A stretch of DNA of 64,000 nt from an uncultured Elusimicrobia bacterium. Lineage in GTDB: Bacteria > Elusimicrobiota > Elusimicrobia > Elusimicrobiales > UBA9959. The notes beneath the pieces are model-generated. The model worked only from the letters and a program-made list of their open reading frames with translations. It was not told the origin of the DNA and searched no databases. Positions 1 to 64,000 of the stretch are shown piece by piece. Made by a program: the position numbers and the translations under genes. The stretch is taken from assembly GCA_903879915.1 (NCBI GenBank), contig CAIRNJ010000102.1:13200-77199 (forward strand), in the 5' to 3' direction. How positions within the stretch are numbered: the first letter of the stretch is position 1; every line of letters starts with the position of its first letter.

Positions 1-130
1 CGGCGGTGATCAGGACTTTCGCGCAGACCGCGGCGTCGGCGGCGGGCACGCCTATGCCTTTAAAAACGTCGCGTATAAAACGTTCCATAGTGTCGAACTT
101 CACCCACTTCGCGCCTTTTTCGATTTCCAT
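1..130 (-). CDS. 5' end of a gene that runs off the window. The N-terminus resembles Ldh_2-family (malate/L-lactate/sulfolactate-type) dehydrogenases.
   Basis: ATG at 130-128, two nt after the murG stop. My translation is MEIEKGAKWVKFDTMERFIRDVFKGIGVPAADAAVCAKVLITA, which fits the F..VF...GVP..DA...A..L..A pattern of Ldh_2 N-termini. Only 43 aa are visible. This is where murC would be expected, and it is not MurC-like. Confidence 0.35.
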   Translation of the reverse strand, partial: MEIEKGAKWVKFDTMERFIRDVFKGIGVPAADAAVCAKVLITA

Positions 131-131
131 T

Positions 132-1256
132 TTATTTTCTCCTGTATTTTTTCGTTCCGGCTTCAATAATATCGGCCAGCAGCCCGGCCGCTTTCAGGGC
201 GTCGGGGATGCCGGCTTCGGTGAACTTCGCCGCCATCCCCGCGGCGCGGGCCGGTTCGTCGATCAGTTCTTTAAGCCGCCTCGTCAGGCTGTCCTCGAAA
301 TCCGGGCCTTCCTCCAGGCAGACCGCGGCGCCCTTGTCCGCCAATACCAGGGCGTTCTCCTTCTGATGGCCGCCGGCCGAGGTGGGCAGCGGCACCAGCA
401 GCGCCGGCTTTTTCAGCAGGGCCAGCTCGGCCAACGTGCCGGCCCCCGAGCGGGCGATCACCAGGTCGGCCGCCGCGTACAGCCGCGGCATGTCCTCCCT
501 GTAGTCGAACACCTTCAGCCACGCCGTGCCGGACAGCCCGGCGGCGGCGTAGGCCGCTACTACGTCCGAAAAATTCTTCCGGCCGGTCACGTGGATAAGC
601 TGGAACCGCCCGTTCAGGGCCGCGGCGCTTTTTACCGCGGCCGTGTTAAGGCGGCGCGCGCCCTGGCTGCCGCCGAAGACCAGCACGGTCAGTTTCCCCG
701 GCGCCAGGCCCAGCGCGGCCAGGGCGGCGTCCTTTGCCGGCGCGGCCGCGAAGGCCGCCCGTACGGGAGTGCCGGCCAGGACGGACCGGGCGCTGAACGG
801 ATTGTTCCTTACAGGCAGGCCCAGCGCGGCCAGGTCGCAGAAAAAGCCGGCCAGGTAATTGCCCACCCCGAACTTGGCGTTGGATTCGTGTATGCAGGCG
901 GCCACTCCGGCCAGGCGCGCGGCCAGCAGCACCGGGAAAGCCACGTAGCTGCCGGTGCCCAGCACCGCCTCCGGGCGGAAGTCGGCCACTATGCGGCGCG
1001 CCAGGCACAGCGCTTTGAAGAACTTCAGCAGGAAAGCCGCGTGGGCGGCCGGGTTGAAAGAGCGCGGCAGGGAGGTCATGTCTATTTCGGCGTAAGGCAG
1101 GTCGGCCTCTTCCAGCGCGGGCCGCGCGATGTCGTCTTTTTTTACGATAAAAAGGACCTGCCAGCCGCGGGAGCGCAGTTCTGCCGCCAGGGCGAAGCCG
1201 GGATAAAAATGGCCGCCCGTTCCCCCCGCTGCTATGATCATGCGGCGTTTCAGCAT
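132..1256 (-). CDS. murG: UDP-N-acetylglucosamine:LPS/undecaprenyl-PP-MurNAc-pentapeptide GlcNAc transferase
   Basis: 374 aa. N-terminal IIAAGGTGGHFYPGFALA glycine-rich motif typical of MurG. Sits in dcw context and overlaps the ftsW stop by 7 nt. Confidence 0.9.
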   Translation of the reverse strand: MLKRRMIIAAGGTGGHFYPGFALAAELRSRGWQVLFIVKKDDIARPALEEADLPYAEIDMTSLPRSFNPAAHAAFLLKFFKALCLARRIVADFRPEAVLGTGSYVAFPVLLAARLAGVAACIHESNAKFGVGNYLAGFFCDLAALGLPVRNNPFSARSVLAGTPVRAAFAAAPAKDAALAALGLAPGKLTVLVFGGSQGARRLNTAAVKSAAALNGRFQLIHVTGRKNFSDVVAAYAAAGLSGTAWLKVFDYREDMPRLYAAADLVIARSGAGTLAELALLKKPALLVPLPTSAGGHQKENALVLADKGAAVCLEEGPDFEDSLTRRLKELIDEPARAAGMAAKFTEAGIPDALKAAGLLADIIEAGTKKYRRK

Positions 1257-2395
1257 CTTGTGGAGCTCCTGTGCGCGGAAATATTGAGAATTATGCCCGT
1301 CATGATCAGGGTTACCACTATCGACGAGCCGCCGTAGGAAAAGAACGGCAGCGGAATGCCCTTGGTGGGAATGAGGCCTATGGCCATGGACAGGTTAAAG
1401 AAAGCCTGGAGCGTTATCACCAGGGTAAGGCCGAGGGCGATCAGGGAGGTGTAAAGGCTGGGCGCGTTGGCGGCGATGCGCGCCCCCTTCACCAGCAGCG
1501 CCGTGAAAAGCCCCACTATCAGCAGGCCGCCGGCCAGCCCCATTTCTTCCGCCACTATGGGGAAAATAAAGTCGGTGTGCGCCTCGGGCAGGTACATCAG
1601 TTTGAGCTTCGAGGCGCCGAACCCCTTGCCGAACCAGCCGCCCGAGCCCACCGCGAACAGCGACTGCGTAAGCTGGTAGCCGGAGCCCGCGGAGTGCTCC
1701 AGCGGGGTCAGGAAGCTTTTGAGCCGCGCCAGGCGGTAGGGGCTGGTAAGTATGCCTATGACCACCACCAGCGCCCCGGCGGAGAGCGGCGCCAGGATGT
1801 AGCGCGGTTTTACCCCGGCGGCGCCGAAGAGGAACAGCATGACCGCGAAAAGCAGCGCGGGCGTGCCCAGGTCGGGCTCCGCCGCTATCAGGACCAGCAG
1901 CACGCAGACCGCGATGAAGGGCCTGACCAGCGTTCTCCAATCGGCCTGGATGGCGCTCATGTTCCGGTCGAAATGATCGGCCAGGTAAAGTATTATCGCG
2001 AGTTTCGCGAATTCGCTCATCTGCAGCTTCATGAAGCCCAGCGGTATCCAGCGCCTTACGTGGGCCACCGGCGGCATGAACAGCGTGATCAGCAGCAGCA
2101 GCGCCGTCAGCGCGAAGCCGGGCTTTATGGCGCGCCGCCATTTCTCAAGGTCGGTCCTGGTGAAATAGGCCGCCGCGGCCAGCCCTATGAGGATCCACTT
2201 CCCCTGCTGCAGGGTATAGTAAAAAGTTCCCCAGCCTTTGGTCTCTGTATAGATGGCGCTGGCCGAGAACAGCGAGACCAGGCCCAGCATCAGCAGGAAG
2301 CAGACTATGAAAAGGAACGGATAGTTGATGTACTTCAGGCTGCGGTTCGCGATATGGTTGTGCGAGGGTTTGTGGCGGCCGGATGAAAAATCCAT
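1250..2395 (-). CDS. ftsW: Lipid II flippase / SEDS peptidoglycan polymerase, FtsW/RodA/SpoVE family
   Basis: 381 aa multi-TM protein. C-terminal IGLIPTKGIPLPFFSYGGSS motif is characteristic of SEDS proteins. Lies between murD and murG. Confidence 0.85.
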   Translation of the reverse strand: MDFSSGRHKPSHNHIANRSLKYINYPFLFIVCFLLMLGLVSLFSASAIYTETKGWGTFYYTLQQGKWILIGLAAAAYFTRTDLEKWRRAIKPGFALTALLLLITLFMPPVAHVRRWIPLGFMKLQMSEFAKLAIILYLADHFDRNMSAIQADWRTLVRPFIAVCVLLVLIAAEPDLGTPALLFAVMLFLFGAAGVKPRYILAPLSAGALVVVIGILTSPYRLARLKSFLTPLEHSAGSGYQLTQSLFAVGSGGWFGKGFGASKLKLMYLPEAHTDFIFPIVAEEMGLAGGLLIVGLFTALLVKGARIAANAPSLYTSLIALGLTLVITLQAFFNLSMAIGLIPTKGIPLPFFSYGGSSIVVTLIMTGIILNISAHRSSTRC

Positions 2396-2429
2396 AGTTT
2401 TTAATAAGCGTCCCGGAACAGCTGCCCGC

Positions 2430-3797
2430 TTATTTAAGCGTTCTTACAAAAGCCTTGAACTTGCGGCCGCGGTCCTCGAAATCCCTGAACTGGTCGAAGG
2501 AGGCGCAGGCCGGCGAGAACAGCGCGGTTTCCCCCGCCGCGCCCAGCGCCAGGATACTGCGGCAGGCGTTCTCCATGGTGCCGGAGGTTATGACGGGGCA
2601 GCAGCCGGCCAGCTCGCGCTCTATGCGGGCCGCGCCCGTGCCTATGGTGAGCACCGCTTTCACCCTTTCCTTAATAAGGGGGGCCAGCGGCGCGTAAGGC
2701 GTGCCTTTGTCCGTGCCGCCCATTATCAGCCAGGCCGCTCTTTCGGGCGGCATGGCTTTTAGCGCCACCAGCGTGGAGTCGACGTTGGTGGCTTTGGAAT
2801 CGTTTATGAATTTAATGCCGCGCACCGTGCCGGCCGGCTCCAGCCTGTGCTCCACGCCTTTGAACGCGGCGAAGGCCTTCCTTATATGGGCCGGGGCCGC
2901 GCCGGCGGCCAGGGCCATCAGGCCGGCGCACATGGCGTTCTCCAGGTTGTGCGCGCCGGGCAGGGCCGGCGGCCGCGCCGAAAATGAAACCTTGCCGGCC
3001 TTAAAATAGATTTTACCGCCGCGCGTCCAGGCGTTCAGGCCTTTCGTGCCGCCGGCGGACGCGAAGAAAAGTTTTTTTGCCCGGCACTGCTTCGCGAGCT
3101 TAACGGTCCTGGGGTCGTTGCTGTTAAAAACGCAGACGTCCTCAGGGGTCTGGAATTTAAAGACCCTTTCTTTCGCCTTTACGTAGCCGGCCATCGTGCC
3201 GTGATGGTCTATATGGTCGGGCGTGATGTTGAGGATGCAGGAGACCGCGGGTTTTATGAACGAGCTGTCCTCCAGCTGGTAGCTGGAGAGCTCCATCACT
3301 ATCGCGTCGCCGGCCCGGGCCCCGGCGGCCGACCCCGCCGCGGGCACGCCCACGTTGCCGCAGACCAGCGCCCGGCCGGCGCCTTTCAGCGCCAGGGTCA
3401 TGATCTCGCCCAGCAGCGTGGTGGTGGTGGTTTTGCCGTTGGTGCCGGTCACCGCCAGCAGCGGCGCGCCGCCGGCGAAAGCCAGCGCTATCTCTATCTC
3501 GCTGAAAACGGGGATCTTTTTAGCTTTCAGCGCCGCTATCAGCGGGTTGGAATGCGGGAGCCCCGGGCTTTTGACGGCGAAAGCGCAGCCGTAAACGGCC
3601 CTGGTATGCCCGCCGGTCTCGGCGGTTACCCGGCGGGACAGGCCTTTAAGGCCCGCTTTCACCGCCGCGGCCTCTTTTTCTTCCGTAAGCAGCACTTCGA
3701 AGCCTTTGGCCGCCAGCAGGTTGGCGCAGGCCGCGCCCGACCTTCCGGCGCCTATGACCAGCGCTTTTTTGCCTTTATAAATACCAGGGTTGAACAT
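2430..3797 (-). CDS. murD: UDP-N-acetylmuramoylalanine--D-glutamate ligase
   Basis: 455 aa. N-terminal KKALVIGAGRSGAACANLL Rossmann-like segment and the Mur ligase P-loop AVTGTNGKTTTTTL. dcw position after mraY. Confidence 0.9.
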   Translation of the reverse strand: MFNPGIYKGKKALVIGAGRSGAACANLLAAKGFEVLLTEEKEAAAVKAGLKGLSRRVTAETGGHTRAVYGCAFAVKSPGLPHSNPLIAALKAKKIPVFSEIEIALAFAGGAPLLAVTGTNGKTTTTTLLGEIMTLALKGAGRALVCGNVGVPAAGSAAGARAGDAIVMELSSYQLEDSSFIKPAVSCILNITPDHIDHHGTMAGYVKAKERVFKFQTPEDVCVFNSNDPRTVKLAKQCRAKKLFFASAGGTKGLNAWTRGGKIYFKAGKVSFSARPPALPGAHNLENAMCAGLMALAAGAAPAHIRKAFAAFKGVEHRLEPAGTVRGIKFINDSKATNVDSTLVALKAMPPERAAWLIMGGTDKGTPYAPLAPLIKERVKAVLTIGTGAARIERELAGCCPVITSGTMENACRSILALGAAGETALFSPACASFDQFRDFEDRGRKFKAFVRTLK

Positions 3798-3812
3798 AAA
3801 GTTCCGGCAGCG

Positions 3813-4898
3813 TTACCGTATTTTCAGGGACGACAGCGCTATCAGCATCAGCATGATGCCGGCTATCCAGAAGCGCACCGTGACCTTCGACTCCGCTATG
3901 CCTTTAAGCTCGAAGTGATGATGGATGGGGGCCATCAGAAAAATGCGCTTTTTATTGCGCAGCTTGTACGACCCCATCTGCAGGATGACGGACAGCGTCT
4001 CCAGCAGGAAAATGCCGCCGGCCACGGGCAGCAGCAGCTCCTGCTTGGTGCAGATGGCCGCCACGCCGATGGTGCCGCCCAGGAACAGCGAGCTGGTGTC
4101 GCCCATGAACACTTCTGCCGGGTGCGCGTTGAACCACAGGAAACCCAGGCAGGAGCCGATCATGGCAGAAAGGAATACCGTCATCTCCCCCGCCCCTTCC
4201 ACGTAGATGATCTTGAAATAAGAGGCCAGCTTCATGTTGCCGGCCGAGTAGGCCAGGATGGCGAAGGTGAGGGCGGAGAACACTATGGTGCCCGCCGCCA
4301 GGCCGTCCAGCCCGTCGGTGAGGTTCACCGCGTTGGAGGAGCCGATTATTATGATCATCGCCAGGGCCGCGTAAATAAAGCCGAGGTGCAGGTACAGTTC
4401 CTTGGTGTAAGGAATGGAGAGCAGGGTGGCGTAAGCGGCGTTGGGCGGGTTGGCCGCCAGGTAGCCGGTGACCACCAGCGCGGCGAACAGCTGCAGCGAG
4501 AATTTGAAGGCCGAAGAGGCGCCGCGCGGATTCTTCTTCACCAGTTTGGTGTAGTCGTCCAGCCAGCCGGCGAAAGCCAGCACCACCGTGGTGAAGATCA
4601 GCAGCAGGATGAAGCGGTTGTCTATGCGTGCCCAGAGCAGGGTGGAGACCAGCAGCGTCATAAAAATAAGCAGGCCGCCCATGGTGGTGGTGCCCTGCTT
4701 CGCCAGGTGGGTCTGGGGGCCGTCGGTGCGCTGCACCTGCCCTATCTTGTAGGAGCGGAGCTTGGCTATCAGCCAGGGGCCCGCCAGCAGGCTGAGCAGG
4801 AAGGAGGTTATCAGCGCGCCGCCCGCCCTGAAGGTTATGTACTGGAAAACGTTGAGCGGGGTGAAGAATTCCTTGAAATAGTGCGCGTAGTAAAGCAT
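3813..4898 (-). CDS. mraY: Phospho-N-acetylmuramoyl-pentapeptide transferase
   Basis: 361 aa polytopic protein with MraY hallmarks (NAVNLTDGLDGLA, MGDTSSLFLGG, APIHHHFEL). AAGGAAC just upstream of the ATG could serve as the RBS. Confidence 0.95.
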   Translation of the reverse strand: MLYYAHYFKEFFTPLNVFQYITFRAGGALITSFLLSLLAGPWLIAKLRSYKIGQVQRTDGPQTHLAKQGTTTMGGLLIFMTLLVSTLLWARIDNRFILLLIFTTVVLAFAGWLDDYTKLVKKNPRGASSAFKFSLQLFAALVVTGYLAANPPNAAYATLLSIPYTKELYLHLGFIYAALAMIIIIGSSNAVNLTDGLDGLAAGTIVFSALTFAILAYSAGNMKLASYFKIIYVEGAGEMTVFLSAMIGSCLGFLWFNAHPAEVFMGDTSSLFLGGTIGVAAICTKQELLLPVAGGIFLLETLSVILQMGSYKLRNKKRIFLMAPIHHHFELKGIAESKVTVRFWIAGIMLMLIALSSLKIR

Positions 4899-4955
4899 AG
4901 GTTCCTTGGCGAAAAATGGTCAAGACCGGTCCGGCTGCGGCTGGCCCTGTCTATA

Positions 4956-4984
4956 TTTATATTTTATTACTTTTTTACCGTAAA
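4956..4984 (-). promoter_or_regulatory. Candidate sigma70-type promoter for mraY-murD-ftsW-murG
   Basis: The minus strand reads TTTACG-N17-TATAAA inside the only AT-rich stretch (about 4947-5000) between mraY and the divergent C11 gene. It lies about 50 nt upstream of the mraY ATG. Sequence pattern only. Confidence 0.3.
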
Positions 4985-5063
4985 ACATATTTCCCTAAAG
5001 GCCTATCGGCCTATCGCCCTAATTGCTCAGGCCCGCCCGCCCGGTGAGTATCATAATATACCA

Positions 5064-6356
5064 GTGAAAAAAACCGCTCTGCCCCCCGCTTTGCTGTTCA
5101 GCCTGGCTTTTTGCGCCGTGCCCGCGCGCGCGCAGCTTGAAGCGCTCACCGCCGCCGGCCTGCCGGCCGTAGCGGTCCCCGCCGCCGCCGAGCCCGGCCG
5201 CGCGGCCCAGGCCGAGTGGACGGTGCTCATTTACGTAAGCGCCCGCAATAACCTGGGCCTGGAAGCCATCAAGGACGTCAACGAAATGGAAGCCGCCGGC
5301 TCCACCGCTAAAGTTAACGTGGTGGCGGAGCTGGGGCGCATCAAGTGCGATCCCCCTTTCAACCCTTTTTCCAGCACGCAGGAACCGGTGCCGCCGCAGG
5401 CGGACTGGACCGGCTCGCGCCGCTTCCTGCTGGTGAAGGATACCGACCCGCTGAAGATAAATTCCCCGGTGCTGGCCCAGTATCCGGACGCCGACATGGG
5501 CGACTGGCGGCACCTGGCCGAATTCATAGCCTGGGGCAAGGCGGCTTACCCGGCGAAAAAATATATGCTGATAGTGGGCGGCCACGGCAGCGGCTGGCGC
5601 GGCGTAAAGCCCCCTCCCGGCGCGCCCAAGGGCATCGCCTACGATGACGTTTCAGGCAGCCATATCTCCCCCGCCGAGCTGGCGGAGGCTATAAAGGCCG
5701 GCGGCGGCGTGAACGTGTACGCCTCGGACGCCTGCCTGATGCAGACCATAGAAGTGATCTACGACCTGAAGGATTCCGCCGAGTATATCGTTGGCTCGCA
5801 GGAGGCCACGCCAGGCAGCGGCTATAACTACGAGGTTTTCCTGAACGCGCTGGCGGCGGCCCCCGGCGACGCCTTCGCCGCGGCGCAGCACGTAATGGCC
5901 GGTTTCTCCGGCTATTACGGCGGCCTTAAACAGTCGGTGACCATGTCCATAGTGCGCCCAGCTTACGCGGCTGAAATGGCCGGGAAAATGGACAGGTTCG
6001 CCCGGCTGGTGGCCGCTTCCCCCGCGGATATGAAGCTGTACCACGACAGGAAGTTCGGCCTGCGCTCCTACGACGACGAGGACGCCCGCGACCTGTACCA
6101 GCTGATGAAACTGTACTACGACAGCAGCCCCACGCCCGCCGTGAAAGAGGCGGCGCGGGACGTGATAGTGTTCCTGTCGGAAAAGCTGGTGGCGCGCAAC
6201 GACGCGGTGGGCTACAAATCCAAGGACTCCAACGGGCTTTCGGTCTACTTCCCCATCTTCTACATGAACTACAAGCCGAAGTACGAATACCTCTCCTTCT
6301 CCCGGGCCACCTACTGGGACGAAATGGTGAAAGCCGTAGTAGAATCAAAGAAATAA
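5064..6356 (+). CDS. Secreted clostripain-family (MEROPS C11) cysteine peptidase
   Basis: GTG start followed by a signal peptide (VKKTALPPALLFSLAFCAVPARA). C11-type motifs WTVLIYVSARNNL, catalytic-His context IVGGHGSGW and catalytic-Cys context YASDACLM. The upstream 3201-5063 part of the track ORF is an antisense shadow of murD/mraY. Confidence 0.75.
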   Translation: MKKTALPPALLFSLAFCAVPARAQLEALTAAGLPAVAVPAAAEPGRAAQAEWTVLIYVSARNNLGLEAIKDVNEMEAAGSTAKVNVVAELGRIKCDPPFNPFSSTQEPVPPQADWTGSRRFLLVKDTDPLKINSPVLAQYPDADMGDWRHLAEFIAWGKAAYPAKKYMLIVGGHGSGWRGVKPPPGAPKGIAYDDVSGSHISPAELAEAIKAGGGVNVYASDACLMQTIEVIYDLKDSAEYIVGSQEATPGSGYNYEVFLNALAAAPGDAFAAAQHVMAGFSGYYGGLKQSVTMSIVRPAYAAEMAGKMDRFARLVAASPADMKLYHDRKFGLRSYDDEDARDLYQLMKLYYDSSPTPAVKEAARDVIVFLSEKLVARNDAVGYKSKDSNGLSVYFPIFYMNYKPKYEYLSFSRATYWDEMVKAVVESKK

Positions 6357-6367
6357 AACTGCAGCCG

Positions 6368-8083
6368 CTATTCCTTCGCTCCTGAAGAGGGCGGGAAAAA
6401 GAACGCTGAAACGCTGCCCAGCTGCGGCTCGGTCTTCGCGCCGTCGGAATAGATGTAATAAGGGGCGCTGGTGTAGCCGTCCAGGTTGCGCAGCTTCACC
6501 AGCGCGGCGCGCTGCTCCTCGGTGAGCGTTCTGTTCACTTTGGCGAAGGCCATAGTGTAGTACCAGGAAACCTCTCCGTCCAGCTCGCCGTACCGGCGGC
6601 CCAGCGCTAGGACCTTTTCTTTGTCGGGCGCCTGGCCCGCCAGGTACTTGCGCAGCTCAACCGATATTTCCTGCCGCACTTTTATTATTTCCGCCATGGC
6701 CTTGCGCTGGAGGGGCAGCACCGCGTCCACGTGCCGGCGCTGCGCGGGCGTAAGCACCTCGCTGAGGAAGGCCTTGCCGCTGTCGCCGGTCACCGAGGTG
6801 CTGATGTCGAAGCTCTTCTTGCCCATGGCGGGCATGTCCTTCATGTAGAACCCGCCGAAGTAGGTGCCGTGCCGCTCGGGGCAGAAATACGTATCGGCCT
6901 TGACCGAGCCGGCGGTCCAGCTGAAGAACTCGCTCAGATAGGTCATGTAGGCCACGTTGAACATCTTGGGCTTGCCGCGGCCCGCCTCTTTGGCCTCGGT
7001 CTCGTCCAGCTCAGGCCAGGTGGCGAAATCGCCGAACTTCATTTTGGCGAAATAGGCCTTCTGTTCCGCGCTCAGCGACAGCCAGACCTTGGCCATTACC
7101 TCGGCGCGGCGGCGGCTGAGCTCGGCGTCCACTTCAAAGATCCTGCCGACGCTCCGCATTACCGCGGCCTTATTAAGGCCGGTGCTGCCCGAAGGCAGCT
7201 GCTCGTCCTTCTGCATGTGGAAAGCTTTTATGACCGGCAGGCGCAGTTTGGCCAGTGCTACCAGCTGCGGCTGCTGTTCCTCGGCCAGGTCTATGAACAG
7301 CTGCTTCTGTTCGGCCGTTAGGTTATGCGCCACGTTGCCGGCCACCCGGCTGAGGAAGATCGGGTTATGCCCTTTCTTGGCGGCGTCGATGTCGCGCATG
7401 TACTGGAAGCCGAAGAAATCGCACACCTTGCCCGGCGGGATGAACGTGGCCGCGCCGAAATCCCCGGTAAGGAAAGCCAGGCCGTTGAAGGCGATGGTGG
7501 TAAGCTGCGCGTTGTCCGAGACGGCCTGCTCGAGGTTATACCGGCTGCCGCCCTCCTTGCCGCCGCCTTTTCTTCCGGCGCCTCCGGGCCCCCCCTTGCC
7601 CTGGCTGCCCCGCATTCCTCTTTCGCCGTCTTCCGCGCCGGGCCTGTCCGGGGGCGGGTCCATCTGTTTAAGCATCTCGGGATCGAACCCGACGGAGATC
7701 AAAAGTTCGTCTTCAACTGGACCACCCTGCACGCCTATATCCCGCAGGGCCTTGTGTATGGCCTTGGCGTCTTCGGCCGACAAGGCCGAGGCGTCGTACT
7801 TCGAAACTATTTCCGCGGCGCCGGCTTTTTGTTCTTCGGTGATGGTCTGTGAGCCGCCGCGCTCCTGCCTGCTGTTCGCGTTCCTGGACGGCCTTTGCCC
7901 GGATCTCTGCCCGGTCCGCTGTCCCGGCCTCGGTCTCTGGTCCTGCCCTCGCGCCTGCCCCCGTTCCTGCCCCTGGTCCTGCTCCTGCCCCGCTCCCCTG
8001 CCTTCGTCGTCCTGGTCCTGAGCCCGGGCCAGCGGCCCGCCCAGAACCAGCATATAGATGGCCGCCGTTATTAAAAATTTCAT
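6368..8083 (-). CDS. Secreted protein: signal peptide, Gln/Arg/Gly/Asp-rich disordered region, short helical segment, then the uncharacterised X domain with LTXXQ-like motifs (paralogous to the centre of the 1253-aa protein)
   Basis: Start moved to ATG 8083 (MKFLITAAIYMLVLGGPLARAQ signal peptide, GGAGAA RBS 6 nt upstream). The C-terminal ~370 aa align by eye with aa 605-1023 of ORF 8851..12612. Shared blocks: YN[IL]..., FPPGKV.D[YF].GFQ[FY][LM]RD, GHNP.F, LPSG.TGL, FSW..G.V.AD.YFCPER.GTY.GGFY.KD.PAM. Confidence 0.7.
   Translation of the reverse strand: MKFLITAAIYMLVLGGPLARAQDQDDEGRGAGQEQDQGQERGQARGQDQRPRPGQRTGQRSGQRPSRNANSRQERGGSQTITEEQKAGAAEIVSKYDASALSAEDAKAIHKALRDIGVQGGPVEDELLISVGFDPEMLKQMDPPPDRPGAEDGERGMRGSQGKGGPGGAGRKGGGKEGGSRYNLEQAVSDNAQLTTIAFNGLAFLTGDFGAATFIPPGKVCDFFGFQYMRDIDAAKKGHNPIFLSRVAGNVAHNLTAEQKQLFIDLAEEQQPQLVALAKLRLPVIKAFHMQKDEQLPSGSTGLNKAAVMRSVGRIFEVDAELSRRRAEVMAKVWLSLSAEQKAYFAKMKFGDFATWPELDETEAKEAGRGKPKMFNVAYMTYLSEFFSWTAGSVKADTYFCPERHGTYFGGFYMKDMPAMGKKSFDISTSVTGDSGKAFLSEVLTPAQRRHVDAVLPLQRKAMAEIIKVRQEISVELRKYLAGQAPDKEKVLALGRRYGELDGEVSWYYTMAFAKVNRTLTEEQRAALVKLRNLDGYTSAPYYIYSDGAKTEPQLGSVSAFFFPPSSGAKE
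7853..8023 (-). repeat. Low-complexity coding repeat (QDQ/GQR/GQE-rich, about 57 aa)
   Basis: Encodes AQDQDDEGRGAGQEQDQGQERGQARGQDQRPRPGQRTGQRSGQRPSRNANSRQERGG. The DNA shows a cryptic cctg/ctgc periodicity. Confidence 0.6.
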
Positions 8084-8129
8084 AAAGTTCTCCGTTTCCG
8101 CTGCGCCGGGTCTGTCCGCTCTTAACCAC

Positions 8130-8157
8130 TTAAACCTCAGATAGCGTAAAAAGTTCC
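8130..8157 (-). promoter_or_regulatory. ECF-type promoter candidate, site B (upstream of the X-domain gene)
   Basis: The minus strand reads cGGAAC-TTTTTACGCTATCTGAG-GTTTAAg (N17 spacer). Intergenic, between the PEBP stop (8168) and ATG 8083. Same architecture as sites A, C and D. Confidence 0.45.
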
Positions 8158-8167
8158 GCAAGCTCCG

Positions 8168-8788
8168 TTACTGTCCTTCCCCCGGCGGCGGAGGCGGCGG
8201 CCCGTCCGCGCCGTCACTGCCCGGCTCCGTGAACCGCTCATAGATCACGCTGAATTCGGCTGAGCCGAGTATCAGCCCTTTCATGGCCGAGAGCAAAGTT
8301 TCCCGGTTTACTTTCTCCGGCTTAACAGTTATCCTCGGCGCAGCCGACAGCGCGTAGACGGTGTAGATATATTTCTTCGGCCCCGGGCCTTTCGAGTGCG
8401 GCGGCGCGTAGCCCGCCCGCCCGTTCACGCTGTTAGTTCCCAGTATCCCTACGCCTTTTACGTTCTTAGGCAGTTTCCTGGTTTTTGCAGGAATATCGTA
8501 AATTATCCAGTACCATTTGGTCTTGTCCGGCGCGATATGGTGCATGATCAGCGCGAAGCTCTTAGCTGCTTTCGGCGCGCCGCTCCATTCCAGCGGCAGC
8601 GTGGCGCTGGCCCCGTCGCCGGTATATTCCACGGGCAATTGGCCGCCGTCCTCTACGGCGGGGCTCCTGAGCACAAAACCGGCCGCGGAGCTTTTTTTCT
8701 CCGCGCCTTGCTCCGGCTGCGCCGGGGCGCCGCCCGGAAAGGACAGCGCCAGCAGCCCGCCCAGCGCTAAAATAATAAACCGTTCCAT
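8168..8788 (-). CDS. Secreted PEBP/YbhB-YbcL-like protein with a Pro-rich C-terminal tail
   Basis: Start moved to ATG 8788 (MERFIILALGGLLALS signal peptide, GGGAGG RBS). PEBP-like core: LPLEWSGAPKAAKSFALIMHH...KWYWIIYDIP...GYAPPHSKGPGPKKYIYTVYALS. Ends in GPPPPPPGEGQ. Confidence 0.7.
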   Translation of the reverse strand: MERFIILALGGLLALSFPGGAPAQPEQGAEKKSSAAGFVLRSPAVEDGGQLPVEYTGDGASATLPLEWSGAPKAAKSFALIMHHIAPDKTKWYWIIYDIPAKTRKLPKNVKGVGILGTNSVNGRAGYAPPHSKGPGPKKYIYTVYALSAAPRITVKPEKVNRETLLSAMKGLILGSAEFSVIYERFTEPGSDGADGPPPPPPGEGQ

Positions 8789-8802
8789 ATTTCCTCCCGA
8801 TA

Positions 8803-8830
8803 TTAAACAGCTTTGCCCGCAAAAAGTCCA
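8803..8830 (-). promoter_or_regulatory. ECF-type promoter candidate, site D (upstream of the stand-alone PEBP gene)
   Basis: The minus strand reads tTGGAC-TTTTTGCGGGCAAAGCT-GTTTAAt (N17). The -35 is imperfect (TGGAC). It lies only about 15 nt from the ATG, so the leader would be very short. Confidence 0.3.
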
Positions 8831-8850
8831 ACTGCCCGCCGCCCACTTTC

Positions 8851-11800
8851 TCACGGCGCTGTATAGGTCAGCGTCATTGTCGCGGAACTGATAGTGATCC
8901 CCGAAAGCGCGGCCGTAAGAACTGAACCTGTCACCGGTGATGAAAGCGACGGCGCTGCGGACAGGGCGTAGAGCTTATACGTATAAAGCCTGTTGCCGCC
9001 GCCGCAGGGCGGGTTGTAGGCCGTTCCCAGCGGCCCGTCGCTGGTCCCCAGGGTCCCGCCGCCCGTAGTATTCTTGGCGAAGCCTGAACTGCTGCCTGGT
9101 ATGCCGTAGAGTACCCAGTTATACTTGGTCTCTAACTGCGGCGTAACTTCAGACATAGTCAGTGCGAACTGCTGCGTTCCCGAGGGCGCATTGGTCCAGG
9201 ACATGGCGGGAGATGAACTGGAACCGGAACAGGAATATTCCAGCGTCATGGCCCCGCCGCCCGTACCCGCGCCGCTCGTCAGGGTAAAGAGCGCCTGTGT
9301 GACGCTCACCATATGGCTTGCGGAGCCCGAGCCGGCGGAGTTCGAGGCCGTAAGCGTTACGGTATAGGTGCCTGAGGAGGCGTAAACGTGCGCCGGGTTC
9401 TGTGCTGAGCTGGTTGCCCCGTCCCCGAAATCCCAGGCCCACGAGGCAGGGGCGCCGCCGGAGGCGTCCGTGAACGAGACCGTACCGCCGGCGGCAGGAG
9501 AGGAAGGAGAGAAGGAGAACGCCGCCGAGGGCGCGTCGGTGGCGAACAGGTAGTCGGTATCGTCGATATACGGCGTTATCCTGGCCAGCACGGCGGGGTC
9601 GGTGGTGGTGTCCGAGTAAAGGTAAGTGGATCTGCAGACAGAATAGTCGTAAGGGGTCCCGTTGCTATAAGTGCTGATAAGCAGACCGTCCCAGAAATCC
9701 GTCTTCAGATGGGCCCTCTGGGCGGCGCTCAGCGAGTCGGCTACCTGCTTGAAAGTTGTGGCGTAGTAGTAATTGTTAATGCCGTCCAGCGTGCCGTAGG
9801 TGGCCGAGGACAGCGCCAGCACCTGCGCCCTGACGGCGGCGCTGGAAGCGGTAGAGACCAGCAGGGTGCGCAGCAGCGCCGCTATCTGCGCGCGCACTGC
9901 CACTATGCCCTCCATATTGCTCCGCTGCACCTCGATGAGGTTCGTCATGATGGCGGCCTGCGTGGACGCCACGTAGCCCAGGGAACTGTCGAGCAGGGCC
10001 GCCCCGGCGTTGCCGGTCAGCGCGGAGTCTATGGTGTAGCTGACGCCCTGTGGCGCGTTCATGGCCGGCGCGTCCTTGATATAGAACCCGCCGTAATAGG
10101 TGCCCTGGCGTTCTGGGCAGAAATAGACGTCGGCCTCGACGTTGCCGGAATACCAGCTGAAGAGGTCGCCGGCGTAGGTCATTACCAGGGTGTTCATCGT
10201 GGTATTTGAAGCGTTGGCGCCCAGCGCGGTCTCTACCCTTGTCTTCATGTAATTGGCGTCGGTCACGGTCCAGGAGGAAGCGCCCACCCCTTTCATGGCG
10301 TCCAGCTCGGCCAGCTGGGCGCGCGTCATGGAATTATAGACGTTGGCGTAAGCCAGGGCCCGGTCGAAGGCTATCTGGCCGTCCATGAGGTAGAGTTCCT
10401 GCGACACGGCCGTTACCGCGCTCAGGCTGAGGCCGGTGGCGCCGGAAGGGATGTTCCCGTCCATCAAACGCCGGAAAGCTTGTATCAGCCTGAAGCGGTG
10501 ATAAGCGTACTCGTTGACCTGGTCCGCCTGGCTCACTGCCAGGGCCGCCAGCTGCGCCAGCTGGGAGTCGCTGAGTATCCGGATGACGCTGTTGGAGGTC
10601 AGGCCCGTGAAATCCGGGTTGTGCCCCATATTGCTGGGGTCGCTGTCCCGGAGGAACTGGAACCCGGTGTAGTCGGCCACTTTGCCCGGCGGGAAGTACG
10701 ACTGCGAGCCCAGGTTGGCGTTCATCAGGCCGAGGGCGTCGAAGGCCAGCGTGGTGCCCTGGGCCTGGTCGGAGATGCCCTGCGAAATATTATAGGCCGG
10801 CACGGTGACGGTTATAGAGCGGGTCAGCGTGGCCGAGCTGATGGAATTGGCGACCCTGAGCGTGACGGTGTAGCTGCCTGCCGAGCTGTAAACGTGCGTC
10901 GGGTACTGGGCGGTGCTGGTGGACGTGTTGTCGCCGAAATCCCAGGCCCAGGAAACAGGGGCGTTCTGCGAGGCGTCGGTAAAGCTTACCGTGTTATAGG
11001 TGGTAGGGCTGCTCGGGTAGAAGCTGAACGCGGGCGAGACGTTCGCCCGGGCGTAGGTCAGGTTCAGCGCCGCCGAGCTGATGATAAGTGAGGAGATGGC
11101 GCTGGTAAGCACGTCGCCGGTCACCAGGTCCGCTGCCGGCAGGGACGGCGCGCCCGACAGCGCGTATAAAGTGTAGGTATAGACCTTTGGCCCGGGGCCC
11201 TGCGAGCAGGGGGCGGCGTACTCCTGGCTTTGCGTGTCGCTGTTCACGCCCGCGGTGCCCACGCCGGAAGTGTTCTTGTCCAGGCCGGAGGCCGCCGCCG
11301 GTATGGCGTACAGCACCCAGTTCCATTTTGTGCTCCCGTCGCCCGGCAGCGTGGTCATGAGCAGCGCGAACTGCTGCGTGCCCGCCGGCGCGCCCGACCA
11401 GGCCAGGGCCGGGGAGGCGTACGCGCCGTCGCAGGTGTACTCGGCGGCCATGGCCGCCCCCTCCGCGCCTACGGGGCTGGTCAGCGCGAAGGCGCCCGCC
11501 GCCGCCACGGTTACGGTATGGCTGACCGCGCTGGAGCCCGCCGTATTCGCGGCCGTGAGGCTCACCGTGTAGCTGCCGGAGGAACTGAAAACGTGGGTCG
11601 GGGATTGCAGGGTGCTGCTTGAGCCGTCGCCGAAATTCCAGGCCCAGGAAGCGGGCGTGTAGGCAGAGGTGTCCGTAAAAGTCACCGTCTGGCCGGCGGT
11701 GGGCGAGGCGGGCGAAAAACTGAAGGCGGCTACGGGCGCCGACGATACCGCTGCCTGCGTATAGGTCAGCGTCATGGCGGCCGAACTTATGATCAGGCCC

Positions 11801-12612
11801 GAGAGCGCGGCCGTAAGAACGCCGCCCGTCACCTGCGCGGGGTCGGACGAAAGCGACGGGGCTCCGGACAGGGCGTAGAGCGTGTACGTATAAAGCCTGT
11901 TGCCGCCGCCGCAGGGCGGGTTGTAGGCTGTTCCCGCCGCGCCGTCGCTTTTGCCCGCCGTGCCGCCGCCGGTGGTGTTCTTGACGAAGCCGGAGCTGCC
12001 CGCCGGTATGCTGTATAGGACCCAGTTATATTTCGTCTCCAGCTGCGGAGTTAGTTCGGAAATGGTCAGCGCGAACTGCTGCGTGCCGGACGGCGCGCTG
12101 GTCCAGGCCATCGCCGGCGAAGACCCGGCTCCGGAGCAGGAATATTCCAGCGCCATAGCCCCGCCGCTCGTGCCCGCGCCGCTCTCCAGGGTGAAAGTCC
12201 CCTGGCTGACAACGGTCACTGTATGGCTTACGCTCCCGGCCCCCGCGGAGTTGGAGGCCGTAAGGGTTACACTATAACTGCCGGACGAGGCGTAGACGTG
12301 TGTCGGGTTCTGTGCCGCGCTGGTTGCGCCGTCGCCGAAGTTCCAGTCCCAGGAAGAGGGGCTGTTGACGGAGGCGTCGGTAAAGGTTACGGCCTGGCCG
12401 GCGGCCGGTGAAGCAGGAGAATAAGTGAAGGCCGCGGCCGGCGCGGCGGCCAGCGCGGCGGCCGCGGCCGCCCGCTTGTGTTCCGTCACCTTTTCGTCCA
12501 TCGTAGTCACCGCATGTTTTACCGCGCGGGTCATGCCCATATTGATCCCGGCGGACAGCGCGGCGGTCAGCGGGAACAGCGCGGCGAACAGCAGGCAATA
12601 AAGTTGTTTCAT
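8851..12612 (-). CDS. 1253-aa secreted modular protein: SP-[PKD-PEBP]-[PKD-PEBP]-PKD-X domain-[PKD-PEBP]
   Basis: Signal peptide MKQLYCLLFAALFPLTAALSA. Four PKD-type repeats (F.[FY].P..P..G..V.FTD.S...P.SW.W.FGDG..S....P.H.Y...G.Y.V.L...N). Three PEBP-like modules (P.[ML][AS]W...P.GTQQFAL...KYNWVLY.IP...Y.PPC...Y.Y.LYALS). Central ~420 aa are paralogous to ORF 6368..8083. The ATG lies 1 nt after the stop of the upstream barrel gene. Confidence 0.8.
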   Translation of the reverse strand: MKQLYCLLFAALFPLTAALSAGINMGMTRAVKHAVTTMDEKVTEHKRAAAAAALAAAPAAAFTYSPASPAAGQAVTFTDASVNSPSSWDWNFGDGATSAAQNPTHVYASSGSYSVTLTASNSAGAGSVSHTVTVVSQGTFTLESGAGTSGGAMALEYSCSGAGSSPAMAWTSAPSGTQQFALTISELTPQLETKYNWVLYSIPAGSSGFVKNTTGGGTAGKSDGAAGTAYNPPCGGGNRLYTYTLYALSGAPSLSSDPAQVTGGVLTAALSGLIISSAAMTLTYTQAAVSSAPVAAFSFSPASPTAGQTVTFTDTSAYTPASWAWNFGDGSSSTLQSPTHVFSSSGSYTVSLTAANTAGSSAVSHTVTVAAAGAFALTSPVGAEGAAMAAEYTCDGAYASPALAWSGAPAGTQQFALLMTTLPGDGSTKWNWVLYAIPAAASGLDKNTSGVGTAGVNSDTQSQEYAAPCSQGPGPKVYTYTLYALSGAPSLPAADLVTGDVLTSAISSLIISSAALNLTYARANVSPAFSFYPSSPTTYNTVSFTDASQNAPVSWAWDFGDNTSTSTAQYPTHVYSSAGSYTVTLRVANSISSATLTRSITVTVPAYNISQGISDQAQGTTLAFDALGLMNANLGSQSYFPPGKVADYTGFQFLRDSDPSNMGHNPDFTGLTSNSVIRILSDSQLAQLAALAVSQADQVNEYAYHRFRLIQAFRRLMDGNIPSGATGLSLSAVTAVSQELYLMDGQIAFDRALAYANVYNSMTRAQLAELDAMKGVGASSWTVTDANYMKTRVETALGANASNTTMNTLVMTYAGDLFSWYSGNVEADVYFCPERQGTYYGGFYIKDAPAMNAPQGVSYTIDSALTGNAGAALLDSSLGYVASTQAAIMTNLIEVQRSNMEGIVAVRAQIAALLRTLLVSTASSAAVRAQVLALSSATYGTLDGINNYYYATTFKQVADSLSAAQRAHLKTDFWDGLLISTYSNGTPYDYSVCRSTYLYSDTTTDPAVLARITPYIDDTDYLFATDAPSAAFSFSPSSPAAGGTVSFTDASGGAPASWAWDFGDGATSSAQNPAHVYASSGTYTVTLTASNSAGSGSASHMVSVTQALFTLTSGAGTGGGAMTLEYSCSGSSSSPAMSWTNAPSGTQQFALTMSEVTPQLETKYNWVLYGIPGSSSGFAKNTTGGGTLGTSDGPLGTAYNPPCGGGNRLYTYKLYALSAAPSLSSPVTGSVLTAALSGITISSATMTLTYTAP
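8854..9534 (-). repeat. C-terminal PKD-PEBP module (aa about 1027-1253)
   Basis: By eye its protein sequence is about four-fifths identical to the N-terminal module (11755-12432). The DNA differs at many third-codon positions. Confidence 0.7.
9544..10800 (-). other. X domain within the giant protein (aa about 605-1023), uncharacterised, with four LTXXQ-like motifs
   Basis: Motifs LSDSQLAQLAAL, MTRAQLAELDAM, VASTQAAIMTNL and LSAAQRAHLKTD occupy positions equivalent to LTAEQKQLFIDL, LSAEQKAYFAKM, LTPAQRRHVDAV and LTEEQRAALVKL of ORF 6368..8083. Confidence 0.6.
11047..11730 (-). repeat. Second PKD-PEBP module (aa about 295-522)
   Basis: Its PEBP part (STKWNWVLYAIPA...APCSQGPGPKVYTYTLYALS) is the module closest to the stand-alone PEBP gene (KTKWYWIIYDIPA...GPGPKKYIYTVYALS). 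Confidence 0.65.
11755..12432 (-). repeat. First PKD-PEBP module (aa about 61-286)
   Basis: Near-duplicate (at protein level) of the C-terminal module at 8854-9534. Confidence 0.7.
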
Positions 12613-12613
12613 A

Positions 12614-13207
12614 TCAGTACAGGAACAGCAGTGTCTGCGTGTCGCTCTTTTTGGAATTAGAGCGCTTCTTCTGCTGTTTCCCCCTTTTCCCGGCGGTACG
12701 GGCCGCGCCGGCTTTGCCGCCGCCCCAGTAGAAATTAAGCCCGAAATTAGCCACGTATTCGATAGCCCCGGCCGATACGGGCTCGTTTTTGTCCCGCAGG
12801 TAAATATAGGCCGGTCCGAAATCGGCCTGCAGCGAGGCGTCCGGAGCTAGGAAGCATTCGAAGCCTGCGAACAATTCCCCCGCGGCCCCGGCCCCGCGGC
12901 TGACTTCTCCCTTGAACTGTATGTAATCCGCTTCCGCGCCCAGGAACAGGTACATCGCCGCCGACGGGCGGTAATAGCTGTACAGGCGCAGGCCGCCCAC
13001 CGTAACGCCGCCGTCTGCCTGCCCTTTGGCTTCCAGCGCGTAGCGGTCGCTCATGAAATACCTGATACTTAGCCCCGGGTAATTGAAGCCCAGCCCGAAG
13101 GTGCCCCTGCCGGCACCCTGGCCGGCGCATGCCGCGCGGCAGCCCAAAAGCAGAATGCTGAAGCAGAAGCAGACGACCGCTGCGGTATTCCGGAAAGGCT
13201 TGAGCAT
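12614..13207 (-). CDS. Small outer-membrane beta-barrel protein (8-strand type) with a Lys/Arg-rich C-terminal tail
   Basis: Preferred start is ATG 13207 (MLKPFRNTAAVVCFCFSILLLGC...). Alternating aromatic/Gly beta-strand pattern (FGLGFNYPGLSIRYF, LRLYSYY, YLFLGAEADYIQF, ELFAGFECF, IEYVANFGLNFYW). Then the tail GGGKAGAARTAGKRGKQQKKRSNSKKSDTQTLLFLY. The start codon choice (13207, 13219 or 13231) is uncertain. Confidence 0.55.
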   Translation of the reverse strand: MLKPFRNTAAVVCFCFSILLLGCRAACAGQGAGRGTFGLGFNYPGLSIRYFMSDRYALEAKGQADGGVTVGGLRLYSYYRPSAAMYLFLGAEADYIQFKGEVSRGAGAAGELFAGFECFLAPDASLQADFGPAYIYLRDKNEPVSAGAIEYVANFGLNFYWGGGKAGAARTAGKRGKQQKKRSNSKKSDTQTLLFLY

Positions 13208-13241
13208 ATGCGTATCCATACACAGGTACACATCCGCTTAT

Positions 13242-13269
13242 TTAAACAGCGAAACCGGAAAAAAGTTCC
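13242..13269 (-). promoter_or_regulatory. ECF-type promoter candidate, site A (upstream of the barrel + giant protein genes)
   Basis: The minus strand reads cGGAAC-TTTTTTCCGGTTTCGCT-GTTTAAa (N17), immediately after the terminator hairpin and about 35 nt upstream of ATG 13207. Confidence 0.45.
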
Positions 13270-13294
13270 GCCCTGAAAACGGATGTTTTCAGGG
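13259..13294 (-). terminator. Rho-independent terminator after the sigma/anti-sigma/LTXXQ operon
   Basis: Perfect 10-bp stem CCCTGAAAAC/GTTTTCAGGG (13271-13280 / 13285-13294) with a 4-nt loop. On the minus strand it is followed by CGGAACTTTTTT. It starts 42 nt after the stop at 13336. Confidence 0.65.
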
Positions 13295-13335
13295 CGTGTA
13301 TGGGGAGCGCGCAAGCCTGGGCGCGGCGCGAGGTT

Positions 13336-13743
13336 TTAGCGCGGTGCTCGCCTGTCCGGGTCTTCTCCGTCGCGGGGCGGCGGCGGCCTGTTTTCGCGGC
13401 GTTTGGAATCGTTGTCCAGTTCTTCCAGCCTGGCGTACTGCTCCGGCGTAAGGACGATCCTCAATTCCGACTTGATCCTCCGGCGCAGTTCTTCTAATCT
13501 GGGCTGTATGGAATCCTTCGTCTTTTTTACTTCTGGCCGGTATTTATTGAAAATGGCCGAAACCTGCTCCTGCTGGGGGCCGGAGAGGCCGAGCTCGCGG
13601 GTGAATTTTTCTATCGCGCCTTCGGCGGGGACCGGCTGCGGCGGCCTGCGTTTAAGATGCATATGATAATAATCGGAGAACAGGGCGCCCATCAGGACGC
13701 CCGCGGCCACGGCTGCGGCTATCTGGTTCCAGCGTATGTTCAT
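13336..13743 (-). CDS. Periplasmic LTXXQ-motif protein (Spy/CpxP/ZraP-like, the 'periplasmic heavy metal sensor' family)
   Basis: Start moved to ATG 13743, which overlaps the anti-sigma stop (ATGA). N-terminal TM/signal anchor IAAAVAAGVLMGALF, then LSGPQQEQVSAIF and LTPEQYARLEEL motifs. Basic/Pro-rich tail. Confidence 0.7.
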   Translation of the reverse strand: MNIRWNQIAAAVAAGVLMGALFSDYYHMHLKRRPPQPVPAEGAIEKFTRELGLSGPQQEQVSAIFNKYRPEVKKTKDSIQPRLEELRRRIKSELRIVLTPEQYARLEELDNDSKRRENRPPPPRDGEDPDRRAPR

Positions 13744-14228
13744 TTGTCCGCTCCTTCCAGCATGGTCAAAAGGTTCCCCCCGCCGGCCGCAGGGCCTTCG
13801 GAGAAGATATTGGAAAGGGGTGAGCCTGAACTCCGGGCGGCCGGAACGGAGAACTGGCGCGCCGGCATAAGGCCGGTCTCGACGCACAGAACGTAGACGG
13901 CAAAGGAGGCCAGGGTCATGGCCGGCACTTTCCACCAGCCCGCCAGCGCCGCGCGCGTATCCGGTGAAAGCGCGAACGGGTTGAAACCGGAAGCCTGTTC
14001 TTCCGCCTGCCCGGCCCGGAGCTTCGCCATCAGGGCATCCACGAATTTATCGCCCAGCGCTGGAGCCTCGTACAGCTCCAGAGCCTGCCAAGCTTTGGAG
14101 AGCAGTTCAGCTTCTTTGCGGCAGGAGGCGCATTCTTCAAGGTGGCCGCTAAGTTCCGCCTTTTCGGAGTCATTCAGGCTGCCGGAAAGGCCGCCGGCTG
14201 AAATTTCCATGGCTCTTTTACAGTTCAT
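13740..14228 (-). CDS. Anti-sigma factor, zf-HC2 type, single-pass membrane protein
   Basis: H-x3-C-x2-C motif (HLEECASC) near the N-terminus and one predicted TM segment (VPAMTLASFAVYVLCV). Immediately downstream of the ECF sigma gene. Confidence 0.75.
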   Translation of the reverse strand: MNCKRAMEISAGGLSGSLNDSEKAELSGHLEECASCRKEAELLSKAWQALELYEAPALGDKFVDALMAKLRAGQAEEQASGFNPFALSPDTRAALAGWWKVPAMTLASFAVYVLCVETGLMPARQFSVPAARSSGSPLSNIFSEGPAAGGGNLLTMLEGADK

Positions 14229-14248
14229 AAACTATCCCCTCTCATAGG

Positions 14249-14276
14249 TATAACCGCCGATCATTGAAAAAGTTCC
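14249..14276 (-). promoter_or_regulatory. ECF-type promoter candidate, site C (inside the 3' end of the sigma gene, upstream of the anti-sigma gene)
   Basis: The minus strand reads cGGAAC-TTTTTCAATGATCGGCG-GTTATAc (N17). The GGAAC overlaps the last sigma codons (..AELFQ*). The -10-like element differs (GTTATA), so it could be coincidental. Confidence 0.3.
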
Positions 14277-14848
14277 GCCAGTTTTTCTTTCAGGCCGAGT
14301 TTCGCCCTGTGAAGAATGGATTTTACCGCCTTGGCCGAGCAGCCCATGACCTCCGCGATAGCTTCGTAGGAGAGTTCGTCGTAGCGGCAGAGCAGCACGG
14401 CAGTTCTTTGGTTCTCAGGCAATGAAGCCAGGGCTTTTTTTACCGCCTCGGCCTGTTCTTTTCTGATCAGCAGCTCCGCGGGCGGCAGATCTTTCGGGTC
14501 AGCCAGCTGCAGGCCGGGCGCGTCTTCCTGCGCTTCAGGCTTTTCGTCCAGAGGGACGAAAAGGCCCCTATGCCCGCGTTTAGCCAGAAAATTCAGACAG
14601 GTGTTGCGCGTAATGGTGAACAGCCAGGTGGTGAACTTCGCTTTTACCGTGTATTTGTTCCGGGCGTTGTAAACTTTAATAAAAACTTCCTGCGCGGCGT
14701 CCTCGGCGTCGGCGGCGTTGCCCAGGAACCTGTAAGCGAAGGCGAAAACCCGCTGCTTATGGGTTTTGACCAGCTCTATGAAGCAGGACTCCTCCCCGGC
14801 GATAAAGCGGAGCATCAACCGCGCGTCCTGGTCGGGATCCTCTGTCAT
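14261..14848 (-). CDS. ECF (group 4) RNA polymerase sigma-70 factor
   Basis: 195 aa. Region 2 (AEDAAQEVFIKVY...FTTWLFTITRNTCLNF) and region 4 (LPENQRTAVLLCRYDELSYEAIAEVMGCSAKAVKSILHRAK). The ATG overlaps the stop of the upstream PD40/TPR gene (ATGA). Confidence 0.9.
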   Translation of the reverse strand: MTEDPDQDARLMLRFIAGEESCFIELVKTHKQRVFAFAYRFLGNAADAEDAAQEVFIKVYNARNKYTVKAKFTTWLFTITRNTCLNFLAKRGHRGLFVPLDEKPEAQEDAPGLQLADPKDLPPAELLIRKEQAEAVKKALASLPENQRTAVLLCRYDELSYEAIAEVMGCSAKAVKSILHRAKLGLKEKLAELFQ

Positions 14849-17322
14849 TTATCTATGGACCGTGTTTCCTGCGCGGCCAGCGCGCTCTTCAGGTGACGGG
14901 CCGCGCTGTCCAGGTCGGGGTCGATGCTTAACGCTTTCCTGTAGGAAGCCAGCGCTTCGTCCCGGCGGCCCAGCTTTTCCAGCACCGCGCCCAGGAGGTC
15001 GTACGTACCCGCGTATTTCGGCTCCAGCCTTATCACTTCTCGGTAATGGGTTTCGGCCTCGCCGAACTCGCCGCGCGCCGCGAGCAGGGCCGCTAAAATG
15101 TCGTGAATGGCCACGTTGTTGCGGTCCAGCCGCGCCGCTTCCCTGTATTGCTTCACGGCCTCGGCCGGAGTACCCTGCGCTTCAAGGGCGGCGCCCAGCT
15201 CGGCGTGCAGCAGCGCGGTGTCGGGGCTCAGCTTCAGCGCCGCCAGGTATTTCTCTATGGCTTCAGCGAGCATTGCTTTTCTTTCCGCCCCGGAATATTC
15301 CGCCGGGCCCGGCGGCACATAGTCGTAGCGGGCTTTCAGCGCCGCGTGGTAATTGGTCCTGTCATCAGGCAGCAGGCTCTGCATGCCCAGGGCGCCGGCC
15401 AGATAATAGAACACGATAGCCGAATCCGGCCGCGCATTTATTGAGTCCCTGTAATGGCCGATCGCGCCTTTCAGGTCGCCGCGCTTAGCCAGGAGCAGGC
15501 CCATATTGGCGTGCGCGTGGGGATCGTTGGGGGCTAATTTAAGCGCCTCGTTCAAATGAGAGAAAGCCTCCTCGCGGCTGCCGGTCTTCTCCAGCGCAAC
15601 GCCCAGCAGGATCTGCACTTCGGTGTTCCCTGGGTCGAGCTCCAGCGCTTTGCGGTACGAAGCTATGGCTCCGCCGCTGTCGTTGGCCCTGGCGAACTCG
15701 AGGCCCGCCCGGTGGAAGGAAAGGCTGTCCAGGAACCTTTCGCGTATCTTTTTAAGTATGCCGCCTTTAGCCGGGAGGAATTCCGGGATGTTGGCCGCCC
15801 TGTCGGGCGCGGTAAAGCCGTCCAGCAGGACAGGGGGCGTATCGTTGCCCTGCGCGTCGATATGGGTAAGAAAAAGCTGTGTATAGGGCGTGTTGGCCTT
15901 GGAGGCGAAGACCAGCCAGCGGCTGTTGGGCGACCAGCTGTGCCAGGAGTTCATCGTGGGTTGGTTGCAGCGCATTTTCCTGGCTTCGCCCCCGCCGGCG
16001 GGCATGATATAGAGCTCGCTGTCGGGCTGCAGCAGCATGAAACTTTTCGCTTTGCAGAATATTATCCATTTCCCGTCGGGCGAATATTTCGGGAAGAAAT
16101 TGCTCATGCCGTTATCGGAAGCGCCCTGCAGCGGTTCCGGCTTGCCGCCGCGGCCTTCGTTGAAAGCAACGCGGTAAAGGTCGAACAGGAATTTCTGGCC
16201 GCCTTCCAGGAATTCCGCGCATTCTTCCTTCGCCAGCAGCACCTTGTCCCTATCGCGCAGATTTTTCAGCTTATGCGCCAGGTTCCTGGCGAAAACGATA
16301 TACTTGCCGTCGGGGCTCCAGGCGGGGTTGCTCTGTACGAATTCGGGGTCGTCAGCGCCCGGCAGCGCCTGGAAGGTCTTAGCCGCGCGGGAATAGACGG
16401 CCAGGATGCCGCTGACCGGAAAAAAAAGCTGCGAGAAGGCCAGCCCCGGCGTGGCCACGAACACCGAGCGGTCCTTGACCGTGCTGACCGCGTACCGCCC
16501 GTCCGGGGAAACCTGCGAAAGCAGGCCGAAGGTCTGGACGCCTTCCGTCCTTTTATAATCGTGCCAAGTGATGATCTTGCTTTTGTCGAGGATGGTCTCT
16601 TCGAGCACCCGGGCGATGGCGTAGGAGCCTTTGTCGTTGGCGTAATCCACGTCCATGCCCAGCACCGAGCCGTCGGCGGAAAAGGAATGGCAGTTGCCGC
16701 AGACCGGCAGATTCTCCAGCACTACCGGGGGCTGCGTTCTCAGGGAGACCTTCCCCAGCCGCCAGCGGATGCGCGAGGGGTCCTTTACCGCCTCGCTGAA
16801 CGGCAGGTTCACTTCCCTGTAGAACAGCGGCGCCTCTACTTTGTCTTTGGAGGTGCTGAAGGAAATGCTGCCCGCAGACAGGATATTTCCGGGCGCGCCG
16901 CGGGCGGCGCCGGCCACGGTAAGCCTGGCGGTCCGCTCCAGCGACCGGCGTTTGATAAGCTCCCAGTCGTCGTTGCCGGGAGTCCACTCCGGGGCCGCGG
17001 AAATAAAGCTCAGGCGGCCGCCGGCCGCGCCGGAGAATTCTATAGTCACCAGCCACAGGTCCGCGGCGGCGTTGTTGTCTTTCCAGCGGAACCCGGGGGC
17101 CGCTATGTCCGCCGGGAAAAGCGTGCCGTCGAAAGGTTTCTCGAAGGTTATGCCGCCGTCAGCCGCTCCGCTCCTGTAAGCCGCCAGCAGGGCGGCCAGG
17201 GCGGGGTCGGGCCTGGCCGGCGCGGCCGAGATAGTGCGCAGCAGCCCGGCGCCCAGTACGGCCAGCAGCAGCAGCGCGGCGCGGCGGTGCTGCTGTACTA
17301 TGAAGAGCGTGATGGTTCTCAT
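14845..17322 (-). CDS. Secreted protein: N-terminal domain with a single CXXCH motif, TolB-like PD40 beta-propeller repeats, C-terminal TPR repeats
   Basis: Signal peptide. VCGNCHS at aa 207-213. PD40-type repeats (VSPDGRYAVSTV, WSPDGKYIVFAR, YSPDGKWIIFCK, WSPNSRWLVFAS). At least five TPR-like units in the last ~270 aa (for example AIASYRKALELDPGN, AIGHYRDSINARPD, ALASYRKALSIDPD). Confidence 0.75.
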   Translation of the reverse strand: MRTITLFIVQQHRRAALLLLAVLGAGLLRTISAAPARPDPALAALLAAYRSGAADGGITFEKPFDGTLFPADIAAPGFRWKDNNAAADLWLVTIEFSGAAGGRLSFISAAPEWTPGNDDWELIKRRSLERTARLTVAGAARGAPGNILSAGSISFSTSKDKVEAPLFYREVNLPFSEAVKDPSRIRWRLGKVSLRTQPPVVLENLPVCGNCHSFSADGSVLGMDVDYANDKGSYAIARVLEETILDKSKIITWHDYKRTEGVQTFGLLSQVSPDGRYAVSTVKDRSVFVATPGLAFSQLFFPVSGILAVYSRAAKTFQALPGADDPEFVQSNPAWSPDGKYIVFARNLAHKLKNLRDRDKVLLAKEECAEFLEGGQKFLFDLYRVAFNEGRGGKPEPLQGASDNGMSNFFPKYSPDGKWIIFCKAKSFMLLQPDSELYIMPAGGGEARKMRCNQPTMNSWHSWSPNSRWLVFASKANTPYTQLFLTHIDAQGNDTPPVLLDGFTAPDRAANIPEFLPAKGGILKKIRERFLDSLSFHRAGLEFARANDSGGAIASYRKALELDPGNTEVQILLGVALEKTGSREEAFSHLNEALKLAPNDPHAHANMGLLLAKRGDLKGAIGHYRDSINARPDSAIVFYYLAGALGMQSLLPDDRTNYHAALKARYDYVPPGPAEYSGAERKAMLAEAIEKYLAALKLSPDTALLHAELGAALEAQGTPAEAVKQYREAARLDRNNVAIHDILAALLAARGEFGEAETHYREVIRLEPKYAGTYDLLGAVLEKLGRRDEALASYRKALSIDPDLDSAARHLKSALAAQETRSIDK

Positions 17323-17337
17323 GGCGGCTGGTTTCCT

Positions 17338-20300
17338 TTACGGCCAGAAATCCCGCGGATAGAGGCGCACCACTTCGGCGGCTTCCCCTTTTTCGCGGAC
17401 GAAACTCTCGTAGCTCCGGATCAGGCTGTCCGGTCCTGTTAAAAAAGCGCCGGCCTGCGGCGAGTCCGAGACCCTGCCGCCGGGCAGCCCCGGCAGCACC
17501 CGGCCGAGCGCCTTCAGGAAGCGCGCGCGCACCAGCGTCAGCGTGCCGGGCCTCCGGGCGAGCTCGAGCAGCGCGTATTTATAGGCGTGCACGGCCTCCG
17601 GGCGGTTGCCCTCTTCCAGGTCGTAGGCCAGGGCGGCGCCGCGCGACGAGAAACTCCCCGCGGCGCGGTAGTCGGCGAAGGAAGTGGCCAGGCTGTATTC
17701 GAGCTGGGAAGTATCTTCTATCTTCGTCTCCGCCGCTACCCCGGCCGCGAAGCGGAGCGTCTGCGCGGGGTCGGGGCATTTGTCGGCGTAATACCTGGCC
17801 TGACCTATCGAAGCGTAAAGCCCCAGCCCGTTGCTGTAAGCCAGCCCGGCGCCCCAGGTGCGCATGAAAAGCGAGTGCGCGCCGCCGCCCGCCAGGATCC
17901 CCAGGGCCAGGGCGTCGGGCAGGTCGCCGGGCTGAAAGGAATTATAGCCCGCTGCCGGCGTCCAGACGCTGATCGTGCCGGTCTTGCCGCCGTTGTTGAC
18001 CAGCGCTACGTGCGCCGGCCGGCCTATGCCGGGCAGGCGCTGGCGCAGCCGGCCTACTACCAGGTCCTTGCGCGGCGGCGCCGCCGCCTGCCTGCCCCTG
18101 GGCAGGCGGTCCAGCAGCGTTTCCAGCTGCCGGGCCGCCCGGTCGCTGTTCGCGGCGTTGCCGTTGATATGCACCCGCGTACCGGTGCGCACCAGCACGC
18201 CCGCCGCCAGCGCCTGCAGCCGGCGGATGGTCTCGGCGGGATGCCCGACGTCGGCGAGGAAATCGGAGGCCAGCGTCCGAAGGTCGGCGCGCCAGGAATC
18301 ATCGGGCAGGTGCGCGAATTCCCAGCGCAGATATTCGCCGAACTCGCCGTCCACCCCGGCCAGGAGTTTTTCCGCCGCGGCCCTGTCCGAGGTTTTCGCG
18401 GCGGCCATTACTTCGGCCGCGGCGGCGCGCAGGGCGGCCAGCCGCTCCGGCGCCGGGTCCTCCAGGCGCCAGCGCAGGCGGTTGAGGCTGCGCAGCACGG
18501 TGAAGGGGCTGGAGATGTTCATGTACAGCGGCCTGTCCTGGTATCTGTAGGCGGCTACCGCCTCGGACACCCAGGATTCCTCGTCCTGCTGGAAGATGCC
18601 GCGCCAGCCCTGAATGCCGGCCCGGAGCGTGTCTATCAGCCGCTCCCGGGCCGCCGGCGTCAGGCCGGGGCGGAGCAGATAGTTCTCTATCCAGGCTACG
18701 GCCCGGTCGACTTCTTCCGGCGAGGAAGCGGTAGCGCTGAAGCTGAGCTCGGCGCGGTCGCTGCGCGGGTAGGCCGCTACGCCTACGCCGGCGTCGTAGA
18801 TCTCGGCCATGATGCGCTCGCGGGCCGCGGCGTAGTCCAGCCGCTCGCCCGCCCGGGTGACCACGCCCACGGAGCCGAGGGCGCCGCCCAGCAGGGGCAG
18901 CAGCTCCCGGTCCCCTTCCGGCACGCCGCGCAGGTCGAAGTTCACGCTGATATCCGTGAAAGGCGTCTGGAACTGCGTTCGCACCAGCCGCGCTCCTGAA
19001 GCCATAAGACTTTCGCTCCAGGCAAGCTGGTCCAGTTCCAGCGGGGGCTCGCGCAGAAAAGACGGCTCGGGCGCGCCGCGCTCAAGCGCTTCGAGCTCGG
19101 CCGTGGCAGACGCGGTCTCGGCGCGGTAGCGCTCCAAGGCTTTCGCCTCAGGCAGACCGTATGCAACTGTCAGACGCTGCGAAACCGCTTTGAGGCGTTG
19201 CTGCTTCAGACCCTTCTCATGCTCGAGGAGGGCGGGATCAGGAAGGACCGCGGATACATATGGTTGTTCCAGCATGCCTGCGCGCTCGAGCGCTGCCGCC
19301 CAGGGATTCTTCCCCTCACCGAGCTCCGCGAGCAGGCGGTCTAGGGCCGCGTCTTCGGACAGCGATTTATCGAAACCCGGATCGGCGGAAAGTCCGTCCA
19401 GAAACCTGTGCCAGCTTTCGCCGGTGGAGCGTTCGCCGAACATAGGAGGCCCTTCCATCGCCTTAAGCCGGGAGCGCCGGTACGAGAGCATGCGTGAGCG
19501 CGCCCGGTCCGCTACCTCGGCCAGTTCAGGGCTGCCGGGTTTGAGATCGTGCAACCAGCGTACGCGCTCGTTTACTATGTCTCGCAGCCGCCCCAGTTTG
19601 GCCGGTGTAACATTGGCCGGCGGTATGCCGGAAAGCCACAGCATGGCATAAGAAGCGGGCAGGGCCTCGGCATCAGCGCCGATGTTGGTAGCGCCGGAAT
19701 CAAGTTTTCTGGTTTTCTGGTCTATCAGGTCGCGGTACAAGTAGGAAGTTTCACCTCCGCCTAGGAGGTCAATAGCCAGGTCAATGCGGGGCTTTTCGTC
19801 AGTGCTGAACGTCTTTCCAGGCGGCCAGGCCAGCAGCGCGTCCTGCGGCACCGGCGTACCATCGGAAGGGAAACTGCCTATCCGGACCTCGCGGCTCTTC
19901 AATGGCTCAAAAGGCGGCAACCCGGAGTAGGAGCCTGCAGGCGGTTGCGGCTCCAGGCGCAGGATCTCGTCGTTGAGTCGCGCCAGGAAGTCGGCGGCGT
20001 CCCAGCCCTGCGGCAGAGCCGCTATCATCTCCATGTTCCCGTCCAGATGGTAATGGGTGGCGTGAAAAGCGCGTACATCGGCCGGCGAAAGTTCCCATAT
20101 CTTTTCCGGTCTTCCCCCCTGAACGCGCGCCAGTGGGTGCTTTGGGCCGTACAGCATCTCGGTGAGCTGATACCAGCGTATCCAGGCCGGCTGTTCCGCA
20201 CTCGCCACCATTTCGGTATATACTGTTCCCTTTTCCTCCAGCTTAAGCAGTCCGCCTTCCTCCACCACGGCGGTATGCGCTATCTCACGGCGCATTTCCT

Positions 20301-20781
20301 CGTCCGTAATGTTCGGGCGCATCAGGGCGGTCAGATAAGAACTGAACAGTTCGTAGAACTCGGCAGGGCCGGCAGCCGTTGAAAACTGGTAGTTCGTTAA
20401 ATCGGAATATGAGACCGCGTTATGTTTGCCCATCCGCATCTGCATAAGCGTGTTGAGTTCCCGTCCCATCGTACCTTTGCCTATAAGGAGATGCTCCAGC
20501 GTATGCGCCGCGCCGCGGTCGTCGGCTGGAAGCGTGCGGAAATAGACGGAGACCTGCGGCACAGAGTCGAAGAACAGCACATCTACGGTCAGCCCGCGGT
20601 CATGCACGAAACGGGCCCCTTTGGGTCCGCCTGAGGGGTCCAGGTACAGGGCGCTGACCCGGAATGTTTTCGCAAATACCTGATCTTGTTTCAAGGCGGT
20701 GAGGTCGCCGGGGCCTGCGGCGTTAGCCAGGGCGGAGAGCATTAGAGATAGCCAAAGGAAAATTATCGGGCGTGGAGCCAT
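17338..20781 (-). CDS. Oversized (1147 aa) secreted M16 (pitrilysin/insulinase) family zinc peptidase
   Basis: Signal peptide MAPRPIIFLWLSLMLSALANA. Inverted zinc motif HxxEH (AAHTLEHLLIGKG) followed by a downstream Glu-containing segment (VYTEMV). About twice the length of typical M16 subunits. Confidence 0.75.
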   Translation of the reverse strand: MAPRPIIFLWLSLMLSALANAAGPGDLTALKQDQVFAKTFRVSALYLDPSGGPKGARFVHDRGLTVDVLFFDSVPQVSVYFRTLPADDRGAAHTLEHLLIGKGTMGRELNTLMQMRMGKHNAVSYSDLTNYQFSTAAGPAEFYELFSSYLTALMRPNITDEEMRREIAHTAVVEEGGLLKLEEKGTVYTEMVASAEQPAWIRWYQLTEMLYGPKHPLARVQGGRPEKIWELSPADVRAFHATHYHLDGNMEMIAALPQGWDAADFLARLNDEILRLEPQPPAGSYSGLPPFEPLKSREVRIGSFPSDGTPVPQDALLAWPPGKTFSTDEKPRIDLAIDLLGGGETSYLYRDLIDQKTRKLDSGATNIGADAEALPASYAMLWLSGIPPANVTPAKLGRLRDIVNERVRWLHDLKPGSPELAEVADRARSRMLSYRRSRLKAMEGPPMFGERSTGESWHRFLDGLSADPGFDKSLSEDAALDRLLAELGEGKNPWAAALERAGMLEQPYVSAVLPDPALLEHEKGLKQQRLKAVSQRLTVAYGLPEAKALERYRAETASATAELEALERGAPEPSFLREPPLELDQLAWSESLMASGARLVRTQFQTPFTDISVNFDLRGVPEGDRELLPLLGGALGSVGVVTRAGERLDYAAARERIMAEIYDAGVGVAAYPRSDRAELSFSATASSPEEVDRAVAWIENYLLRPGLTPAARERLIDTLRAGIQGWRGIFQQDEESWVSEAVAAYRYQDRPLYMNISSPFTVLRSLNRLRWRLEDPAPERLAALRAAAAEVMAAAKTSDRAAAEKLLAGVDGEFGEYLRWEFAHLPDDSWRADLRTLASDFLADVGHPAETIRRLQALAAGVLVRTGTRVHINGNAANSDRAARQLETLLDRLPRGRQAAAPPRKDLVVGRLRQRLPGIGRPAHVALVNNGGKTGTISVWTPAAGYNSFQPGDLPDALALGILAGGGAHSLFMRTWGAGLAYSNGLGLYASIGQARYYADKCPDPAQTLRFAAGVAAETKIEDTSQLEYSLATSFADYRAAGSFSSRGAALAYDLEEGNRPEAVHAYKYALLELARRPGTLTLVRARFLKALGRVLPGLPGGRVSDSPQAGAFLTGPDSLIRSYESFVREKGEAAEVVRLYPRDFWP

Positions 20782-20862
20782 GATTAATTTTACTACAGTT
20801 GCAAGGTTATCTGTACATAAGGTGCCTAGATACGGCCACTTATAAGAAAGGCCAGAGCACTA

Positions 20863-22353
20863 TTATGTATCGTTAAATGGCGGTTCCTTGCCGGAAGCTT
20901 TTACCCATGGTAGATGCGCAAATCTTTCAGGGCTATATCCGGTGGCCATTGTAATGTTATCATACCCTCTAGTATGCAAGTCTTTTGCTATATCTTCACC
21001 TTTAACTCCGCCGCCTAGTTCAGAATCAATGTAAAACGGAGTGTCTTTTGGCAAAGTCCCCAAAACAGATGTAAGCTCTTCAGCGTTTTTATACGTTCTT
21101 AGATCCATTCGGGTGGCTTTGGCGGCCATTTCCCAATTCATGCGCACTAATTTGTCATCGTCAACCAATATCACCGTACGTTTTTTTGCAGGCTTAAATG
21201 TTGGAAGCGTTAGAATTACTATTGTTCCGTGATCAGGTTTGGATTCAATTTTAAATACGCCGCCCCAGTTTTCAATGCTTATCCGCGCGTGATACAGTCC
21301 CAGCCCGTTGCCGCGGGTTTTTCCGTGTGTTTCTCCCCTACGCCCGAGCTTCGCTAGTATTTCAGGCGGAATCCCTTTGCCGTTATCCTTCACGGTTATT
21401 GAAACCATCCCATCGGCGCCAGACAACCCTACTGTGACGGCTCCTGGACCAGTAAGAGCCTCAACGGAATTGTTTATGAGGTTGGATAACAGCCGCTGGA
21501 ATTCCTTGGGATCAGTAAGAACTTTTAATTCATCTGAGGAATTGTGTAACTCGAATATGACGTCGGTTCTATAACTATACTGGAGACGCTTTTCGGCCAG
21601 AACTTCCTCTATAAGCGGTGTCAAGGCGCATGCAGTAATCTTACCGCTTTCAACAGTAATGGCGGAAGGCGTACGGTATTTCCTCAGCAAGTCGTCCGCT
21701 ATTGTATTCATGCGGGTCACCGCGCCGTTCATAAGTGCGCGTTGTTCAGCCGGGATCTCAAACCCCGTTGCCGCGGTTCTCAGTGCCGCTAGAGGAGATC
21801 GTATGTCATGCGCCACTTGTGCGGCAAGGTTCGAATAGGATTCTTTTATCCGCAAATCTAGAAGGAGATTATAGTCCCTTATCAGCCTTCTGCGTTCAAA
21901 ATAAGCTATGGGTAGGGATAGTAACGCTATAATAAGCCAGGCAATAGTGGCCCAGATTACGGGCATCAACCGGGAATAGTAAAACAGCATAGCCCCAGAT
22001 GAAAACCGGCGTTCTTCATCAAAATATAAACGCACGTTGGCAGAGGCGTAAAGCAAACGATTGCATTTTTCCGCATCAATCGGCACACTGAACCCTTTTT
22101 CCGCTCCGGTGGGGCGCCAGGACATGCCGGAAAAATCGTGCGACATGGACGAGGTCAGGGTGATAATAGTCTGACGCGTGTCACCAGACAATATCGAGTC
22201 ACGCGAAGCGGCGGAAAGTTGGTCTCCCAGGCGCTGTTTGAAATAAGCGGTGAAAACCACGGACAACATCAATGCCACTATATAGATTACCAGCTGGAAC
22301 ATCAGGAACTTTATAAAAAGTCTCTTAATGGATTGCTTTATTTCAGGGTCCAT
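20863..22353 (-). CDS. Hybrid sensor histidine kinase (2 TM, HisKA, HATPase_c, C-terminal receiver)
   Basis: H-box AAQVAHDIRSPLAAL. N/G boxes (LINNSVEAL, DNGKGIP, GNGLGLY). REC-like C-terminus (VILVDDD...FYIDSEL...KEPPF). Preferred ATG is 22353 with an AAGGAG RBS. Overlaps the upstream SBP-like gene by 16 nt. AT-richer than the surroundings. Confidence 0.8.
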   Translation of the reverse strand: MDPEIKQSIKRLFIKFLMFQLVIYIVALMLSVVFTAYFKQRLGDQLSAASRDSILSGDTRQTIITLTSSMSHDFSGMSWRPTGAEKGFSVPIDAEKCNRLLYASANVRLYFDEERRFSSGAMLFYYSRLMPVIWATIAWLIIALLSLPIAYFERRRLIRDYNLLLDLRIKESYSNLAAQVAHDIRSPLAALRTAATGFEIPAEQRALMNGAVTRMNTIADDLLRKYRTPSAITVESGKITACALTPLIEEVLAEKRLQYSYRTDVIFELHNSSDELKVLTDPKEFQRLLSNLINNSVEALTGPGAVTVGLSGADGMVSITVKDNGKGIPPEILAKLGRRGETHGKTRGNGLGLYHARISIENWGGVFKIESKPDHGTIVILTLPTFKPAKKRTVILVDDDKLVRMNWEMAAKATRMDLRTYKNAEELTSVLGTLPKDTPFYIDSELGGGVKGEDIAKDLHTRGYDNITMATGYSPERFAHLPWVKASGKEPPFNDT

Positions 22354-23876
22354 TTTAAATTTCTCCTTAGCCTCCAAAGCGCATCACCGGCAATAGCGGG
22401 CGGGTAGTTAAATGCCCACGGTTTGCGCGCCACGGAAGCATACGGGAGCAAGCCGATGGGCAGCGCACGCGCGTCGTAAAGTGTTTTATATTGAAGCGCC
22501 TGGATCATTCTCATTCGCGCGTTTTTGTCTTGGGACGCTATATAATCCGCGAACCACTTTCCCTTTTCAGCGGGGGTCATACTGAAAAAATCCATGTCCA
22601 GATAATAAGCCAGCAATCCTACATCGTCCTGAAAGCCCATATCGCAGCCAAAAAGATAAAAATCCGGTTCATGCACAACTTTGCTGCTCTTAGGTGGATA
22701 AAGGTCTTGATATTCTACCTTCGGCATCCATTTTTTTATCTCGTCTCCGTCCAGCCAAAAATAGCTGTATAGCCGTTTCGCTTCTACTTTCTTTTTTAGT
22801 ACCACTTCAGCCCCGGTATTTAGAAGCGCTTGTATTTCCCTCAGCTGCATTTTGGAAAGACCACCCTCCATTTGAAATATCTGGTCCGGAATTTCAAGCA
22901 TGCGGCGTCTTAGCGGGTAAAGGCCGCGCAGTTTTCTGGCTATAAAAAATCTTTCCTCTCTTGATAGTCTTCTCCTTCCTCGCTCGGTAAACAGGACAAA
23001 TAGCATCCTAACCGGCCGGCTAAGATGAATATTGTACCCGGGATTTGCGGCAACAAAGTCCACCTTGTCTTCCGGCTTAAGCACGGCGCTTATCCTAAGA
23101 TAATCAATTGTTTTATCTGAAAGCATGCCAAGTATTTCTTCGTTTTTAAGATATTTAGTGAAGGCAATAATTTTAATATTTTGAGGTATTTTATCTGAAT
23201 AATGATAATGGAACGGATTAGCTTTTAGCTTTATATTCCCTGCGCCTGGGTAGGCGTTCACATAATATGGCCCGGAGGTGTTTCTGTAATCGTTGATTTT
23301 GAAGGTTTTCTGGTCTATGGAGCCCCGCGGAATCACGGCATAGGTAATATTTGTCAGCAAATGGAAAAGGAACGTTTTCCGCTCGGCGAATTTCATTACG
23401 AGATTCTGCCCATTGTCACTAACTTGCAATCCGGGGCAAGGATCCTGCAAACTCATAAGTGCAGTTTTGCCGCATAACAGTTTGCTTAAAAAACCATACC
23501 CGCTTCCGCCAAGAATAAAAAGCCGCTTCAGACTCTGTTCTGCATCAATGGCATTTATTGGCAGTCCGTCCACTGTTTTAAGGTCTGTGCGCATCTTGAA
23601 GCGCGCTTCATTCCCCACCCACTCGAACCTCTCTGCAATTCCTGAAACAATCTCGTTTCCTGCGGAGTATTCTAAAAGCGGGCTAAAAATATTTTCTAAA
23701 AAAAAATAATCCCTGTTATATATGATGGCGGCAGTGTCATAATAAGAAGGTGGATTTGTCGTGTCTAGCAGCACCTTAAGTTCCGGGGATGGTCTTGACC
23801 ATAAAATCCAGGCAACGAAAAAAATGACCGACCCAGTAAGCAGGGACGGCCATTTTTTGCGTAAGGGGATACGCAC
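22338..23876 (-). CDS. Membrane-anchored solute-binding-protein family 5 (peptide/nickel type)-like protein
   Basis: GTG start and N-terminal TM anchor. FSPLLEYSAGNEIVSGIAERFEWVGNEARFKMRTDLKTVDGLPINAIDAEQSLKR matches the SBP_bac_5 N-lobe pattern (L...d..g.i.P.lAe.we...d...y.F.lR......dG.p..A.D). No ABC permease or ATPase genes nearby. Confidence 0.6.
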   Translation of the reverse strand: MRIPLRKKWPSLLTGSVIFFVAWILWSRPSPELKVLLDTTNPPSYYDTAAIIYNRDYFFLENIFSPLLEYSAGNEIVSGIAERFEWVGNEARFKMRTDLKTVDGLPINAIDAEQSLKRLFILGGSGYGFLSKLLCGKTALMSLQDPCPGLQVSDNGQNLVMKFAERKTFLFHLLTNITYAVIPRGSIDQKTFKINDYRNTSGPYYVNAYPGAGNIKLKANPFHYHYSDKIPQNIKIIAFTKYLKNEEILGMLSDKTIDYLRISAVLKPEDKVDFVAANPGYNIHLSRPVRMLFVLFTERGRRRLSREERFFIARKLRGLYPLRRRMLEIPDQIFQMEGGLSKMQLREIQALLNTGAEVVLKKKVEAKRLYSYFWLDGDEIKKWMPKVEYQDLYPPKSSKVVHEPDFYLFGCDMGFQDDVGLLAYYLDMDFFSMTPAEKGKWFADYIASQDKNARMRMIQALQYKTLYDARALPIGLLPYASVARKPWAFNYPPAIAGDALWRLRRNLKWTLK

Positions 23877-23881
23877 TTCAG

Positions 23882-24091
23882 CTATTTTCCCTTGAGTACC
23901 TTTGGGTGGGTAGGCGGCGGGATGGGGTCCGGTTGAGGTGATGTGTCGTCCTTTCCGGCGTTCAGGCTAATATCATAGCCAGTAGAAGAAGTAAGCGCAT
24001 ACCCATGCTCGGGGAACAGCGACAATGCTATGAAAGATAACATTCCGGTAAAAATAATGTTCACCAGAGCCGCTAAAAGTGTTTTCTTCAT
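23882..24091 (-). CDS. Small (69 aa) secreted/anchored protein with a Pro-rich C-terminus
   Basis: ATG 24091 with GGGGAA upstream. MKKTLLAALVNIIFTGMLSFIALSLF hydrophobic N-terminus, then ...DDTSPQPDPIPPPTHPKVLKGK. Its stop lies 5 nt before the SBP-like gene start. No recognisable family. Confidence 0.4.
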   Translation of the reverse strand: MKKTLLAALVNIIFTGMLSFIALSLFPEHGYALTSSTGYDISLNAGKDDTSPQPDPIPPPTHPKVLKGK

Positions 24092-24200
24092 TGTATTCCC
24101 CAATTAGAAACGGTAGCCATTTCCCCATTACTTCATTATATATACTTTAACAAATAATGATGAAGAGCAAAAGTGGCATTAGGCCTATTCGGGTATAGGT

Positions 24201-25577
24201 CTATTGACCCAAACTAGTGCAAGGGTTAGGCTCCAGCCCTTCTATTATCCGCTCGAATTTCATTGAGCGGGAGGCTTTGATAAGGAAAGAGCCTTTCCCG
24301 GCCGAGATCAGTTCGCGCGCCTGCGGCAGCCAGGCGTCCGGGGTCTCGGCGTAGGCCAGGTTCTTCCCCCCCGCCCGCTGATAGGCGTCGGCCGCGGCCC
24401 GCATTTCCGGCCCGGCCAGGAAGATCTTCTTCGCGCCCATATGGGCCAGCGCGGCCCCGAGGTCGGTGTGGTAATGCTTAGAGTGCTGGCCCAATTCCTT
24501 CATGTCGCCGAGCATCAGGTAAAGCGGCTTCGGGCGGCCTGCCATCTCTTTGAGCGCGGCGGCCATGCTGGCCGGGTTGGCGTTGTAGGCGTCCAGCACT
24601 ACGGCGGAGCCGCCTATCTTTACCTCCTGCAGGCGCATCGGCGGCGGCGTGTATTTCTCCAGCCCGTTGCAGATCACGGCGCAGCAGTCCACGCCGGCCG
24701 CGATGGCCGCGCCTGCCGCGGCGGCCGCGTTGTAATAATTATGTTCCCCGGCGTGCGGCAGGTCCGCCTCCAGTATCCAGCCGTCGTACTCCAGCTTAAG
24801 GTGCTTCGCCTCCAGGATGCGCACGTCGGCTTCCGGGCTCCTGCCGAACGTTATTTTCTTGAACTGCCTGCCGTTGAGGCGCGAGAGGTAGGGGTCGTCG
24901 TAATTGTAGACCAGCACCCCGCCGGGCGCCAGGCAGTCCGCTATCTCCGTCTTGGTCTCGAACACCGTTTCCAGGTCGCCGAAATACTGCAGGTGCGACG
25001 GCCCGACGTTGGTTATGATGCCGCAGGTGGGGCGCGCCACTTCGGCTATCTCCTTTATGTCGCCGCGGCGCGAGGCGCCCAGCTCGAAAACGCCGAACTT
25101 GTGCTGCGGGCCCAGCTCCAGCAGGGACAGCGGCAGCCCGAACTGGTTGTTGAGGTTGCCGGCATTGGAGCAGGTCTCCCCGGCGGCGGAAAAAATGCTC
25201 TTGAGCATCTCCTTGGCGGTGCTTTTGCCGTTGGAGCCCGTTATGGCCGTGAGCGGGATATTGAAACGCTGCCTGTGCCAGGCGGCCAGGTCCTGCAGGG
25301 CCTTGAGCGTATCCTCCACCGCCACCGCTTCGGGCGGCAGGCAGTCCTGGCGCGCCAGCGCGTCCTGCCTGGCCAGACAGCCGCTGACGCAGGGCAGCGC
25401 GTCGGGCAGGAAATCGTGGGCGTCGTAAGATGCGCCCTTCAGCGCCCAGAAAAAATCCCCGGCTTTCAGCTTCCGGGTGTCCGTCACGAAAGTATTGAAA
25501 CGCGCTTCAGGCTTCCCCCTGAGTATTTTCCCCTTTACCGCTTCGGCCAGCTGCCCGAGATTGATCTGAAGGTTCAT
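24201..25577 (-). CDS. murF: UDP-N-acetylmuramoyl-tripeptide--D-alanyl-D-alanine ligase
   Basis: 458 aa. Mur ligase P-loop AITGSNGKSTAKEM and N-terminal FVTDTRKLKAGDFFWALKG. Overlaps the murE stop by 4 nt. Confidence 0.9.
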   Translation of the reverse strand: MNLQINLGQLAEAVKGKILRGKPEARFNTFVTDTRKLKAGDFFWALKGASYDAHDFLPDALPCVSGCLARQDALARQDCLPPEAVAVEDTLKALQDLAAWHRQRFNIPLTAITGSNGKSTAKEMLKSIFSAAGETCSNAGNLNNQFGLPLSLLELGPQHKFGVFELGASRRGDIKEIAEVARPTCGIITNVGPSHLQYFGDLETVFETKTEIADCLAPGGVLVYNYDDPYLSRLNGRQFKKITFGRSPEADVRILEAKHLKLEYDGWILEADLPHAGEHNYYNAAAAAGAAIAAGVDCCAVICNGLEKYTPPPMRLQEVKIGGSAVVLDAYNANPASMAAALKEMAGRPKPLYLMLGDMKELGQHSKHYHTDLGAALAHMGAKKIFLAGPEMRAAADAYQRAGGKNLAYAETPDAWLPQARELISAGKGSFLIKASRSMKFERIIEGLEPNPCTSLGQ

Positions 25578-27094
25578 GCCCCCGTCCTCCTGTCCCCTTT
25601 CCCCAGTTTTTCCTTAATGGCCTGCGCCGCGGCCTCCGTATCGCTGAAGTGTATGGTGCGGTCGCCAAGGATCTGATATGTTTCGTGGCCTTTGCCGGCG
25701 ATCAGTATGATATCGCCTTTGCCGGCCAGGGCCACGGCTTTCGCTATAGCGGCCCCGCGGTCCGGTATTACCTCGTAGTTCGTGAATTCGCCGGCTATGC
25801 CCTTTTCAATGTCGGCGAAGATCTGCGCCGGGGCCTCGCTGCGGGGGTTGTCGCTGGTGACTATGGCCAGCTCGCTGAGGCCGCAGGCGGCCTTTCCCAT
25901 CGGGGCGCGCTTGGTGCGGTCCCTGTCGCCGCCGCAGCCGAAAACGGTTATGATGCGCCTGTGCGGCAGCAGCCCGAGGTTGGACAGCACGTTCTCCAGC
26001 GCGGCGTCGGTGTGGGCGTAGTCGACGAAGACGGAGAACTCCTGCCCCAGGTCGACGCGCTCGAGGCGCCCCGGGACGTTGGCCAGCGCCTGCGCGCCGT
26101 CCACGGCCGCCCGCAGGCTTATCCCGCCCGCCACGGCCGCGGCTATGGCCGCCAGCGCGTTGTAGACGTTGTGGCGGCCCAGCAGGTTAAGTTTCACGGG
26201 CAGGGCTTTCTCTCCGGCTTTAAGCGTGAAGCGGGTGGCGGTCTCAAGTATCTCCAGGCCGTCGGCCCTGAAGTCAGCGGCGTTCTCTATGGCGAAGGTC
26301 AGGGTCTTTACCCTGCCTTTCAGGCGTTTTATCAGCCACTCCGCGCGCTCGTCGTCGGCGTTGATCACGGCGCATTTTTCGTTCTTGGGCGAGCGCTCCA
26401 GCAGGTCGAACAGCCGGGCTTTGGCCTGGAAGTAGGCTTCCCTGTCCTTGTGGAAATCCAGGTGGTCGCGCTGGAGGTTGGTGAACACCGCGCAGTCGAA
26501 GTCCACGTCGTCCGCGCGGCCGAGGGCCAGCGCGTGGGAGGAGACCTCCAGCACCGCGGCGAGGGCGTCGGCCGCCACCATTTTCGCCAGCAGCTCCTGC
26601 AGGGTATGGGCCAGCGGCGTGGTGTTGGCGGCCGGCGCCAGCACGCGGCCGTCCACGCGGTAATCTATGGTGCCTATCACGCCGGGCCTTGAGCCGGCCA
26701 GCCGCAGTATGTTCTCGAGCAGGTAGGCGGCGGTGGTCTTTCCCTTGGTGCCGGTTATGCCGAAAACTTTGAGCCGGGCGGAGGGATGGCCGTAAAAGTT
26801 GGCGGCCGCCCTGGAGAGCGTGTTGGGAAGATCGGCGGTCCTGATGAAAGCCGCGCCGGGGAAGGCGGCGCGCAGCTCCGGGGGAACTTCGGCGCCGGAG
26901 ACCACGGCGGCGGCTCCTTTTTCAAGGGCCTGGCGGATGAAGCGCGCGCCGTCGGTCCTGGCGCCGGGCAGCGCGAAGAAAAGCGCGCCGGGCCCGGCCA
27001 GCCTGGAATCGTTTATTACGGAGGCGATCTCGATCTCCCCCGCCCCTTCCGGCGCCGCGGCGCCGGCCCCCTCAAGCAAGATTTTCAGCCGCAT
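25574..27094 (-). CDS. murE: UDP-N-acetylmuramoyl-L-alanyl-D-glutamate--2,6-diaminopimelate ligase
   Basis: P-loop GITGTKGKTTAAYL plus the DNPR motif (TSDNPRSE). Start taken at ATG 27094 (MRLKILLEG...). Confidence 0.9.
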   Translation of the reverse strand: MRLKILLEGAGAAAPEGAGEIEIASVINDSRLAGPGALFFALPGARTDGARFIRQALEKGAAAVVSGAEVPPELRAAFPGAAFIRTADLPNTLSRAAANFYGHPSARLKVFGITGTKGKTTAAYLLENILRLAGSRPGVIGTIDYRVDGRVLAPAANTTPLAHTLQELLAKMVAADALAAVLEVSSHALALGRADDVDFDCAVFTNLQRDHLDFHKDREAYFQAKARLFDLLERSPKNEKCAVINADDERAEWLIKRLKGRVKTLTFAIENAADFRADGLEILETATRFTLKAGEKALPVKLNLLGRHNVYNALAAIAAAVAGGISLRAAVDGAQALANVPGRLERVDLGQEFSVFVDYAHTDAALENVLSNLGLLPHRRIITVFGCGGDRDRTKRAPMGKAACGLSELAIVTSDNPRSEAPAQIFADIEKGIAGEFTNYEVIPDRGAAIAKAVALAGKGDIILIAGKGHETYQILGDRTIHFSDTEAAAQAIKEKLGKGDRRTGA

Positions 27095-27158
27095 CGTGCA
27101 TATATAATAGAAAATTAAGGCCGGCAACTAAATACCGCCGCCCGGAAAACCGCGGGGC

Positions 27159-28853
27159 TCAGTCGGAAACGGGAACGATGGCCTGCGGGTTTTTCGGCTT
27201 TTCGGCAACGGGGGCGTCGGCCTTAAGGCCTTTGAGAGTGATTATCCTGGCGGCGATCTCGCGGAAAACTGGCGCGGCCGACTCGCCGCCGTAAGTCATT
27301 TTCCTGGGGTTGTCCATCACCACCAGGATGGTGTAGCGCGGCTCCTCGAAAGGAAAAAAACCGCAGAAGGAGGCGACGTTCCTGCCGGTCAGGTATTTGC
27401 CGGTCTTAGGGTCGATCTTCTTCGAAGTGCCGGTCTTGCCGGCTATGGTGTAGCCCGCTATGCCCGCGTTCTTGCCCGTCCCCTTTTCGACCACCGCGCG
27501 CAGGATATCCTTCACGCGCCGGGAGGTCTGGCGGGTGATCACCTGCCGCACCAGCGAGGGTTCGTTCCTGAAAACCTCGCTGCCGTCGAATTCCGCCACG
27601 CGGTCTACGAGGCGCGGCTCGTAGAGCGCCCCGCCGTTGGCGATGGCCGAATAGGCGGTTATCACCTGCACCGGCGTGGCGGCCATGCCGTGGCCGTAGG
27701 AGCCGACCGCCAGGTCGAGCTGCGTGTACCGCTCGAGCGGCCGCAGGATGCCGGCGGATTCGCCGTAAAAACCCAGCCCGGCCTTGGAGCCGAAACCGAA
27801 GGATTTGGCGTAGAGGTAAAAATCCTTTATGCCCAGCTTCAGCCCGATCTTCGCCGTGCCTATGTTGGAGGAGCGCTCTATCACGCCGGACAGCGACAGC
27901 GTCTGCTCCGGCTCGTGGTCGTGCAGCGTCACTTTATTGTTGAACTTCCACGCCCCGTTCTCGCAGAAAAAAGTGTCCTTTTCGCTCACGACGTTCTTTT
28001 CGAACGCCGCCGCGAGCGTCACGGCCTTGAAGGTGGACCCGGGCTCGTATACCCACTCAACTGGCTGTATCTTGCTCATGTCCTCGGGCCAGGTGGCCAG
28101 GGCCAGCAGGCGGCCGGTGGAAGGCTCCTGCACCAGCGCCATGCCCAGCTCCGCCCCGGCTTTCTCCACCATGTTCTTCACGGCTTCCTGGGCGAAGAAC
28201 TGCACGTCGCGGTCCAGCGTCAGGTAAAGGTCGCGCGGCCGCGCTTCTTTCTCGAACTTGTCCTGGAAAATGACGCGGCCGGAGGCGTCCCGGATTATTT
28301 CCCGGCGCGAGGTCTTGCCGCTGAGCACCTTGTCGTAAAGCAGCTCCGCGCCGGTAAGCCCCTTGTCGGAGCCCACGAGCCCGATCACGCTGCGGGCCAG
28401 GTCGCCCGACGGATAATAGCGGTTCTGCCGGGGCTCGAGCGTGAGGCCTTTGATCTTCAGGGCCGTGACCGCGTCGAACGCGGCGCGGTCCAGGTTCTTT
28501 TTGACGGGGACGAAATTCTTGGCCTTCCGGAATTTCGCTCTGAATTCCGGCGGCAGCTTGAGCGCGCGCATCAGCGCCGCGAGGTCCTGTTCGGGGTTCT
28601 CAAGGTCGCGCTTGAAGAGCTGGGCGTCCCAGGTAACAATGGATTCGGCGAGGAGGTCGCCGCCCAGGCTGAAGATACGCCCGCGCGGGCCTGTTTCCGA
28701 GACGGTACGGCTGAACGACTTCTCCGCCATGCCCGCCAGGTTCTCGTGGCGCACCGTCTGCAGCCAGAAAAGGCGGCCGGCTATGAAGACGGCGGGCAGG
28801 CCCGCTAAGAAAGCGCAGACCGTTATCCTTGATTTTAATGTCTTGGCTGTCAT
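27159..28853 (-). CDS. ftsI: Class B penicillin-binding protein (division transpeptidase, FtsI/PBP3-like)
   Basis: N-terminal TM anchor. SxxK (GSTFKAVT), SxN (RSSNIG) and KTG (GKTGTSKK) motifs. dcw position after ftsL. Confidence 0.9.
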   Translation of the reverse strand: MTAKTLKSRITVCAFLAGLPAVFIAGRLFWLQTVRHENLAGMAEKSFSRTVSETGPRGRIFSLGGDLLAESIVTWDAQLFKRDLENPEQDLAALMRALKLPPEFRAKFRKAKNFVPVKKNLDRAAFDAVTALKIKGLTLEPRQNRYYPSGDLARSVIGLVGSDKGLTGAELLYDKVLSGKTSRREIIRDASGRVIFQDKFEKEARPRDLYLTLDRDVQFFAQEAVKNMVEKAGAELGMALVQEPSTGRLLALATWPEDMSKIQPVEWVYEPGSTFKAVTLAAAFEKNVVSEKDTFFCENGAWKFNNKVTLHDHEPEQTLSLSGVIERSSNIGTAKIGLKLGIKDFYLYAKSFGFGSKAGLGFYGESAGILRPLERYTQLDLAVGSYGHGMAATPVQVITAYSAIANGGALYEPRLVDRVAEFDGSEVFRNEPSLVRQVITRQTSRRVKDILRAVVEKGTGKNAGIAGYTIAGKTGTSKKIDPKTGKYLTGRNVASFCGFFPFEEPRYTILVVMDNPRKMTYGGESAAPVFREIAARIITLKGLKADAPVAEKPKNPQAIVPVSD

Positions 28854-28889
28854 GGGGCCGGGGTGCCGGCTAGCCGGCCCGGTTGCTGG

Positions 28890-29210
28890 CTACCAGGTAA
28901 GCTTCGCCAGCCATTCTCTGGCGGGGTTCTTCTTGCCGGGCGCTCCGTCCAGCAGCACCACGGCGCCCGGTTCCGGGTAGACCATGCCGAGCTTTAAGGC
29001 TTCCACCTCCAGTTTTTCCGGCGAAAGGGCCGTCTGGATCTCCTTTTTCAGGTAGGTGTTGGAACTTTCCAGGTCCTTTATGTCGCGGCGTATCTTTTCA
29101 ATGGTGTAGCCGAGCTTCACCGCCTGCACGTTTTCCAGGGTGAACAGGAAAAATACCGCGCAGACGGCGCCCAGCGCCGCGAGATTCATGTTGCGTGTTT
29201 TTTTAAGCAT
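28890..29210 (-). CDS. ftsL: Cell division protein FtsL-like (small bitopic coiled-coil protein)
   Basis: 106 aa. One TM segment (LAALGAVCAVFFLFTL) followed by a coiled-coil-like segment (IRRDIKDLESSNTYLKKEIQ). Position between rsmH and ftsI. Confidence 0.7.
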   Translation of the reverse strand: MLKKTRNMNLAALGAVCAVFFLFTLENVQAVKLGYTIEKIRRDIKDLESSNTYLKKEIQTALSPEKLEVEALKLGMVYPEPGAVVLLDGAPGKKNPAREWLAKLTW

Positions 29211-29234
29211 AGCGGCGGCCTTTACTAAAGAAGT

Positions 29235-29405
29235 TTATTCCATGCAGAACATTTCAATGCGGCGTATCCCGTGCTTTTCCCACAGGTAGAAGATCTTGGT
29301 GGGAGACATCGCGTCTTTGAGCCCGTTCAGTTTCGTCCTGGCGGTGCGCCCTGAGATCATCTTGTTCAGTCTTACTCCGGCTTTAAGGATGTTTACGGGG
29401 TACAT
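29235..29405 (-). CDS. Unlisted 56-aa ORF between rsmH and ftsL (basic, no recognised family)
   Basis: Absent from the supplied track (presumably too short for it). The ATG at 29405 is preceded by AAGGAGG (gagcAAGGAGGcattATG). My translation is MYPVNILKAGVRLNKMISGRTARTKLNGLKDAMSPTKIFYLWEKHGIRRIEMFCME*. It fills most of the otherwise unexplained 214-nt gap inside the operon. Confidence 0.5.
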   Translation of the reverse strand: MYPVNILKAGVRLNKMISGRTARTKLNGLKDAMSPTKIFYLWEKHGIRRIEMFCME

Positions 29406-29424
29406 AATGCCTCCTTGCTCGCGT

Positions 29425-30309
29425 TTACAGTTTTTCTATCACGCGCAGTTTTGCGCTGCGGGCCCTTTTGTTCTCGATGATCTCCGCTTCTGCGGGCTTT
29501 ACGGGTTTTCGCGTCACCAGCTTCCATCCGCCCATGCTGGCCATCAGGCGGAAAGTCTCTTTCACTATGCGGTCCTCGAGGGAGTGGAAGGTTATTATCC
29601 CCATCCGCGCCCCGGGCTTGAGCAGCGGCATCATTTTCTGTATGCCGCGGGTCAGGTTGTCGAATTCGTAATTCACCGCCACCCTCAGCGCCAGGAACGT
29701 TTTTGTCGCCGGGTGGGTCTTCTCCCCCCGCGCCGGCGCCACGCGGGCTATCAGCGCGCCCAGCTCGGCGGTGGTCTCGAGCGCGTGCTCCCTGCGCGCG
29801 TCGAGTATCGCCCGGGTGATGCGCCGGGAATGCCGTTCGCCGCAGATGCGTATCAGGTGCTCGATCTGCTCGTAGGGCCACTGGTTGATTATCGTGTAGG
29901 CGGTCAGCGGGTTGTCCGGGTTGATGCGCATGTCCAGCGGGCCGTCGTTCATGATGCTGAAGCCGCGCGAAGCCTTGTCGAAATGCAGCGAGGAAATGCC
30001 CAGGTCGAACAGCGCGCCGGCCACCGAGCGGATGCCTTCCCGCGCCGTTATTTCGTCGATGTTGGCGAAATTCCCCTGCACTATCTTCACTCTGTCGCCG
30101 AAAGGAGCGAGAGCGCGGGCGGCCACCCCGGCCATTTCGGGGTCCCAGTCTATGCCCAGCACGCTGGCTTCCGCCGGCAGGGCGTTGAGCAGGCGCGTGG
30201 TGTGCCCGCCCATGCCCAGCGTGGCGTCCACGTAGGTCCCCCTTTTCGCGGTTATCAGCAGGCTGACGGTCTCTTCCGCCAGAACCGGGACATGAGTGTA
30301 TTCGCTCAT
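29425..30309 (-). CDS. rsmH: 16S rRNA (cytosine1402-N4)-methyltransferase
   Basis: Start taken at ATG 30309 (MSEYTHVPVLAEE...), overlapping the mraZ stop (ATGA). SAM-binding VDATLGMGGHT. Second gene of the dcw cluster. Confidence 0.9.
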   Translation of the reverse strand: MSEYTHVPVLAEETVSLLITAKRGTYVDATLGMGGHTTRLLNALPAEASVLGIDWDPEMAGVAARALAPFGDRVKIVQGNFANIDEITAREGIRSVAGALFDLGISSLHFDKASRGFSIMNDGPLDMRINPDNPLTAYTIINQWPYEQIEHLIRICGERHSRRITRAILDARREHALETTAELGALIARVAPARGEKTHPATKTFLALRVAVNYEFDNLTRGIQKMMPLLKPGARMGIITFHSLEDRIVKETFRLMASMGGWKLVTRKPVKPAEAEIIENKRARSAKLRVIEKL

Positions 30310-30755
30310 ATGTCGATTATCTTGCTGAACTTCGCGAACGAGGGTTCCATTACGTCTTTTTTGTATTTTGCCCAGAGCTGCGCATCCCATATCTCCGCCT
30401 TATTGCCGACGCCCCTTATCACGATATCTTTCTTAAGAGAGGCGTAAACCTTTTGATTTTGAGGTACCAGTATCCTGCCCTGCTTGTCCAGCTGGGCGTC
30501 CGCGGCGTTGCCGAAGAAAGCGCGCTTGAAAGCCCGCTCGTCTTCCTTGTTCTCCGATTTGAAGATCTCCATGTTGTTGGCGATCAGCTCCTCCCACTTG
30601 GACGGCAGGAAAATATAAAGACACTGGTCCAGCCCCGTGCTGAGCATCAGGTGGTCTTTTTTCTCCGCGGCGAGGGCCTCGCGAAAACGCGCAGGTATAA
30701 AAACCCGGCTCTTCGGGTCCATCACGCAGTTATATTCTCCGTAAAGTGAGCTCAT
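30306..30755 (-). CDS. mraZ: Transcriptional regulator MraZ
   Basis: 149 aa with two SpoVT/AbrB-like halves (DPKSRVFIPARFR and DKQGRILVPQNQK). First gene of the dcw cluster. Confidence 0.9.
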   Translation of the reverse strand: MSSLYGEYNCVMDPKSRVFIPARFREALAAEKKDHLMLSTGLDQCLYIFLPSKWEELIANNMEIFKSENKEDERAFKRAFFGNAADAQLDKQGRILVPQNQKVYASLKKDIVIRGVGNKAEIWDAQLWAKYKKDVMEPSFAKFSKIIDI

Positions 30756-30779
30756 GATCTTTTCAACATTTTAAAACAT

Positions 30780-30819
30780 TATTCGCCACTATCCAACACT
30801 GTCCACCACTTTGCACCAC
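30780..30819 (-). promoter_or_regulatory. Putative MraZ operator: four 10-bp-phased direct repeats
   Basis: The minus strand reads GTGGTGCAAA GTGGTGGACA GTGTTGGATA GTGGCGAATA. It lies 25-65 nt upstream of the mraZ ATG, directly downstream of the candidate promoter. Confidence 0.55.
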
Positions 30820-30828
30820 CGGTTAGTA

Positions 30829-30859
30829 AGTATACAGTATGGCTCCCCCCTTTTGTCAA
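30829..30859 (-). promoter_or_regulatory. Candidate sigma70 promoter of the mraZ (dcw) operon
   Basis: Perfect -35 TTGACA (30859-30854). The -10 is either TGTATA at 17-nt spacing or TATACT at 19 nt (30834-30829). Confidence 0.4.
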
Positions 30860-30917
30860 TACCATGACAAAAAAGTCTTTGTTTTATAGATATATTTTAT
30901 TGGAAACAGCGCGGCCG

Positions 30918-30952
30918 AAAAATAGCCGACTTGAGATTAGTCAAGGCGGCTA
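30918..30952 (-). terminator. Rho-independent terminator after the peptidase-MA-like gene
   Basis: On the minus strand: TAGCCGCCTTGA-CTAATC-TCAAGTCGGCTA (12-bp stem, one mismatch) followed by TTTTT. It separates that gene from the mraZ promoter. Confidence 0.6.
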
Positions 30953-31019
30953 TTATTAAGGAAAGGATATATATACGGCGGGTGAACGCGGAATATAGCG
31001 CGCGGCCGCGCGGCCGCGG

Positions 31020-32132
31020 TCAGCGGTTCACGTCGGAGATCTTGCCGGTTTTTAGGTCGTAGCGCCAGGCGTACTCCAGCGAGGACAGCTTGTTGTAGGG
31101 CATGCCGTAAGCGCGGTACAGCGCCTGGGCCGCGGGCGTTCCGTCCCGCATGCCTTTGCAGAAAATATAGAACGACTCGCCGGTCTTCATCGTCATCAGG
31201 AAGCGGGCCAGGCTGTAGGACTGCGCGTACCACAGGCGCACGTTGTCCTCGTCCGCGCCCTGCAGGTTCTCTATGCGCACCAGGTCGTCGAGCTTGAAGC
31301 CGCTGCCCGTCTCGAGCAGCTTGAGGTTCTGCTTCAGCCAGCTCGGGGCGGAGTTGCCGCGTTCGGCCTGCACGTAAGTGGCTATGCCTTCGCTGAGCCA
31401 CAAGGGGCTGGGGTTGGACGCCGGGAAGAAGCTGTCGAAATAGATGTGGGTGAGCTCGTGCGCGAGGATGCCGAAAGCTTCGTCGCTTTTATAAAGATAG
31501 ATCTTGCGCTCGCTCGACGAGGCCGCGCCCCCCGACCACTCCGGGCGGCCGGTCATGCGGCGGAAGGTCGCCTGGTTCTTCGTGAAGAAAATATAGACCT
31601 TCTTCTCGCGGCTCCACGGCGAGAAAGCTATCAGGTCCAGCATGATGTTCCCGTGCAGCGCCTCCACCGTGTCGACGAGCTCGTCGGAGACCTGCGGGGC
31701 CTCTTCGTAGACCACGAAATGCCTTGTCACCTTCGCGGCGAAGCCCTCCGGGGCCGCGGGGTAGGCTTCGTCGGCGCCGCCCGGAGCCCCGGCGCCGGCG
31801 GCTTTGTCCCCGCCGGAATGCTCCGGCATCCTCCCGGGGTAGGCGATGTCCTTTATCTCGGGGCCGGCTATGGGCTTTAGCATGGAGCCGCCGGGCTGGG
31901 GCGCGGCCGCCGTCTGCGGAGCCGGGCCGGGCGGAACGTAGGGCGTTTCCGGGAGATACGTTCTTTTCAGCTCCGCCGGCGGGCTGTCCGGCTTGCCGGT
32001 GAACGGGTTCTCCGCTACATGGAAGCGTTTAAGGCTGGACATGTCCGAATCGATGTACTGGTACATGAAGAGTCCCCATAACCCCAGTACCAGGCACCAG
32101 AAGACCACCCTTAATTTGGCTAATATGTCCAT
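31020..32132 (-). CDS. Membrane-anchored putative zinc metallopeptidase (peptidase MA / DUF1570-like)
   Basis: N-terminal TM segment, a Pro-rich linker, then an HExxH motif (ILAHELTHIYF) with a downstream Glu (LWLSEGIATY). Confidence 0.55.
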   Translation of the reverse strand: MDILAKLRVVFWCLVLGLWGLFMYQYIDSDMSSLKRFHVAENPFTGKPDSPPAELKRTYLPETPYVPPGPAPQTAAAPQPGGSMLKPIAGPEIKDIAYPGRMPEHSGGDKAAGAGAPGGADEAYPAAPEGFAAKVTRHFVVYEEAPQVSDELVDTVEALHGNIMLDLIAFSPWSREKKVYIFFTKNQATFRRMTGRPEWSGGAASSSERKIYLYKSDEAFGILAHELTHIYFDSFFPASNPSPLWLSEGIATYVQAERGNSAPSWLKQNLKLLETGSGFKLDDLVRIENLQGADEDNVRLWYAQSYSLARFLMTMKTGESFYIFCKGMRDGTPAAQALYRAYGMPYNKLSSLEYAWRYDLKTGKISDVNR

Positions 32133-32162
32133 GTAGAACGGGATCCCTTCCGCGCTCGACCT

Positions 32163-32819
32163 TTATTTGCCCAGCTTCCTGAATATTACTATAAAGCGGT
32201 CCTCCTGCTCTCCCGGCAGGCGGTAGCTGAACTTCTCCGCCAGCCCGGCGCGGGCCTTGTGCATGACCTTCTCCAGCTCCGGGCGCGGCGCCGCCAGCTG
32301 GGCCGCGCTCTGCCAGGCCAGGAACACGCCGCCCTGCGTCAGCATATTTAAGCATTGGGGCAGTATGTTTTCAAGCTGTCCCATGGCGCGCTCGAGCACG
32401 GCGGCGTAGCGGGGGCTCTTCGGTCCTTCTCCCACCCTGCGCTGGAACACGGCGGCGTTGGAGATCTTCATCGCGGCGGCGGCGCGGCCCAGGAAGGCGC
32501 AGCGCTTGCCGTTGGAATCCAGCAGCTCGAACCTGAAGTTCTCCAGCGCGGCGGCCAGCGGCATGCCGGGGAAGCCGGCGCCGGTGCCGGAGTCGGCTAT
32601 CAGCGCGCCGGGCTTAAGCAGGCGGCGCAGCAGCGGCGCGGCCGCCAGGGAATCGGCGATATGGCGCTGCCAGATCAGCGGTTCGTCCTTTTGCGAGATC
32701 AGGTTCATCACGGCGTTGTTAGTTATGAGTTCGGCGGCGAAAATTCCGAGCCTTTCGGTCTGCGGCCCTGAAAGCTCCACGCCCCAGGCGGCCAGCGCGC
32801 TCTTCAGTTCATCGTTCAT
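32163..32819 (-). CDS. rsmG: 16S rRNA (guanine527-N7)-methyltransferase
   Basis: 218 aa. SAM-binding DSGTGAGFPGMPLA. Downstream of and overlapping mnmG (the classic gidA-gidB pair). Confidence 0.85.
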   Translation of the reverse strand: MNDELKSALAAWGVELSGPQTERLGIFAAELITNNAVMNLISQKDEPLIWQRHIADSLAAAPLLRRLLKPGALIADSGTGAGFPGMPLAAALENFRFELLDSNGKRCAFLGRAAAAMKISNAAVFQRRVGEGPKSPRYAAVLERAMGQLENILPQCLNMLTQGGVFLAWQSAAQLAAPRPELEKVMHKARAGLAEKFSYRLPGEQEDRFIVIFRKLGK

Positions 32820-34575
32820 TCTTGCTTCCTTTCTCCAGCAGCACCCACAGCAGCTGCACTTCGCCCGGCGTTACTCCCGGCACGCGGGCCGCCTGGGCGA
32901 GGGTGAGCGGCCGGTTGACTTCGAGCTTCTGCCTGGCCTCGTTGGACAGGGCTTTGATATGAGCGTACCTGAAATCCGCGGGTATTTCAAGGTGCTCGAA
33001 TTTTTTAAGGCGCTCGGCGTCAGCCTGGTTGCGCTTTATATAGGAGGCGTAGCTTTTTTCCACGGCGGCGGTGGCGCGCGCTTTCGCGAGCGTCCAGGGC
33101 CCTTCTTCCGGCAGGACGGCTTTGGTCTTTCCTTTCTCCGCCAGCTCGGCCGCCGCCGCGCGGTAGCGCTCGAAGACCGGGGCCAGCTCCGGACCCAGCA
33201 GCCCGAGCCTGAACCCGTGCCCGGCCAGGCGCAGGTCGGCGTTGTCCTGGCGCAGCATCAGCCGGTATTCCGCGCGCGACGTAAAAATGCGGTACGGCTC
33301 GTCCACGCCCTTGGACACCAGGTCGTCTATCATCACGCCTATGTAGGCCTCGTCGCGGCGCAGGATGAAAGGAGCTTCCCCCCGCACTTTCAGCGCCGCG
33401 TTCACGCCGGCCACCAGGCCCTGGGCCGCGGCCTCCTCGTAGCCGGTGGTGCCGTTCACCTGGCCGGCCAGGAACAGGCCGGGCACGGCGCGCGACTGCA
33501 GCGTGTAATCCAGGGCGCGGGGATCGCAGTAATCGTACTCGATGGCGTAGCCCGCGCGCATGAGCTCGGCTTTCTCCAGGCCGGCCACGGAACGGACAAT
33601 ATCTATCTGCGTGGCTTCCGGCAGGCTGGTGGAGAGGCCGTTGACGTAATATTCCTCGGTATCGAAGCCCTCCGGCTCCAGGAAAAGATGATGCGCCCCG
33701 TGGTGCGGGAATTTCACGATCTTATCCTCTATCGACGGGCAGTAGCGGGGCCCGGCAGAGCTTATTTTCCCGCTGTACAGCGGCGAGCCGCCGAGGCCGG
33801 CGGAAATCACGGCGGCGGTCTTCGCGTTGGTGCGCGTGATCCAGCAGGGCAGCAGCCGGCGGGTAATAGCGGGCGTGAAATGCGACAGCGGCAGGGCCGG
33901 GCTGTCGGGGGCCTGAGGTTCGCATTTCGAAAAATCTATGCCGCGCGCGTGCAGGCGCATGGGGGTGCCGGTTTTGAGGCGGCCCAGCCTGAGCCCCAGG
34001 CCTTCCAGGCTTTTCGACAGCAGGGAGCTGGGCGGATGGTTGTAGCGCCCGCCGGGGAAAGAGCGCAGCCCTATGTGGATGAGCCCGCGCAGAAAGGTGC
34101 CGGCCGTGAGGATGACGGCCGCCGCCCGGTAGCGCGTGCCGCGCGCGGTCAGCACGCCGCTCACTTTCCCCCCGCGCGTAAGCAGCTCGGCCGCTTCGTC
34201 CTGCACCAGCAGCAGCCCGCCCTGGCGCTCGAGAGCGTGCTTCATGGCGAACTGGTAAAGCTTCTTGTCGCACTGCGCCCGCGGCGAGTGCACCGCCGGC
34301 CCCCTGGAAATATTAAGCATGTGGCAGCTGAGCATGGCCCTGTCGGTGACCTTGGCCATCTCGCCGCCCAGCGCGTCGAGCTCGCGCACCAGCTGGCCTT
34401 TGCCCACCCCGCCTATGGACGGGTTGCAGGACATCTGCGCCACCGTGTCCAGGTCCTGCGTGAGCAGCAGCGTCCTCGCGCCCAGGCGCGCGGCCGCCAG
34501 CGCCGCTTCGCAACCGGCATGGCCGCCGCCTATCACCGCCACGTCGAAAATTTCGGGGTAGTCGAAAGCTTTCAT
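32809..34575 (-). CDS. mnmG: tRNA uridine-5-carboxymethylaminomethyl synthesis enzyme MnmG (GidA)
   Basis: 588 aa. N-terminal FAD motif DVAVIGGGHAGCEAALAAAR. Conserved GQLVRELDALGG and GLFLAGQVNGTTGYEEAAAQG. Confidence 0.95.
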   Translation of the reverse strand: MKAFDYPEIFDVAVIGGGHAGCEAALAAARLGARTLLLTQDLDTVAQMSCNPSIGGVGKGQLVRELDALGGEMAKVTDRAMLSCHMLNISRGPAVHSPRAQCDKKLYQFAMKHALERQGGLLLVQDEAAELLTRGGKVSGVLTARGTRYRAAAVILTAGTFLRGLIHIGLRSFPGGRYNHPPSSLLSKSLEGLGLRLGRLKTGTPMRLHARGIDFSKCEPQAPDSPALPLSHFTPAITRRLLPCWITRTNAKTAAVISAGLGGSPLYSGKISSAGPRYCPSIEDKIVKFPHHGAHHLFLEPEGFDTEEYYVNGLSTSLPEATQIDIVRSVAGLEKAELMRAGYAIEYDYCDPRALDYTLQSRAVPGLFLAGQVNGTTGYEEAAAQGLVAGVNAALKVRGEAPFILRRDEAYIGVMIDDLVSKGVDEPYRIFTSRAEYRLMLRQDNADLRLAGHGFRLGLLGPELAPVFERYRAAAAELAEKGKTKAVLPEEGPWTLAKARATAAVEKSYASYIKRNQADAERLKKFEHLEIPADFRYAHIKALSNEARQKLEVNRPLTLAQAARVPGVTPGEVQLLWVLLEKGSKNER

Positions 34576-35339
34576 ATAAGGAGCAGCGCCTGGAATATTT
34601 CCGGCGGGAGCAGGCCCAGCGCGGACAGCGAGAACAGGAACGCCGCGCCGGCCAGCATCGCCGGCACCGCGGCGGCCGCCGCCCGGGCCGCGGTAGTGCC
34701 GGCCAAAGCCGCGCAGGCCCTTACCAGGTAGACCAGCGCCAGCGCCGCCAGCGCGTACTGCAGCGCGCTGAAAGCGGTCTGCGAGCCCGCCAGCACGGCC
34801 GCGGCGCCGGCGGCGTCGGCCGCCAGCGTAATCACAGACAGCGCCAGGGCCGTCTTTAGCAGCGGGAGGTAAAGCCCCTTATTGACCAGCGCCGCCCTGA
34901 AGGCGCCGCCGGCCGCCAGGCCGGCCAGCAGCCAGGTGGCGCCGGCATAGGCGGGGCTGCCCTTGAAAGGCAGCAGGAAGAAAAAACCGTAGGCCGCCGT
35001 GCCCAGGGCCAGGCAGGCCAGGCGCAGCGGCAGCCTGCCAGACCTTAAAAAAGGAAGGAAGGCCGCCAGCAGGGCGCAGAAGAACAGCGTAAAGCCGAAC
35101 CCGCCCGGCAGCCCCACGGCGAGATACCACCAGAAACTTTTCCCCGCGGCCAGTTCCGCTCCCCCCGCCGCCTCGGCCAGGAACTCGGGCGGGAGGTGAT
35201 AAAGCAGCAGGGCCGAGGACACGGCCGACGCGCAATAAAGGGCCAGCGGCCAGCCCCAGCCGGTATTGCCCGCGGCTATCCCGGCGAAAGTTTCGCCCGG
35301 CCTGAACAGCAGCTTTACCGGAAAAATATCTTTTAGCAT
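34572..35339 (-). CDS. Hypothetical polytopic membrane protein (Ala/Leu/Gly-rich, possibly Yip1-like)
   Basis: 255 aa with at least 5 hydrophobic segments. Sits between mnmE and mnmG, overlapping the mnmG start by 4 nt. No diagnostic motif. Coding status rests on its position and a coherent TM pattern. Confidence 0.45.
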   Translation of the reverse strand: MLKDIFPVKLLFRPGETFAGIAAGNTGWGWPLALYCASAVSSALLLYHLPPEFLAEAAGGAELAAGKSFWWYLAVGLPGGFGFTLFFCALLAAFLPFLRSGRLPLRLACLALGTAAYGFFFLLPFKGSPAYAGATWLLAGLAAGGAFRAALVNKGLYLPLLKTALALSVITLAADAAGAAAVLAGSQTAFSALQYALAALALVYLVRACAALAGTTAARAAAAAVPAMLAGAAFLFSLSALGLLPPEIFQALLLI

Positions 35340-35345
35340 GTTCGT

Positions 35346-36713
35346 TTATTTCCCGACGCAGAAATTCCTGAAGATGTCCGCCAGCACTTCCTCGGGCGCG
35401 GTTTCGCCCAGTATCGCCCCCAGGGCTTCCAGGGCTCCCCGCAGATGCTCGGCCGCCAGTTCCAACTTCGGCCGGTCCTTTTTCATCAGGTCCTGCAGCC
35501 GGCCCAGCTCCGCGGCCGCGCCGCCCAGCGCTTCGAAGTGGCGGGCGAAGATCACCGGGGCTTCGGCCCCGTCGCGGAACACTTTTTTCTGCTTCTCCAC
35601 CAGTATGCGGCGCACGGCGGCGAGCCCCGCGCCGGTCCTGCACGAGGTCCTGATGGCGGCGGCCGCCCGCACTTTCGCCGGCAGGTCGGCCTTGGTAAGT
35701 ATCTCTATTAAAGCGGCTCCCGGCGCGGCAAGCTCACCCGCCCGCCGCCGGGCCAGCTTGTCCGAGGGGGTCAGCGGCGCGGAGCCGTCCTTGAGCAGCA
35801 GTATTATGTCCGCTTCCGAGACGGCCTTTGCGGCGCGCCGGATGCCTTCCGTCTCCAGCGGGCCGCGCGCCGCGGCGTTAAGCCCGGCGGTGTCGGTGAA
35901 GATCACCGAGAAACCGTGGATCTCCAGCGTCACTTCCAGGGTGTCGCGCGTAGTGCCGGCCTCGGGCGACACTATCGCCCGGTCGTAGCCCAGCAGCGCG
36001 TTCAAAAGCGAGGATTTCCCCGAGTTGGGGGCGCCGGTTATTACCACCCTTATGCCTTCGCGTATGCCGCGCCCGGCTTCGAACCCGGCGGCCAGGGCGA
36101 GCGTTTCCTTTTTCAGCGCCGCGGTGTCCCGCAGGAACGCGGCGGCGGCCACCGGCGCGGTCTCCTCGTAGGAATCGTCCAGGCGCGCCTCGAGCTCCGC
36201 CAGCAGGCGCACGGCGGCGGTTTTAAGGGCGCGCACCCGCGCCGACATGGTTCCCTGTACCTGGGCCAGGGCCGCGCGGTGGGCGGCCTCGGTGCCCGAG
36301 GCTATAAGGCCTCCGACGGCTTCCGCCTGGGCCAGGTCCAGCTTGCCGTTGAGGAAAGCGCGCAGCGTGAATTCGCCCGGCGCCGCCGGGACGGCCCCGC
36401 TGCGCACGGCGAGGTTAAGGAGGGTGCGGACTATGTAGGGTGAACCGTGGCAGGTTATCTCTACCGTATCCTGGCCGGTGTAAGAGGCCGGAGCCCTGAA
36501 AAAAACGGCCACCGTCCTGTCTATCAGGCGGGGGCCGTCCCTGACGTCGAGCATGCGCACCAGGCGGTGGGCGGGCGCGCGCTGCGGCGGGCTGGTGAAA
36601 GCGGCGGCGGTACTGAAAGCCCCGGGGCCGGACAGCCGGATTATGGCCAGCGCGCCTGTCCCCGGCGGGGTGGCCAGCGCTACAATGGTCCGGTCGGTAT
36701 CGGGCAGGGGCAT
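35346..36713 (-). CDS. mnmE: tRNA modification GTPase MnmE (TrmE)
   Basis: G1 motif GAPNSGKSSLLN, G3 DTAGL, and the C-terminal FCVGK (CxGK) motif. Confidence 0.9.
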   Translation of the reverse strand: MPLPDTDRTIVALATPPGTGALAIIRLSGPGAFSTAAAFTSPPQRAPAHRLVRMLDVRDGPRLIDRTVAVFFRAPASYTGQDTVEITCHGSPYIVRTLLNLAVRSGAVPAAPGEFTLRAFLNGKLDLAQAEAVGGLIASGTEAAHRAALAQVQGTMSARVRALKTAAVRLLAELEARLDDSYEETAPVAAAAFLRDTAALKKETLALAAGFEAGRGIREGIRVVITGAPNSGKSSLLNALLGYDRAIVSPEAGTTRDTLEVTLEIHGFSVIFTDTAGLNAAARGPLETEGIRRAAKAVSEADIILLLKDGSAPLTPSDKLARRRAGELAAPGAALIEILTKADLPAKVRAAAAIRTSCRTGAGLAAVRRILVEKQKKVFRDGAEAPVIFARHFEALGGAAAELGRLQDLMKKDRPKLELAAEHLRGALEALGAILGETAPEEVLADIFRNFCVGK

Positions 36714-36772
36714 AAAATTGAACAGCGTGACAGCAGCGGCGCCGCTGTCACGCTGTGCGGCTTTCCCTCGGC

Positions 36773-37948
36773 TTACTTGGGCTGCTGCGCTTCGGTCTTC
36801 TCCTCAGCGGGCGCGGGCTCGCTGCAGCAGGGGGCGTTATCGCCGCAGTGCGGGCAGGCCTCGGCCGACGGAGCTTTCGCTTCCTCGGCGGCGGGCTGGT
36901 CCTGCACGGGGGCCTGGGCCTGGTCCTGCACGGGGGCCGGTGCCTGCTCCTGCACCTGGGCCGGAGCCTGTTCCTGCGCCTGGGCCGGCGCCGCCGCCGG
37001 GGCCTGGCCTTCCGCGCGGCGTATTACCACCTTGCGCCAGCGCCCTTCTCCCTCGGAGCTGGTCTCTATGCCGGGGTGGGAGGCCTTTACGATGTTATGC
37101 ACCATTTTCCTCATAGAGGCGGGCATAGGTTCGAGCCGGCAGGGAACGGAGTTGGCCTTTACGGAATTCACGGCGTCCTCCACCATGCGGGCCAGTTCTT
37201 TTTCCTTGCTGTCCCAGTAACCGCCGGTATCCAGGCGCAGGGCCAGGTGCGGCTCGCGCTTGCGGCTTACTATGGAGTTCAGGACGAACTGCAGGGCCTG
37301 CAGCCCGCGGCCGTTGTCTTCCGTGAACGCGGCGGAATCCGGGCATTCGAAGCGTATGAAGAGCAGGTTCTCGCCCTCCTCCAGCCTGGCTTCGCTCACC
37401 GTGGCTTCCATTCCCATCAGGGAAGTTATCTTGAGCAGCACCGTCTTGGCGTGCTCCACCGGGTCCTTCAGGGGCTCGATGTTAAGGAAGGCCGCGCCGA
37501 GGGATTCCTCGTTGTAGGCGCGTTCCCGGGTGCGTTCGCTGTCCCTGTGGGGGCGCTCGCCGCGGGGCTGCTCGTCGCTGGCCTGCGGCGGCGGGAGCCT
37601 GGCGTCTTCGTAGCCGTAGCGCCCGGGCCGTCTGGCCGGCGCCGCCGGGCGGGTTTCGCTTCTGCCGCCGCCGCCGCCGCGGGTGTCCCTGCGGGGGCCG
37701 CGTCCGTCGCGGCGTCCTGCGCCTCCCCGGCGCGGTCCGCGGTCGCGCGGCTCGTCCTGGGTGCGTCCGTCGGTCCAGCGTTTCTCCCTGAGTATGACGC
37801 AGGCTTTTTTCGCGCCGAATCCCAGGAATCCGGTCGTGCCTTCGCTGACCACCACAACTTCCACCTGGTCGCGCCGCAGGCCCATTTCCGCAAGGCCTTT
37901 TTCTACGGCGTCCTGTATCGTTTTGGCTTCTGTCTTTGTTTCTCTCAT
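36773..37948 (-). CDS. jag: Jag/KhpB (Jag_N-KH-R3H RNA-binding protein) with an Arg/Gly-rich insert and an unusual repeat + Cys-rich C-terminal extension
   Basis: Jag_N-like start (TIQDAVEKGLAEMGL...VEVVVVSEG). R3H-like MRKMVHNIVKASHPGIETSSEGEGRWRKVVI. Position after yidC. The extension is described under findings. Confidence 0.8.
   Translation of the reverse strand: MRETKTEAKTIQDAVEKGLAEMGLRRDQVEVVVVSEGTTGFLGFGAKKACVILREKRWTDGRTQDEPRDRGPRRGGAGRRDGRGPRRDTRGGGGGRSETRPAAPARRPGRYGYEDARLPPPQASDEQPRGERPHRDSERTRERAYNEESLGAAFLNIEPLKDPVEHAKTVLLKITSLMGMEATVSEARLEEGENLLFIRFECPDSAAFTEDNGRGLQALQFVLNSIVSRKREPHLALRLDTGGYWDSKEKELARMVEDAVNSVKANSVPCRLEPMPASMRKMVHNIVKASHPGIETSSEGEGRWRKVVIRRAEGQAPAAAPAQAQEQAPAQVQEQAPAPVQDQAQAPVQDQPAAEEAKAPSAEACPHCGDNAPCCSEPAPAEEKTEAQQPK
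36896..37006 (-). repeat. Degenerate ~24-nt in-frame tandem repeat encoding (QAPAxVQ[E/D])n
   Basis: The plus strand shows ctggtcctgcacgggggcctgggc twice in succession, then two diverged copies. Encodes PAQAQEQAPAQVQEQAPAPVQDQAQAPVQDQ. Confidence 0.65.
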
Positions 37949-37982
37949 TTTAGTTGTCTCCTCCGTGTCACTGAAAATAGTG

Positions 37983-39533
37983 TCAGGCCATCTTGTTCTT
38001 GAGATACATGTTCTGCGCGAAACCCCAGATGCTGTTTATCAGCCAGTACATGACCAGCCCCGAGGGGAAGCTGAGGAACATGAACGTGAAGATGAGAGGC
38101 ATCCATTTCATCATCGCCGCCTGCGCGGGGTCGGCGGTCTGCGGCGAGAGGTGCTGCTGCAGGAACATTATCCCGCCCATCACCAGCGGCAGCACGTAGA
38201 ACGGGTCCTTGGCCGAAAGGTCCTTTATCCAGAAGATGAACGGCGCGCCGTGCAGCGTCCAGGAGTTCCTCAGCGCCGTGAACAGCGCGAAGAAGACCGG
38301 TATCTGCAGCAGCATCGGCAGGCAGCCGCCCAGCGGGTTGGTGCCGTGGCGCTTGTAAAGGTCCATGACCTCCTGGTTCATCCTTTTGGGGTCGTCCTTG
38401 TAGCGCTTCTGTATCTCCTGCATCTCCGGCTGTATTTTTTTCATCACCGCCATGGCCTTATAGCTCTTGAAGCTCAGCGGCGTGAGCAGCAGCTGTATCA
38501 GCACGCTGAGGATGACGATGGCCGCGCCGAAGTTCCCGGTGAGCCTGAAGAAATACGTCAGCGCGGAGTTGGCCAGTTTCGCCAGCGGCGAGAAAAAGCC
38601 GAAATCCACCGAGCGGTCCAGGCCCATGCCCAGTTTCTGAAGGCGCTGGTAGTCCTTGGGCCCCAGGTAGAAGCTGGTGGCCCATCTGCGGCTTTCGCCG
38701 GGGTTGAGCTGCTCCGCCGCGAAAGGCACGGCCAGCAGCGGCGCTTTGTTCGTCCCGACTTTCTCTTCCCTGCGCAGCGGGCGGGTCTTGTCGAGGTTCC
38801 CCCCCGCCAGGGCCGCCAGGAAATAGCGGTTGTCCACGCCGGCCCAGACGCAGTCGTTCTGCGCGGGCTCGTCCTTAAGGACCTTCACGGTGGGGTGCTT
38901 GCGCCCGGTCTCCATGAAAGCGTACGCGGCCCGCCAGAGCTTGGGGTTCTCTTTTTCCTCGCTTTTCGCGGTGCCCAGGCCCGGCCCGACGGTGAGCTCC
39001 CAGGCCGGCAGTATCTGCGGCGTTCTCCCCTTGTTCGTGATGTCCATGCTGAAGCTGTTGATGCCGCCGTCGGCCGACAGCACGAACTTCTTGGTCACTG
39101 TCAGCCCGCCGGGGCCGTCGGCCGAGAACTCCAGCGAGCCGGCCGTTCTGGCCTTAAGCCTGAAGCGGTAGGGCAGGGAGGACGCGAAGAAGCCCTGTCC
39201 GGCGTCGGGGATCAGCTCTATCGGGGCCACCGGGCCCTGGTAGATCACGCTTTTTATGGAGGCGGCGTCCGGGTAGAAAAGGTAGGCGGCTTTGCCGGCG
39301 CTTATCGCCGCCGCGCTTTTTTTCCAGTCGGCGGCCGGCAGGGCGGCGGAGGACGCCGGGGCCGGAGCGGCCGCGCCGGCGGCTAAAGGAGCGGGGCTCC
39401 CCGGCGTAACGGCGCCCGCGGCGGCGGTCTGCGCGCCCGCGGCCGGCGGTTTCAGGTTCTTGCCCAGATAGGAATACCAGCCTATATAGACCAGTGAAGA
39501 CAGAACTACCGCGAGTATAAGATTCCTCTGCAT
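37983..39533 (-). CDS. yidC: Membrane protein insertase YidC
   Basis: 516 aa. N-terminal TM segment, a large periplasmic domain and the conserved C-terminal core (NPLGGCLPMLLQIPVFFALF, PLVMGGIMFLQQ). Confidence 0.9.
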   Translation of the reverse strand: MQRNLILAVVLSSLVYIGWYSYLGKNLKPPAAGAQTAAAGAVTPGSPAPLAAGAAAPAPASSAALPAADWKKSAAAISAGKAAYLFYPDAASIKSVIYQGPVAPIELIPDAGQGFFASSLPYRFRLKARTAGSLEFSADGPGGLTVTKKFVLSADGGINSFSMDITNKGRTPQILPAWELTVGPGLGTAKSEEKENPKLWRAAYAFMETGRKHPTVKVLKDEPAQNDCVWAGVDNRYFLAALAGGNLDKTRPLRREEKVGTNKAPLLAVPFAAEQLNPGESRRWATSFYLGPKDYQRLQKLGMGLDRSVDFGFFSPLAKLANSALTYFFRLTGNFGAAIVILSVLIQLLLTPLSFKSYKAMAVMKKIQPEMQEIQKRYKDDPKRMNQEVMDLYKRHGTNPLGGCLPMLLQIPVFFALFTALRNSWTLHGAPFIFWIKDLSAKDPFYVLPLVMGGIMFLQQHLSPQTADPAQAAMMKWMPLIFTFMFLSFPSGLVMYWLINSIWGFAQNMYLKNKMA

Positions 39534-39577
39534 TGTGTTCCTCCCCGCGTTAAGCGCGGAGGCGTCGCAGGGAGCTT

Positions 39578-39820
39578 TCAGCGTACCGGGTCGTAACCGC
39601 CCGGAGTCAAAGGATGGCAGCGGGACAGGCGCCTTGCGGCCATGCCCGTCCCTTTTAAAATCCCGTGTTTGCCCAGCGCCTCGAACGCGTACTCGGAACA
39701 GGACGGCGTGAAACGGCAGGTCCCGGGCCCGAGGGCCGGCCTGAACGTCCTGTATGCCGAGCGCAGCGTGTTAAGCGCCAGTGTTTGAAGATTTTTAAAA
39801 ACGGTCTTTGTTACCGTCAT
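39578..39820 (-). CDS. yidD: Membrane protein insertion efficiency factor YidD
   Basis: 80 aa with the CRFTPSCSEYAFEAL...RLSRCHP motif. Confidence 0.85.
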   Translation of the reverse strand: MTVTKTVFKNLQTLALNTLRSAYRTFRPALGPGTCRFTPSCSEYAFEALGKHGILKGTGMAARRLSRCHPLTPGGYDPVR

Positions 39821-40164
39821 TATTTAAGACGCGCTCTTCGCCAGACGTTGTCCAGCGCCGCGCGGGCCTGTGCCAGATTCCCGACGGCGCAGCCCGCTTT
39901 CGGATATATGATAAAGTGCGCGCTTTCCTTTAACTCGTCTTTCGACAGCCTGAAAGCTTCCCTTAGAAGCCTTTTTAACCTGTTTCGTTGTACAGCGCCG
40001 CCGGTCTTTTTAGAGACCATAAGGCCGATCTTCTTTTCCGCGCCGCCGCCGGAGTGCCACATTACCAGGTCCCTGGTAACGGTTTTTTTCGCCGCGGCGA
40101 ATACCGCCTCAAAATCCTTCTTAAGGCGCAGGCGCGATGCTCTTGAAAAAGCGAACTTTTTCAC
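39820..40164 (-). CDS. rnpA: Ribonuclease P protein component
   Basis: 114 aa, basic. AVQRNRLKRLLREAFR (RNR motif). Position between rpmH and yidD. Confidence 0.8.
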   Translation of the reverse strand: MKKFAFSRASRLRLKKDFEAVFAAAKKTVTRDLVMWHSGGGAEKKIGLMVSKKTGGAVQRNRLKRLLREAFRLSKDELKESAHFIIYPKAGCAVGNLAQARAALDNVWRRARLK

Positions 40165-40215
40165 TGTTTTGTCCGTGTATGAAACTGACGATGCGGGCCG
40201 CGAGGCCCGCGCCGT

Positions 40216-40362
40216 TTATGACTTCATTCCGGGGATGAGCTGCCAGCGGCCTTTGCTGCGTCTGCGGGCCAGCGTTTTCCTGCCTCCGGCGGTTTTCATC
40301 TTGGCGCGGAAGCCTATGTGCTTCTTGCGCTTGCGTACGTTTGGTCTGTATGTTGGTAGCAT
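40216..40362 (-). CDS. rpmH: 50S ribosomal protein L34
   Basis: Start taken at ATG 40362: [42 protein letters not shown]..., which matches the L34 consensus. The longer track ORF adds a hydrophobic, non-L34 extension. Confidence 0.9.
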
Positions 40363-40372
40363 GATGGTTATT

Positions 40373-40401
40373 ATTATATAAATAAGCGCGGGAAATTGCA
40401 A
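40373..40401 (-). promoter_or_regulatory. Near-consensus sigma70 promoter for rpmH-rnpA-yidD-yidC...
   Basis: The minus strand reads TTGCAA-N17-TATAAT. The -10 ends 10 nt before the rpmH ATG, implying a very short or absent leader. Confidence 0.5.
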
Positions 40402-40441
40402 AAGGCGGCCGGGATGTTTGGTAGAATATACCGACTTCCAT

Positions 40442-41095
40442 ATGATCTTCTGCGATCACGGCATTGTCCTCAACCGGCGCCAGCTGCGTGAAAACGACCG
40501 CATAGTGACGGTTTTTACCGAAGCGGGCGGCAAGCTGGAGGTCAATTTCAAGAGCGTGCGCCTGGCGCGCGGCAAACTGCGGGCGCTCAGCGAGCCGCTG
40601 TCCTGGAGCGACTTCCGCTTCTATCTTAAGAAAGGCTCCAATTTCCCGGTCTGCACGGGCGGCCGCTCGCTGAGCGTGTTCGCCGGCCTGCGCGGGGACC
40701 TGGACAGGCTGTGCCTGGGCCTGCATTACTGCGAGATCGTCAACCGCCTTACGCCGGCGCAGCAACCGGCCCCGGAGAAATACGCCCTGCTGCTGGGCGC
40801 GCTGCAGGACCTGGCGGCCCGCGGCGGCGGCGCCTGGCTGCGCCAGGCGTTCACCCTGCGGGTGCTGGACCTGGCGGGGTTCGGCTTCCGCGAGACCGCG
40901 GCCGGGCCGGACGCCGCGCTGTGGGATGTCCTTCACGACGGGGACTGGGCCGCCGTGCGCGCGCTGCCCGCAAACCCCGAAGCCGGCGTTTTCGTGGACG
41001 GCCTGCTCGGCCGGTTCTTCCGCGGGCAGATGGGCATAGAGCTGCGCACCCTGCCCTTCGTGCTCTCCGCCCCTCCGCCCCCTTCGCCGCGGTAG
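40442..41095 (+). CDS. recO: DNA repair protein RecO
   Basis: Start taken at ATG 40442 ([32 protein letters not shown]...), the typical RecO OB-fold N-terminus. The TTG at 40418 is an alternative start. Confidence 0.75.
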
Positions 41096-41154
41096 AAAGG
41101 TATAATATTCAAAGTATAAAGGCCGCCGCGCAGCCGCGGCGGCCGGAGGCTAAC

Positions 41155-42027
41155 GTGAATTTCCAGGACATCATAATAAAACTGGGCCAGTACTGGGCGC
41201 GCCAGGGCTGCGCGCTGATCCAGCCTTACGACCTCGAGAAAGGCGCTGGCACTTTCAACCCGGCCACGTTCTTCGGCTCCCTCACCTCGAAGCCCTCGAA
41301 GGCGGCTTACGTCGAGCCGTGCCGCCGGCCCGGCGACGGGCGCTTCGGCGAGAACCCCAACCGCCTGGGCAAGTACTACCAGTACCAGGTGGTGATAAAG
41401 CCGCCGCCCGGCAACGTACAGCAGCTCTACCTGGATTCGCTGCGGGCCGTGGGCATAGACCATTCCGAGCACGACATCCGCTGGATCGAGGACGACTGGG
41501 AGTCCCCCACCCTCGGCGCCTCGGGCGTGGGCTGGGAGGTCTGGCTGGACGGCATGGAGATCACGCAGTTCACCTATTTCCAGCAGATGGCCTCTTACGA
41601 GCTCGACCCGGTCAGCGTCGAGATCACCTACGGGCTGGAACGCCTGGCCATGTTCGTGCAGAAGAAAAAGAACATCTTCGACATAAAATGGAACGACCGC
41701 CTGACCTACGGGGCCGTTCACGCCGGGCAGGAGGCCCAGTTCTCCCATTACAATTTCGAGGAGGCGGACGTGGAGAACCTTCGCTCGGATTTCGACCGCT
41801 GGGAAAAAGAAACTTTCCGCGTGGCCGGCAAAGGCTATTTCCTGCCGGCCTTCGACCTGGTTATGAAGTGCTCTCATAATTTCAACCTGCTGGACGCCCG
41901 CGGCGCCATCTCGGTGACCGAGCGCGCCGTGCTGATAAAGCGCATCCGCGATATGGCGAAGGTCTGCGCCTCGGGTTACGTGGCCGCCAGCGGGCCGGCA
42001 GGGCGCAAGGAGCCCGCAAATGCTTAA
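41155..42027 (+). CDS. glyQ: Glycine--tRNA ligase alpha subunit
   Basis: GTG 41155 preceded by [44 protein letters not shown] is highly GlyQ-like. The upstream part of track ORF 40711.. overlaps recO and is rejected. Confidence 0.95.
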
Positions 42028-44098
42028 GCGAGACGTCCTGCTCGAGGTGCGCACGGAGAACATTCCGGCGCGGTTCGTGCTCTCAGCCGAAGCGCAGCTT
42101 AAAAAATACGCGGCCGAACTGCTGGCCGCGGCCTGCCTGCCTTGCGAGGCCATAGAGGCTTACGGCACTTATAAGCGGCTGGTGCTTTATATTTCCGGGG
42201 TGCCGGCCAGGACCGAAGAGCGCGTTGGGAAGGCTTACGGCCCGGCGGCGCGCCTGCTGAAGGACGCCGGCGGGAACTTTACTCCCCAGGCCGCGGGTTT
42301 CGCGCGCGCGCGCGGCACCACGCCGGACAAGCTGGGCGTGGAGACCGTGCCCAATAAAGGCGAGGTGCTGGTGTTCTCGGCGAAGGTCCCGGGCCGGGCC
42401 GCGGTAAAGGCTCTTGCCGAGATCTTCCCCAAGGTCATTTCCCGGCTCCAGTTCCCGAAGAACATGGTGTGGGAGACCACCCGGTTCCGCTTCGCGCGCC
42501 CCATCCGCGGCGTGCTCGCCCTGTACGGGGACAAGCCCGTGACGTTCGAGATCGCCGGGATAAAGTCGGGGCGGCTCACCGTCGGCCTCAGCGCCAAGGG
42601 CTCGCGCCAGGTAAAAGTGGCCGCCGCGGAGAAATATTTCAAGGCGCTGGAGCACGCGAGCGTCATAGTGCAGGACGCGCAGCGCCTGGACGCCATGCGC
42701 CGGGAGCTCGCGCGCCTTTCAAAGCGCATGCGGCTGGAAGTGCGGGAGGACGAGGAACTGCTCGAAGAGAACCTTTACCTGGCGGAGTACCCGGTCTGCG
42801 TGGTGGCCGGCTATTCGCAGGATTTTCTGAAGCTGCCTCATGAGCTGGTGCAGCTGGTAATGAAAAAACAGCTGAAGTTCTTTACCGTGACCGACCAGGC
42901 CGGGAAGCTGCAGCCGTATTTCGTGGGCGTGCGGGACGGCGTTTCCAAAGGCCAGCGCAACGTCGAGGAGGGGTTCCGCAACGTGCTCGAAGCGCGCCTG
43001 CGCGACGCGGTTTTCTTCTATACCCGCGACCTCGCCGTGCCGCTGGCCGCCTTCAGGGCGAAACTGTCGTCCGTCACTTTCCAGGAGAAGCTCGGGAACA
43101 TGGCCGATAAGACCGCCAGGGTGGAGAAACTCACCGCCTGGCTGTGCGCCCGCTGCGGCGCGCCTGTTAATAAGGAAGAGGCCGCCTCCGCGGCCGGCTG
43201 CGTCTACGCCGATCTGACCAGCAGCGTGGTGCGCGAGTTCACCGAGCTGCAGGGAGTTATGGGCTATTATTACGCGAAGAACGCGGGCCTGGGCGAAAGG
43301 ACCGCCCGCGCCGCTGGCGAGTTCTACCTGCCGCTGTCGGCGAAATCGCCGCTGCCCTCCTCTATGGAGGGCGCCCTGGTTTCCCTGGCCGGCAAGCTGG
43401 ATACGCTGGCCTGCGACTTCTCGCTGGGGCTGATGCCTACCGGCAGCGAGGACCCGCACGCGCTGAGGCGCCAGGCGCTGGGCGCGGTGCGCATCGTGCT
43501 TGAGAACAAGCTGCCGCTGGACCTCAAAGCGGCCGTCGCCGAAGCTTTTTCCCTGCTCCCCCCTCCTTCGCGGCCGCGGGCCGGCGAGGCGCTGCTGGAT
43601 TTCCTCTGGCAGCGCGCCGAGGCGGTCTTCTCGGACGCGGGCTGCCGCTTCGACGAGATAAAAGCGGCCAGGGGATTTTTTCTCTCCGGCGGGGACCTGC
43701 GGGACTGCCGCGCCCGCATACTGGGCCTCAACGCGCTGCGGGCCGACCCGGACTTCGCCGCTATCGCCGCGGCCTTCAAGCGGGCGAAGAATATCCTGCG
43801 CGAGGCCAAGGCGCCGCTCAGCGGGGCCCCCGACGAAGCCGTTTTCGCTCAGGACGAGGAAAGGGCCCTGTACGGAGATATCAAAAGGCTGTCGGGCAGG
43901 CTGAAGGCGCATGCGGACAACAGGGATTACGCCGCCGGCCTGCGCGAGCTGCTTTCGATAAAAGTGAGCCTGGACAGCTTCTTCGAAAAAGTTATGGTGA
44001 TGGCCGAGGACCCCGAAGTGCGCGGCAACCGCCTGAACCTGATGAAGTCGCTGGTGAATATCTTCGGGTCGCTGGCCGACCTGTCCCAACTGCAGTAA
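42020..44098 (+). CDS. glyS: Glycine--tRNA ligase beta subunit
   Basis: 692 aa. N-terminal [13 protein letters not shown] motif. Overlaps the glyQ stop by 8 nt. Confidence 0.9.
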
Positions 44099-44120
44099 GG
44101 GTTCAAGGCCTTAAGAAAAG

Positions 44121-44151
44121 CGCCGCCCCTACGGGCGGCGTTCTTCTTTTT
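44121..44151 (+). terminator. Rho-independent (potentially bidirectional) terminator between glyS and the convergent OMP gene
   Basis: Stem CGCCGCCC / GGGCGGCG with loop CTAC, followed by TTCTTCTTTTT. Preceded by GAAAAG on the other side. Confidence 0.75.
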
Positions 44152-44171
44152 GCCCGGGGCAGCCTGCTTTG

Positions 44172-45536
44172 TCAGAAAGGATAGCCTATTCTTATTATGG
44201 CGTTGGTGCCTTCGGAGCCGTAGGCCAGGTCCACGGTGGCCACCAGCTGCGGGCGGATCACCAGACGGGCCGAGATGCCGGGCGCGTATTTAAGATTGCG
44301 CGCGCGGAAGTGAGTGGGTTTATTGAACACGCTGCCCACGTCCAGGAAAGGGGCTATTTCCGTTTCGCTGATGAACTTCATGAAAGGCGTGCGGGACAGC
44401 GTAATGCGCTCCTCGATGGTGAACACGAACTTGCCGCGGTCCGTGAAGCGGCCGTCGCCAGCCATCCTGAGCCCGGTGCTTTCCCCCAGCTGCGGCATGG
44501 CGTAAAAAGGCAGCTCATCCCCGCGCTGGAACTGCAGCAGGTAATGCACCGCCGTCACGTAGCGGCCCTCTTCCTTATAGTTATAGTAGTTCTTCACCTG
44601 GAAAGCGTAGGTGCGGTATTCGTAGTCCGAGCCCAGTTTCCTGTTGGAATACAGGGCGGAGGCGCTCGCGTAGGTGCCTATCTTCGGCAGGAACGGGTGG
44701 TCCGTATCGTCGTAGACCAGCGAGAAGCGGTTGGTGTGGAACGTGCGCATCTCCGCCGCTTTCGCGTAATCCGCAGGAAAAAGGTCCTTCACCTGCCCGT
44801 TGTCCACCGGCCCGTTATCTATTCGCTTGTCGAAATAGGTATGGTTGAAGTTTATGAACAGGTGTTTTATCAGCGGCAGGTCCAGTATCACCTCTTCGCC
44901 CGTCATCTGCAGCGCGTAATTCGCCTTGTTCCCCCTTTGCGAATTTATGCCGTACCCGTAGAAAGAGGGCTTGCCGGTTATCCAGTGCTTCGCCTCCACG
45001 CTGAGCCGGATGTCGGAGGAAAAAAGCTGCGGGGTATAGTAATAGACCATCAGTTCCCGCTCCACGCGCTCTGATTTCGAGGCGCGCAGGATGAAGTACC
45101 GCTTGTCGTCCGGGAAAATATAATGCCTGTAGGTGAGCGTGGTCCGCAGGTTCTCGTTATAGGTGATGGACGGAACGATCACGGATTTAAGCGTTCCCGT
45201 GCCTTTGCCCCGTATCGCGAGCACCGGCATGAAGCCGAAGCTGGGGCCCAGGTCCTTGCTCGAATCCACCACCGGGAACGGGATTATGGGGCCGTTGGCG
45301 GTATTTATAGTAATGGTGTTCAGCATCCTCGCCAGGATCCCCTCCCGGTAGGTGGTGGTCGGCCGCTCCAGGGTCTTAAGAATGTCTTCCCTGGTCTTCG
45401 GCTCTATTTTGGTTATTTCTTCCTTGGCTTTAGGCGTCGGCTTCGCCAGCCGCTTCTTCCGTGGCTGCTGGCTGTAAGCGGCCGGAGCGCAGGCGAACAG
45501 CAGGGCGAAACATATAAGGAGGGATCTTTTAAACAT
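44172..45536 (-). CDS. Omp85/BamA-TamA-family outer membrane beta-barrel (surface antigen D15-like, no obvious POTRA)
   Basis: Signal peptide with a possible lipobox (LLFACAP). Alternating beta-strand pattern throughout. C-terminal ...GTNAIIRIGYPF ending in Phe. Confidence 0.6.
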   Translation of the reverse strand: MFKRSLLICFALLFACAPAAYSQQPRKKRLAKPTPKAKEEITKIEPKTREDILKTLERPTTTYREGILARMLNTITINTANGPIIPFPVVDSSKDLGPSFGFMPVLAIRGKGTGTLKSVIVPSITYNENLRTTLTYRHYIFPDDKRYFILRASKSERVERELMVYYYTPQLFSSDIRLSVEAKHWITGKPSFYGYGINSQRGNKANYALQMTGEEVILDLPLIKHLFINFNHTYFDKRIDNGPVDNGQVKDLFPADYAKAAEMRTFHTNRFSLVYDDTDHPFLPKIGTYASASALYSNRKLGSDYEYRTYAFQVKNYYNYKEEGRYVTAVHYLLQFQRGDELPFYAMPQLGESTGLRMAGDGRFTDRGKFVFTIEERITLSRTPFMKFISETEIAPFLDVGSVFNKPTHFRARNLKYAPGISARLVIRPQLVATVDLAYGSEGTNAIIRIGYPF

Positions 45537-47175
45537 TATATCCGGCGGGCGCTTTTACTATGGGCATCTTCCGGCCGTAGCCGAAAGATTTTTCCGTCAC
45601 CTTCAGCCCGATGGGGAGCTGCTTGCGCTTGTATTCGTTGGCCTCCACGCGGCGCAGTATGGAGCGCACCAGCTTTTCGTTGAAGCCCCGGCGCACTATC
45701 TCCGCCGCGGAGCGGTTCTCTTCCATGTAAAGGCGTATCACTTCGTCGAGCACCTTGTAAGGCGGCAGATCGTCCTGGTCCTTCTGCCCGGGCTTGAGCT
45801 CGGCCGTGGGCGGCCGCCGTATGACGGCGCGCGGGATAACTTCCCCTTCCCGGTTCAGGTATTGCGCCAGCCGGTAAACCTCGGTCTTCAGCAGGTCGGC
45901 TATGGGCGCGATGGCCCCGGCGGTGTCGCCGTAAAGCGTGCAGTAGCCTACGGCTATCTCCGACTTATTGCCGGTGGTGAGCGCCAGCCAGTTGTTGGCG
46001 TTGGCCAGCGCCATCAGTATGCTGCCCCGGGAGCGGGACTGCAGGTTCTGCATGGTAAGGGAAACCTCGCCGCCGGGGGCGCCCGCCCTGAGTTCTTTCA
46101 GGAAGGCGCGGTAAATGCTCTTTATCGGCACCGTCATGGTCTTAATGCCGAGGTTGCGGGCGATACGCAGCGCGTCGCCGCAGCTCCGTTCGGAGGTATA
46201 CTCCGAAGGCATCAGCACGCCGGTGACGTTCTCCGGGCCCAGCGCGCGGGCGGCCAGCGCCGCCACCACCGCCGAGTCTATGCCGCCGCTCAGGCCCAGC
46301 ACGGCTTTTCTGAAACCCATCTTCCCGAAATAATCACGGATGCCGAGGGTAAGGGCCGCGCAGATCTCGCCCTCGGCGTCCATTGCGGGGGCCGCGGGAG
46401 CGGAGGGCGCTTGCGTATCTATCAGCAGCAGGTCTTCCGCGAAACTTTTCGCCCGCGCCAGCACTTTGCCCGAAGGCGCCAGCGCGAAGCTGTTGCCGTC
46501 GAAGATAAGTTCGTCGTTGGCGCCGGTCTGGTTCGCGTAAATTATGAAGGCGTTCATCCTGCGCGCGAGCCCTGAAAGGATGCGCAGGCGCCTGGCGCTC
46601 TTTCCCTTGTAGAACGGCGACGCCGAGATGTTTATCACTACGGAGGCCCTGGCCGCGCACAGCGTCCTGACCGGGTTGTTCCGGTAAAGCAGGCGGCTGG
46701 GCAGCAGGGCGGTTCCGGCCCAGATGTCCTCGCAGACGGTCAGGCCCAGCGTGACCCCGGCGAAGCGCACCGGTTTGTTCTCCGCGGCCGGTTCGAAGTA
46801 GCGGGCCTCGTCGAAAATATCGTAGGTGGGCAGCAGCGATTTGGCCCTTTTCGCGGCTACGCGGCCGGAGTGCAGCAGCGCCACCGAGTTAAGCAGCGCC
46901 TTGCCTTTTTTCGCGGGATTCCTGTCGGCGAAGCCTACTACCAGCGCCGGTCTCAGCTTAAGAGCGGCCAGACGTTCAAGCGCGCGCAGGTTCTCGGCGA
47001 TGAACTCTTTCCGCTCCAGCAGGTCCAGCGGCGGATAGCCGGTCAGCGCCAGCTCCGGGAAAACTACCAGGTCGGCGCCGGCGGCTTCGGCCCGGCGCGC
47101 GAAAGCTTCCGCCAGGCGGGCGTTGCCGTCGATGTCTCCTACCCGTGGGTTGATCTGCGCGATAGCTATTTTCAT
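45529..47175 (-). CDS. nadE: Glutamine-dependent NAD+ synthetase (nitrilase-like CN hydrolase + NAD synthase domains)
   Basis: MKIAIAQINPRVGDIDGN...VVFPELALTGYPP (CN hydrolase) and LGLSGGIDSAVVAALA (PP-loop SGGxDS). Start taken at ATG 47175. Confidence 0.9.
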   Translation of the reverse strand: MKIAIAQINPRVGDIDGNARLAEAFARRAEAAGADLVVFPELALTGYPPLDLLERKEFIAENLRALERLAALKLRPALVVGFADRNPAKKGKALLNSVALLHSGRVAAKRAKSLLPTYDIFDEARYFEPAAENKPVRFAGVTLGLTVCEDIWAGTALLPSRLLYRNNPVRTLCAARASVVINISASPFYKGKSARRLRILSGLARRMNAFIIYANQTGANDELIFDGNSFALAPSGKVLARAKSFAEDLLLIDTQAPSAPAAPAMDAEGEICAALTLGIRDYFGKMGFRKAVLGLSGGIDSAVVAALAARALGPENVTGVLMPSEYTSERSCGDALRIARNLGIKTMTVPIKSIYRAFLKELRAGAPGGEVSLTMQNLQSRSRGSILMALANANNWLALTTGNKSEIAVGYCTLYGDTAGAIAPIADLLKTEVYRLAQYLNREGEVIPRAVIRRPPTAELKPGQKDQDDLPPYKVLDEVIRLYMEENRSAAEIVRRGFNEKLVRSILRRVEANEYKRKQLPIGLKVTEKSFGYGRKMPIVKAPAGYNV

Positions 47176-47286
47176 TATTTCCAGTGTTAAGTATAGAAAA
47201 TTAGGCACGCTGTGTAAAAAACGTTCCTGGATTTAATAAACTATAACATCTTAGTGAACAGCTTCTTTAGTTTGAGGAGATCTTTG

Positions 47287-47511
47287 ATGAGAACGAGATC
47301 GTTTTTACTTCCCCTGCTGGTTTTGCCCGCGCTGGCCCTGGGCGGCTGCGTGCGGGTGCACCAGATAGACCGGGAGACCCTTTCAAAACCGATAATGCAA
47401 TTCGAGCCGATGGGCAACCGCCAGGCTTTTTTGAACGATTTCCATTCCATCAGGGAAGGCGCGGCGGGCGGCGTGGGCCAGAGCGCGGGAGGCGGCTGTG
47501 GCTGCAATTAG
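47287..47511 (+). CDS. DUF4266-type small lipoprotein
   Basis: ATG 47287 with a GAGGAG RBS. Lipobox LALGGC. C-terminus ...GVGQSAGGGCGCN, the Gly/Cys-rich ending I associate with DUF4266. Confidence 0.65.
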   Translation: MRTRSFLLPLLVLPALALGGCVRVHQIDRETLSKPIMQFEPMGNRQAFLNDFHSIREGAAGGVGQSAGGGCGCN

Positions 47512-48670
47512 AAGATTCCTTTTCGCGGCCGTGCTGATAGCCTGCTTCGAAAGGGCGGCCGTCGCAAAGACCAATATGGAACTGGTGGTCAACTCCATGT
47601 ACCAGAGCGGCCATGGCGGCAGGCAGGTCTACGACGGCTCGGGCGACCAGTCCCTGACGCTGTACGAACCGGTGCTTTATATAAATTCCCAGATAGACCA
47701 TAACCCCAGCGTGTTCGGCAGCGCCGTTTTTGACGCGCTGAGTTCCGCCTCCGCCAAGGCTTTTGATTCCGGCACCGGCGCCTCGGGCGGCAAAAACAGT
47801 GCGGGAGGCGACGACGAAGGAGAGGGCGGCGACAGCCTGCTGGGCGGCTGGCAGAGCCGGGTGGGTTTCGACTTCGGGGTTTCGAAGAGGGCCGGCAATT
47901 GGATGTTCACCCCCACCGCCGGCTATTCCAACGAGCTTTCCTACCGGTCGCTGCACGGCGGCCTGAACGCGCAGAAATTCTTCGCAGAGGACAATTTCGT
48001 GGTTTCCGCCGGGGTCTTCCACTTCTCCGACGCCGCCAACCCCTGGGACCTGGCCCGCGGCAGGTTCGCGGGCTTCAAGGCCAAGACCACCAACTCGGCG
48101 AACCTCAGCGTGTCGCAGCTGCTCAGCCCCGACGATATCGTGCTCGGCGGCATCAGCTACACCCGCCAGGGAGGCTTCCTGGAAGGAACGCGCAATACCG
48201 TAAGCACCGGCACCGTCACGCAGCGCGCCTCCGAAGCGCTGCCGCAGGGCCGGGACAAGTTCACGGCCAATACGCGCTACGTCCGCAGCCTCGGAGAGAA
48301 CCTGGCCTTCCACCTCGACTACCGGTACTACGCCGACAGCTGGGACATCCGCGCCCACACCTGGGAGCCGTCGCTGGCCGCGGCTTTCTCCGACGAGAAA
48401 GGGCTTTTCCGCGTGCTTTACCGCCGGTATTCCCAGACCGCGGCCAAGTATTACGCCGCGTCCTTCTCCGGGGTCGGGCACAGGATGACCTCCGATTCCG
48501 ACCTTTCGAAGTTCACCGCCAACGAGGGCGGCGTCCAGTTCACGTACGCGCCGGAGCCGGGCAGGGCCGGCGGTACCGAATGGGCCTGGGGCGGCACGGC
48601 GCTTTACTATAAGCGGTCCAACGACCTGAAAGCCCTGGTGTTCCAGTTCTCCGTCACGGCGAGGTATTGA
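47498..48670 (+). CDS. DUF3570-type predicted outer-membrane beta-barrel
   Basis: GTG start overlapping the DUF4266 gene. Signal peptide. YRYYADSWDIRAHTWEP motif and beta-strand periodicity. Ends FQFSVTARY. Confidence 0.6.
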   Translation: MAAIRRFLFAAVLIACFERAAVAKTNMELVVNSMYQSGHGGRQVYDGSGDQSLTLYEPVLYINSQIDHNPSVFGSAVFDALSSASAKAFDSGTGASGGKNSAGGDDEGEGGDSLLGGWQSRVGFDFGVSKRAGNWMFTPTAGYSNELSYRSLHGGLNAQKFFAEDNFVVSAGVFHFSDAANPWDLARGRFAGFKAKTTNSANLSVSQLLSPDDIVLGGISYTRQGGFLEGTRNTVSTGTVTQRASEALPQGRDKFTANTRYVRSLGENLAFHLDYRYYADSWDIRAHTWEPSLAAAFSDEKGLFRVLYRRYSQTAAKYYAASFSGVGHRMTSDSDLSKFTANEGGVQFTYAPEPGRAGGTEWAWGGTALYYKRSNDLKALVFQFSVTARY

Positions 48671-49635
48671 TGGAACCTTTGGTCATGGCCCGGACCTGCA
48701 TGGGGTCCCCTTTCGAAATAACCGCCTACCCGGGCGGCCCCTCCGGCGCCGCCGAAACGGCGGTGAGGACCGCCTACGCCGAGCTGGAACGGGTGGAGGC
48801 TTTGCTCACCGATTTCCGCGACAGCCCGCTGAACGCCCTGAACGCGGCCGCGGGCGGGCCGCCGGTCGGCGTTGCGCCGGAACTTTTCAGCCTGGTGGAA
48901 TTCGCGCTGGGGATCTGCGGGGAGTCCGGCGGCGCCTTCGATATAACCTTCTCGGCCGTGGGCATGCTCTGGCGCGAGGCTTTCCGCACCGGCGTCCCCC
49001 CCGCCCCGGAGGAAATAGAGCGGGCGCGGCTCCTGGTGGACCATTCAAAGGTGGAACTGGACAGGTCCGCCTGTACCATCCGGCTGCCGCAGCGCGGCAT
49101 GCGCATAGGTCTCGGTTCCATCGGCAAGGGCTACGGGGTGGACAGGGCTTACCGCGTGCTCAAAGACCTCGGCCTTGAAAATTTCTGCGTCAACGGCGCC
49201 GGCGACCTTCGCGTGGCCTCTTCGCCGGGCGCTCCGCGCCCGTGGCGGGTGGCCGTGAAAAATCCATTCGCCGCCGACGACAGGGCGGCCGGCTTCATGG
49301 ACCTGCGCGGCGGCGCGCTGGTCACCTCGGGGGATTACGCGCGCTACTTCGTCCACCGCGGCAAAAAATACCACCACATAATCGACGCGCGTACAGGCCA
49401 GGTGCGCAGCGACGTGGCCAGCGTTACGGTGCTGGCCTCCACCGCGGCGCTGGCCAACGCCTATACCATTTCCGCCATGGCGCTGGGGCCCGAAGAAGGC
49501 GCCGCGTTCCTGCGCCGCCGCCGCGAGGCGTCCGGCATCATCATAACTTCCTCCGGCGCCGTTATCAATTGCAACATGAAAACAGCCGGGTGTCCCACTA
49601 AAGGAGAGAACGCATATGCAGCCGGTAAACCTTGA
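48670..49635 (+). CDS. apbE: FAD:protein FMN transferase (ApbE family)
   Basis: LGSIGKGYGVDRA and TSGDYARYF...YHHIIDARTG motifs. The ATG overlaps the DUF3570 stop (TGATG). Confidence 0.85.
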   Translation: MEPLVMARTCMGSPFEITAYPGGPSGAAETAVRTAYAELERVEALLTDFRDSPLNALNAAAGGPPVGVAPELFSLVEFALGICGESGGAFDITFSAVGMLWREAFRTGVPPAPEEIERARLLVDHSKVELDRSACTIRLPQRGMRIGLGSIGKGYGVDRAYRVLKDLGLENFCVNGAGDLRVASSPGAPRPWRVAVKNPFAADDRAAGFMDLRGGALVTSGDYARYFVHRGKKYHHIIDARTGQVRSDVASVTVLASTAALANAYTISAMALGPEEGAAFLRRRREASGIIITSSGAVINCNMKTAGCPTKGENAYAAGKP

Positions 49636-50293
49636 AACTATCTCGCTTATGACCTTCCTGGCCGTTTACGTCTCCGGCCTGCTGACCTCCCTCACGCCCT
49701 GCGTGTATCCCATACTGCCCATCGTCGTGGGCTACCTGGGGTCCCGGGAGGGCGGCGCCGCCAGCCGCCTGCTGGCCGGCCTTTCCTACATACTCGGCAT
49801 GGCGCTGGTCTACTCGGCGCTGGGCATGGCGGCGGCCCTGACGGGCTCCCTGTTCGGCGAGATCAGCACCAACACTTACGTGTACCTGGCCTTCGGCGTG
49901 CTGATGCTGTTCATGGGAGGCAGCATGATGGACTGGTATTACATCCCAATGCCCGATCTGCCGGGCCTGGCTTCGGCGGAAATTAAAAAATCCCCGTTCA
50001 TCGGCCCTTTCGTGATGGGCCTTACCTCCGGACTGGTGGCTTCGCCGTGCACCGCGCCGGTACTGGCGAGCCTCCTGATGTACGTGGCGGCGAAGAGGGC
50101 CGTGGTCACCGGCGCCCTGCTGCTTTTTACTTTCTCCATGGGGCTCAGCACCATGCTGCTGGTGATCGGCTTTTTCGCCGGGACCCTGCTGCCGAGGTCC
50201 GGAGCCTGGATGGTAAAGGTGAAAAAGGGCCTGGCCATCCTGATAATAGGGGCCGGCATTTACTTTATTTACGCGGCCGGCAGGCTGGCCTGA
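49616..50293 (+). CDS. ccdA: Cytochrome c biogenesis/thiol-disulfide transporter CcdA (DsbD transmembrane domain)
   Basis: AAGGAG RBS. LTSLTPCVYPILP and LVASPCTAPVL, the two conserved Cys-containing TM motifs. Confidence 0.8.
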   Translation: MQPVNLETISLMTFLAVYVSGLLTSLTPCVYPILPIVVGYLGSREGGAASRLLAGLSYILGMALVYSALGMAAALTGSLFGEISTNTYVYLAFGVLMLFMGGSMMDWYYIPMPDLPGLASAEIKKSPFIGPFVMGLTSGLVASPCTAPVLASLLMYVAAKRAVVTGALLLFTFSMGLSTMLLVIGFFAGTLLPRSGAWMVKVKKGLAILIIGAGIYFIYAAGRLA

Positions 50294-50319
50294 ATTCTTT
50301 CCGGGAGGACCTTGTTAAC

Positions 50320-50784
50320 ATGAAAAAAATTATCGCGGTATTGTTCGTAGCGTGCGTCGCGGCCGCCGGCTGGGCGCTGTACGCCGGGCAGGAGCCGGCC
50401 GCGGAGAACTTCGCCCTGCCGGGCCTGGACGGGAAACAGTTCAAGCTCGAAGAGAATCTGGGCAAAGGGTATATCGTCCTTAATTTCTGGGCGCGCTGGT
50501 GCGCCTCCTGCGAGGAGGAAGTCCCGCAGCTGGACGCGCTGATGAAGGAGCCCGGCGCGGATAAAGCGCTGTTCGTGGGCGTGAACGTAGGGGACAACCA
50601 GGCGAAGGCCTCCAAGTTCGTCGCCAAGTTCAAGTACCCCTACCTGGTCGTCCTGGACAAAGACAAGGCGGTGGCTAAAAAATACGGCGTGCTCGGGCTG
50701 CCGGTCACGCTGATAATCTCGAAGGACAGGAAAATAGTTTTCAGGGGCTCGCGCCCGCCAAAAACCTTCGACTTTTCCAAATAG
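50320..50784 (+). CDS. TlpA/ResA-like periplasmic thioredoxin (thiol:disulfide oxidoreductase)
   Basis: GGGAGG RBS. N-terminal anchor. WCASC active site inside LNFWARWCASCEEEVP. LGLPVTLIISKD (cis-Pro loop). Confidence 0.8.
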   Translation: MKKIIAVLFVACVAAAGWALYAGQEPAAENFALPGLDGKQFKLEENLGKGYIVLNFWARWCASCEEEVPQLDALMKEPGADKALFVGVNVGDNQAKASKFVAKFKYPYLVVLDKDKAVAKKYGVLGLPVTLIISKDRKIVFRGSRPPKTFDFSK

Positions 50785-50808
50785 CTCCGCCTGTCGTCCC
50801 GTCCTCCC

Positions 50809-50832
50809 GCCGGCCGGTTGAACCCGGCCGGC
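50809..50832 (+). terminator. GC-rich hairpin after the tlpA-like gene (weak terminator candidate)
   Basis: GCCGGCCGG-TTGAAC-CCGGCCGGC, a 9-bp stem. It is followed by TTAATAT rather than a clean U-tract. Confidence 0.3.
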
Positions 50833-50847
50833 TTAATATGATATTAT
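50818..50847 (+). promoter_or_regulatory. Candidate sigma70 promoter for rpsB-tsf
   Basis: TTGAAC (in the hairpin loop)-N18-TATTAT, about 70 nt upstream of the rpsB ATG. Confidence 0.4.
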
Positions 50848-50918
50848 CGCTACAGGATGAAATCCTGCCCCTGGAGGGCGGGAAAAGAACCGGAAAGTAA
50901 ATAAAAGAGAGGAAGAAA

Positions 50919-51767
50919 ATGTTAAACGTGTCAATGAAAAGCATGCTCGAAGCCGGAGTTCACTTCGGTCACCAGACCCACAGGTGGAACCCCAAGATGT
51001 CCCGCTATATATTCGGCGAAAGGAACGGGATACACATCCTGGACCTGCAGAAAACCGTTAAAGAAATAAAGAAAGCCTACACTTTTATGAAGGACTGCGC
51101 GAAGCAGGGAAAGACCTTCCTCTTTGTCGGCACCAAGAAACAGGCCAAGGAGATCATCCGCGAAGAAGCGCTGCGCTCCGACGTCTCCTGCGTGTACGAG
51201 AAGTGGCTGGGCGGCACCCTGACCAACTTCGAAACGCTGCGCAAGTCGCTGAAGCGCCTCGAGGAGCTCGAGAAATTCGAGACCGACGGCCTTTTCAAGG
51301 TCATGTCCAAGAAAGAAGTCTCCCGCCTTTCCAAAGAGAAAGCCCGCCTGGTAAAACTGCTCAGCGGCATACGCGGCCTGCGCTCGCTGCCCGACATCGT
51401 GTTCATCGTGGACCCGATAATGGAAGGCAACGCCCTGCGCGAAGCCCGCAAACTGGGCATCCCGGTGGTCGGCGTCTGCGACACCAACTGCGACCCCGAT
51501 ATGCTTGACTGGCCCGTGCCGGGCAACGACGACGCGGCCCGTTCCATACGGCTTTTCTGCGCCGCCATGGCCGACGCCATCATCGACGGACGCGCCGAAG
51601 CGGAGGCCGAGAAGGCCGCCGCCCACCAGCAGACCCAGGAAGCCGAGGCTCTGTCCGCCAGCGAGCAGCAGATCGCCGAGGCCGGCGGGCAGCCGATGGA
51701 GGAACCCGCCCCGGAGACCGAAACCTCCGAGCAGGCCGCTCCCGAAACCGTCAGGACCGAAGAGTAA
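50919..51767 (+). CDS. rpsB: 30S ribosomal protein S2 (with an acidic C-terminal extension)
   Basis: [27 protein letters not shown]... is a canonical S2 N-terminus. GAGAGGAAG RBS. Confidence 0.95.
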
Positions 51768-51786
51768 CTGACTTTTCCGCAGTACG

Positions 51787-51819
51787 GGGGGCGCGGCTTA
51801 AACGCGGCGCCCCCTTTTT
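51787..51819 (+). terminator. Rho-independent terminator/attenuator between rpsB and tsf
   Basis: GGGGGCGC ... GCGCCCCC stem (8 bp, 12-nt loop) followed by TTTTT. Confidence 0.55.
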
Positions 51820-51852
51820 AATACCCCCTATCAGACCTTAAGGAGAACGAAC

Positions 51853-52755
51853 ATGGCAATAACCAGCGAACAGGTGAGAGACCTCAGAGCCCAGACAGGC
51901 GCGGGCATAATGGACTGCAAAAGCGCCCTTAACGAATCCGCCGGAGACCTGGCCAAGGCGGTGGAACTCCTCCGCAAGAAAGGTCTGGCCGGGCTCGCCA
52001 AGCGCGCCGGGCGCACCATGAAGGAAGGCGTCGTGGTGGCCAAGACCTCCGCCGACGGCAAAACCTGCTCTTTCATCGAGATAAACTGTGAGACGGATTT
52101 CGTGGCCAAGAACCCGGCCGTTATCAATTTCGCCGGGACCCTGGCGCAGGATATGCTTACCGACGCGGCGCTGGCCAACCCGGCCGAGAGCGCGGCGGCC
52201 AAAGAGCGCCTGCAGGCCATCGCCATCACGATGGGCGAGAACATGCAGATACGCCGCGGCGTGGTGTACAGCACCGGTACCGATTCCGCCGCCAACTACT
52301 ACGTGCACTCCGACAACCGCAAAGGCGCCCTCGTGGAAATAGGCTTCGACGGGAACCTCGCCGCCGCCAGGCCCGAGCTGGAAGCCCTGGCCAAAGAGCT
52401 GGCCATGCAGAGCGTGGCCATGTCCCCCAAGTTCCTGCGCCGCGAAGAAGTTGACGCCGACGTGGTGGCCAAGGAGCGCGAGATCTACCGCGCCAAGATG
52501 ATCAAGGACGAAGAGGACGCCAAGGCCAAGGCCGCCGAGTTCGGCAAGCCCTACAAGGCCAAACCGCCCGAAGCCATGGAGAAGATGCTGGAAGGCCGCG
52601 TTAACAAGTATTTCCAGGAATCCTGCCTCCTCGAGCAGGCTTCCATACGCGACTCCAAAGTGACGGTGGCGCAGGTCGTAAAGAACCTTTCCGCGAAGCT
52701 GGGCGGCAACGTGACCGTAAAGCGGTTCCATTGCTATCTCGTCGGCATTGAGTGA
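51853..52755 (+). CDS. tsf: Elongation factor Ts
   Basis: MAITSEQVRDLRAQTGAGIMDCKSALNES (UBA-like N-terminus typical of EF-Ts). AAGGAG RBS. Confidence 0.95.
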   Translation: MAITSEQVRDLRAQTGAGIMDCKSALNESAGDLAKAVELLRKKGLAGLAKRAGRTMKEGVVVAKTSADGKTCSFIEINCETDFVAKNPAVINFAGTLAQDMLTDAALANPAESAAAKERLQAIAITMGENMQIRRGVVYSTGTDSAANYYVHSDNRKGALVEIGFDGNLAAARPELEALAKELAMQSVAMSPKFLRREEVDADVVAKEREIYRAKMIKDEEDAKAKAAEFGKPYKAKPPEAMEKMLEGRVNKYFQESCLLEQASIRDSKVTVAQVVKNLSAKLGGNVTVKRFHCYLVGIE

Positions 52756-52835
52756 ACTAACGGACCGGGAACGGGGAGCGGCGCTCCGCGCCGCCTCCCC
52801 CCGCCCCGGGCTTTTGGGGTACTAAAGGGGCAAAC

Positions 52836-53546
52836 ATGTACAAGCGCGTCCTTCTTAAACTCTCGGGCGAAGCGCTGGGCAGCGCCGGAGACGGCCGTTC
52901 CATCAACCCCGCCTCCCTCACCTATATCGCCAAAGAGATAGCCAAGGCCCGGCTGCGCGGCACGCAGCTCGCCATCGTTATCGGCGGCGGCAATATCTGG
53001 CGCGGCGCGCGCGACGGCCACGGCATGATAGACCGCGTCACTTCCGACAACATGGGGATGCTGGCCACCATCATAAACGCCATGGCGCTGCAGTCGGCGC
53101 TGGAGCACGAGGGCGTCTCCACCCGCGTGCAGACCGCCATCGAGATCTCCCGCCTCGCGGAGCCTTTCATACGGCGCCGCGCCATGCGCCATCTTGAAAA
53201 GGGCCGCGTGGTGATCTTCGCCGGCGGCAGCGGCAATCCCTATTTCACCACCGATACCGCGGCGGCCCTGCGCGCGGCCGAAATAAACGCGGACGTTATT
53301 TTCAAGGCCACGCAGGTGGACGGCGTTTACACCGGCGACCCCAAGAAAGACCCGAAGGCGAAGCTGATAAAGGACATCACCTATATGTCCGCCATCAGCA
53401 AAGGCCTGAAGTTCATGGACGCCAGCGCGCTGACGCTCTGCATGGAGAACAGCATCCCGATACTGGTCTTCAACCTGCATACGGCGGGCAACATCCGCAA
53501 GGCGATGGCCGGCGCGAAGACCGGCACCCTCATACGCCACGAGTGA
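52836..53546 (+). CDS. pyrH: UMP kinase
   Basis: [13 protein letters not shown]...[10 protein letters not shown] motifs. Confidence 0.95.
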
Positions 53547-53549
53547 CCT

Positions 53550-54125
53550 ATGGAAGATAAAATATCTCTCGCTATCCGGATGCATCAGCAGGCAGCGGCC
53601 GCCCTGGCCGCGGATACTTCCGCTATAAAAGCCATCGCCGCCGCGCTGTCCGCCACGGCGCTGGCCGGCGGAAAGATCCTGATCTGCGGCAACGGCGGCT
53701 CCGCCGCCGACAGCCAGCACATAGCTGGCGAATTCGTGGGCCGCTTCAAGAAAGAGCGCCGCGCCATAGCCGCGGTGGCCCTTTCCACCGACACCTCCGT
53801 GCTTACCTGCGTGGGCAACGACTACGGTTTCGACAGTATTTTTTCGCGCCAGGTGGAGGCCCTGGGGCGGCGCGGCGACGCGCTGCTCGCCATCTCCACC
53901 TCCGGCTCCAGCCCCAACGTGCTGGCCGCAGTGAAGCAGGCCCGGGCGGCAGGCATGCTTACCGTCGGCTTCACGGGCAGGAACGGCGGGGCTATCCTGG
54001 AGTACTGCGACCTGGCTTTCCTGGCGCCCGAGACGGATACGCCGCGCGTACAGGAAATGCATATCCTGGCCGCCCATATAATCTGCGGGCTGGTGGAAGA
54101 CGCAGTGGCGGCCGAAAAGCGGTAA
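53550..54125 (+). CDS. gmhA: SIS-domain protein, phosphoheptose isomerase GmhA/DiaA-like
   Basis: [23 protein letters not shown] and [15 protein letters not shown] motifs. 191 aa. Confidence 0.6.
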
Positions 54126-54224
54126 GCGCCCCGGCCGGGGCGTCCAATCCTGCACTCGAAATATAATATAATTATCAATGTCCGGCGGGGTCGTAAGCCC
54201 GCTGCGCGGACAGGAGGATCTTTT

Positions 54225-54794
54225 ATGGCCGAATCATCCATTGCCGATATCATTTCCGGCGCGGAGATGGAAATGCTGGAGAAAGTCGATAAATTTAAAA
54301 GGGAGCTCACTTCGCTGCGTACCGGCCGGGCCAACCCGCAGCTGCTGGACTCCATACAGGTGGAGTATTACGGCTCCAGGGTGCCGCTCAAGCAGGTGGC
54401 CTCCGTTTCCGTCCCCGAGCCCCGCACCCTCGAGGTCAGGGCCTGGGACGCCGGCGCGCTCGACGCCATAGAGGCGGAGCTTAACAAGATGGATTTCGGC
54501 TCCTCCCCCTCCCGCAACGGCGGAGTGATACGCATAAACCTCCCCCCTATGACCGAGGACCAGCGCAAGAAGATGGTCAAGATAGTGCACAACATGGGAG
54601 AGGATTCCCGCGTGCAGATGCGCAATATCCGCCGCGAGGTGCTTGAGAAGATAAAAAAGGCGCAGAAAGCCGGCGAGGTGACCGAGGACGATCTCGAGCG
54701 CTACGAGATAGAAGTGCAGAAGCACACCGACGCTTACGTCAAGAACGTGGACGATGTCGTAGCCGCGAAAGAAAAAGAACTGCTTACGGTCTGA
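54225..54794 (+). CDS. frr: Ribosome recycling factor
   Basis: LTSLRTGRANPQLLDSIQVEYYG and the PPMTEDQRKKMVK motif. AGGAGG RBS. Confidence 0.95.
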   Translation: MAESSIADIISGAEMEMLEKVDKFKRELTSLRTGRANPQLLDSIQVEYYGSRVPLKQVASVSVPEPRTLEVRAWDAGALDAIEAELNKMDFGSSPSRNGGVIRINLPPMTEDQRKKMVKIVHNMGEDSRVQMRNIRREVLEKIKKAQKAGEVTEDDLERYEIEVQKHTDAYVKNVDDVVAAKEKELLTV

Positions 54795-54854
54795 GGCTCC
54801 CGGCCGCCGGCGCAGGGCGCGGAGCTCCGCGCCGCGCCGGGCACATATCTGAAA

Positions 54855-55568
54855 ATGTCTGTCGCGCAAAACGCCAATACACTCGATCCCGCCCGCCTGC
54901 CGGCCCACGTGGCCGTGATCATGGACGGCAACCGGCGCTGGGCTAAACAGCGCGGCCTGCCCGCGGTGGCCGGGCACCGCGCCGGCGTGAAGTCAGTTCA
55001 CGCGGTGGTGCGCGCCGCCAGCCGCGCCGGCATTAAGGCCCTGACCATTTACGCTTTCTCCACCGAGAACTGGCGGCGCTCGAAGCTGGAAGTGGCCGCG
55101 CTGATGTTCCTGCTGAAAAGGACCATCACCGCGTACGCGGACGAACTGGACAGGGAAGGCATACGCCTTATGTACAGCGGCCGCGTAGACGAACTGCCGA
55201 AGCCTGCCCGCCTCGCGCTGCGCGCCGCCGAAGCGCGCCTGGCGGCCAATACCGGCATGACGCTCAACATCGCCCTTAATTACGGCGGCCGCCAGGAGAT
55301 ACTCGACGCCGCCAACCGGGCGCTGGCCGCCGGGCTTAAGAACCTCGACGAGAAGACTTTCTCCGGGCTGCTGCAGACCGCGCCGCTGCCCGACCCCGAC
55401 CTGCTGATACGCACTTCGGGGGAGATGCGCATTTCCAATTTTCTGCTCTGGCAGACGGCCTACTCCGAGTTCTACTTCACCGATACGCTCTGGCCGGATT
55501 TCAGGGAGAAAGAACTGCTGAAGGCGCTGAGCGCCTACCAGGAAAGAGAACGGAGGAAAGGAACCTGA
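54855..55568 (+). CDS. uppS: Ditrans,polycis-undecaprenyl-diphosphate synthase
   Basis: HVAVIMDGNRRWA, FSTENWRR, and RTSGEMRISNFLLWQ. Confidence 0.95.
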   Translation: MSVAQNANTLDPARLPAHVAVIMDGNRRWAKQRGLPAVAGHRAGVKSVHAVVRAASRAGIKALTIYAFSTENWRRSKLEVAALMFLLKRTITAYADELDREGIRLMYSGRVDELPKPARLALRAAEARLAANTGMTLNIALNYGGRQEILDAANRALAAGLKNLDEKTFSGLLQTAPLPDPDLLIRTSGEMRISNFLLWQTAYSEFYFTDTLWPDFREKELLKALSAYQERERRKGT

Positions 55569-56376
55569 TGCTATTACCCAGAGTCATGACGGCGTTGTTC
55601 GGCATCCCCGCGGTAGTGCTGCTTATCCGGGCCGGCGGCCCGGCCTACGCGGTTTTCGTATTCGCCATAATCTTCCTTTCCCTGTACGAATACGCCACGC
55701 TGATGAAGATCGGCTCCAAGCCCGTACAGGTCCCCTCTCTGTTCCTGTTCGGCCTGCTGCTGCCGGCCGCCCTTTATTTCGACCATTATTCCGCGGCGCA
55801 GGCCGGCGGGGATAATTTCACCGGCTTCTTCATCGCGCTGACGGTCATCGGAGTGATGTCCTATGAGCTGTTCTCCGCGCAGAAATATCTGGAGCGCATC
55901 GGGCTTACGCTGCTGGGCATCTTCATGATCTCCTGGTGCATGTTCCACCTGATAGCCATCCGCGGCCTGCGGCCCGACGGGATGGCGCTCACCTTCCTGC
56001 TTATCGTCACGGTGTGGGTGATGGATACGGCGGCTTACTTTTTCGGCAAATCCATGGGCCGGCGGCAGCTGTCCTCCATCAGCCCTAAAAAGACCTGGGA
56101 AGGGGCCGCGGCCGGGTTCATCGCGGCCATAGCCACCGCCCTGGGCATAGCGAAGCTTTCCGGCGGCCTGATCTCGCCCTATTCCGCGGCCGGCGCCGGC
56201 GTGCTGATAGGCGTCTTCGGCCAGCTTTCCGACATCGCCGAGTCCATGCTCAAGCGCGCGGTGGGCGCCAAGGACTCGTCGAACCTGCTGCCGGGCCACG
56301 GCGGGATCCTCGACCGCTTCGACTCCTATATCTTCCTCGCCCCGGTGATCTATTATTACGCGGTGTTCACCAGATA

Positions 56377-56377
<1 letters not shown>
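55568..56377 (+). CDS. cdsA: Phosphatidate cytidylyltransferase
   Basis: Polytopic membrane protein. SPKKTWEG and ESMLKRAVGAKDSSNLLPGHGGILDRFDS signature. Confidence 0.9.
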
Positions 56378-57549
<1,172 letters not shown>

Positions 57550-57551
57550 TA

Positions 57552-58691
57552 ATGATCATATCTATAATAGCCGTACTGTTCACTTTCGGGCTGGTTATTT
57601 TCCTGCACGAGTTCGGCCACTTCATAGTATGCAAGCTCGTCGGCATAAGGGTCGACGCGTTCTCTTTCGGCTTCGGCAAGGAGCTGCTGGGCTTTACCCG
57701 TGGCGATACGCATTATTCCGTAAGGCTGATCCCTCTCGGCGGCTACGTGAAACCGGCCGGCGAGGATCTCGAGGAAGAGACCGGCGGGCAGGAAAAGCCG
57801 GCGGAGGGCCCCGGGGCTTCCGCCGTGCCGGCCCCTGACATGTATTTCGCCAAGCCCTGGTACGTCAGGCTTGGCGTGGTCCTGGCCGGGCCAGCGATGA
57901 ACTATCTGCTCGCGTTCGCTCTTTTCTCCGGCGTTATCCTGACCGTGGGAGAGCCTACCCCCTCTGACGAGCCCGTGCTGGACGAGATAACCGCCGGTTC
58001 CCCCGCCGAAGCCGCCGGCCTGAAGAACGGGGACCGCATCCTTAAAGTGGCCGGCACGGAGGTCGCCTCCTGGGACGTCATGGCGTCGGCCATCCGCTCG
58101 AGCCTCGGCCGGGAGATCACCATCGTCTACCGCCGCGGCACGGCGGAGACCGCGGTGAAGCTTGTGCCCCGCCCCGCCCCCGGCGACGCCGCGCAGGGAG
58201 CGATAGGCGTGGCCCGGAAAGTATATTACAAGAGCGTCCCGGCGTTCAAAGGCCTGGCCATGGGCCTGCACCAGTGCTGGTATTGGACCGCTTTCACCGT
58301 TAAGACGCTGTCCGCGAATATCACCAAGCGCCAGAAGCCCGACCTGGCCGGGCCCATAGGCATCGTGAACATCGTCAGCAAGGCCGCCCACACCGGGCTG
58401 GCCGACCTGATCTTCCTGATCGGGCTTATCTCGGTGGCGGTCGGCTTCTTCAACCTGCTGCCCATCCCGCTGCTGGACGGCGGCTGGGCGGTGCTTTTCG
58501 TGTTCGAAGGCGTATTCAGGCGCCGCATAACTCCGGTGATAATGAAATACGTCAACGGCGCCGGCATCGGCCTGCTGATGACCATCCTGCTGTTCGCCAC
58601 CTACAGCGACCTGATGCGCATAAAGACCTCCCATGACGCGAAGAAGGCCGCGGCGGCCGCGCAGGCCGTGCCTGCCGGCGGGGACAAGTAG
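57552..58691 (+). CDS. rseP: RIP site-2 zinc metalloprotease (M50, RseP family)
   Basis: HEFGHF motif in TM1, a PDZ-like segment (GSPAEAAGLKNGDRIL), and NLLPIPLLDGG. Confidence 0.9.
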   Translation: MIISIIAVLFTFGLVIFLHEFGHFIVCKLVGIRVDAFSFGFGKELLGFTRGDTHYSVRLIPLGGYVKPAGEDLEEETGGQEKPAEGPGASAVPAPDMYFAKPWYVRLGVVLAGPAMNYLLAFALFSGVILTVGEPTPSDEPVLDEITAGSPAEAAGLKNGDRILKVAGTEVASWDVMASAIRSSLGREITIVYRRGTAETAVKLVPRPAPGDAAQGAIGVARKVYYKSVPAFKGLAMGLHQCWYWTAFTVKTLSANITKRQKPDLAGPIGIVNIVSKAAHTGLADLIFLIGLISVAVGFFNLLPIPLLDGGWAVLFVFEGVFRRRITPVIMKYVNGAGIGLLMTILLFATYSDLMRIKTSHDAKKAAAAAQAVPAGGDK

Positions 58692-58693
58692 GC

Positions 58694-59797
58694 ATGAAGG
58701 AAGATCTCCGTCCGGGCAAACCCCGTAAAACCCGTCTTGTTAAAGCCGGCAGCGTTCCCATCGGCGGGGGCAGCCGCATTTCCGTGCAGTCGATGTGCAA
58801 TACCGACACCCGCGACCTGAAAGCGACGGTAGACCAGATACGCCGCCTCGAAGCGGCCGGCTGCGAGCTGATCCGCGTGGCCGTGCCCGATATGGACGCC
58901 GCGCTGAACCTGGGCCGCATCAAGCGCGCCATTTCCATCCCGCTGGTGGCGGACATCCATTTCGACTGGCGCCTGGCGGTGGAAGCCGTGCGCCAGGGCG
59001 TGGACAAGGTGCGCATAAACCCGGGGAATATAGGCGAGCGCGACAAAGTTAAAGAGGTCGTCGGCGCCTGCAGGTCGGCGGGCGTAGCGATACGCATTGG
59101 CGTGAACGCCGGTTCGCTCAAGGCGCTGAAAGAGACGCCCAAACCGCGCTGGACCCCGGCGCAATGGGCCCGGCTGATGGTGCGCGAGGCTTTGGACGAG
59201 GTGCGGGCGCTGGAGCGGCTGGACTTCCGCGCCATAGTGGTTTCCCTGAAGGCCGACGACATAGAGCGCACCGTGCTGGCCAATACCCTTTTCGCCGCCA
59301 AGTCGGACATTCCCCTCCATCTCGGCGTGACCGAGGCGGGCAGCTTCCTGGCCGGCACGGTGAAGTCCGCGCTGGGCATCGGCTCGCTGCTGGGGCGCGG
59401 CATAGGCGATACCGTGCGCGTTTCGCTTACCGAAGACCCCGCCATGCAGGTGCGCGCCGCCTACGAGATACTCAAATGCCTGGGCCTGCGCCGTTACGGC
59501 CCCGACCTGGTGTCCTGCCCCACCTGCGGCCGCTGCCAGGTGAACGTGGGGAAGGTGATCCACGAGCTCGAGGAACGGATCTATGCCGACAGCAACCTGC
59601 GCAAGGACGCCGAGGGCCTGAAGATAGCCGTGATGGGCTGCGTGGTCAACGGCCCCGGCGAGGCCCGCTCCGCCGACTTCGGCGTGGCCGGCGGCAAAGG
59701 CCGCGGCGTCTGGATAGAGAAAGGCAAGCAGATCCGGGTAGTGAAAGAATCCGAGTGGGTCAACGAAGTTATACGCAAGATACGAAATTCCAAATAG
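58694..59797 (+). CDS. ispG: 4-hydroxy-3-methylbut-2-en-1-yl diphosphate synthase
   Basis: VQSMCNTDTRD, RVAVP, RINPGNIG, and the Cys cluster SCPTCGRC...GCVVNGPGE. Confidence 0.95.
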   Translation: MKEDLRPGKPRKTRLVKAGSVPIGGGSRISVQSMCNTDTRDLKATVDQIRRLEAAGCELIRVAVPDMDAALNLGRIKRAISIPLVADIHFDWRLAVEAVRQGVDKVRINPGNIGERDKVKEVVGACRSAGVAIRIGVNAGSLKALKETPKPRWTPAQWARLMVREALDEVRALERLDFRAIVVSLKADDIERTVLANTLFAAKSDIPLHLGVTEAGSFLAGTVKSALGIGSLLGRGIGDTVRVSLTEDPAMQVRAAYEILKCLGLRRYGPDLVSCPTCGRCQVNVGKVIHELEERIYADSNLRKDAEGLKIAVMGCVVNGPGEARSADFGVAGGKGRGVWIEKGKQIRVVKESEWVNEVIRKIRNSK

Positions 59798-59826
59798 GGG
59801 CCGGCGGGCCCGGCAGGCAGGTCCAG

Positions 59827-61572
59827 ATGAAGCTTTCCAGATATTTTCTCCCCACGCTGCGCGAGGCGCCGCAGGACGCGGACAATGTGTCCGTGAAGCT
59901 GATGTTCCGGGCCGGCATGATACGCAAGCTCGCCAGCGGCATCTATGAATGGCTGCCGCTGGGCCTGCGCGTGCTGCAGAAAATAGAGAATATAGTGCGC
60001 GAAGAGCTGAACCGCGTGGACGGCCAGGAAGTGCGGCTGCCGGTGATACAGCCCAAGGAACTCTGGATGGAAACGGGCCGCTGGCAGGTCTACGGCAAGG
60101 AATTGCTACGCCTCGCCGACCGCAAGGAGTCCGAGTTCTGTTTCGCCCCTACGGCCGAGGAAGTGATAACCAATATGGTGCGCCGGGACGTCGGCTCCTG
60201 GCGGCAGCTGCCTCTCCTGCTTTACCAGTTCGGCCTGAAGTTCCGCGACGAGATCCGCCCCCGCTTCGGCGTGATGCGCTCCCGCGAGTTCCTGATGAAG
60301 GACGCCTACTCCTTCCACGCCTCCGACGAGGACGCGCAGAAATGGTACGGCATACTTTACGGCGCGTACGAAAGGATCTTCACCCGCTGCGGCCTGGACT
60401 TCAAGGCCGTGGAGGCCGACAGCGGCCCTATCGGCGGCAGCCATTCCCACGAGTTCATGGTGCTGGCCGATACCGGCGAGGCGGAGATATCCCTCTGCGA
60501 ATGCGGCTACGCCGCCAATACCGAGAAGGCCGAAGTGTCCGAAGCCCCGGCCCGCCGGGCCGACCCCGCCAGGCTGGAACCGGTGCGGGAAGTTCCTACA
60601 CCAGGCCGCTATACCGTAGAGGACGTAGCCGGGTTCCTTAAGATGAACCCGAAACAATTCATCAAGACCCTGTTCTTCCTTGCGGACGGAGAGCCGGTGC
60701 TGGCGCTGGTGCGCGGCGACCATGAACTTAACGAAAACAAGCTGCGCCGTTTCCTCGGCGCCAGGGAACTTGAAAAAGCCCCCGCGCACATTTACGAGGC
60801 CATAGCGGGCTGCCCCGCCGGCTTTGCCGGCCCGGTGGACATAAAGAACCGGTACGTTCCCGCCAAGGACACGAAGCCGCTCTCGAAGGTCATAGCCGAC
60901 CACGCGCTGAAGAACGTTTTTAACGGCGTTTCCGGCGCCAACAGGAACGACACTCACGCCACCGGCATAAACCTGGGCCGCGACTACGCCCCTGACGCTT
61001 TCGCCGACATCCACGCGGCCGCGGCCGGCGACCTCTGCCCGAAATGCGCCAAGCCGCTGGCCTTCACGCGGGGCATAGAAGTGGGGCAGACCTTCAAGCT
61101 GGGCACCAAGTATTCCGGGCCGCTCAAATGCAACTTCGTCGACGAGCACCAGAAGGAGCTGCCTATGGTGATGGGCTGCTACGGCATAGGCGTCACCCGC
61201 ACCGCGGCCGCCGCCATAGAGGCCGGGCACGACGACTGGGGCATAATCTGGCCCCCCTCCATAGCCCCTTTCGAGTTCTCGCTGATCAGCATCGAGAGCG
61301 CGGACCAGGCCGTGGCGGACGCCTCAGCCGCGGTCTACGCGGCCGTAAAAGCGGAGGGCATGGAAGCCCTCTGGGACGACCGCGACGAGCGCCCCGGGGT
61401 GAAGTTCAAGGACGCCGACCTGATAGGCCTGCCCTGGCGCGTGGTGGTCAGCTCCAAAACGCTCCGGAACGGAGAATGCGAATTCAAGCGCCGCGCGGAA
61501 AAGGCCGCGGTGCGCTGGAAACTGGCCGAGGTGCCGGCCAGGCTTAAGGAACTCAGGGCGGAGATAAAATAA
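59827..61572 (+). CDS. proS: Proline--tRNA ligase
   Basis: Start ATG 59827 (MKLSRYFLPTLREAP...). FRDEIRPRFGVMRSREFLMKDAYSF class II motif 2 region. The upstream part of track ORF 59164.. overlaps ispG and is rejected. Confidence 0.95.
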   Translation: MKLSRYFLPTLREAPQDADNVSVKLMFRAGMIRKLASGIYEWLPLGLRVLQKIENIVREELNRVDGQEVRLPVIQPKELWMETGRWQVYGKELLRLADRKESEFCFAPTAEEVITNMVRRDVGSWRQLPLLLYQFGLKFRDEIRPRFGVMRSREFLMKDAYSFHASDEDAQKWYGILYGAYERIFTRCGLDFKAVEADSGPIGGSHSHEFMVLADTGEAEISLCECGYAANTEKAEVSEAPARRADPARLEPVREVPTPGRYTVEDVAGFLKMNPKQFIKTLFFLADGEPVLALVRGDHELNENKLRRFLGARELEKAPAHIYEAIAGCPAGFAGPVDIKNRYVPAKDTKPLSKVIADHALKNVFNGVSGANRNDTHATGINLGRDYAPDAFADIHAAAAGDLCPKCAKPLAFTRGIEVGQTFKLGTKYSGPLKCNFVDEHQKELPMVMGCYGIGVTRTAAAAIEAGHDDWGIIWPPSIAPFEFSLISIESADQAVADASAAVYAAVKAEGMEALWDDRDERPGVKFKDADLIGLPWRVVVSSKTLRNGECEFKRRAEKAAVRWKLAEVPARLKELRAEIK

Positions 61573-61576
61573 CCAT

Positions 61577-62161
61577 ATGGACGATCTGTTCAATAACGCG
61601 GTTTTCATGCGCGGCGCTTTGGACGCCGTTCCTTCCATCCTGCTGGTGGTCGACGAAGACGTCCGCGTCTTTTACCGCAATAACGCCGCCAGGGCGCTGC
61701 TGAAGGGCGAGAAGATCTACGGCGACCGCGCCGGGACGATAATGCGCTGCATCCACTCCGAGGACGTGCCGGCCGGCTGCGGCCGGGGCCCCAGCTGCGG
61801 CGACTGCGCGGTGCGCAACGCGGTCAACGACGTTTTTGCCGGGAAGGCGGTGCGCCGCCGGCGCACTGATATCTCCGTAAAGGCCGGCAAAAAAACCTTG
61901 CGCATTCCCGCCCTGGTTTCAGCCTCCGTATTCACTTTGGAGGGGAAGCGGTATTCCCTGCTGGTCATAGAGGATATCTCGGAGCTTATCGAGCTGCGTT
62001 TGCTTTTGCCCATCTGCGCCGCCTGCAAGAAGATCCGCAATGAGGACGGTCAGTGGGAAAGCATCGAGATCTATCTGAAGAAGCATCTCCCTGAAGCCAA
62101 TCTTACCCACGGCCTCTGCCAGGCGTGCGCCAGAAAACTGTATCCGGACCATTCGGACTAA
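61577..62161 (+). CDS. Stand-alone PAS-like sensor protein with two Cys clusters
   Basis: 194 aa. PAS-like core (ILLVVDEDVRVFYRNNAA...LLVIEDISE). Cluster CIHSEDVPAGCGRGPSCGDC. C-terminal PICAACKKIRNEDGQWESIEIYLKKHLPEANLTHGLCQACARKLYP. Confidence 0.6.
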   Translation: MDDLFNNAVFMRGALDAVPSILLVVDEDVRVFYRNNAARALLKGEKIYGDRAGTIMRCIHSEDVPAGCGRGPSCGDCAVRNAVNDVFAGKAVRRRRTDISVKAGKKTLRIPALVSASVFTLEGKRYSLLVIEDISELIELRLLLPICAACKKIRNEDGQWESIEIYLKKHLPEANLTHGLCQACARKLYPDHSD

Positions 62162-62206
62162 GAAGCCGGCCGGCCGTAACGGACAGCCGCTTTTTTTCCG
62201 CGCGCG

Positions 62207-62234
62207 GCCGCCTTTCGGACCGGCGGCCTTTTTC
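62207..62234 (+). terminator. Rho-independent terminator after the PAS/Cys-rich gene
   Basis: GGCCGCC-tttcggacc-GGCGGCC followed by TTTTT. Confidence 0.55.
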
Positions 62235-62318
62235 CTTTATTTGCCCCCCCGCATTTGTTAGAATTTTTAGATAGGAAGAGCGCGGCCCGGCGGCCGGGCC
62301 GAACCCGGAGGAATTACA

Positions 62319-63134
62319 ATGAAACCCAATGACTTTATGAAATTAATGGCTGGTGCCAAAATGTACGACCTTACCCAGCCGCTGAGCATACATACCCCCC
62401 CCTGGCCCAGCTACATGCCGCTCGGCCTGCAGTATTTCAAGCGCATAGCCGGCGCGCACATGGGGCAGGGCGCCAACGGCCAGATCATGACCACCTCCAA
62501 CCACGTGGGCACGCACATGGACGGCGAGATACATTTTTACAGCGCCGGCCGCACCATCGGCGAAGTGCCTATGAAAGAATGGATAGGCAACGCCGTGGTG
62601 GCCGACATTTCCAGGGACGTGGGCGATTACGACCTGTACGAGCCGGAACTGCTGATGAAGCGCGCCGACATCCGCAAGGGCGACATCCTGATCATCAATA
62701 CCGGCTATCACAAGTACGCCTGGTACGAAAAAGGGACCTGCGACGAGGTGCGCTATTTCTGCAAGCACCCCGGGCCGGGCCCCCGCTTCCATAAATGGGC
62801 GCTGGACATGAAGTTCAAATGGATAGGAGTGGACTGCGGCTCGGCCGACCACCCGATGAACACCATCATCCGCAACTGGCACCCGAAGCTCTTCGTGGAA
62901 GCCGAGAACAAGCTGGTGGCAAACTACGGCAAGAAATGGGACGAGCTCTTCCCCCAGGATATTTATTACCAGGTCATGCACCTGAAGCTGTTCCCCAAAC
63001 GCCTGGTCCACGCCGAGAACATCGGCGGCGAAATAGACAAGCTTTCCAACAAGCGCTGCTGGCTGGGCTTCTTCCCGCTGAAAGGGATGGAACTGGAATC
63101 CGCCATGGGGCGCGTGGTAGCCTGGACGGCGTAA
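62319..63134 (+). CDS. Cyclase-family (kynurenine formamidase-like, PF04199-type) metal hydrolase
   Basis: SNHVGTHMDGEIHF (HxGTHxDxxxH motif). GGAGG RBS. 271 aa. Confidence 0.7.
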   Translation: MKPNDFMKLMAGAKMYDLTQPLSIHTPPWPSYMPLGLQYFKRIAGAHMGQGANGQIMTTSNHVGTHMDGEIHFYSAGRTIGEVPMKEWIGNAVVADISRDVGDYDLYEPELLMKRADIRKGDILIINTGYHKYAWYEKGTCDEVRYFCKHPGPGPRFHKWALDMKFKWIGVDCGSADHPMNTIIRNWHPKLFVEAENKLVANYGKKWDELFPQDIYYQVMHLKLFPKRLVHAENIGGEIDKLSNKRCWLGFFPLKGMELESAMGRVVAWTA

Positions 63135-63145
63135 CGAAACCCGGG

Positions 63146-63170
63146 AGCCGGGAGTCGGAAGCCGGGAGTC
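63146..63170 (+). repeat. Direct repeat AGCCGGGAGTC x2 (14-nt period) in the intergenic region
   Basis: Copies at 63146-63156 and 63160-63170, with a partial third copy (cccgggag) starting at 63140. Located 64-88 nt upstream of the next ATG. Confidence 0.5.
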
Positions 63171-63233
63171 AGCGCAGCTGTCCGCGGCCCCAGGTTCCCG
63201 ACCCCGGCCCTCGACTTATTTCCGGAGGTAACT

Positions 63234-64000
63234 ATGCCGATAACGACAGAATTCGAATACGTCAAGCCGAAGGACATGGACGAAGCGCTCCATGTTTTTT
63301 CGCTTTACCGTGAGAAAGCCAGGGCGCTGGCCGGCGGCACCGACCTGATAGTGCATCTCAAGGAGAACCTTGCCCGGCCCGAGGTAGTGGTGGATATAAA
63401 AGCACTGGGCGAACTGGCCGGCCTGACGCTGAAAGGCGGCACGCTGCATATAGGGGCGCGGGTAACTTTCACCGAACTTCTGGAATCCCCGATCATAAAA
63501 AGCAAATTCCCGCTGCTGTGGGAGGCGGCCGGGACCGTGGCCTCGGGCGGCGTGCGCAACCGCGCCACCGTGGCCGGGAATATCTGTTCGGCTGTGCCGT
63601 CCGCGGATTCCGCGCCGGCCCTGGCGGTCTACGACGCCGAGGTGCTCACCCTCGGCATAAAAGGCGCGCGCCGCATTCCCATAGCCGAATGGTTCACCGG
63701 GCCCAAACGCACGGCCCTGCTGCCGGAGGAAATAGTCACGGCCGTGGAACTGAAGCTGCCGGCTCAAAAGCACGCCGGCTGCTATATGAAACTTTCCCGC
63801 TACGAGGGCGAGGACCTGGCGCAGGGCGGCATCGCCGCGCTGGCGTTCGCCGACAACACCTACCGCGTGGCCTTCTGCGCGCTGGGGCCCAAGCCCGCCC
63901 GCTGTCCTAAAACAGAGGCGGTGCTCAACGGCAACAAGCTCGGAGAAAAACTGCTGCTTAAGGCCAAGGCCGCGCTACTCGAAGAGGTCTGCCCGATCAG
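63234..64000 (+). CDS. FAD-binding (medium) subunit of a molybdenum hydroxylase (xanthine/CO dehydrogenase family); 3' end is outside the window
   Basis: Not in the ORF track because it is open-ended. GGAGG RBS then ATG 63234. My translation is MPITTEFEYVKPKDMDEALHVFSLYREKARALAGGTDLIVHLKEN...NRATVAGNICSAVPSADSAP, the FAD_binding_5 pattern (AGGTDL ... GN). Confidence 0.75.
   Translation, partial: MPITTEFEYVKPKDMDEALHVFSLYREKARALAGGTDLIVHLKENLARPEVVVDIKALGELAGLTLKGGTLHIGARVTFTELLESPIIKSKFPLLWEAAGTVASGGVRNRATVAGNICSAVPSADSAPALAVYDAEVLTLGIKGARRIPIAEWFTGPKRTALLPEEIVTAVELKLPAQKHAGCYMKLSRYEGEDLAQGGIAALAFADNTYRVAFCALGPKPARCPKTEAVLNGNKLGEKLLLKAKAALLEEVCPI

Follow-up and report, generated by a model that had tools for sequence, protein, structure and literature searches.

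The closest described systems are the PEBPs of the YbhB/YbcL/CT736 type (PF01161, TIGR00481; PDB 1fjj, 1fux, 3n08), whose pocket is marked by five polar sites, canonically D, D, H, H and R, namely the Asp pair of a DPDxP motif, a pocket His (human H86; W-x-H-W in YbhB) and the His-Arg pair of a GxHR motif (His118-Arg119 in human PEBP1). The chief argument for one conserved molecular function of PEBPs is the invariance of the five residues, which are otherwise "exceedingly rarely" substituted, and the D/H/H/D/R constellation has been argued to be catalytic, with PEBP/YbhB acting as small-molecule enzymes (PMC8793217). Multiple replacements at these sites are found in mL38/MrpL35 and in plant PYBHB (the AT5G01300 group), for which a derived function is presumed (PMC8793217). 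Here we describe a widespread bacterial branch of secreted PEBPs that has exchanged all five hallmark residues for an equally conserved set; it reaches across the PVC phyla, Elusimicrobia and others. No description of this branch, or of its association with the domain that we call X, turned up in full-text searches of the literature. The branch is a variation on the known PEBP fold, and the fold itself is not new.

Four domains of the branch are encoded in the 64,000-nucleotide stretch of Elusimicrobia DNA analysed here (the window), one as a stand-alone protein and three as modules of a giant protein (Table 1). The giant is built in the order signal peptide, PKD, PEBP-A, PKD, PEBP-B, PKD, X domain, PKD, PEBP-C, with four PKD stretches and three PBP stretches recognised by Pfam. 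For the stand-alone gene, the most likely start is the ATG at 8788 rather than position 8854, which yields the 206-aa form called on the source contig; its signal peptide, read from the sequence, is MERFIILALGGLLALSFPGGAPAQ. Since signal peptides are present, the proteins of the branch are expected to act outside the cytoplasm.

Table 1. Coordinates of the operon features and of the convergent peptidase gene in the window.
Feature	Position	Strand	Basis
C11 clostripain-like peptidase gene, converging on the operon	5064-6356	+	
X-LTXXQ protein, 571 aa	6368..8083	-	PF07813 E 2.2e-8; gene called on source contig
Stand-alone secreted PEBP-fold protein, 206 aa, pocket type T1	8168..8788	-	PF01161, AF2, Foldseek, gene call on source contig
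Giant secreted protein, 1253 aa	8851..12612	-	Pfam; same gene called on source contig
PEBP module C, giant residues 1106-1253, pocket type T3: MSE / KYNW / PPC / NRLY, without His	8854..9297	-	
X domain in giant, about residues 607-1010	9583..10794	-	BLASTP, tblastn (10794-9589)
PEBP module B, giant residues 374-524, T2-like pocket: MTT / KWNW / APCSQ / PKVY, without His	11041..11493	-	
PEBP module A, giant residues 136-287, pocket type T3: ISE / KYNW / PPC / NRLY, without His	11752..12207	-	
197-aa protein, hydrophobic N-terminus, 2 nt upstream of giant	12614..13207	-	gene call
135-aa predicted periplasmic protein, weakly Metal_resist/LTXXQ-like, CnrX/Spy-like operon position	13336..13743	-	gene call
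Putative anti-sigma factor (zf-HC2), 162 aa	13740..14228	-	position directly after ECF sigma gene
ECF-type sigma-70 factor, 195 aa, first gene of co-directional cluster	14261..14848	-	Sigma70_r2 E 1.3e-21, Sigma70_r4_2 E 1.1e-17

All four are true PEBP-fold domains. PF01161 is significant for each of them (cutoff 24 bits), scoring 73.8 bits against the stand-alone protein (E 2.3e-20, HMM positions 2-135 of 135) and 149.7 bits against the giant (E 8e-44), there in three stretches of which the best, residues 388-520, lies in module B. The giant modules are called on HMM evidence only, the AF2 model being that of the stand-alone protein, which AF2 confidently gives the PEBP fold, a large beta-sheet core plus an alpha-beta element at the C-terminus (pLDDT 94.7, pTM 0.90); in Foldseek the model reaches a TM of 0.87 to 3n08 (CT736) and 0.85 to YbcL/YbhB, with rmsd values of 1.6-2.3 Å, and its top 21 PDB matches at E<=1e-3 are all PEBP-fold proteins. 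The earlier note had taken the loss of the pocket motifs to lower confidence in the PEBP call itself; this doubt was unfounded, as Pfam, AF2 and Foldseek all support PEBP and rule out that the domains are not really PEBPs. Against TIGR00481, the YbhB/YbcL subfamily model (cutoff 57.75 bits), the stand-alone protein scores 52.3 bits, a Pontiella X-PEBP fusion 60.0 bits and the giant 72.8 bits as the sum of its three modules. Close homologues are named "YbhB/YbcL family Raf kinase inhibitor-like protein" at NCBI, and this automatic name is uninformative for genes of the branch.

The canonical motifs are absent from all four domains, as had been claimed: regular expressions find no DPD, DxDxP or HR, a profile-profile comparison with a canonical profile (hhalign, probability 99.8%, E 1e-28) uncovers no hidden DPDxP or GxHR, and neither do phmmer/HMMER and MAFFT. 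Pocket positions were assigned by alignment to canonical PEBPs, and three independent alignments, by phmmer (against YbhB, YbcL and CT736), MAFFT and hhalign, agree on the placement. Listed for the stand-alone protein and then for A, B and C, the segments aligned to DPDxP read MHHIAPD, ISELTPQ, MTTLPGD and MSEVTPQ, with H/E/T/E at the first Asp; the strand of the pocket His reads KWYW in the stand-alone protein, KYNW in A and C and KWNW in B, with Y/N/N/N at the His; and the segments aligned to GxHR read GPKK, GNRL, GPKV and GNRL, with K/R/K/R at its His and K/L/V/L at its Arg. Over the five sites this amounts to H, I/A, Y, K, K in the stand-alone protein, E, L, N, R, L in modules A and C, and T, L, N, K, V in module B. 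YbcL carries HH at GxHR, and the Arg is therefore less strict than the His. All strings quoted in the earlier note were recovered from the translations, namely ...FALIMHHIAPDKTKWYW... and ...SKGPGPKKYIYTVYAL of the stand-alone protein, FALTISELTPQLETKYNW and GGGNRLYTYTLYAL of module A, and FALLMTTLPGDGSTKWNW and GPGPKVYTYTLYAL of module B; module C, implied there but left unquoted, reads FALTMSEVTPQLETKYNW and GGGNRLYTYKLYAL.

That these are domains of a divergent subfamily with a remodelled pocket, as the earlier note had proposed, is borne out by homologues, although the pocket is of three types rather than one: T1 in the stand-alone protein, T2-like in module B, which fits the T2 clade signature, and T3 in modules A and C, which are 82% identical (81% over 300 nt at the DNA level). 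The replacement residues are nearly invariant in homologues across many phyla. M50, H52, K59, Y61, W62, P97, P98, H99, S100, K101, K106 and Y108 are invariant in 70 T1 homologues, and 394 aligned domains fall into the discrete signatures MHH / KWYW / PPHSK / KxY and MTT / KWNW / PPCSQ / KxY, plus an intermediate. Nine positions separate T1 from T2, among them 25, 51, 52, 61, 99 and 101, which are canonical pocket positions and their neighbours, whereas K106, S100, Y108 and a G-P-G loop are common to both. Positions 25 and 99 co-vary almost perfectly (G25/H99 in 171 sequences, C25/C99 in 161). Simple decay into pseudo-domains would not leave replacements that stay invariant across phyla and co-vary, and is ruled out. 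For T3, the module C pocket is kept in the orthologous giants of three related loci (L007, L010 and L011), and identity at pocket positions is 84-95% against 79-90% overall, which, being seen only among such close Elusimicrobia, is weak evidence of constraint; these giants were taken from the loci and are not among the top matches listed in the module-profile search. A rough neighbour-joining tree, built without support values and with few canonical outgroups, separates the non-canonical types from YbhB, YbcL, CT736 and other sequences that bear HR. As to spread, 154 of the 7331 detectable 50%-identity clusters score at E<=1e-30, and 342 stretches were found in GTDB species genomes of many phyla.

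Compared with YbhB, YbcL and CT736, the domains of the branch have the same fold and the same length and share the scaffold motifs P..W, W.W..Y.IP, Y.PP and Y.[FY].[VL][YH]AL; export by a signal peptide is as in YbcL, and the Cys pair of CT736 is kept in T2 and T3. The differences lie in the pocket, where the Asp pair has become H/I, E/L or T/L, the pocket His Y or N and the His-Arg pair K-x or R-L, in the G-P-G loop before the Lys, which is three residues longer, and in the domain partners, which are X, FGE-like (formylglycine-generating enzyme), ASST-like (arylsulfotransferase) and PKD domains. The branch resembles mL38/MrpL35 and PYBHB in its multiple replacements at the five sites; however, mL38/MrpL35 belongs to a ribosomal subunit and PYBHB is a cytosolic protein of plants, both eukaryotic, whereas the present branch is bacterial and secreted, its replacements are themselves conserved, and it has fusion partners of its own. 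The exchange of all five residues for a conserved set is a natural experiment on the rebuilding of a PEBP pocket, with defined mutational targets (H84, Y93, H131 and K138 of the 206-aa protein) and with cultured hosts, such as Pontiella sulfatireligans F21.

We propose that the domains are secreted ligand-binding modules of a derived branch, whose rebuilt pocket centres on Lys and probably takes an anion, and that they work together with X, a reading that in our judgement stands evenly between right and wrong. The Asp/His/His-Arg anion pocket would have been rebuilt around an invariant Lys at the place of the GxHR His (K138); a second conserved Lys or Arg stands before the W-x-W strand. The lining would be His-His / Tyr / His-Ser-Lys in T1, Thr-Thr / Asn / disulfide Cys-Ser-Gln in T2 and Ser-Glu / Asn / Cys, with Arg replacing Lys, in T3. 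As small-ligand recognition modules, the domains may still bind an anionic group, for instance an oxyanion or a phospho- or sulfo-ester, though with a changed specificity, and the pocket probably binds something other than the ligand of canonical PEBPs. Near-invariant polar pocket residues across phyla are also the pattern expected for active sites, and the domains might instead be enzymes with a different catalytic set (His/Tyr/Lys), acting on substrates or products of adjacent phosphatases, sulfatases and ASST-like proteins. The catalytic argument made for the canonical constellation (PMC8793217) would fit such a role, as would the hydrolases and transferases encoded by co-located genes; but only Lys/Arg, Ser and Tyr are common to T1, T2 and T3, which suggests no obvious shared chemistry. 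Moreover, three copies on PKD spacers in the giant look more like avidity than catalysis. To our knowledge enzymatic activity has been shown for no PEBP, and taken together we rate an enzymatic role as highly improbable.

The ligand-binding reading also takes in X, a recurrent partner of the domain. The 571-aa protein encoded downstream of the stand-alone gene consists of a signal peptide, a low-complexity Q/G/R-rich linker, the all-alpha X domain, whose Cys/His motifs are invariant, and a C-terminal LTXXQ part of the Spy/CpxP kind, where PF07813 membership is supported at 35.2 bits (cutoff 24.3) for residues 470-557 only. The X domain of the giant matches a 597-aa ORF with 33% identity over 430 aa (BLASTP, E 1e-63) and, to judge by similarity, is a paralogue of the domain in the 571-aa protein. 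More than 3200 X homologues at about 70% identity occur across phyla, presently annotated only as "Spy/CpxP family" or "hypothetical". Although the AF2 model of X has a pTM of 0.87, no fold match was found in the PDB (nothing below E 0.4 by sequence; best Foldseek E 0.04, TM below 0.2), and in Pfam and NCBIfam X matches only LTXXQ and, weakly, Metal_resist, with the remaining roughly 300 aa assigned to no family. We therefore flag X as an abundant, highly conserved partner domain without a PDB fold match. X shares with Spy, CpxP, ZraP and CnrX (PF07813, PF13801), which are also the closest known proteins for the weakly matching 135-aa protein of the operon, the LTXXQ repeats, secretion, an all-helical make-up and an envelope-stress-type operon with ECF sigma and anti-sigma genes; it differs in length (about 390 aa against about 100-150 in Spy/CpxP-type proteins) and in invariant motifs that are absent from Spy and CpxP, namely PPGKVCDFFGFQYMRDID..KGHNP and YFCPERHGTYFGGFYMKD.

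Fusions recur among 83 related loci, with 20 X-PEBP, 3 PEBP-X-PEBP, 19 FGE-PEBP and 13 FGE-PEBP-ASST architectures; X is present in 14 of the 19 loci with a stand-alone PEBP, and a T2 PEBP also occurs directly behind an X homologue. We infer that the PEBP domains may physically cooperate with the all-alpha X domain, its invariant Cys/His loops and its LTXXQ repeats. The same pattern, a domain almost always fused or adjacent to a partner, could also be read as that of a protein-protein interaction or scaffold module without a small ligand, as in mitoribosomal mL38; the conserved surface residues of the PEBP domains here would then form an interface with X, FGE-like or ASST-like domains. This reading is in line with the alternation of PEBP and PKD spacers in the giant, which resembles a display module, and with the fact that the only PEBP groups reported with multiple five-site replacements, mL38 and plant PYBHB, are thought to be functionally derived (PMC8793217). 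It is nevertheless unlikely in our view, as the type-specific, co-varying residues sit at canonical pocket positions and are not scattered over the surface, as small anions are typically bound by residues such as Lys, His, Tyr and Ser and by a Gly-Pro-Gly loop, and as the T1 pocket is unchanged whether the partner is X, FGE-like or ASST-like, which is hard to square with a partner-specific interface. The FGE-like domains (PF03781) fused to T1 PEBPs in other genomes are not candidates for active FGE, because they lack the catalytic Cys pair: a regular expression for C-x(3-5)-C-x-R-Y after the RGGS motif found none in 13 of the fusion proteins, and where RGG[SC]W is present, SNGEFGHSRVS or YNGDYMRSRIS comes next. 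Their best NCBIfam match is GldK/PorK.

On the ligand-binding reading, the set in the window forms an envelope operon under ECF-sigma/anti-sigma control, comprising a PKD-spaced multivalent display protein with three PEBP domains and one X domain as well as one free PEBP and X pair, with a possible role in envelope stress or nutrient scavenging. The 162-aa protein matches PF13490 at 21.0 bits (E 3.5e-4), below the 22.2-bit cutoff, and the 135-aa protein matches PF13801 (E 8.7e-4) and PF07813 (E 3.3e-3), both below cutoffs. The order of ECF sigma, anti-sigma and LTXXQ-like genes is also found in relatives, and the equivalent of the 135-aa gene in locus L001 likewise weakly matches Metal_resist. 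The 197-aa protein, which has no Pfam match and which we guess to be a small envelope or outer-membrane protein, has homologous ORFs upstream of the giant in L007 and L010, and a 185-aa gene occupies the same place beside the gene of a close relative (P0012). No structured RNA was matched by Rfam within the window. Two-component systems occur in 20-25 of the related loci, and the domains of the branch stand under ECF-sigma or two-component control.

This regulatory setting, opened by ECF sigma, anti-sigma and weakly Metal_resist/LTXXQ-like genes in an order that we take to recall CnrYXH, could also point to metal. The T1 pocket (His83-His84, Tyr93 and His131) would then be a Cu, Zn or Ni site, X (with its invariant Cys/His) and the LTXXQ proteins would serve as metal chaperones or sensors, and the whole would answer metal stress in the periplasm. 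All three His residues of the stand-alone protein do lie at pocket positions (M82-H83-H84, K91-W92-Y93-W94, P129-P130-H131-S132-K133 and K138-K139-Y140), MacAB-TolC-type pumps adjoin the gene in L001 and in the Pontiella locus L017, and the neighbouring kinases (255-265 bits) and regulators (226-243 bits) score best against heavy-metal CusS/CusR-type NCBIfam models. However, these Cus/Czc-type scores are only slightly above those of PhoR/PhoB and all below the family cutoffs, an invariant Lys is unusual in a metal site, and no recurring metal transporter (P-type ATPase or RND-type Cus/Czc) was found in the neighbourhoods. Moreover, His is absent from T2, T3 and all three modules of the giant (A, B and C), and yet these occur with X in the same kind of system. 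A metal site is, on this evidence, distinctly unlikely.

Across loci the neighbour themes (phosphatases, sulfatases, ASST-like propellers, MacAB-TolC pumps, CusRS-like two-component systems) are mixed and name no single substrate. Metallophosphatase genes of the purple-acid/PhoD-like type were counted in 37 loci and sulfatase-family genes in 17; in the window itself there are no phosphatase, sulfatase, FGE-like or ASST-like genes. A bolder reading of these associations, to which we give a small chance, is that Lys-centred PEBPs (T1, T2 and T3) and X might form a so far unrecognised system of two extracytoplasmic domains, widespread in PVC bacteria, Elusimicrobia, Hydrogenedentes and others. 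The retooled PEBP scaffold, with a site for binding or catalysis that is new (His-His/Tyr/His/Lys in T1), would there exchange a small ligand, anionic or containing metal, with the Cys/His centre of a new all-alpha fold, and the system would be wired to purple-acid/PhoD-type phosphatases and ASST-like propellers. The window also has peptidase genes, with the C11 gene next to the operon and an M16-like 1147-aa gene upstream of it. PEBPs are known as protease inhibitors, as in yeast Tfs1 (carboxypeptidase Y), mouse PEBP (serine proteases) and Sulfolobus SsCEI, and the domains could conceivably control either peptidase. We consider this hardly credible, as peptidases do not recur in the neighbourhoods of the 83 related loci, and at the position of the C11 peptidase gene the close relative P0012 has a metallophosphatase.

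The PEBP family is defined by five polar residues (D, D, H, H and R), which the DPDxP motif, the W-x-H-W strand and the GxHR motif supply. Regular-expression searches recovered neither DPD nor DxDxP nor HR from any of the four PEBP-fold domains, namely the 206-aa stand-alone protein and modules A, B and C of the 1253-aa giant, and three independent alignments (phmmer against solved structures, MAFFT with YbhB, YbcL and CT736, and hhalign of a 70-homologue profile against a small canonical profile, with a probability of 99.8% and E 1e-28) put the canonical motifs at the same locations. At the five sites, the stand-alone protein carries H, I or A, Y, K and K, modules A and C carry E, L, N, R and L, and module B carries T, L, N, K and V. 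Histidine is absent from modules A, B and C and occurs three times in the stand-alone protein, always within pocket-aligned segments. Thus, the loss of all canonical pocket motifs proposed in the earlier note stands: the strings it quoted were all found in the translations, and the alignments reveal no overlooked equivalents of DPDxP or GxHR.

The same note had suggested that this loss lowers confidence in the PEBP assignment itself, which was not borne out. The AlphaFold2 model of the stand-alone protein, built from a 70-sequence alignment, has a mean pLDDT of 94.7 and a pTM of 0.90, and its top match in the PDB is Chlamydia CT736 (TM 0.87, rmsd 1.6 Å), with E. coli YbcL and YbhB (TM 0.85), Rv2140c and HP0218 among the other best matches and eukaryotic PEBP/FT/RKIP and mitoribosomal mL38 ranked lower. 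Given this confident PEBP fold, the motif loss leaves the fold call unweakened, and modules A, B and C are assigned as PEBP domains on HMM evidence. The four domains belong to the PEBP fold superfamily, and each of the tests for a canonical pocket motif was negative for them. A role as a scaffold or interaction module that binds no ligand, of the mL38 kind, is conceivable, although we regard this as rather unlikely.

The replacement residues are themselves conserved. Hundreds of stand-alone homologues (51-96% identity) occur in Elusimicrobiota, Verrucomicrobiota, Planctomycetota, Lentisphaerae, Kiritimatiellota (including the isolate Pontiella sulfatireligans F21), Hydrogenedentes, Riflebacteria, Sumerlaeota, Nitrospirales, Acidobacteriota and Omnitrophica, with near-invariant MHH[IV]xP[DE]..KWYW and PPHSKGPGPK[TK]Y. 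A search with the giant-module profile returned a second set of proteins of about 190 aa, with MMTTLPGDGTTKWNW and PCSQGPGAK[LV]YTFTLYAL, whose pocket is that of module B. Across 394 aligned domains, the pockets sort into discrete signatures: T1, the stand-alone type (MHH / KWYW / PPHSK / KxY), an intermediate (M[HD]H / HWYW / PPCSK / KxY), T2, represented by module B (MTT / KWNW / PPCSQ / KxY), and T3 ([IM]SE / KYNW / PPC / RLY), which turned up only in modules A and C and in orthologues of these modules. Nine positions (25, 51, 52, 61, 87, 99, 101, 130 and 137) carry one conserved residue in T1 and another in T2; six of them are canonical pocket positions or direct neighbours. Both types have K106, S100, the G-P-G loop, Y108 and the Trp scaffold in common. 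Positions 25 and 99 co-vary almost perfectly (G/H, n=171; C/C, n=161), which fits a putative disulfide in T2 and T3 that would be swapped for a pocket His in T1. Three other Elusimicrobia encode orthologous giants that keep the T3 pocket (84-95% pocket identity versus 79-90% overall), and at such short distance this retention hints faintly at constraint. Since the replacements are nearly invariant across phyla, we rejected pocket decay; the pocket has been redesigned.

The non-canonical types all cluster together, apart from YbhB, YbcL, CT736 and the other sequences with HR, in a rough neighbour-joining tree that has few outgroups and no support values; T1 is a single subclade, the intermediate type is a grade toward T2, and the three modules of the giant group together beside T2. 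Together with the near-invariant replacements and the co-variation, this grouping agrees with the divergent subfamily with a remodelled pocket that the first reading had envisaged. When 1.84 billion cluster representatives were scanned exhaustively with HMMER, 154 of the PEBP-family clusters scored at E<=1e-30 versus 7331 at E<=1e-3, so the branch makes up a small but real share of the family. Multiple replacements at the polar sites have been reported only for mitoribosomal L35/L38 and plant PYBHB (PMC8793217), and we could not find the bacterial branch described in a full-text literature search; the four domains belong to a coherent and apparently undescribed branch, which runs against the presumption that the PEBP pocket is nearly universal. 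The scan also yielded P0461, a metagenomic protein of 1295 aa with five or six tandem PEBP domains and mixed pockets (HRY, HHY, HTY and GNY, the first Asp present or absent), showing that pocket variation within one polypeptide occurs outside the Lys branch as well.

The genes lie in a tightly packed operon (see table), for which a 197.7-kb public contig encoding an identical 571-aa protein gives the same gene calls; the nearest named relatives are Elusimicrobiota MAGs. Residues ~607-1010 of the giant, which lack annotation, are paralogous to the main part of the 571-aa protein (33% identity, E 1e-63), and we refer to this shared domain as X. The giant, the stand-alone protein and the 571-aa protein all have hydrophobic N-termini that resemble signal peptides and would direct secretion.

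Features of the PEBP operon and its surroundings
Feature	Positions	Strand	Remarks
Operon, seven co-directional genes	14848-6368	minus	Gene calls and Pfam
ECF-type sigma factor	14261-14848	minus	
zf-HC2 anti-sigma factor	13740-14228	minus	Pfam match slightly under cutoff
135-aa protein	13336-13743	minus	Weak Metal_resist/LTXXQ similarity
197-aa protein	12614-13207	minus	No family match
Giant, 1253 aa	8851-12612	minus	Pfam: four PKD and three PBP (PF01161) stretches, E 8e-44
X domain within giant	9583-10794	minus	
Stand-alone, 206 aa	8168-8788	minus	One PBP domain (Pfam), E 2.3e-20, all 135 model positions covered
X protein, 571 aa	6368-8083	minus	
Duplication in giant gene, first pair	8939-9238 and 11846-12145		
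Duplication in giant gene, second pair	9302-9539 and 12212-12449		
Block of ~19 kb with operon	about 4900-24200		
mraY-murD-ftsW-murG	132-4898		Flanks block
Mur ligase gene	24201-25577		Flanks block
GC dip	20863-23876		0.46-0.51 versus about 0.62-0.65 elsewhere
C11 clostripain-family peptidase, 430 aa	about 5064-6356	plus	Actual gene within 3201-6356
1051-aa ORF	3201-6356	plus	Rejected as gene; high-GC artefact over antisense of mraY and murD

X comprises ~390 aa, is all-alpha in a confident AlphaFold2 model (pTM 0.87) and, across phyla, has over 3200 homologues with identities of about 70%, named in sources only as 'Spy/CpxP family' or 'hypothetical'; Foldseek found no fold match for it in the PDB (best E 0.04). 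Its most conserved, invariant motifs, PPGKVCDFFGFQYMRDID..KGHNP and YFCPERHGTYFGGFYMKD, are located in low-pLDDT loops of the model and may form a cofactor or metal site.

Over 83 related loci, T1 domains occur as stand-alone proteins (25), X-PEBP fusions (20), FGE-like-PEBP (19), FGE-like-PEBP-ASST-like (13), PEBP-ASST-like (3) and PEBP-X-PEBP giants (3), with a few more forms carrying SGL propellers or EF-hands. An X gene is present, mostly directly adjacent, in 14 of the 19 stand-alone PEBP loci, and a T2 protein of an unrelated genome lies directly 3' of an X homologue. As the fusions are repeated, we infer that the PEBP domain acts with X, and any physiological role is likewise putative; the pair would constitute a widespread system whose X partner matches no PDB fold. 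Neighbouring genes that recur encode purple-acid/PhoD-like metallophosphatases (37 loci), which adjoin T2 genes too, sulfatase-family enzymes (17 loci), OmpR-type two-component systems (20-25 loci), ECF sigma factors (11 loci) and, in some loci, MacAB-TolC-type pumps.

Phospho- and sulfo-ester hydrolases are the most constant enzymatic neighbours. The T1 pocket would have a cationic lining (His/Tyr/His-Ser-Lys), that of T2 a neutral one (Thr/Asn/Ser-Gln) and that of T3 Ser-Glu/Asn with Arg, and such residue sets are typical of binding sites for phosphate, sulfate and other oxyanions. Both points suggest that the putative ligand is probably anionic and other than the canonical PEBP ligand. Here we propose, with about even confidence, that the PEBP-fold domains are secreted ligand-recognition modules acting with X, their pocket remodelled with a central Lys where the GxHR His would be. 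The pair would be used twice in the window, as free proteins and as a PKD-spaced multivalent giant with three PEBP domains and one X, both under the control of an ECF sigma/anti-sigma switch. Alternatively, the T1 pocket could be a metal site inside a metal-stress system; the neighbouring two-component systems best match heavy-metal CusS/CusR-type models, under cutoff and barely above PhoR/PhoB, but T2 and T3 modules share the same system without any His, and this reading seems unlikely. A genuine enzymatic role, based on a novel set of catalytic residues, appears improbable. An inhibitor of the adjacent C11 or M16 peptidases is very improbable, because peptidases do not recur across the related loci.

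In the FGE-PEBP fusions (L013, L016, L020, L024, L025, L036, L041 and others), the T1 domain is C-terminal to an FGE-sulfatase-fold domain, often followed by an arylsulfotransferase-like propeller, EF-hands or an SGL propeller, with sulfatase-family and Lcl_C genes frequent nearby; the catalytic Cys pair is missing from the FGE-like domains, which are similar to GldK/PorK (best NCBIfam match). The PEBP or X-PEBP gene of L001 and L017 (Pontiella sulfatireligans F21) directly adjoins genes for a tripartite pump of the MacAB-TolC type; the pump lies downstream of a trio of ECF sigma, anti-sigma and Metal_resist-like genes in L001 and of a CusRS-like two-component pair in L017. A 480-aa YHYH-domain (PF14240) protein in L086 (5433-6875; Vicinamibacterales MAG), between two PhoD/purple-acid-like phosphatase genes and a T2 PEBP gene, is a further uncharacterised partner of the system.

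Within the giant gene, the duplicated N-terminal PKD and PEBP unit (module A) and the C-terminal unit (module C) share 81% DNA identity. The orthologous giants in L007, L010 and L011 hold two PEBP modules only, which marks module A as an additional copy specific to this lineage. The ~19-kb block around the operon, which also contains a TPR/PD40 gene (825 aa), an M16-like gene (1147 aa) and the C11 peptidase gene, appears to break a dcw-type cell-wall cluster, given its flanking Mur genes. The GC dip, which spans genes for a histidine kinase and an SBP_bac_5-like protein, may reflect inserted foreign DNA. The C11 peptidase gene and the X gene converge, their stop codons being only ~11 nt apart.

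Follow-up and report, generated by a model that had tools for sequence, protein, structure and literature searches.

The question raised by this locus is what a 1253-aa exported protein, in which PKD and PEBP domains alternate around a central region of no named family, is made of and what it might do for the cell. The gene lies in the window, the stretch of 64,000 nucleotides analyzed here. The open reading frame is real, and Pfam and NCBIfam scans confirmed the domain order and the module boundaries of the original prediction, to which the strand can now be added.

8851..12612, minus strand: gene of the giant exported protein, 1253 aa, ATG start; putative signal peptide-[PKD-PEBP]-[PKD-PEBP]-PKD-XA-[PKD-PEBP]
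12193..12432, minus strand: PKD domain 1, aa 61-140
11755..12192, minus strand: PEBP domain 1, aa 141-286; Elusimicrobiota-specific 'YNW / GGGNRLYTY' subtype
11488..11730, minus strand: PKD domain 2, aa 295-375
11047..11487, minus strand: PEBP domain 2, aa 376-522; widespread 'MTT...WNW...PPCSQGPG' subtype, which accompanies A-class X domains
10801..11037, minus strand: PKD domain 3, aa 526-604
9541..10800, minus strand: XA domain, aa 605-1024; all-helical, with an internal tandem duplication
9292..9534, minus strand: PKD domain 4, aa 1027-1107
8854..9291, minus strand: PEBP domain 3, aa 1108-1253; same subtype as PEBP domain 1

The Pfam scan revealed four PKD stretches (PF18911, 1.4e-66; PF00801, 2.8e-58) and three PEBP stretches (PF01161, 8e-44), the best of the latter (aa 388-520) spanning profile positions 2-135 of 135. 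The N-terminus, MKQLYCLLFAALFPLTAALSA followed by G, reads by eye as a Sec signal peptide, and the protein is rich in Ser/Thr/Ala/Gly (49%), with 9% charged residues and a pI of 4.7. Two independent contigs from metagenomes, of 197.7 kb and 20.9 kb, encode the identical protein, and two orthologues with approximately 78% identity (P0122 and P0121) preserve the layout of four PKD and three PEBP domains; these occurrences rule out an assembly artefact. Identity between module 1 (aa 61-286) and module 4 (aa 1027-1253) is 78.4% at the protein and 78.1% at the DNA level, and different codons are used at 63 of the 174 identical residues. These values agree with the predicted four-fifths identity and abundant synonymous differences, and with a duplication that is old. 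Identities to module 2 are lower (60% for module 1, 57% for module 4).

The PEBP identity of the three modules is supported by PF01161, by NCBIfam TIGR00481 (YbhB/YbcL; 72.8 bits, cut-off 57.75) and by direct matches of module 2 to the structures of E. coli YbcL (1FUX, 2.8e-7) and YbhB (1FJJ) and to 3N08. The likeness to YbhB/YbcL covers the full-length profile; the giant differs from these proteins in carrying the domain three times on PKD spacers, in its linkage to X, and in its pocket. The canonical PEBP pocket (DPDxP, W-H-W, GxHRY; Asp/His/His) is replaced in X-associated PEBPs by conserved sets, MHH/WYW/PPHSKGPG or MTT/WNW/PPCSQGPG, and the X-linked PEBPs form two conserved subtypes that pair with classes A and B of the X domain (median pI 5.1 for the WNW type versus 8.8 for the WYW type). 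The giant had been proposed to be a multivalent ligand-binding protein. Such binding through the classical pocket is doubtful because Asp/His/His has been replaced. A 2022 review describes most YbhB homologues of bacteria as stand-alone proteins and fusions as rare (PMC8793217), as the original prediction had assumed of bacterial PEBPs; in the literature they mostly lack conserved neighbourhoods, and the X-linked PEBPs differ in this respect. The basic subtype is found just downstream of the giant.

8168..8788, minus strand: stand-alone exported PEBP (PEBP-H), 206 aa; PF01161 2.3e-20; basic 'MHH...WYW...PPHSKGPG' subtype

PEBP-H has a pI of 9.3 and resembles periplasmic YbcL in size and export, and a near-identical relative carries the name YbhB/YbcL family protein.

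The centre of the giant (aa ~605-1023) was described as unknown, which holds in that no Pfam or NCBIfam model matches it and the X family has no model of its own in either collection. It can nevertheless be recognised as an LTXXQ/Spy-CpxP-like domain in duplicate, and it forms the conserved core of the system. Within XA, a loop motif and a four-helix LTXXQ-like unit occur twice in tandem, with the motifs FPPGKVADYTGFQFLRD...MGHN and YFCPERQGTYYGGFYIKDAP. Alignment of the half-domain profiles with hhalign gave probabilities of 91% for A_N against A_C (1.1e-6), 98.6% for B_N against B_C (7.7e-16), and 96.9% for A_N against B_C. The B class is represented in the window by a paralogue two genes downstream of the giant.

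6368..8083, minus strand: XB protein, 571 aa; signal peptide, low-complexity small N-terminal region, B-class X with four LTXXQ motifs

XB is 35% identical to XA (E 1e-73), and only XB reaches the Pfam LTXXQ threshold (2.2e-8; 35.2 bits, cut-off 24.3). Both XB halves match LTXXQ over nearly the whole profile, and 18 of 26 XB C-halves have an LTXXQ hit. When all PDB sequences were searched with a profile built from the XB C-half, Spy came out on top, four of the five hits were Spy and both LTXXQ motifs were aligned, and hhalign paired B_C with the verified Spy sequence at 75.6% (E 2.4e-5). The AF2 model of X (pLDDT 82.8, pTM 0.87) displays short-long-long-short helices, twice, a pattern that matches the four helices of the Spy monomer (PMC8144458); Foldseek did not recover Spy or CpxP. 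X shares with Spy, CpxP and ZraP (LTXXQ, PF07813) four-helix hairpin units with paired LTXXQ motifs, export and, in the B class, the basic character of Spy. Two units are needed in both cases, but Spy and CpxP are homodimers while X holds two units in one chain, a covalent tandem of ~400 aa. X further differs in an extra invariant loop motif per unit (PPGKVxDYxGFQYLRD / CPERxGTYxGxFYxKD), in far higher conservation across phyla, in its two paralogue classes of opposite charge (median pI 5.0 for acidic XA, in the giant, and 8.4 for basic XB), and in its habitual fusion or adjacency to PEBP, with PKD spacers and sometimes phosphoesterases.

The X family comprises 906 representatives (clusters at 50% identity, E<=1e-3), at least 1620 clusters at 55-58% identity, and at least 588 hits in species genomes. 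PEBP is the domain most commonly fused to X (16 of 70 representatives) and lies within 8 kb of it at 27 of 80 genome loci, an association that spans many phyla and includes an adjacent pair of X and YbhB/YbcL in Ca. Chlorohelix. Proteins of 760-1740 aa combining PKD, PEBP and X turn up in numerous metagenomes as well as in Geobacter pelophilus, Geothrix and Holophagaceae, annotated simply as 'PKD domain-containing protein'. Our literature search found no paper on PKD+PEBP proteins, in agreement with the view that three PEBPs on PKD spacers had not been described; the PKD+PEBP+X layout itself, however, is recurrent, and only the three-PEBP version is confined to the closest relatives.

A two-component system (BaeS-, CpxA- or CusS-like) or an ECF sigma factor stands beside X at 47 of 80 loci (59%), and the minimal units consist of X, a kinase and a regulator alone. 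For the X-adjacent kinases, the top-scoring assignments are BaeS (404-426 bits), CpxA or heavy-metal kinases; all regulator scores are below the curated cut-offs. E. coli Spy is likewise under BaeSR and CpxAR, with tannin, butanol and zinc as inducers (PMC8144458). The recurrence of X-PEBP with envelope-stress regulators in many phyla offers a first consistent functional context for bacterial PEBP proteins. The window carries an ECF sigma factor in place of such kinases.

14261..14848, minus strand: ECF-type sigma factor, 195 aa; Sigma70_r2 1.3e-21, Sigma70_r4_2 1.1e-17
14249..14276, minus strand: promoter-like site P1, GGAACTTTTTCAATGATCGGCGGTTATA, upstream of the anti-sigma gene; position matched in L002
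13740..14228, minus strand: anti-sigma factor, 162 aa; zf-HC2 3.5e-4, NCBIfam NF052375 1.6e-9
13336..13743, minus strand: small membrane-anchored LTXXQ/Metal_resist-like protein, 135 aa; CnrX/CpxP-like operon position
13269..13296, minus strand: intrinsic-terminator-like hairpin, 12-bp stem then a T run, after the small LTXXQ gene
13242..13269, minus strand: promoter-like site P2, GGAACTTTTTTCCGGTTTCGCTGTTTAA, upstream of the barrel-giant operon
12614..13207, minus strand: small 8-stranded outer-membrane beta-barrel, 197 aa (AF2 and Foldseek)
8803..8830, minus strand: weaker promoter-like site, TGGACTTTTT-N12-GTTTAA, in the interval from the giant's stop to the start of PEBP-H
8130..8157, minus strand: promoter-like site P3, GGAACTTTTTACGCTATCTGAGGTTTAA, upstream of XB; same position in L002 and L004

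The sigma factor scored 115 bits against TIGR02937 (sigma70-ECF, cut-off 42.9), and its start overlaps the stop of an upstream TPR/PD40 gene by 4 nt. The anti-sigma factor has an N-terminal HxxxCxxC zinc-finger motif (HLEECASC) and one predicted transmembrane segment, and the 135-aa protein has an N-terminal hydrophobic stretch and matches to Metal_resist (2.6e-4) and LTXXQ (9.4e-4), both below cut-off. The motif GGAAC-N17-GTTWWA has exactly three matches in the 64 kb, versus 0.06 expected, one each ahead of the anti-sigma gene, the barrel-giant genes and XB. These sites are kept at the same positions in the related genomes L002 and L004, P2 within otherwise diverged intergenic DNA; the weaker site has two mismatches in its -35 part. 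The original prediction included neither this regulation nor the PEBP and X paralogues downstream.

With the stop codon of the barrel gene at 12614-12616 and the giant starting at 12612, the gap is 1 nt, as predicted. The AF2 model of the barrel has eight beta-strands (pLDDT 76), and the best PDB matches in Foldseek (OprF N-domain, 4e-5; OmpW, OmpA-TM, OmpX, NspA) are all 8-stranded outer-membrane barrels; the protein has no Pfam or NCBIfam hit, and its C-terminal tail is disordered and Lys/Arg-rich with a hydrophobic motif at the end. Co-transcription of barrel and giant is likely because they share a conserved promoter-like element. The barrel accompanies giant orthologues in related genomes, and its 16 homologues are all on Elusimicrobiota-type contigs; since X-PEBP occurs in many phyla, the barrel is a lineage-specific accessory.

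The gene order of ECF sigma factor, membrane anti-sigma, small membrane-anchored protein and presumed target genes is that of CnrH-CnrY-CnrX signalling. The anti-sigma factor, however, is of the zf-HC2 type and not CnrY-like, the counterpart of CnrX has only weak Metal_resist/LTXXQ similarity, and none of the output genes encodes a metal efflux pump.

We consider it about an even bet (roughly 0.5) that the giant is an Elusimicrobiota-specific multivalent fusion of X and non-canonical PEBP within an ECF-controlled envelope-stress module. X is a covalent pseudo-dimer in which two four-helix units of the Spy/CpxP (LTXXQ) kind each follow a strongly conserved loop motif; its partner is a PEBP with a rebuilt anion pocket, and the PKD domains serve as spacers. 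The acidic, low-charge pair (XA and WNW-type PEBPs) is fused in the giant, and the basic pair (PEBP-H and XB) is encoded just downstream as separate exported proteins. The barrel-giant(-PEBP-H) genes and XB appear to have promoters read by the neighbouring ECF sigma factor. This factor would be held by the membrane anti-sigma with the small CnrX/CpxP-like periplasmic protein alongside. An extracytoplasmic insult, for which protein-damaging polyphenols or solvents or metals are candidates, would release the sigma factor and lead to export of X-PEBP proteins, which could act by chaperoning damaged clients or sequestering the offending ligand. The basic pair would act in the periplasm, and the acidic giant probably at or beyond the outer membrane, near the co-expressed barrel. 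By analogy with CpxP and ZraP, X-PEBP proteins may also feed back on the sensor.

Metal homeostasis is a rival reading, with X and His-rich PEBP-H binding Cu, Zn or Ni in the envelope like ZraP and CnrX, the giant buffering metal at the surface with high capacity, and metal being sensed by the adjacent sigma factor or two-component systems. X-adjacent response regulators score best as heavy-metal regulators (238-249 bits), as several kinases do as heavy-metal sensor kinases, but all these scores are below curated cut-offs and kinases at other loci are BaeS- or CpxA-like. Of 26 XB C-halves, 7 match the Metal_resist (CnrX-type) profile, as does the 135-aa protein of the operon. In X, the Cys of CPER(H/Q) is nearly invariant and the His of MGHN fully so, and PEBP-H has gained conserved His (MHH...PPH) at the canonical pocket site. 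However, the giant's own PEBP subtypes (MTT or SEL) have no His cluster, and the X neighbourhoods inspected contained no metal efflux or resistance genes, which makes this reading unlikely.

Equally improbable, in our view, is an extracytoplasmic system that captures or enzymatically converts phospho- or sulfo-esters (or phenolic compounds), with a catalytic or substrate-binding X acting alongside PEBP, purple-acid-phosphatase-like esterases, sulfatases and arylsulfotransferases, and regulators sensing the substrate. Metallophosphoesterase genes occur at 21 of 80 X loci; in the closest relatives, L002 and L004, one immediately follows XB, and some are fused to X (P0129/L011, L013), but the window itself has none. 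Sulfatase, arylsulfotransferase and FGE-sulfatase genes neighbour X, including an FGE-sulfatase+PEBP+arylsulfotransferase fusion. At its smallest, however, the conserved unit pairs X with a stress-type two-component system and contains no enzyme. Many Asp, Glu, Arg, Lys, His and Cys residues of X are invariant across phyla, and its fusions to dockerin, T9SS tails, fn3 and TIG are typical of secreted enzymes. Against this, X is made of LTXXQ-like hairpins, a fold that has, to our knowledge, no catalytic members. PEBPs have been argued to be possible small-molecule enzymes (PMC8793217), but the canonical phosphate-binding pocket is lost here.

A purely structural adhesin or S-layer-like coat anchored via the barrel, with PEBP and X as mere binding modules for surfaces or other cells, would suit the PKD spacers, the low-charge composition, the conserved barrel partner and the homologues with dockerin, T9SS tails or Lcl_C domains, but is very improbable, as it does not account for the tight association, across phyla, of X with stress-type regulators and with periplasm-like basic paralogues, or for the invariant polar residues of X. 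The giant shares tandem PKD Ig-like spacers, a signal peptide and low charge with other secreted multidomain 'PKD domain-containing proteins', but its cargo is PEBP and X rather than hydrolases or proteases.

The open reading frame at 8851..12612 on the minus strand was borne out, with an ATG start and a product of 1253 aa, and a Pfam profile scan agreed with the original prediction of an exported protein (here, the giant) built from alternating PKD and PEBP modules. Four PKD stretches (PF00801 and PF18911; 221 and 194 bits versus cut-offs of 27 and 23.5) and three PEBP stretches were recovered, the latter matching PF01161 at 8e-44 with the best alignment spanning profile positions 2–135 of 135. 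No Pfam model matched residues ~605–1023, the central domain that we refer to as X. The protein contains 9% charged residues and has a pI of 4.7.

The first and last PKD-PEBP modules (modules 1 and 4), which had been described as roughly four-fifths identical, share 78.4% of their residues and 78.1% of their nucleotides, with different codons at 63 of the 174 identical residues. The window comes from an Elusimicrobiota MAG, with relatives at 90–93% identity. An identical giant occurs on independent metagenome contigs, and orthologues at ~78% identity keep the same layout of four PKD and three PEBP domains. Module 1 of the window is closer to the C-terminal module of these orthologues (76–80%) than to their module 1 (70%); therefore, the N-terminal copy derives from the C-terminal one. 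Sequence comparison indicates that the N-terminal copy has evolved fast since about the split of these lineages. Taken together, the independent contigs, codon differences, orthologue layout, and module comparisons eliminated both a recent duplication and an assembly artefact. The three-PEBP giant is a rare elaboration, found in the closest relatives only, of a recurrent and undescribed PKD-PEBP-X architecture. In several lineages, an Lcl_C domain (PF07603) is recurrently fused to PKD-PEBP-X proteins or adjoins them, for example, in proteins P0121 (1739 aa), P0131, and P0139, and at 9809–11137 of locus L084.

A single nucleotide separates the upstream gene from the giant's ATG. The assignment of this gene as a small outer membrane barrel held up in an AF2 model, which displayed eight strands at residues 37–163. 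Foldseek matched the model to OprF-N (4e-5), OmpW (3.5e-4), OmpA-TM, and OmpX. The barrel found no match in Pfam or NCBIfam and therefore belongs to no named family. Its core terminates in NFYW/NFYF, the C-terminus of the shortest homologues. A search for conservation of the barrel-giant pair returned 16 barrel homologues, all on Elusimicrobiota-type contigs, which they share with orthologues of the giant. The barrel gene continues at 12614–12730 (minus strand) into a disordered, Lys/Arg-rich C-terminal tail of ~35 aa with a conserved hydrophobic W/L-L-x-Y at its end; the shortest homologues, ending at NFYF, do not have this basic tail. The tail might serve to dock the acidic giant.

Two genes downstream of the giant, a gene at 6368..8083 encodes XB (571 aa), which holds a paralogue of the giant's central domain, XA (35% identity, E 1e-73). 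We assigned XA and XB to classes A and B of a large family, with at least 1620 clusters at the 90% identity level (55–58% identity across the full length), 906 representatives at 50% identity, and at least 588 matches in species-representative genomes. Its members are distributed amongst Elusimicrobia, Acidobacteriota, Verrucomicrobia, Planctomycetes, Hydrogenedentes, Omnitrophota, Armatimonadota, Spirochaetes, Chloroflexota, and Beta-, Gamma-, and Deltaproteobacteria; a plasmid search gave a single match. According to record titles, most carriers of loci L002–L081 are MAGs from peat, boreal or humic stratified lakes, and comparable freshwater sites. The family is covered by no model in Pfam-A or NCBIfam, both of which were scanned, and public records name its members "hypothetical protein" or borrow a name from the spacer domains.

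An alignment of the N- and C-terminal halves of X with hhalign gave values of 91% in class A, 98.6% (E 7.7e-16) in class B, and 96.9% across classes, which identifies X as an internal tandem duplication. An invariant loop motif stands at the start of each half and reads FFPPGKVADYTGFQYLRDxDPxxMGHN in the N-terminal half and YFCPER(H/Q)GTYYGxFYIKDAP in the C-terminal half. In the AF2 model (DSSP assignment; pLDDT 82.8, pTM 0.87), the loop motif is followed in each half by helices in a short-long-long-short order, and each such four-helix unit carries two L-(T/S)-x-x-Q motifs. In translation, these read LTAEQ, LSAEQ, LTPAQ, and LTEEQ in XB and LSDSQ, MTRAQ, (V)ASTQ, and LSAAQ in XA.

The LTXXQ model PF07813 scored 35.2 bits on whole XB (cut-off 24.3) and 23.8 and 21.6 bits on its halves, both of which aligned to the near-complete profile. 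Amongst 26 class B C-terminal halves, 18 matched LTXXQ (E<=0.01) and 7 matched Metal_resist. XA gave a weak match (12.7 bits, E 0.22) and its halves none; XA is tied to the LTXXQ-matching XB because of their 35% identity at E 1e-73. When the XB C-half profile was compared with all PDB sequences, Spy ranked at the top and supplied four of the five matches, at an E-value of only 0.4, with the LTXXQ motifs of the two proteins aligned; hhalign of this half with E. coli Spy gave 75.6% (E 2.4e-5). Single-sequence and A1 profile searches of X against PDB returned chance-level matches alone, and a structural comparison revealed no resemblance of X to the solved cradles of Spy and CpxP. X, an unnamed family of domains of ~400 aa, seems to consist of two fused Spy/CpxP units.

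Structures of bacterial PEBP proteins (YbhB/YbcL) were solved 25 years ago, and their function is still not agreed upon. According to a 2022 review, these proteins mostly stand alone, and fusions or neighbourhoods that are informative are few (PMC8793217). The giant exceeded the cut-off of the YbhB/YbcL model TIGR00481 (72.8 versus 57.75 bits), and PEBP-H, the stand-alone exported PEBP encoded between the giant and XB, scored below it (52.3 bits). The giant's PEBP module 2 matched E. coli YbcL (2.8e-7) and YbhB (1.7e-4) crystal structures and 3N08 (4.4e-6) amongst PDB sequences. An alignment with YbcL revealed that the canonical anion-pocket residues, namely the Asp of DPDxP, the His of W-H-W, and the His of GxHRY, are absent from the giant's PEBP: DPDAP is replaced by TL-PGDG, WHW by WNW, and HHY by KVY. 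The same replacements are conserved across 38 X-associated PEBP domains, and an unrelated canonical YbhB in locus L049 retains DDPDAP/VHW/RHRY. The X-associated domains comprise these subtypes:

MHH...WYW...PPHSKGPG: basic, median pI 8.8
MTT...WNW...PPCSQGPG: acidic, median pI 5.1
SEL...YNW...GGGNRLY: an Elusimicrobiota derivative of the MTT...WNW...PPCSQGPG type

PEBP was the commonest extra domain amongst 70 X cluster representatives (16/70) and was fused to X or lay within 8 kb of it in 27 of the 80 genome loci. In a RefSeq example from Ca. Chlorohelix, a protein annotated as "YbhB/YbcL family" comes after a "hypothetical protein". Class A is acidic (median pI 5.0) and the sole class fused to PKD; class B is basic (median pI 8.4). 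Fusions of class B X carried the WYW PEBP subtype in 4/4 cases, and those of class A mostly the WNW type. The window contains both pairs, A with WNW fused within the giant, and the WYW-type PEBP and XB as separate basic exported proteins. We found no paper on the X-PEBP association, and the literature on PKD+PEBP, LTXXQ+PEBP, PEBP and envelope stress, or Elusimicrobia surface proteins yielded nothing relevant.

The minus-strand gene order is ECF sigma, zf-HC2 anti-sigma, a small membrane-anchored LTXXQ/Metal_resist-like protein, a strong terminator, barrel, giant, PEBP-H, and XB; domain matches (Pfam, NCBIfam) identified the sigma gene, which carries regions 2 and 4, as of ECF type with an adjacent anti-sigma gene. 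The locus is flanked by the following genes:

132–4898, minus strand: cell-division/wall cluster (MraY-like glycosyltransferase 4, MurD-like ligase, FtsW/RodA, MurG-like), on the strand of the locus and downstream of it
~5065–6356, plus strand: C11 (clostripain-type) peptidase, converging on the 3' end of XB
14845–17322, minus strand: 825-aa TPR and PD40/Tricorn-N-like protein, overlapping the start of the ECF sigma gene by 4 nt
17338–20781, minus strand: ~1140-aa protein with faint M16-peptidase similarity, preceding the TPR/PD40 gene

A single transcript may cover the sigma, TPR/PD40, and M16-like genes. The TPR/PD40 gene was undetected in two related loci in which this region is partly covered, L002 (~3.9 kb upstream of sigma) and L004 (starting at the barrel gene).

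The pattern GGAAC-N17-GTTWWA, for which 0.06 matches would be expected in the 64 kb, has exactly three, one each ahead of the anti-sigma, barrel, and XB genes. It is found at the same positions in L002 and L004 despite divergence of the surrounding intergenic DNA, and a weaker copy of the GGAAC motif precedes PEBP-H. The sequence GGAACTTT is present 10 times in the window (1.7 expected), three of these being the cluster sites; the other copies are at 2223, 3798 (directly before the murD-like ATG), 20088, 22305, 29061, 42273, and 48879. At 13242–13296 (minus strand), the terminator hairpin of the upstream operon shares bases with the -35 element of P2, the promoter-like site upstream of barrel and giant, whose GGAAC lies directly after the terminator stem within the T-run region. 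Such an arrangement could link termination to initiation.

In other phyla, a regulator adjoins X in 47 of 80 loci, a two-component system in 37 and an ECF sigma factor in 10. The top-scoring models were BaeS, CpxA, or heavy-metal sensor kinases for the kinases and heavy-metal regulators for the response regulators, all below equivalog cut-offs. The minimal conserved unit of X, kinase, and regulator mirrors cpxP-cpxRA, zraP-zraSR, and the control of spy by BaeSR/CpxAR (PMC8144458). One CpxA-like kinase adjoining X (L051, 5018–6589, minus strand) possesses a Cys-rich periplasmic segment (CEGKKEGDSCTFTSPRGALSGLCLSGTENIFGCRP), which may be a distinct sensor domain.

The best-supported reading, with a probability of roughly one half, is that the locus is an ECF-controlled envelope-stress module with X-PEBP pairs as its effectors. 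The giant would be a multivalent, probably surface-directed fusion, while the basic pair of PEBP-H and XB would be active in the periplasm. By analogy with Spy and ZraP, their activity could consist of holding clients or ligands and might also feed back on the sensor. A specific ligand is suggested by the polar loops of X, which are invariant, and by the rebuilt pocket of PEBP; the leading candidates are metals and polyphenolic, phospho-ester, or sulfo-ester compounds.

An enzymatic or scavenging role of the X-PEBP system is kept alive by recurrent enzyme-type neighbours. Purple-acid-phosphatase-like metallophosphoesterases occur in 21 of the 80 X loci, some fused to X; other recurrent neighbours are sulfatases, arylsulfotransferases, and FGE-sulfatase and Lcl_C domains. 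In L002 and L004, which represent the closest relatives, a metallophosphoesterase gene directly follows XB, where the window, with no such gene, has the C11 peptidase. The C11, M16-like, and Tricorn-like peptidase genes on either side of the cluster raised the idea that PEBP acts as a protease inhibitor; since these genes are not conserved in related loci, it was rejected as the main reading. An anti-phage defence system was dropped since PADLOC returned no matches.

Beyond the window, we tentatively propose, at somewhat less than even odds, that X (a Spy/CpxP-like domain with a covalent duplication, decorated with motifs) and the re-pocketed PEBP form an unrecognised, horizontally widespread envelope-stress effector system. 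It would comprise two conserved cognate pairs, oppositely charged, of which one would be periplasmic and the other surface-bound or secreted, and would be wired to BaeS-, CpxA-, or CusS-like kinases or to ECF sigma factors across more than ten phyla and hundreds of species. If true, bacterial PEBP proteins would for the first time have a defined physiological role and a partner, and the Elusimicrobiota giant would be the most elaborate, multivalent form of the system. An apparent enrichment of carriers in peat and boreal humic lakes, together with the arylsulfotransferase neighbours, would then suggest defence against polyphenol (tannin-like) damage.

The giant can be seen as a variation on LTXXQ-type envelope-stress proteins and PEBP domains. 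Of more value than the giant itself is the family-level association, in which a distinct PEBP clade is strongly and repeatedly linked with X beside envelope-stress regulators in hundreds of species. It opens testable hypotheses: that X and PEBP form complexes, that metals or polyphenols act as inducers, that the proteins work as chaperones or by sequestration, and that the ECF sigma factor recognises the promoters. Amongst the carriers of X, Geobacter pelophilus, Victivallis vadensis, Photobacterium sp. OFAV2-7, and Ca. Chlorohelix can be cultured, and the family deserves its own model in Pfam, InterPro, or NCBIfam. Large exported proteins combining FGE-sulfatase, PEBP, and arylsulfotransferase domains adjoin X genes in two further loci (L086, 3607–6936; L083, 9971–17390) and represent another unreported class of PEBP fusion.

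Follow-up and report, generated by a model that had tools for sequence, protein, structure and literature searches.

The 64,000-nucleotide stretch of DNA analysed here (the window), from an uncultured Elusimicrobia bacterium, carries at the murF/mraY site a three-gene operon that we interpret, with moderate confidence, as a recently acquired sensory unit: the binding protein (SBP) encoded by the second gene would act as a co-sensor for the hybrid histidine kinase encoded by the third, and the ligand is most likely peptide-like, the best candidate being the product of the first gene, a 69-residue open reading frame (ORF). The SBP–kinase pairing is well supported by comparison of sequences; physical contact between the two proteins and the resulting change in kinase activity are inferred, as are the phosphorelay route and the output, and the assignment of a peptide as ligand, likewise an inference, is plausible but unproven. 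The features concerned are as follows, with positions counted from the first letter of the window.

20782..24200, no strand: low-G+C island (45.7% vs 63%), from the M16 peptidase start to the murF stop
24104..24200, minus strand: AT-rich upstream intergenic region, presumed operon promoter region (read from the sequence)
23882..24091, minus strand: small exported ORF, 69 aa (ORF call; start ATG, GGGGA upstream)
22338..23876, minus strand: predicted membrane-anchored family-5 (cluster C, OppA-like) SBP, 512 aa (GTG start, 5 nt past the small ORF stop)
20863..22353, minus strand: predicted hybrid sensor histidine kinase, 496 aa (ATG after AAGGAG; 16-nt overlap with the SBP gene)
22234-22329, minus strand: kinase transmembrane segment TM1 (hydropathy)
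21976-22233, minus strand: kinase periplasmic domain, ~86-90 residues (hydropathy)
21895-21975, minus strand: kinase transmembrane segment TM2 (hydropathy)
21184-21855, minus strand: kinase DHp/CA (phospho-acceptor His at 21808-21810)
20866-21180, minus strand: kinase receiver-like domain (DDD at 21154-21162; putative acceptor Asp at 21025-21027)
20782..20862, minus strand: 81-nt intergenic spacer from the kinase stop to the M16 peptidase gene, which runs in the same direction (sequence and terminator scan)

The G+C content of 20790-24200 is 0.457, against a mean of 0.630 (sd, 0.021; minimum, 0.583) for 3.4-kb windows elsewhere. The 60-nt lines within the island average 0.458, fall to a minimum of 0.18-0.22 near 23140, and lie below 0.45 in 32% of cases compared with 2.5% outside, so that an earlier note's estimate by eye (about 40-50% G+C, flanks at about 60-68%, some very AT-rich lines) is borne out by measurement. 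Codon usage follows the same pattern, with GC3 values of 0.48 (kinase), 0.47 (SBP), and 0.53 (small ORF) lying ~0.3 below those of the flanking genes (M16, 0.77; murF, murE, and ftsI, 0.84 each); the composition differs from the rest of the window. Both edges are sharp: the 200-nt G+C rises from 0.42 at 24200 to 0.62 at 24300 on the murF side; on the M16 side, it is 0.43 at 20900 and 0.56 at 20700. The island is not an assembly chimera, because ENA contigs from two other assemblies (L007 and L008) match the window with 100% identity across 33774-22337 and 24003-20179, covering both junctions exactly.

In a relative whose MurF is 80% identical (L057), mraY lies 133 nt after murF, with 19.3 kb between the two genes in the window, and in another locus (L058) this junction holds a different insert; these arrangements place the cassette in an insertion hot spot. 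No relative closer than L057 was available, so the 3.4-kb step itself lacks an empty-site control. Among 41 related loci the window locus has the largest G+C deficit (-0.176 vs a median of about -0.02). The best homologue is 61% identical, and the donor lineage is not sampled. We found no meaningful flanking repeats, tRNA, or integrase at the island, and no plasmid or phage match. Recent horizontal acquisition of the three genes beside murF, as proposed earlier, is supported by the GC3 shift, by the most deviant composition of the 41 loci, and by the adjacency of murF and mraY in the relative. The dcw-cluster location of the cassette is found in this genome only.

The three genes lie on the minus strand with intact reading frames, are translationally coupled, and are each preceded by a Shine-Dalgarno sequence; their description as co-directional and tightly packed, with a 5-nt gap and a 16-nt overlap, is accurate. 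The perfect TATAAT previously pointed out upstream of the small ORF is indeed present (24140-24135, minus strand). It is one of four copies in the island, has no good -35 hexamer, and is absent from the promoter-scan list; its occurrence is not significant, and alone the hexamer is no evidence of a promoter. A sigma54 -24/-12 motif was sought in 24104..24200 without success. At the other end, a terminator scan of 20782..20862 gave nothing convincing, and transcription may possibly read through into the M16 gene (17338-20781).

The SBP has a predicted transmembrane helix at residues 9-27 (23796-23849), and nearly all family members inspected have a membrane or lipid anchor at the N-terminus; the family comprises 344 clusters at E<=1e-30. 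Its score against Pfam SBP_bac_5 (PF00496) is 31.5 bits (E, 1.4e-7), just below the gathering score of 32.4, with no NCBIfam match; most of its homologues carry a precomputed PF00496 match. The AF2 model (pLDDT, 91.6; pTM, 0.88) retrieves OppA, MppA, NikA, and Aapf as top Foldseek hits (E, 1e-24 to 1e-22; TM, 0.60-0.72; ~520 aligned columns), and on this model we confidently assign the three-domain cluster-C fold. The earlier designation as an SBP_bac_5-like protein is thus upheld by the predicted fold and not by the Pfam cut-off. Cys135 and Cys147, invariant in the family, fit an extracytoplasmic location. As had been stated, ABC permease and ATPase genes are lacking: none occurs in the window's 19-kb insert, and no BPD_transp or ABC_tran genes lie within at least 8 kb of the SBP in the annotated neighbourhoods of five relatives.

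The kinase begins with MDPEIK, in agreement with its homologues. Its HATPase_c domain scores 79.6 bits (gathering score, 26.4; E, 3e-22) and its HisKA domain 24.3 bits (gathering score, 26.9), while the H-box reads AHDIRSPL, is conserved among Elusimicrobia, and can be recognised throughout the aligned family kinases (n=33). At the level of predicted domains, the expectation of a DHp with an acceptor His together with a catalytic HATPase_c is met. The receiver-like domain is divergent, with only 18.1 bits against Pfam Response_reg (gathering score, 30.2; E, 0.003). Its profile matches the receiver 2msw in the PDB (E, 0.003), and a comparison with genuine receivers in hhalign reaches a probability of 85% (E, 6e-6), placing DDD over the acidic pair and YIDS-D over the acceptor Asp; D14-16, D59, T87, and K105 are invariant. 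A single-sequence structure model of this domain was too poor to inform on the fold. Of the earlier label of hybrid histidine kinase, the kinase half is supported by these domain matches, and the receiver half remains below the Pfam threshold. No match was found in Pfam for the periplasmic domain, and no DNA-binding domain was found in the kinase. The earlier statement that no response regulator with an output domain is present holds across the entire 64-kb window, which also lacks a sigma54 activator, an Hpt, and a YcaO protein; an Hpt was not seen in any related locus either. Without a regulator, Hpt, or YcaO in the window, the acquired cassette might be non-functional or rewired.

Approximately 50 related loci share a conserved order, [sigma54 NtrC-type regulator], small exported ORF, SBP, [YcaO-like enzyme], and kinase, where brackets mark parts that are not always present. 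Judged by homology, the module is common to Elusimicrobia (Elusimicrobiota) and Bdellovibrio-like bacteria (Bdellovibrionota); we found neither a paper nor a curated family for it. A co-occurrence search of the homologues placed a family kinase after the SBP gene in 28 of the 36 loci with enough downstream sequence and an exported ORF upstream of 31 of 43 SBPs, i.e., the linkage recurs in other genomes. A jackhmmer search with the TM-periplasmic-TM sensor module recovered, from ~1 Mb, each of the 37 kinases adjacent to an SBP and not a single further ORF. The inference that the SBP is a co-sensor of the kinase is accordingly strengthened by this adjacency and exclusive sensor module, together with the predicted cluster-C fold, the membrane tether, and the lack of transporter genes, with contact itself still inferred. 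An NtrC-type sigma54 activator adjoins the module in 17/36 loci, and in Bacteriovoracaceae, sigma54-type promoter motifs precede stand-alone paralogues of the small ORF and SBP.

A YcaO-like gene directly follows the SBP gene in 17 of 36 relatives, and 23 of the 25 small ORFs linked to such a gene have Cys within their last 22 residues. The YcaO-like proteins (~320 aa) contain SxxExxER and ELLERD-type motifs and a VPHPxG C-terminus, and score 46.6 and 25.2 bits against Pfam YcaO and 37.7 bits against TIGR03604 (curated cut-off, 219); no conserved E1-like, ocin-ThiF, or TfuA partner was found in the relatives that bear them. The small-ORF counterparts mostly have typical cleavable signal peptides ending in AxA, and those of Bdellovibrionota are longer (90-171 aa) with predicted helical bodies. 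The window cassette is a reduced form of this module, without the YcaO, the Cys motif, or the regulator.

The small ORF of the window, for which an alternative TTG start at 24103 would yield 73 aa, encodes MKK, a 23-residue hydrophobic segment (residues 3-27 in the hydropathy plot, with a possible cleavage site at HGYA/L), and a 37-aa tail in which Pro, Thr, and Asp are abundant. Public annotation also calls the identical 69-aa product (P0384; L007). A database search returned only the identical copy, and among the related loci the ORF is homologous to the upstream ORF of L001 (BLASTP E, 5e-9). Its tail is of low complexity, conserved only as a loose Pro-rich C-terminus, and it contains no Cys and hence no C-terminal Cys motif. 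In three of the nine loci of the window's clade (L006, L010, and L011), no small ORF lies directly upstream of the SBP. Over the whole family, an ORF with a signal peptide ends within 120 nt upstream of the 31 SBPs mentioned above (31/43), compared with 28 of 247 other long ORFs used as a control (odds ratio, 20; p, 4e-16), a sample that is not independent because the loci are related. The earlier speculation that a peptide from the 69-aa ORF is the ligand thus gains comparative support from this enrichment and from the YcaO and Cys motif of relatives; a ligand role is unshown, and for the window copy the idea is weakened by the absence of both YcaO and Cys motif and by the poorly conserved tail.

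It is conceivable, although we consider it unlikely, that the SBP–kinase pair responds to a peptide-like nutrient or cell-wall cue from outside (such as oligopeptides released by proteolysis, or muropeptides) and tunes secreted peptidases or uptake, the small ORF not being the ligand. The top structural matches include the oligopeptide binder OppA and the murein tripeptide binder MppA, and genes for secreted peptidases are repeatedly found close to the module (M16 pairs in L001, L009, and L019; C11 in L006; trypsin-like in L001 and L012), with an M16 containing HTLEH and a C11 in the window's own insert; the unconserved tail and the three clade loci without a small ORF point the same way. However, for the window M16, no relationship to the M16 pairs of the other loci is detectable (E<=1e-3), so that its adjacency may be chance, the dcw-cluster location is not shared by other genomes, and an external cue leaves unexplained both the strong enrichment of exported ORFs and the YcaO-like gene between SBP and kinase with its matching Cys motif.

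Instead of a diffusible ligand, the small ORF could also encode an accessory protein of the membrane or periplasm with a modulating effect on the kinase or on the SBP, a reading to which we likewise give only a minor share of belief. At 23 residues, its hydrophobic segment is on the long side for a Sec signal peptide, would suit a single pass through the membrane in N-in/C-out orientation, and may thus be a membrane anchor that is not cleaved; the Bdellovibrionota counterparts are large for an OppA-type ligand. Known small kinase modulators such as MgrB and SafA are conserved in position and poorly conserved in sequence, and the small ORF shares this pattern. MgrB and SafA act on PhoQ, MzrA on EnvZ, and CpxP on CpxA; all resemble the present product in being very small, in having a short periplasmic tail behind a hydrophobic N-terminal segment, and in being encoded with or near a sensor kinase. 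Unlike it, they target the kinase directly with no SBP involved, and their genes are not conserved at the head of an SBP–kinase operon; we found no sequence relationship to any of the four. Against an accessory role stand the cleavable signal peptides of most counterparts, the Cys motif beside the YcaO-like enzyme, which points to a modified peptide terminus and not to a folded regulator, and the choice of a family-5 SBP, an unusual partner without a peptide-like ligand.

That the SBP is an ordinary ABC-importer receptor beside the kinase by accident, or the cassette a decaying non-functional transfer remnant, has in its favour that the Pfam family comprises transport SBPs and that the window has no cognate regulator, but is highly improbable given the SBP–kinase adjacency across two phyla with an exclusive sensor domain, the absence of ABC genes from the inspected neighbourhoods, and the intact frames, retained catalytic motifs (H-box, HATPase_c, DDD/D/T/K), and translational coupling.

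SBP-dependent kinases are established, as exemplified by the cluster-C SBP CBP and the hybrid kinase ChiS of Vibrio cholerae, which resemble the present pair in that a cluster-C SBP (in the window, by inference) works through the periplasmic domain of a hybrid kinase (in the window, with a putative receiver) and no cognate response regulator gene lies alongside (PMC12704726, PMC10667598). CBP differs in being soluble, in binding chitin oligosaccharides, and in also serving an ABC transporter, whereas the window SBP is membrane-tethered and has no transporter; ChiS has a periplasmic domain of ~400 residues and a C-terminal DNA-binding domain, against ~90 residues and no such domain here. The present module further adds the exported small ORF and, in relatives, the YcaO-like enzyme and sigma54 activator. 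In LuxP–LuxQ, TorT–TorS, ChvE–VirA, and BctC–BctE, an orphan periplasmic binding protein is likewise encoded beside a membrane kinase, through which it signals, as inferred for the present pair. Three of these kinases (LuxQ, TorS, and VirA) are hybrids, and the LuxPQ relay ends in LuxO, a sigma54 activator, the type also encoded next to the module in relatives, whose matches include a LuxO model. Their binding proteins, in contrast, are of different structural clusters (ribose-binding-like or TTT family), have small molecules as ligands, and are not linked genetically to a ribosomal peptide, and no Hpt protein was found for the present module. Family-5 SBPs that recognise peptides or peptide-derived signals are known from DppA–Tap, OppA/Phr, and Aapf/HEHEAA, Aapf also ranking among the top structural matches of the window SBP; the target of DppA is a chemoreceptor and not a membrane kinase, and the Opp and Aapf systems import the signal for a cytoplasmic receptor, for which the present module has no transporter. 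Pathways for YcaO RiPPs (azoline- or thioamide-forming; stand-alone as in bottromycin) are comparable only to the relatives, where a short Cys-bearing ORF lies beside a YcaO-like protein. Unlike in those pathways, a Sec signal peptide takes the place of the classical leader in the relatives' precursor and the YcaO-like proteins are short and far below cut-offs, and the window cassette has neither YcaO nor Cys motif.

In the co-sensor reading that we prefer, the SBP would be held at the periplasmic face of the inner membrane by its uncleaved N-terminal helix and, having no transporter, would bind ligand on behalf of the adjacent kinase, docking on the family-specific periplasmic domain to switch autophosphorylation at His182. 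The phosphoryl group may then pass to the kinase's own divergent receiver (Asp443) and from there, directly or via an unidentified partner, to a regulator encoded elsewhere, which in relatives would be the adjacent NtrC-type sigma54 activator. The ligand is presumed to be peptide-like, the best single candidate being the product of the presumably co-transcribed 69-aa ORF, a Pro-rich periplasmic peptide of ~37 residues, released or displayed; in relatives, the YcaO-like enzyme would modify a precursor with a C-terminal Cys motif, a step that the window form would lack. More tentatively, and with doubts that outweigh our confidence, the cassette may be a stripped-down member of an undescribed diderm peptide-signalling system of autocrine or quorum type, in which a Sec-exported precursor (YcaO-modified at its C-terminal Cys in most members) would be sensed by the tethered receptor and signal through the kinase to a sigma54 activator. 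No biochemical or expression data exist for any family member.

SBP-dependent kinases are known, but few are understood, and peptide quorum sensing is regarded as rare in Gram-negative-type bacteria; to our knowledge, no SBP-dependent kinase with its own genetically linked exported peptide has been described. If the small ORF product is the ligand, the module would represent a circuit of Gram-negative-type bacteria that signals by a ribosomal peptide, of autocrine or quorum type and assembled from parts not previously found combined, in which YcaO-type chemistry would make a signal instead of an antibiotic. The idea is directly testable, because the module occurs in predatory Bdellovibrio-like bacteria including a cultured Halobacteriovorax (sp. 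DA5). For the organism itself, the locus documents, on the comparative evidence above, that a sensory module was transferred into the dcw cluster of cell-wall genes recently enough to remain un-ameliorated, and it marks the murF/mraY junction as a recurrent insertion site.

The cassette consists of three co-directional genes, laid out in the window as follows:

24091..23882, minus strand, small exported ORF of 69 aa
23876..22338, minus strand, SBP gene encoding 512 aa, with a GTG start
22353..20863, minus strand, kinase gene encoding 496 aa, with AAGGAG before the start

The small ORF and the SBP gene are separated by 5 nt, and the SBP and kinase genes overlap by 16 nt, the gene structure thus bearing out the tight packing claimed in the earlier note; the kinase has an N-terminus (MDPEIK) common to its homologues. 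The TATAAT hexamer at 24140–24135, which the same note placed upstream of the small ORF, is indeed present, but the AT-rich island holds four such hexamers, and no −35 hexamer was scored for this one. A scan for σ70 promoters and terminators found nothing above chance at the expected sites, neither the window's operon nor most core operons have a σ54 −24/−12 motif upstream, and an Rfam search was negative.

The SBP scores 31.5 bits against Pfam SBP_bac_5, just under the gathering threshold of 32.4. Its confident structure model, obtained from an alignment of 39 homologues (pLDDT, 91.6), resembled over the full length OppA, MppA, Aapf, and NikA as the best matches in the PDB (E about 1e-24; TM, 0.60–0.72). 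The N-terminus forms a hydrophobic helix without an obvious cleavage site, a hydrophobic anchor or lipobox is found in nearly all family members, and a Cys pair is invariant in the family. Based on this fold, the N-terminal anchor, and the Cys pair, the SBP is an extracytoplasmic, membrane-tethered, OppA-like binding protein. The family is small, a search of 1.84 billion representatives giving 344 clusters at E ≤ 1e-30, and ranges over Elusimicrobia and Bdellovibrionota (including Halobacteriovorax, Bdellovibrio, Bacteriovoracaceae, and Pseudobdellovibrio). In NCBIfam, neither the SBP nor the small ORFs nor the YcaO-like protein found in relatives is represented by a model.

In the kinase, two transmembrane segments flank ~86 periplasmic residues without a Pfam match. 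Next come an H-box (AHDIRSPL) and an HATPase_c domain (79.6 bits), and the protein ends in a domain of ~105 residues that, judging from its sequence, appears to be a divergent receiver. The Pfam receiver score of this domain is only 18 bits; a profile of 14 homologues matches a solved receiver at E 0.003, and profile–profile comparison with the genuine receivers of the family's σ54 activators gave 85% probability and E 6e-6, with the invariant DDD, the D of YIDSD/EL, and the T and K aligning with canonical receiver positions. Single-sequence AlphaFold prediction of the domain reached a pLDDT of only 65, and Foldseek gave no meaningful match to that model. A jackhmmer search with the TM–periplasmic–TM module retrieved all 37 SBP-adjacent kinases and no other match in ~1 Mb.

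Neighboring genes were classified with phmmer across 49 non-redundant loci. The order in Bdellovibrionota is an NtrC-type σ54 activator, an exported ORF (90–171 aa), the SBP, a YcaO-like protein (~320 aa), and a one-receiver kinase. A first group in Elusimicrobia has an exported ORF (~60–80 aa), the SBP, the YcaO-like protein (which a few loci lack, L020, L021, L023, and L048 among them), and a kinase usually with two receivers (one in L015), with the activator, a 67-aa protein, and a 346-aa σ54-like protein often close by. The window's group (50–61% identity) has the exported ORF, the SBP, and a kinase with the second receiver only, without YcaO. Sequence downstream of the SBP was long enough for judgement in 36 cases; the family kinase follows the SBP in 28 of these, and YcaO does so in 17. 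The absence of ABC transporter genes, also claimed before, is supported by five annotated neighborhoods of relatives, in which none was called. That SBP and kinase are paired one to one in two phyla, without a transporter, is the chief reason for regarding the SBP as a putative co-sensor of the kinase. The reported lack of a response regulator with an output domain holds for the whole 64-kb window, which contains no regulator, Hpt, or σ54-like gene; the acquired cassette would have to rely on a partner from elsewhere in the genome, or signal via the receiver alone.

Several variants accompany these arrangements. In three Elusimicrobia loci (L001 12427–15186, L004 1017–3602, and L011 2441–5204), an NtrC-type activator is followed by a 60–67-aa protein and a ~346-aa protein, in which the σ54 DNA-binding domain alone is recognizable (TIGR02395, 65 bits versus a cut-off of 277) and which may be a dedicated, truncated σ54 paralogue. 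Two loci (L011 6421–9879 and L059 1203–4634) carry, directly upstream of the family SBP–kinase pair, a tandem second unit headed by a 62-aa exported ORF, in which a canonical SBP_bac_5 protein (102 bits) is joined by a kinase that has a different sensor domain and the same C-terminal receiver type as the family kinase. Five Bacteriovoracaceae loci (L038, L040, L041, L042, and L045) contain stand-alone paralogues of the exported ORF and SBP with no kinase, YcaO, or regulator nearby. Ahead of these paralogues, σ54-type motifs (TGGCAT-N5-TTGCT/A) lie ~40–510 nt upstream of the SBP genes, none of this type occurring on the opposite strand in 53 upstream segments, which suggests a possible feedback regulon.

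The small ORF begins with MKK and a 23-residue hydrophobic stretch, followed by a tail of 37 residues in which Pro, Thr, and Asp abound; a possible cleavage site (HGYA|L) would yield the putative mature peptide LTSSTGYDISLNAGKDDTSPQPDPIPPPTHPKVLKGK. The only database match to the 69-aa ORF was the identical sequence. A detector requiring Lys/Arg near the start, a hydrophobic run of ≥11 residues, a length of 35–220 aa, and an end ≤120 nt upstream was positive for 31 of 43 SBP genes versus 28 of 247 other long ORFs of the same loci (odds ratio, 20), the p-value overstating independence because the loci are related; directly upstream of the SBP, no small ORF is found in three relatives (L006, L010, and L011). 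Where YcaO is present, the small proteins have a conserved motif at their C-terminal end (e.g., GGTICF, GTVCI, SSICFKPK, SVICY, and GAICPDK), with a Cys within the last 22 residues in 23 of 25. The YcaO-like proteins, which lack a signal peptide, still show SxxExxER and ELLERD-type motifs and end in VPHPxG. The pattern looks like that of a ribosomal precursor modified at its C-terminal Cys before Sec export, as far as can be read from sequences. Small ORFs of the window's group have a conserved signal-peptide region (window versus L001, E 5e-9), and their compositionally biased tails have in common only a loose Pro-rich end (IPPPTHPK, TKPPPTDK, and TKTPPAKS). Exported toastrack (DUF4097)-like proteins recur beside the module in the window's clade (L010 9149–9949, L059 7814–8800, and L001 15221–15994), and none is found in the window cassette; toastrack proteins, LiaF among them, are known as accessories of kinases. 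The small ORF as a truncated N-terminus of such proteins was rejected (BLASTP E 11).

LuxPQ, TorTS, and ChvE–VirA are established SBP-dependent kinases to which the cassette may be likened by analogy. The closest system would be CBP–ChiS, a hybrid kinase together with the cluster-C SBP that controls it (PMC12704726, PMC10667598). By such analogy, the tethered SBP would bind a peptide-like ligand, most plausibly the product of the operon's first gene, and the ligand-bound SBP would switch the kinase via the 90-residue periplasmic domain, with the σ54 activator as the presumed output in relatives. It is not excluded that the SBP instead senses external peptides or muropeptides, as peptidase genes recur near the module and OppA and MppA are among the top matches of the predicted structure, but such sensing would account neither for the YcaO gene embedded in the module with its matching Cys motif nor for the enrichment of exported ORFs upstream. 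Nor is it excluded that the small protein, rather than being a ligand, modulates the kinase from the membrane or the periplasm, like MgrB or SafA; the long hydrophobic segment of the window's small ORF would fit such a role. Engagement of the SBP in ordinary transport, or a cassette that is a dead remnant, is unlikely. The peptide-signal reading stays a hypothesis, and we hold the full model to be possible but doubtful.

The cassette had been described as an AT-richer sub-island, horizontally acquired, and the composition profile agrees: the 20.8–24.2 kb stretch has 45.7% G+C in a window of ~62%, with no other 3.4-kb segment below 58%. Third codon positions show the drop most strongly (GC3, 0.47–0.53 in the three genes versus 0.77–0.84 in the M16 peptidase, murF, murE, and ftsI), so amino-acid content cannot account for it. 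The edges are abrupt, coinciding with the murF stop and the M16 start, and a chimeric assembly is ruled out because contigs from two other assemblies (L007 and L008) are 100% identical to the window across both borders. A second short dip (0.47) at 30501–31000, upstream of mraZ, is probably just the AT-rich dcw operon promoter region.

A search for the empty site with the M16 peptidase in metagenomes gave only 60–62% identical relatives without shared synteny, and was replaced by one built on MurF. Relatives with ~80%-identical MurF share the upstream order gidAB, mraZ, rsmH, ftsL, ftsI, murE, and murF. In one (L057), murF is directly followed by mraY, murD, ftsW, and murG; another (L058) has a different 4.2-kb insert (YHS and TPR proteins) at the murF/mraY junction, which thus looks like a recurrent insertion hot spot. 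In the window, an insert of 19.3 kb (4899–24200) lies between mraY (3813–4898) and murF, splitting the dcw cluster. Most of this insert has native composition, the AT-rich part being only the 3.4 kb beside murF; the native part at 4899–17322 encodes envelope and secreted functions, and the M16 peptidase lies between it and the cassette:

about 4899–6356, plus strand, C11 clostripain-like peptidase
within 4899–17322, LTXXQ protein of 597 aa
within 4899–17322, PEBP protein
within 4899–17322, PKD/PEBP protein of 1253 aa
within 4899–17322, PD40/TPR protein
13336–13935, possible anti-sigma, beside the ECF sigma factor
14261–14848, ECF sigma factor
17338–20781, minus strand, exported M16 peptidase of 1147 aa, next to the cassette, its HTLEH zinc motif intact

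A spacer of 81 nt without a convincing terminator separates the kinase gene from the M16 gene downstream of it. Its protein has no detectable relationship at E ≤ 1e-3 to the M16 pairs beside the module in relatives (L001, L009, and L019), and the adjacency is therefore treated as possibly coincidental; the M16 gene may have a functional tie to the module, in peptide processing, or may stand there by chance.

The deviation of the window cassette from its flanks (−0.176) is the largest of 41 related loci, followed by L006 at −0.11, most lying within ±0.05. The nearest homologue is only 61% identical, and hence the donor is unsampled. No integrase, tRNA, flanking repeats, or plasmid or phage relatives were found for the island, and the insertion mechanism is not identified. 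Recent horizontal acquisition is the best reading, supported by the GC3 deficit, the flank deviation, and the murF–mraY adjacency in L057.

In the library searched, no paper on the SBP/kinase/YcaO/σ54 combination was found. The type of system, an SBP-dependent two-component sensor, is already known; what is not known is this set of parts, in which a family-5 SBP is tethered and goes together with a private sensor domain, a linked ORF with an exported product, in some loci a YcaO-like enzyme, and σ54 output. The window copy is a reduced, freshly transferred member of this module, and because a cultured Halobacteriovorax (sp. DA5, locus L005/L052) carries the module in full, the peptide-signal hypothesis is directly testable.
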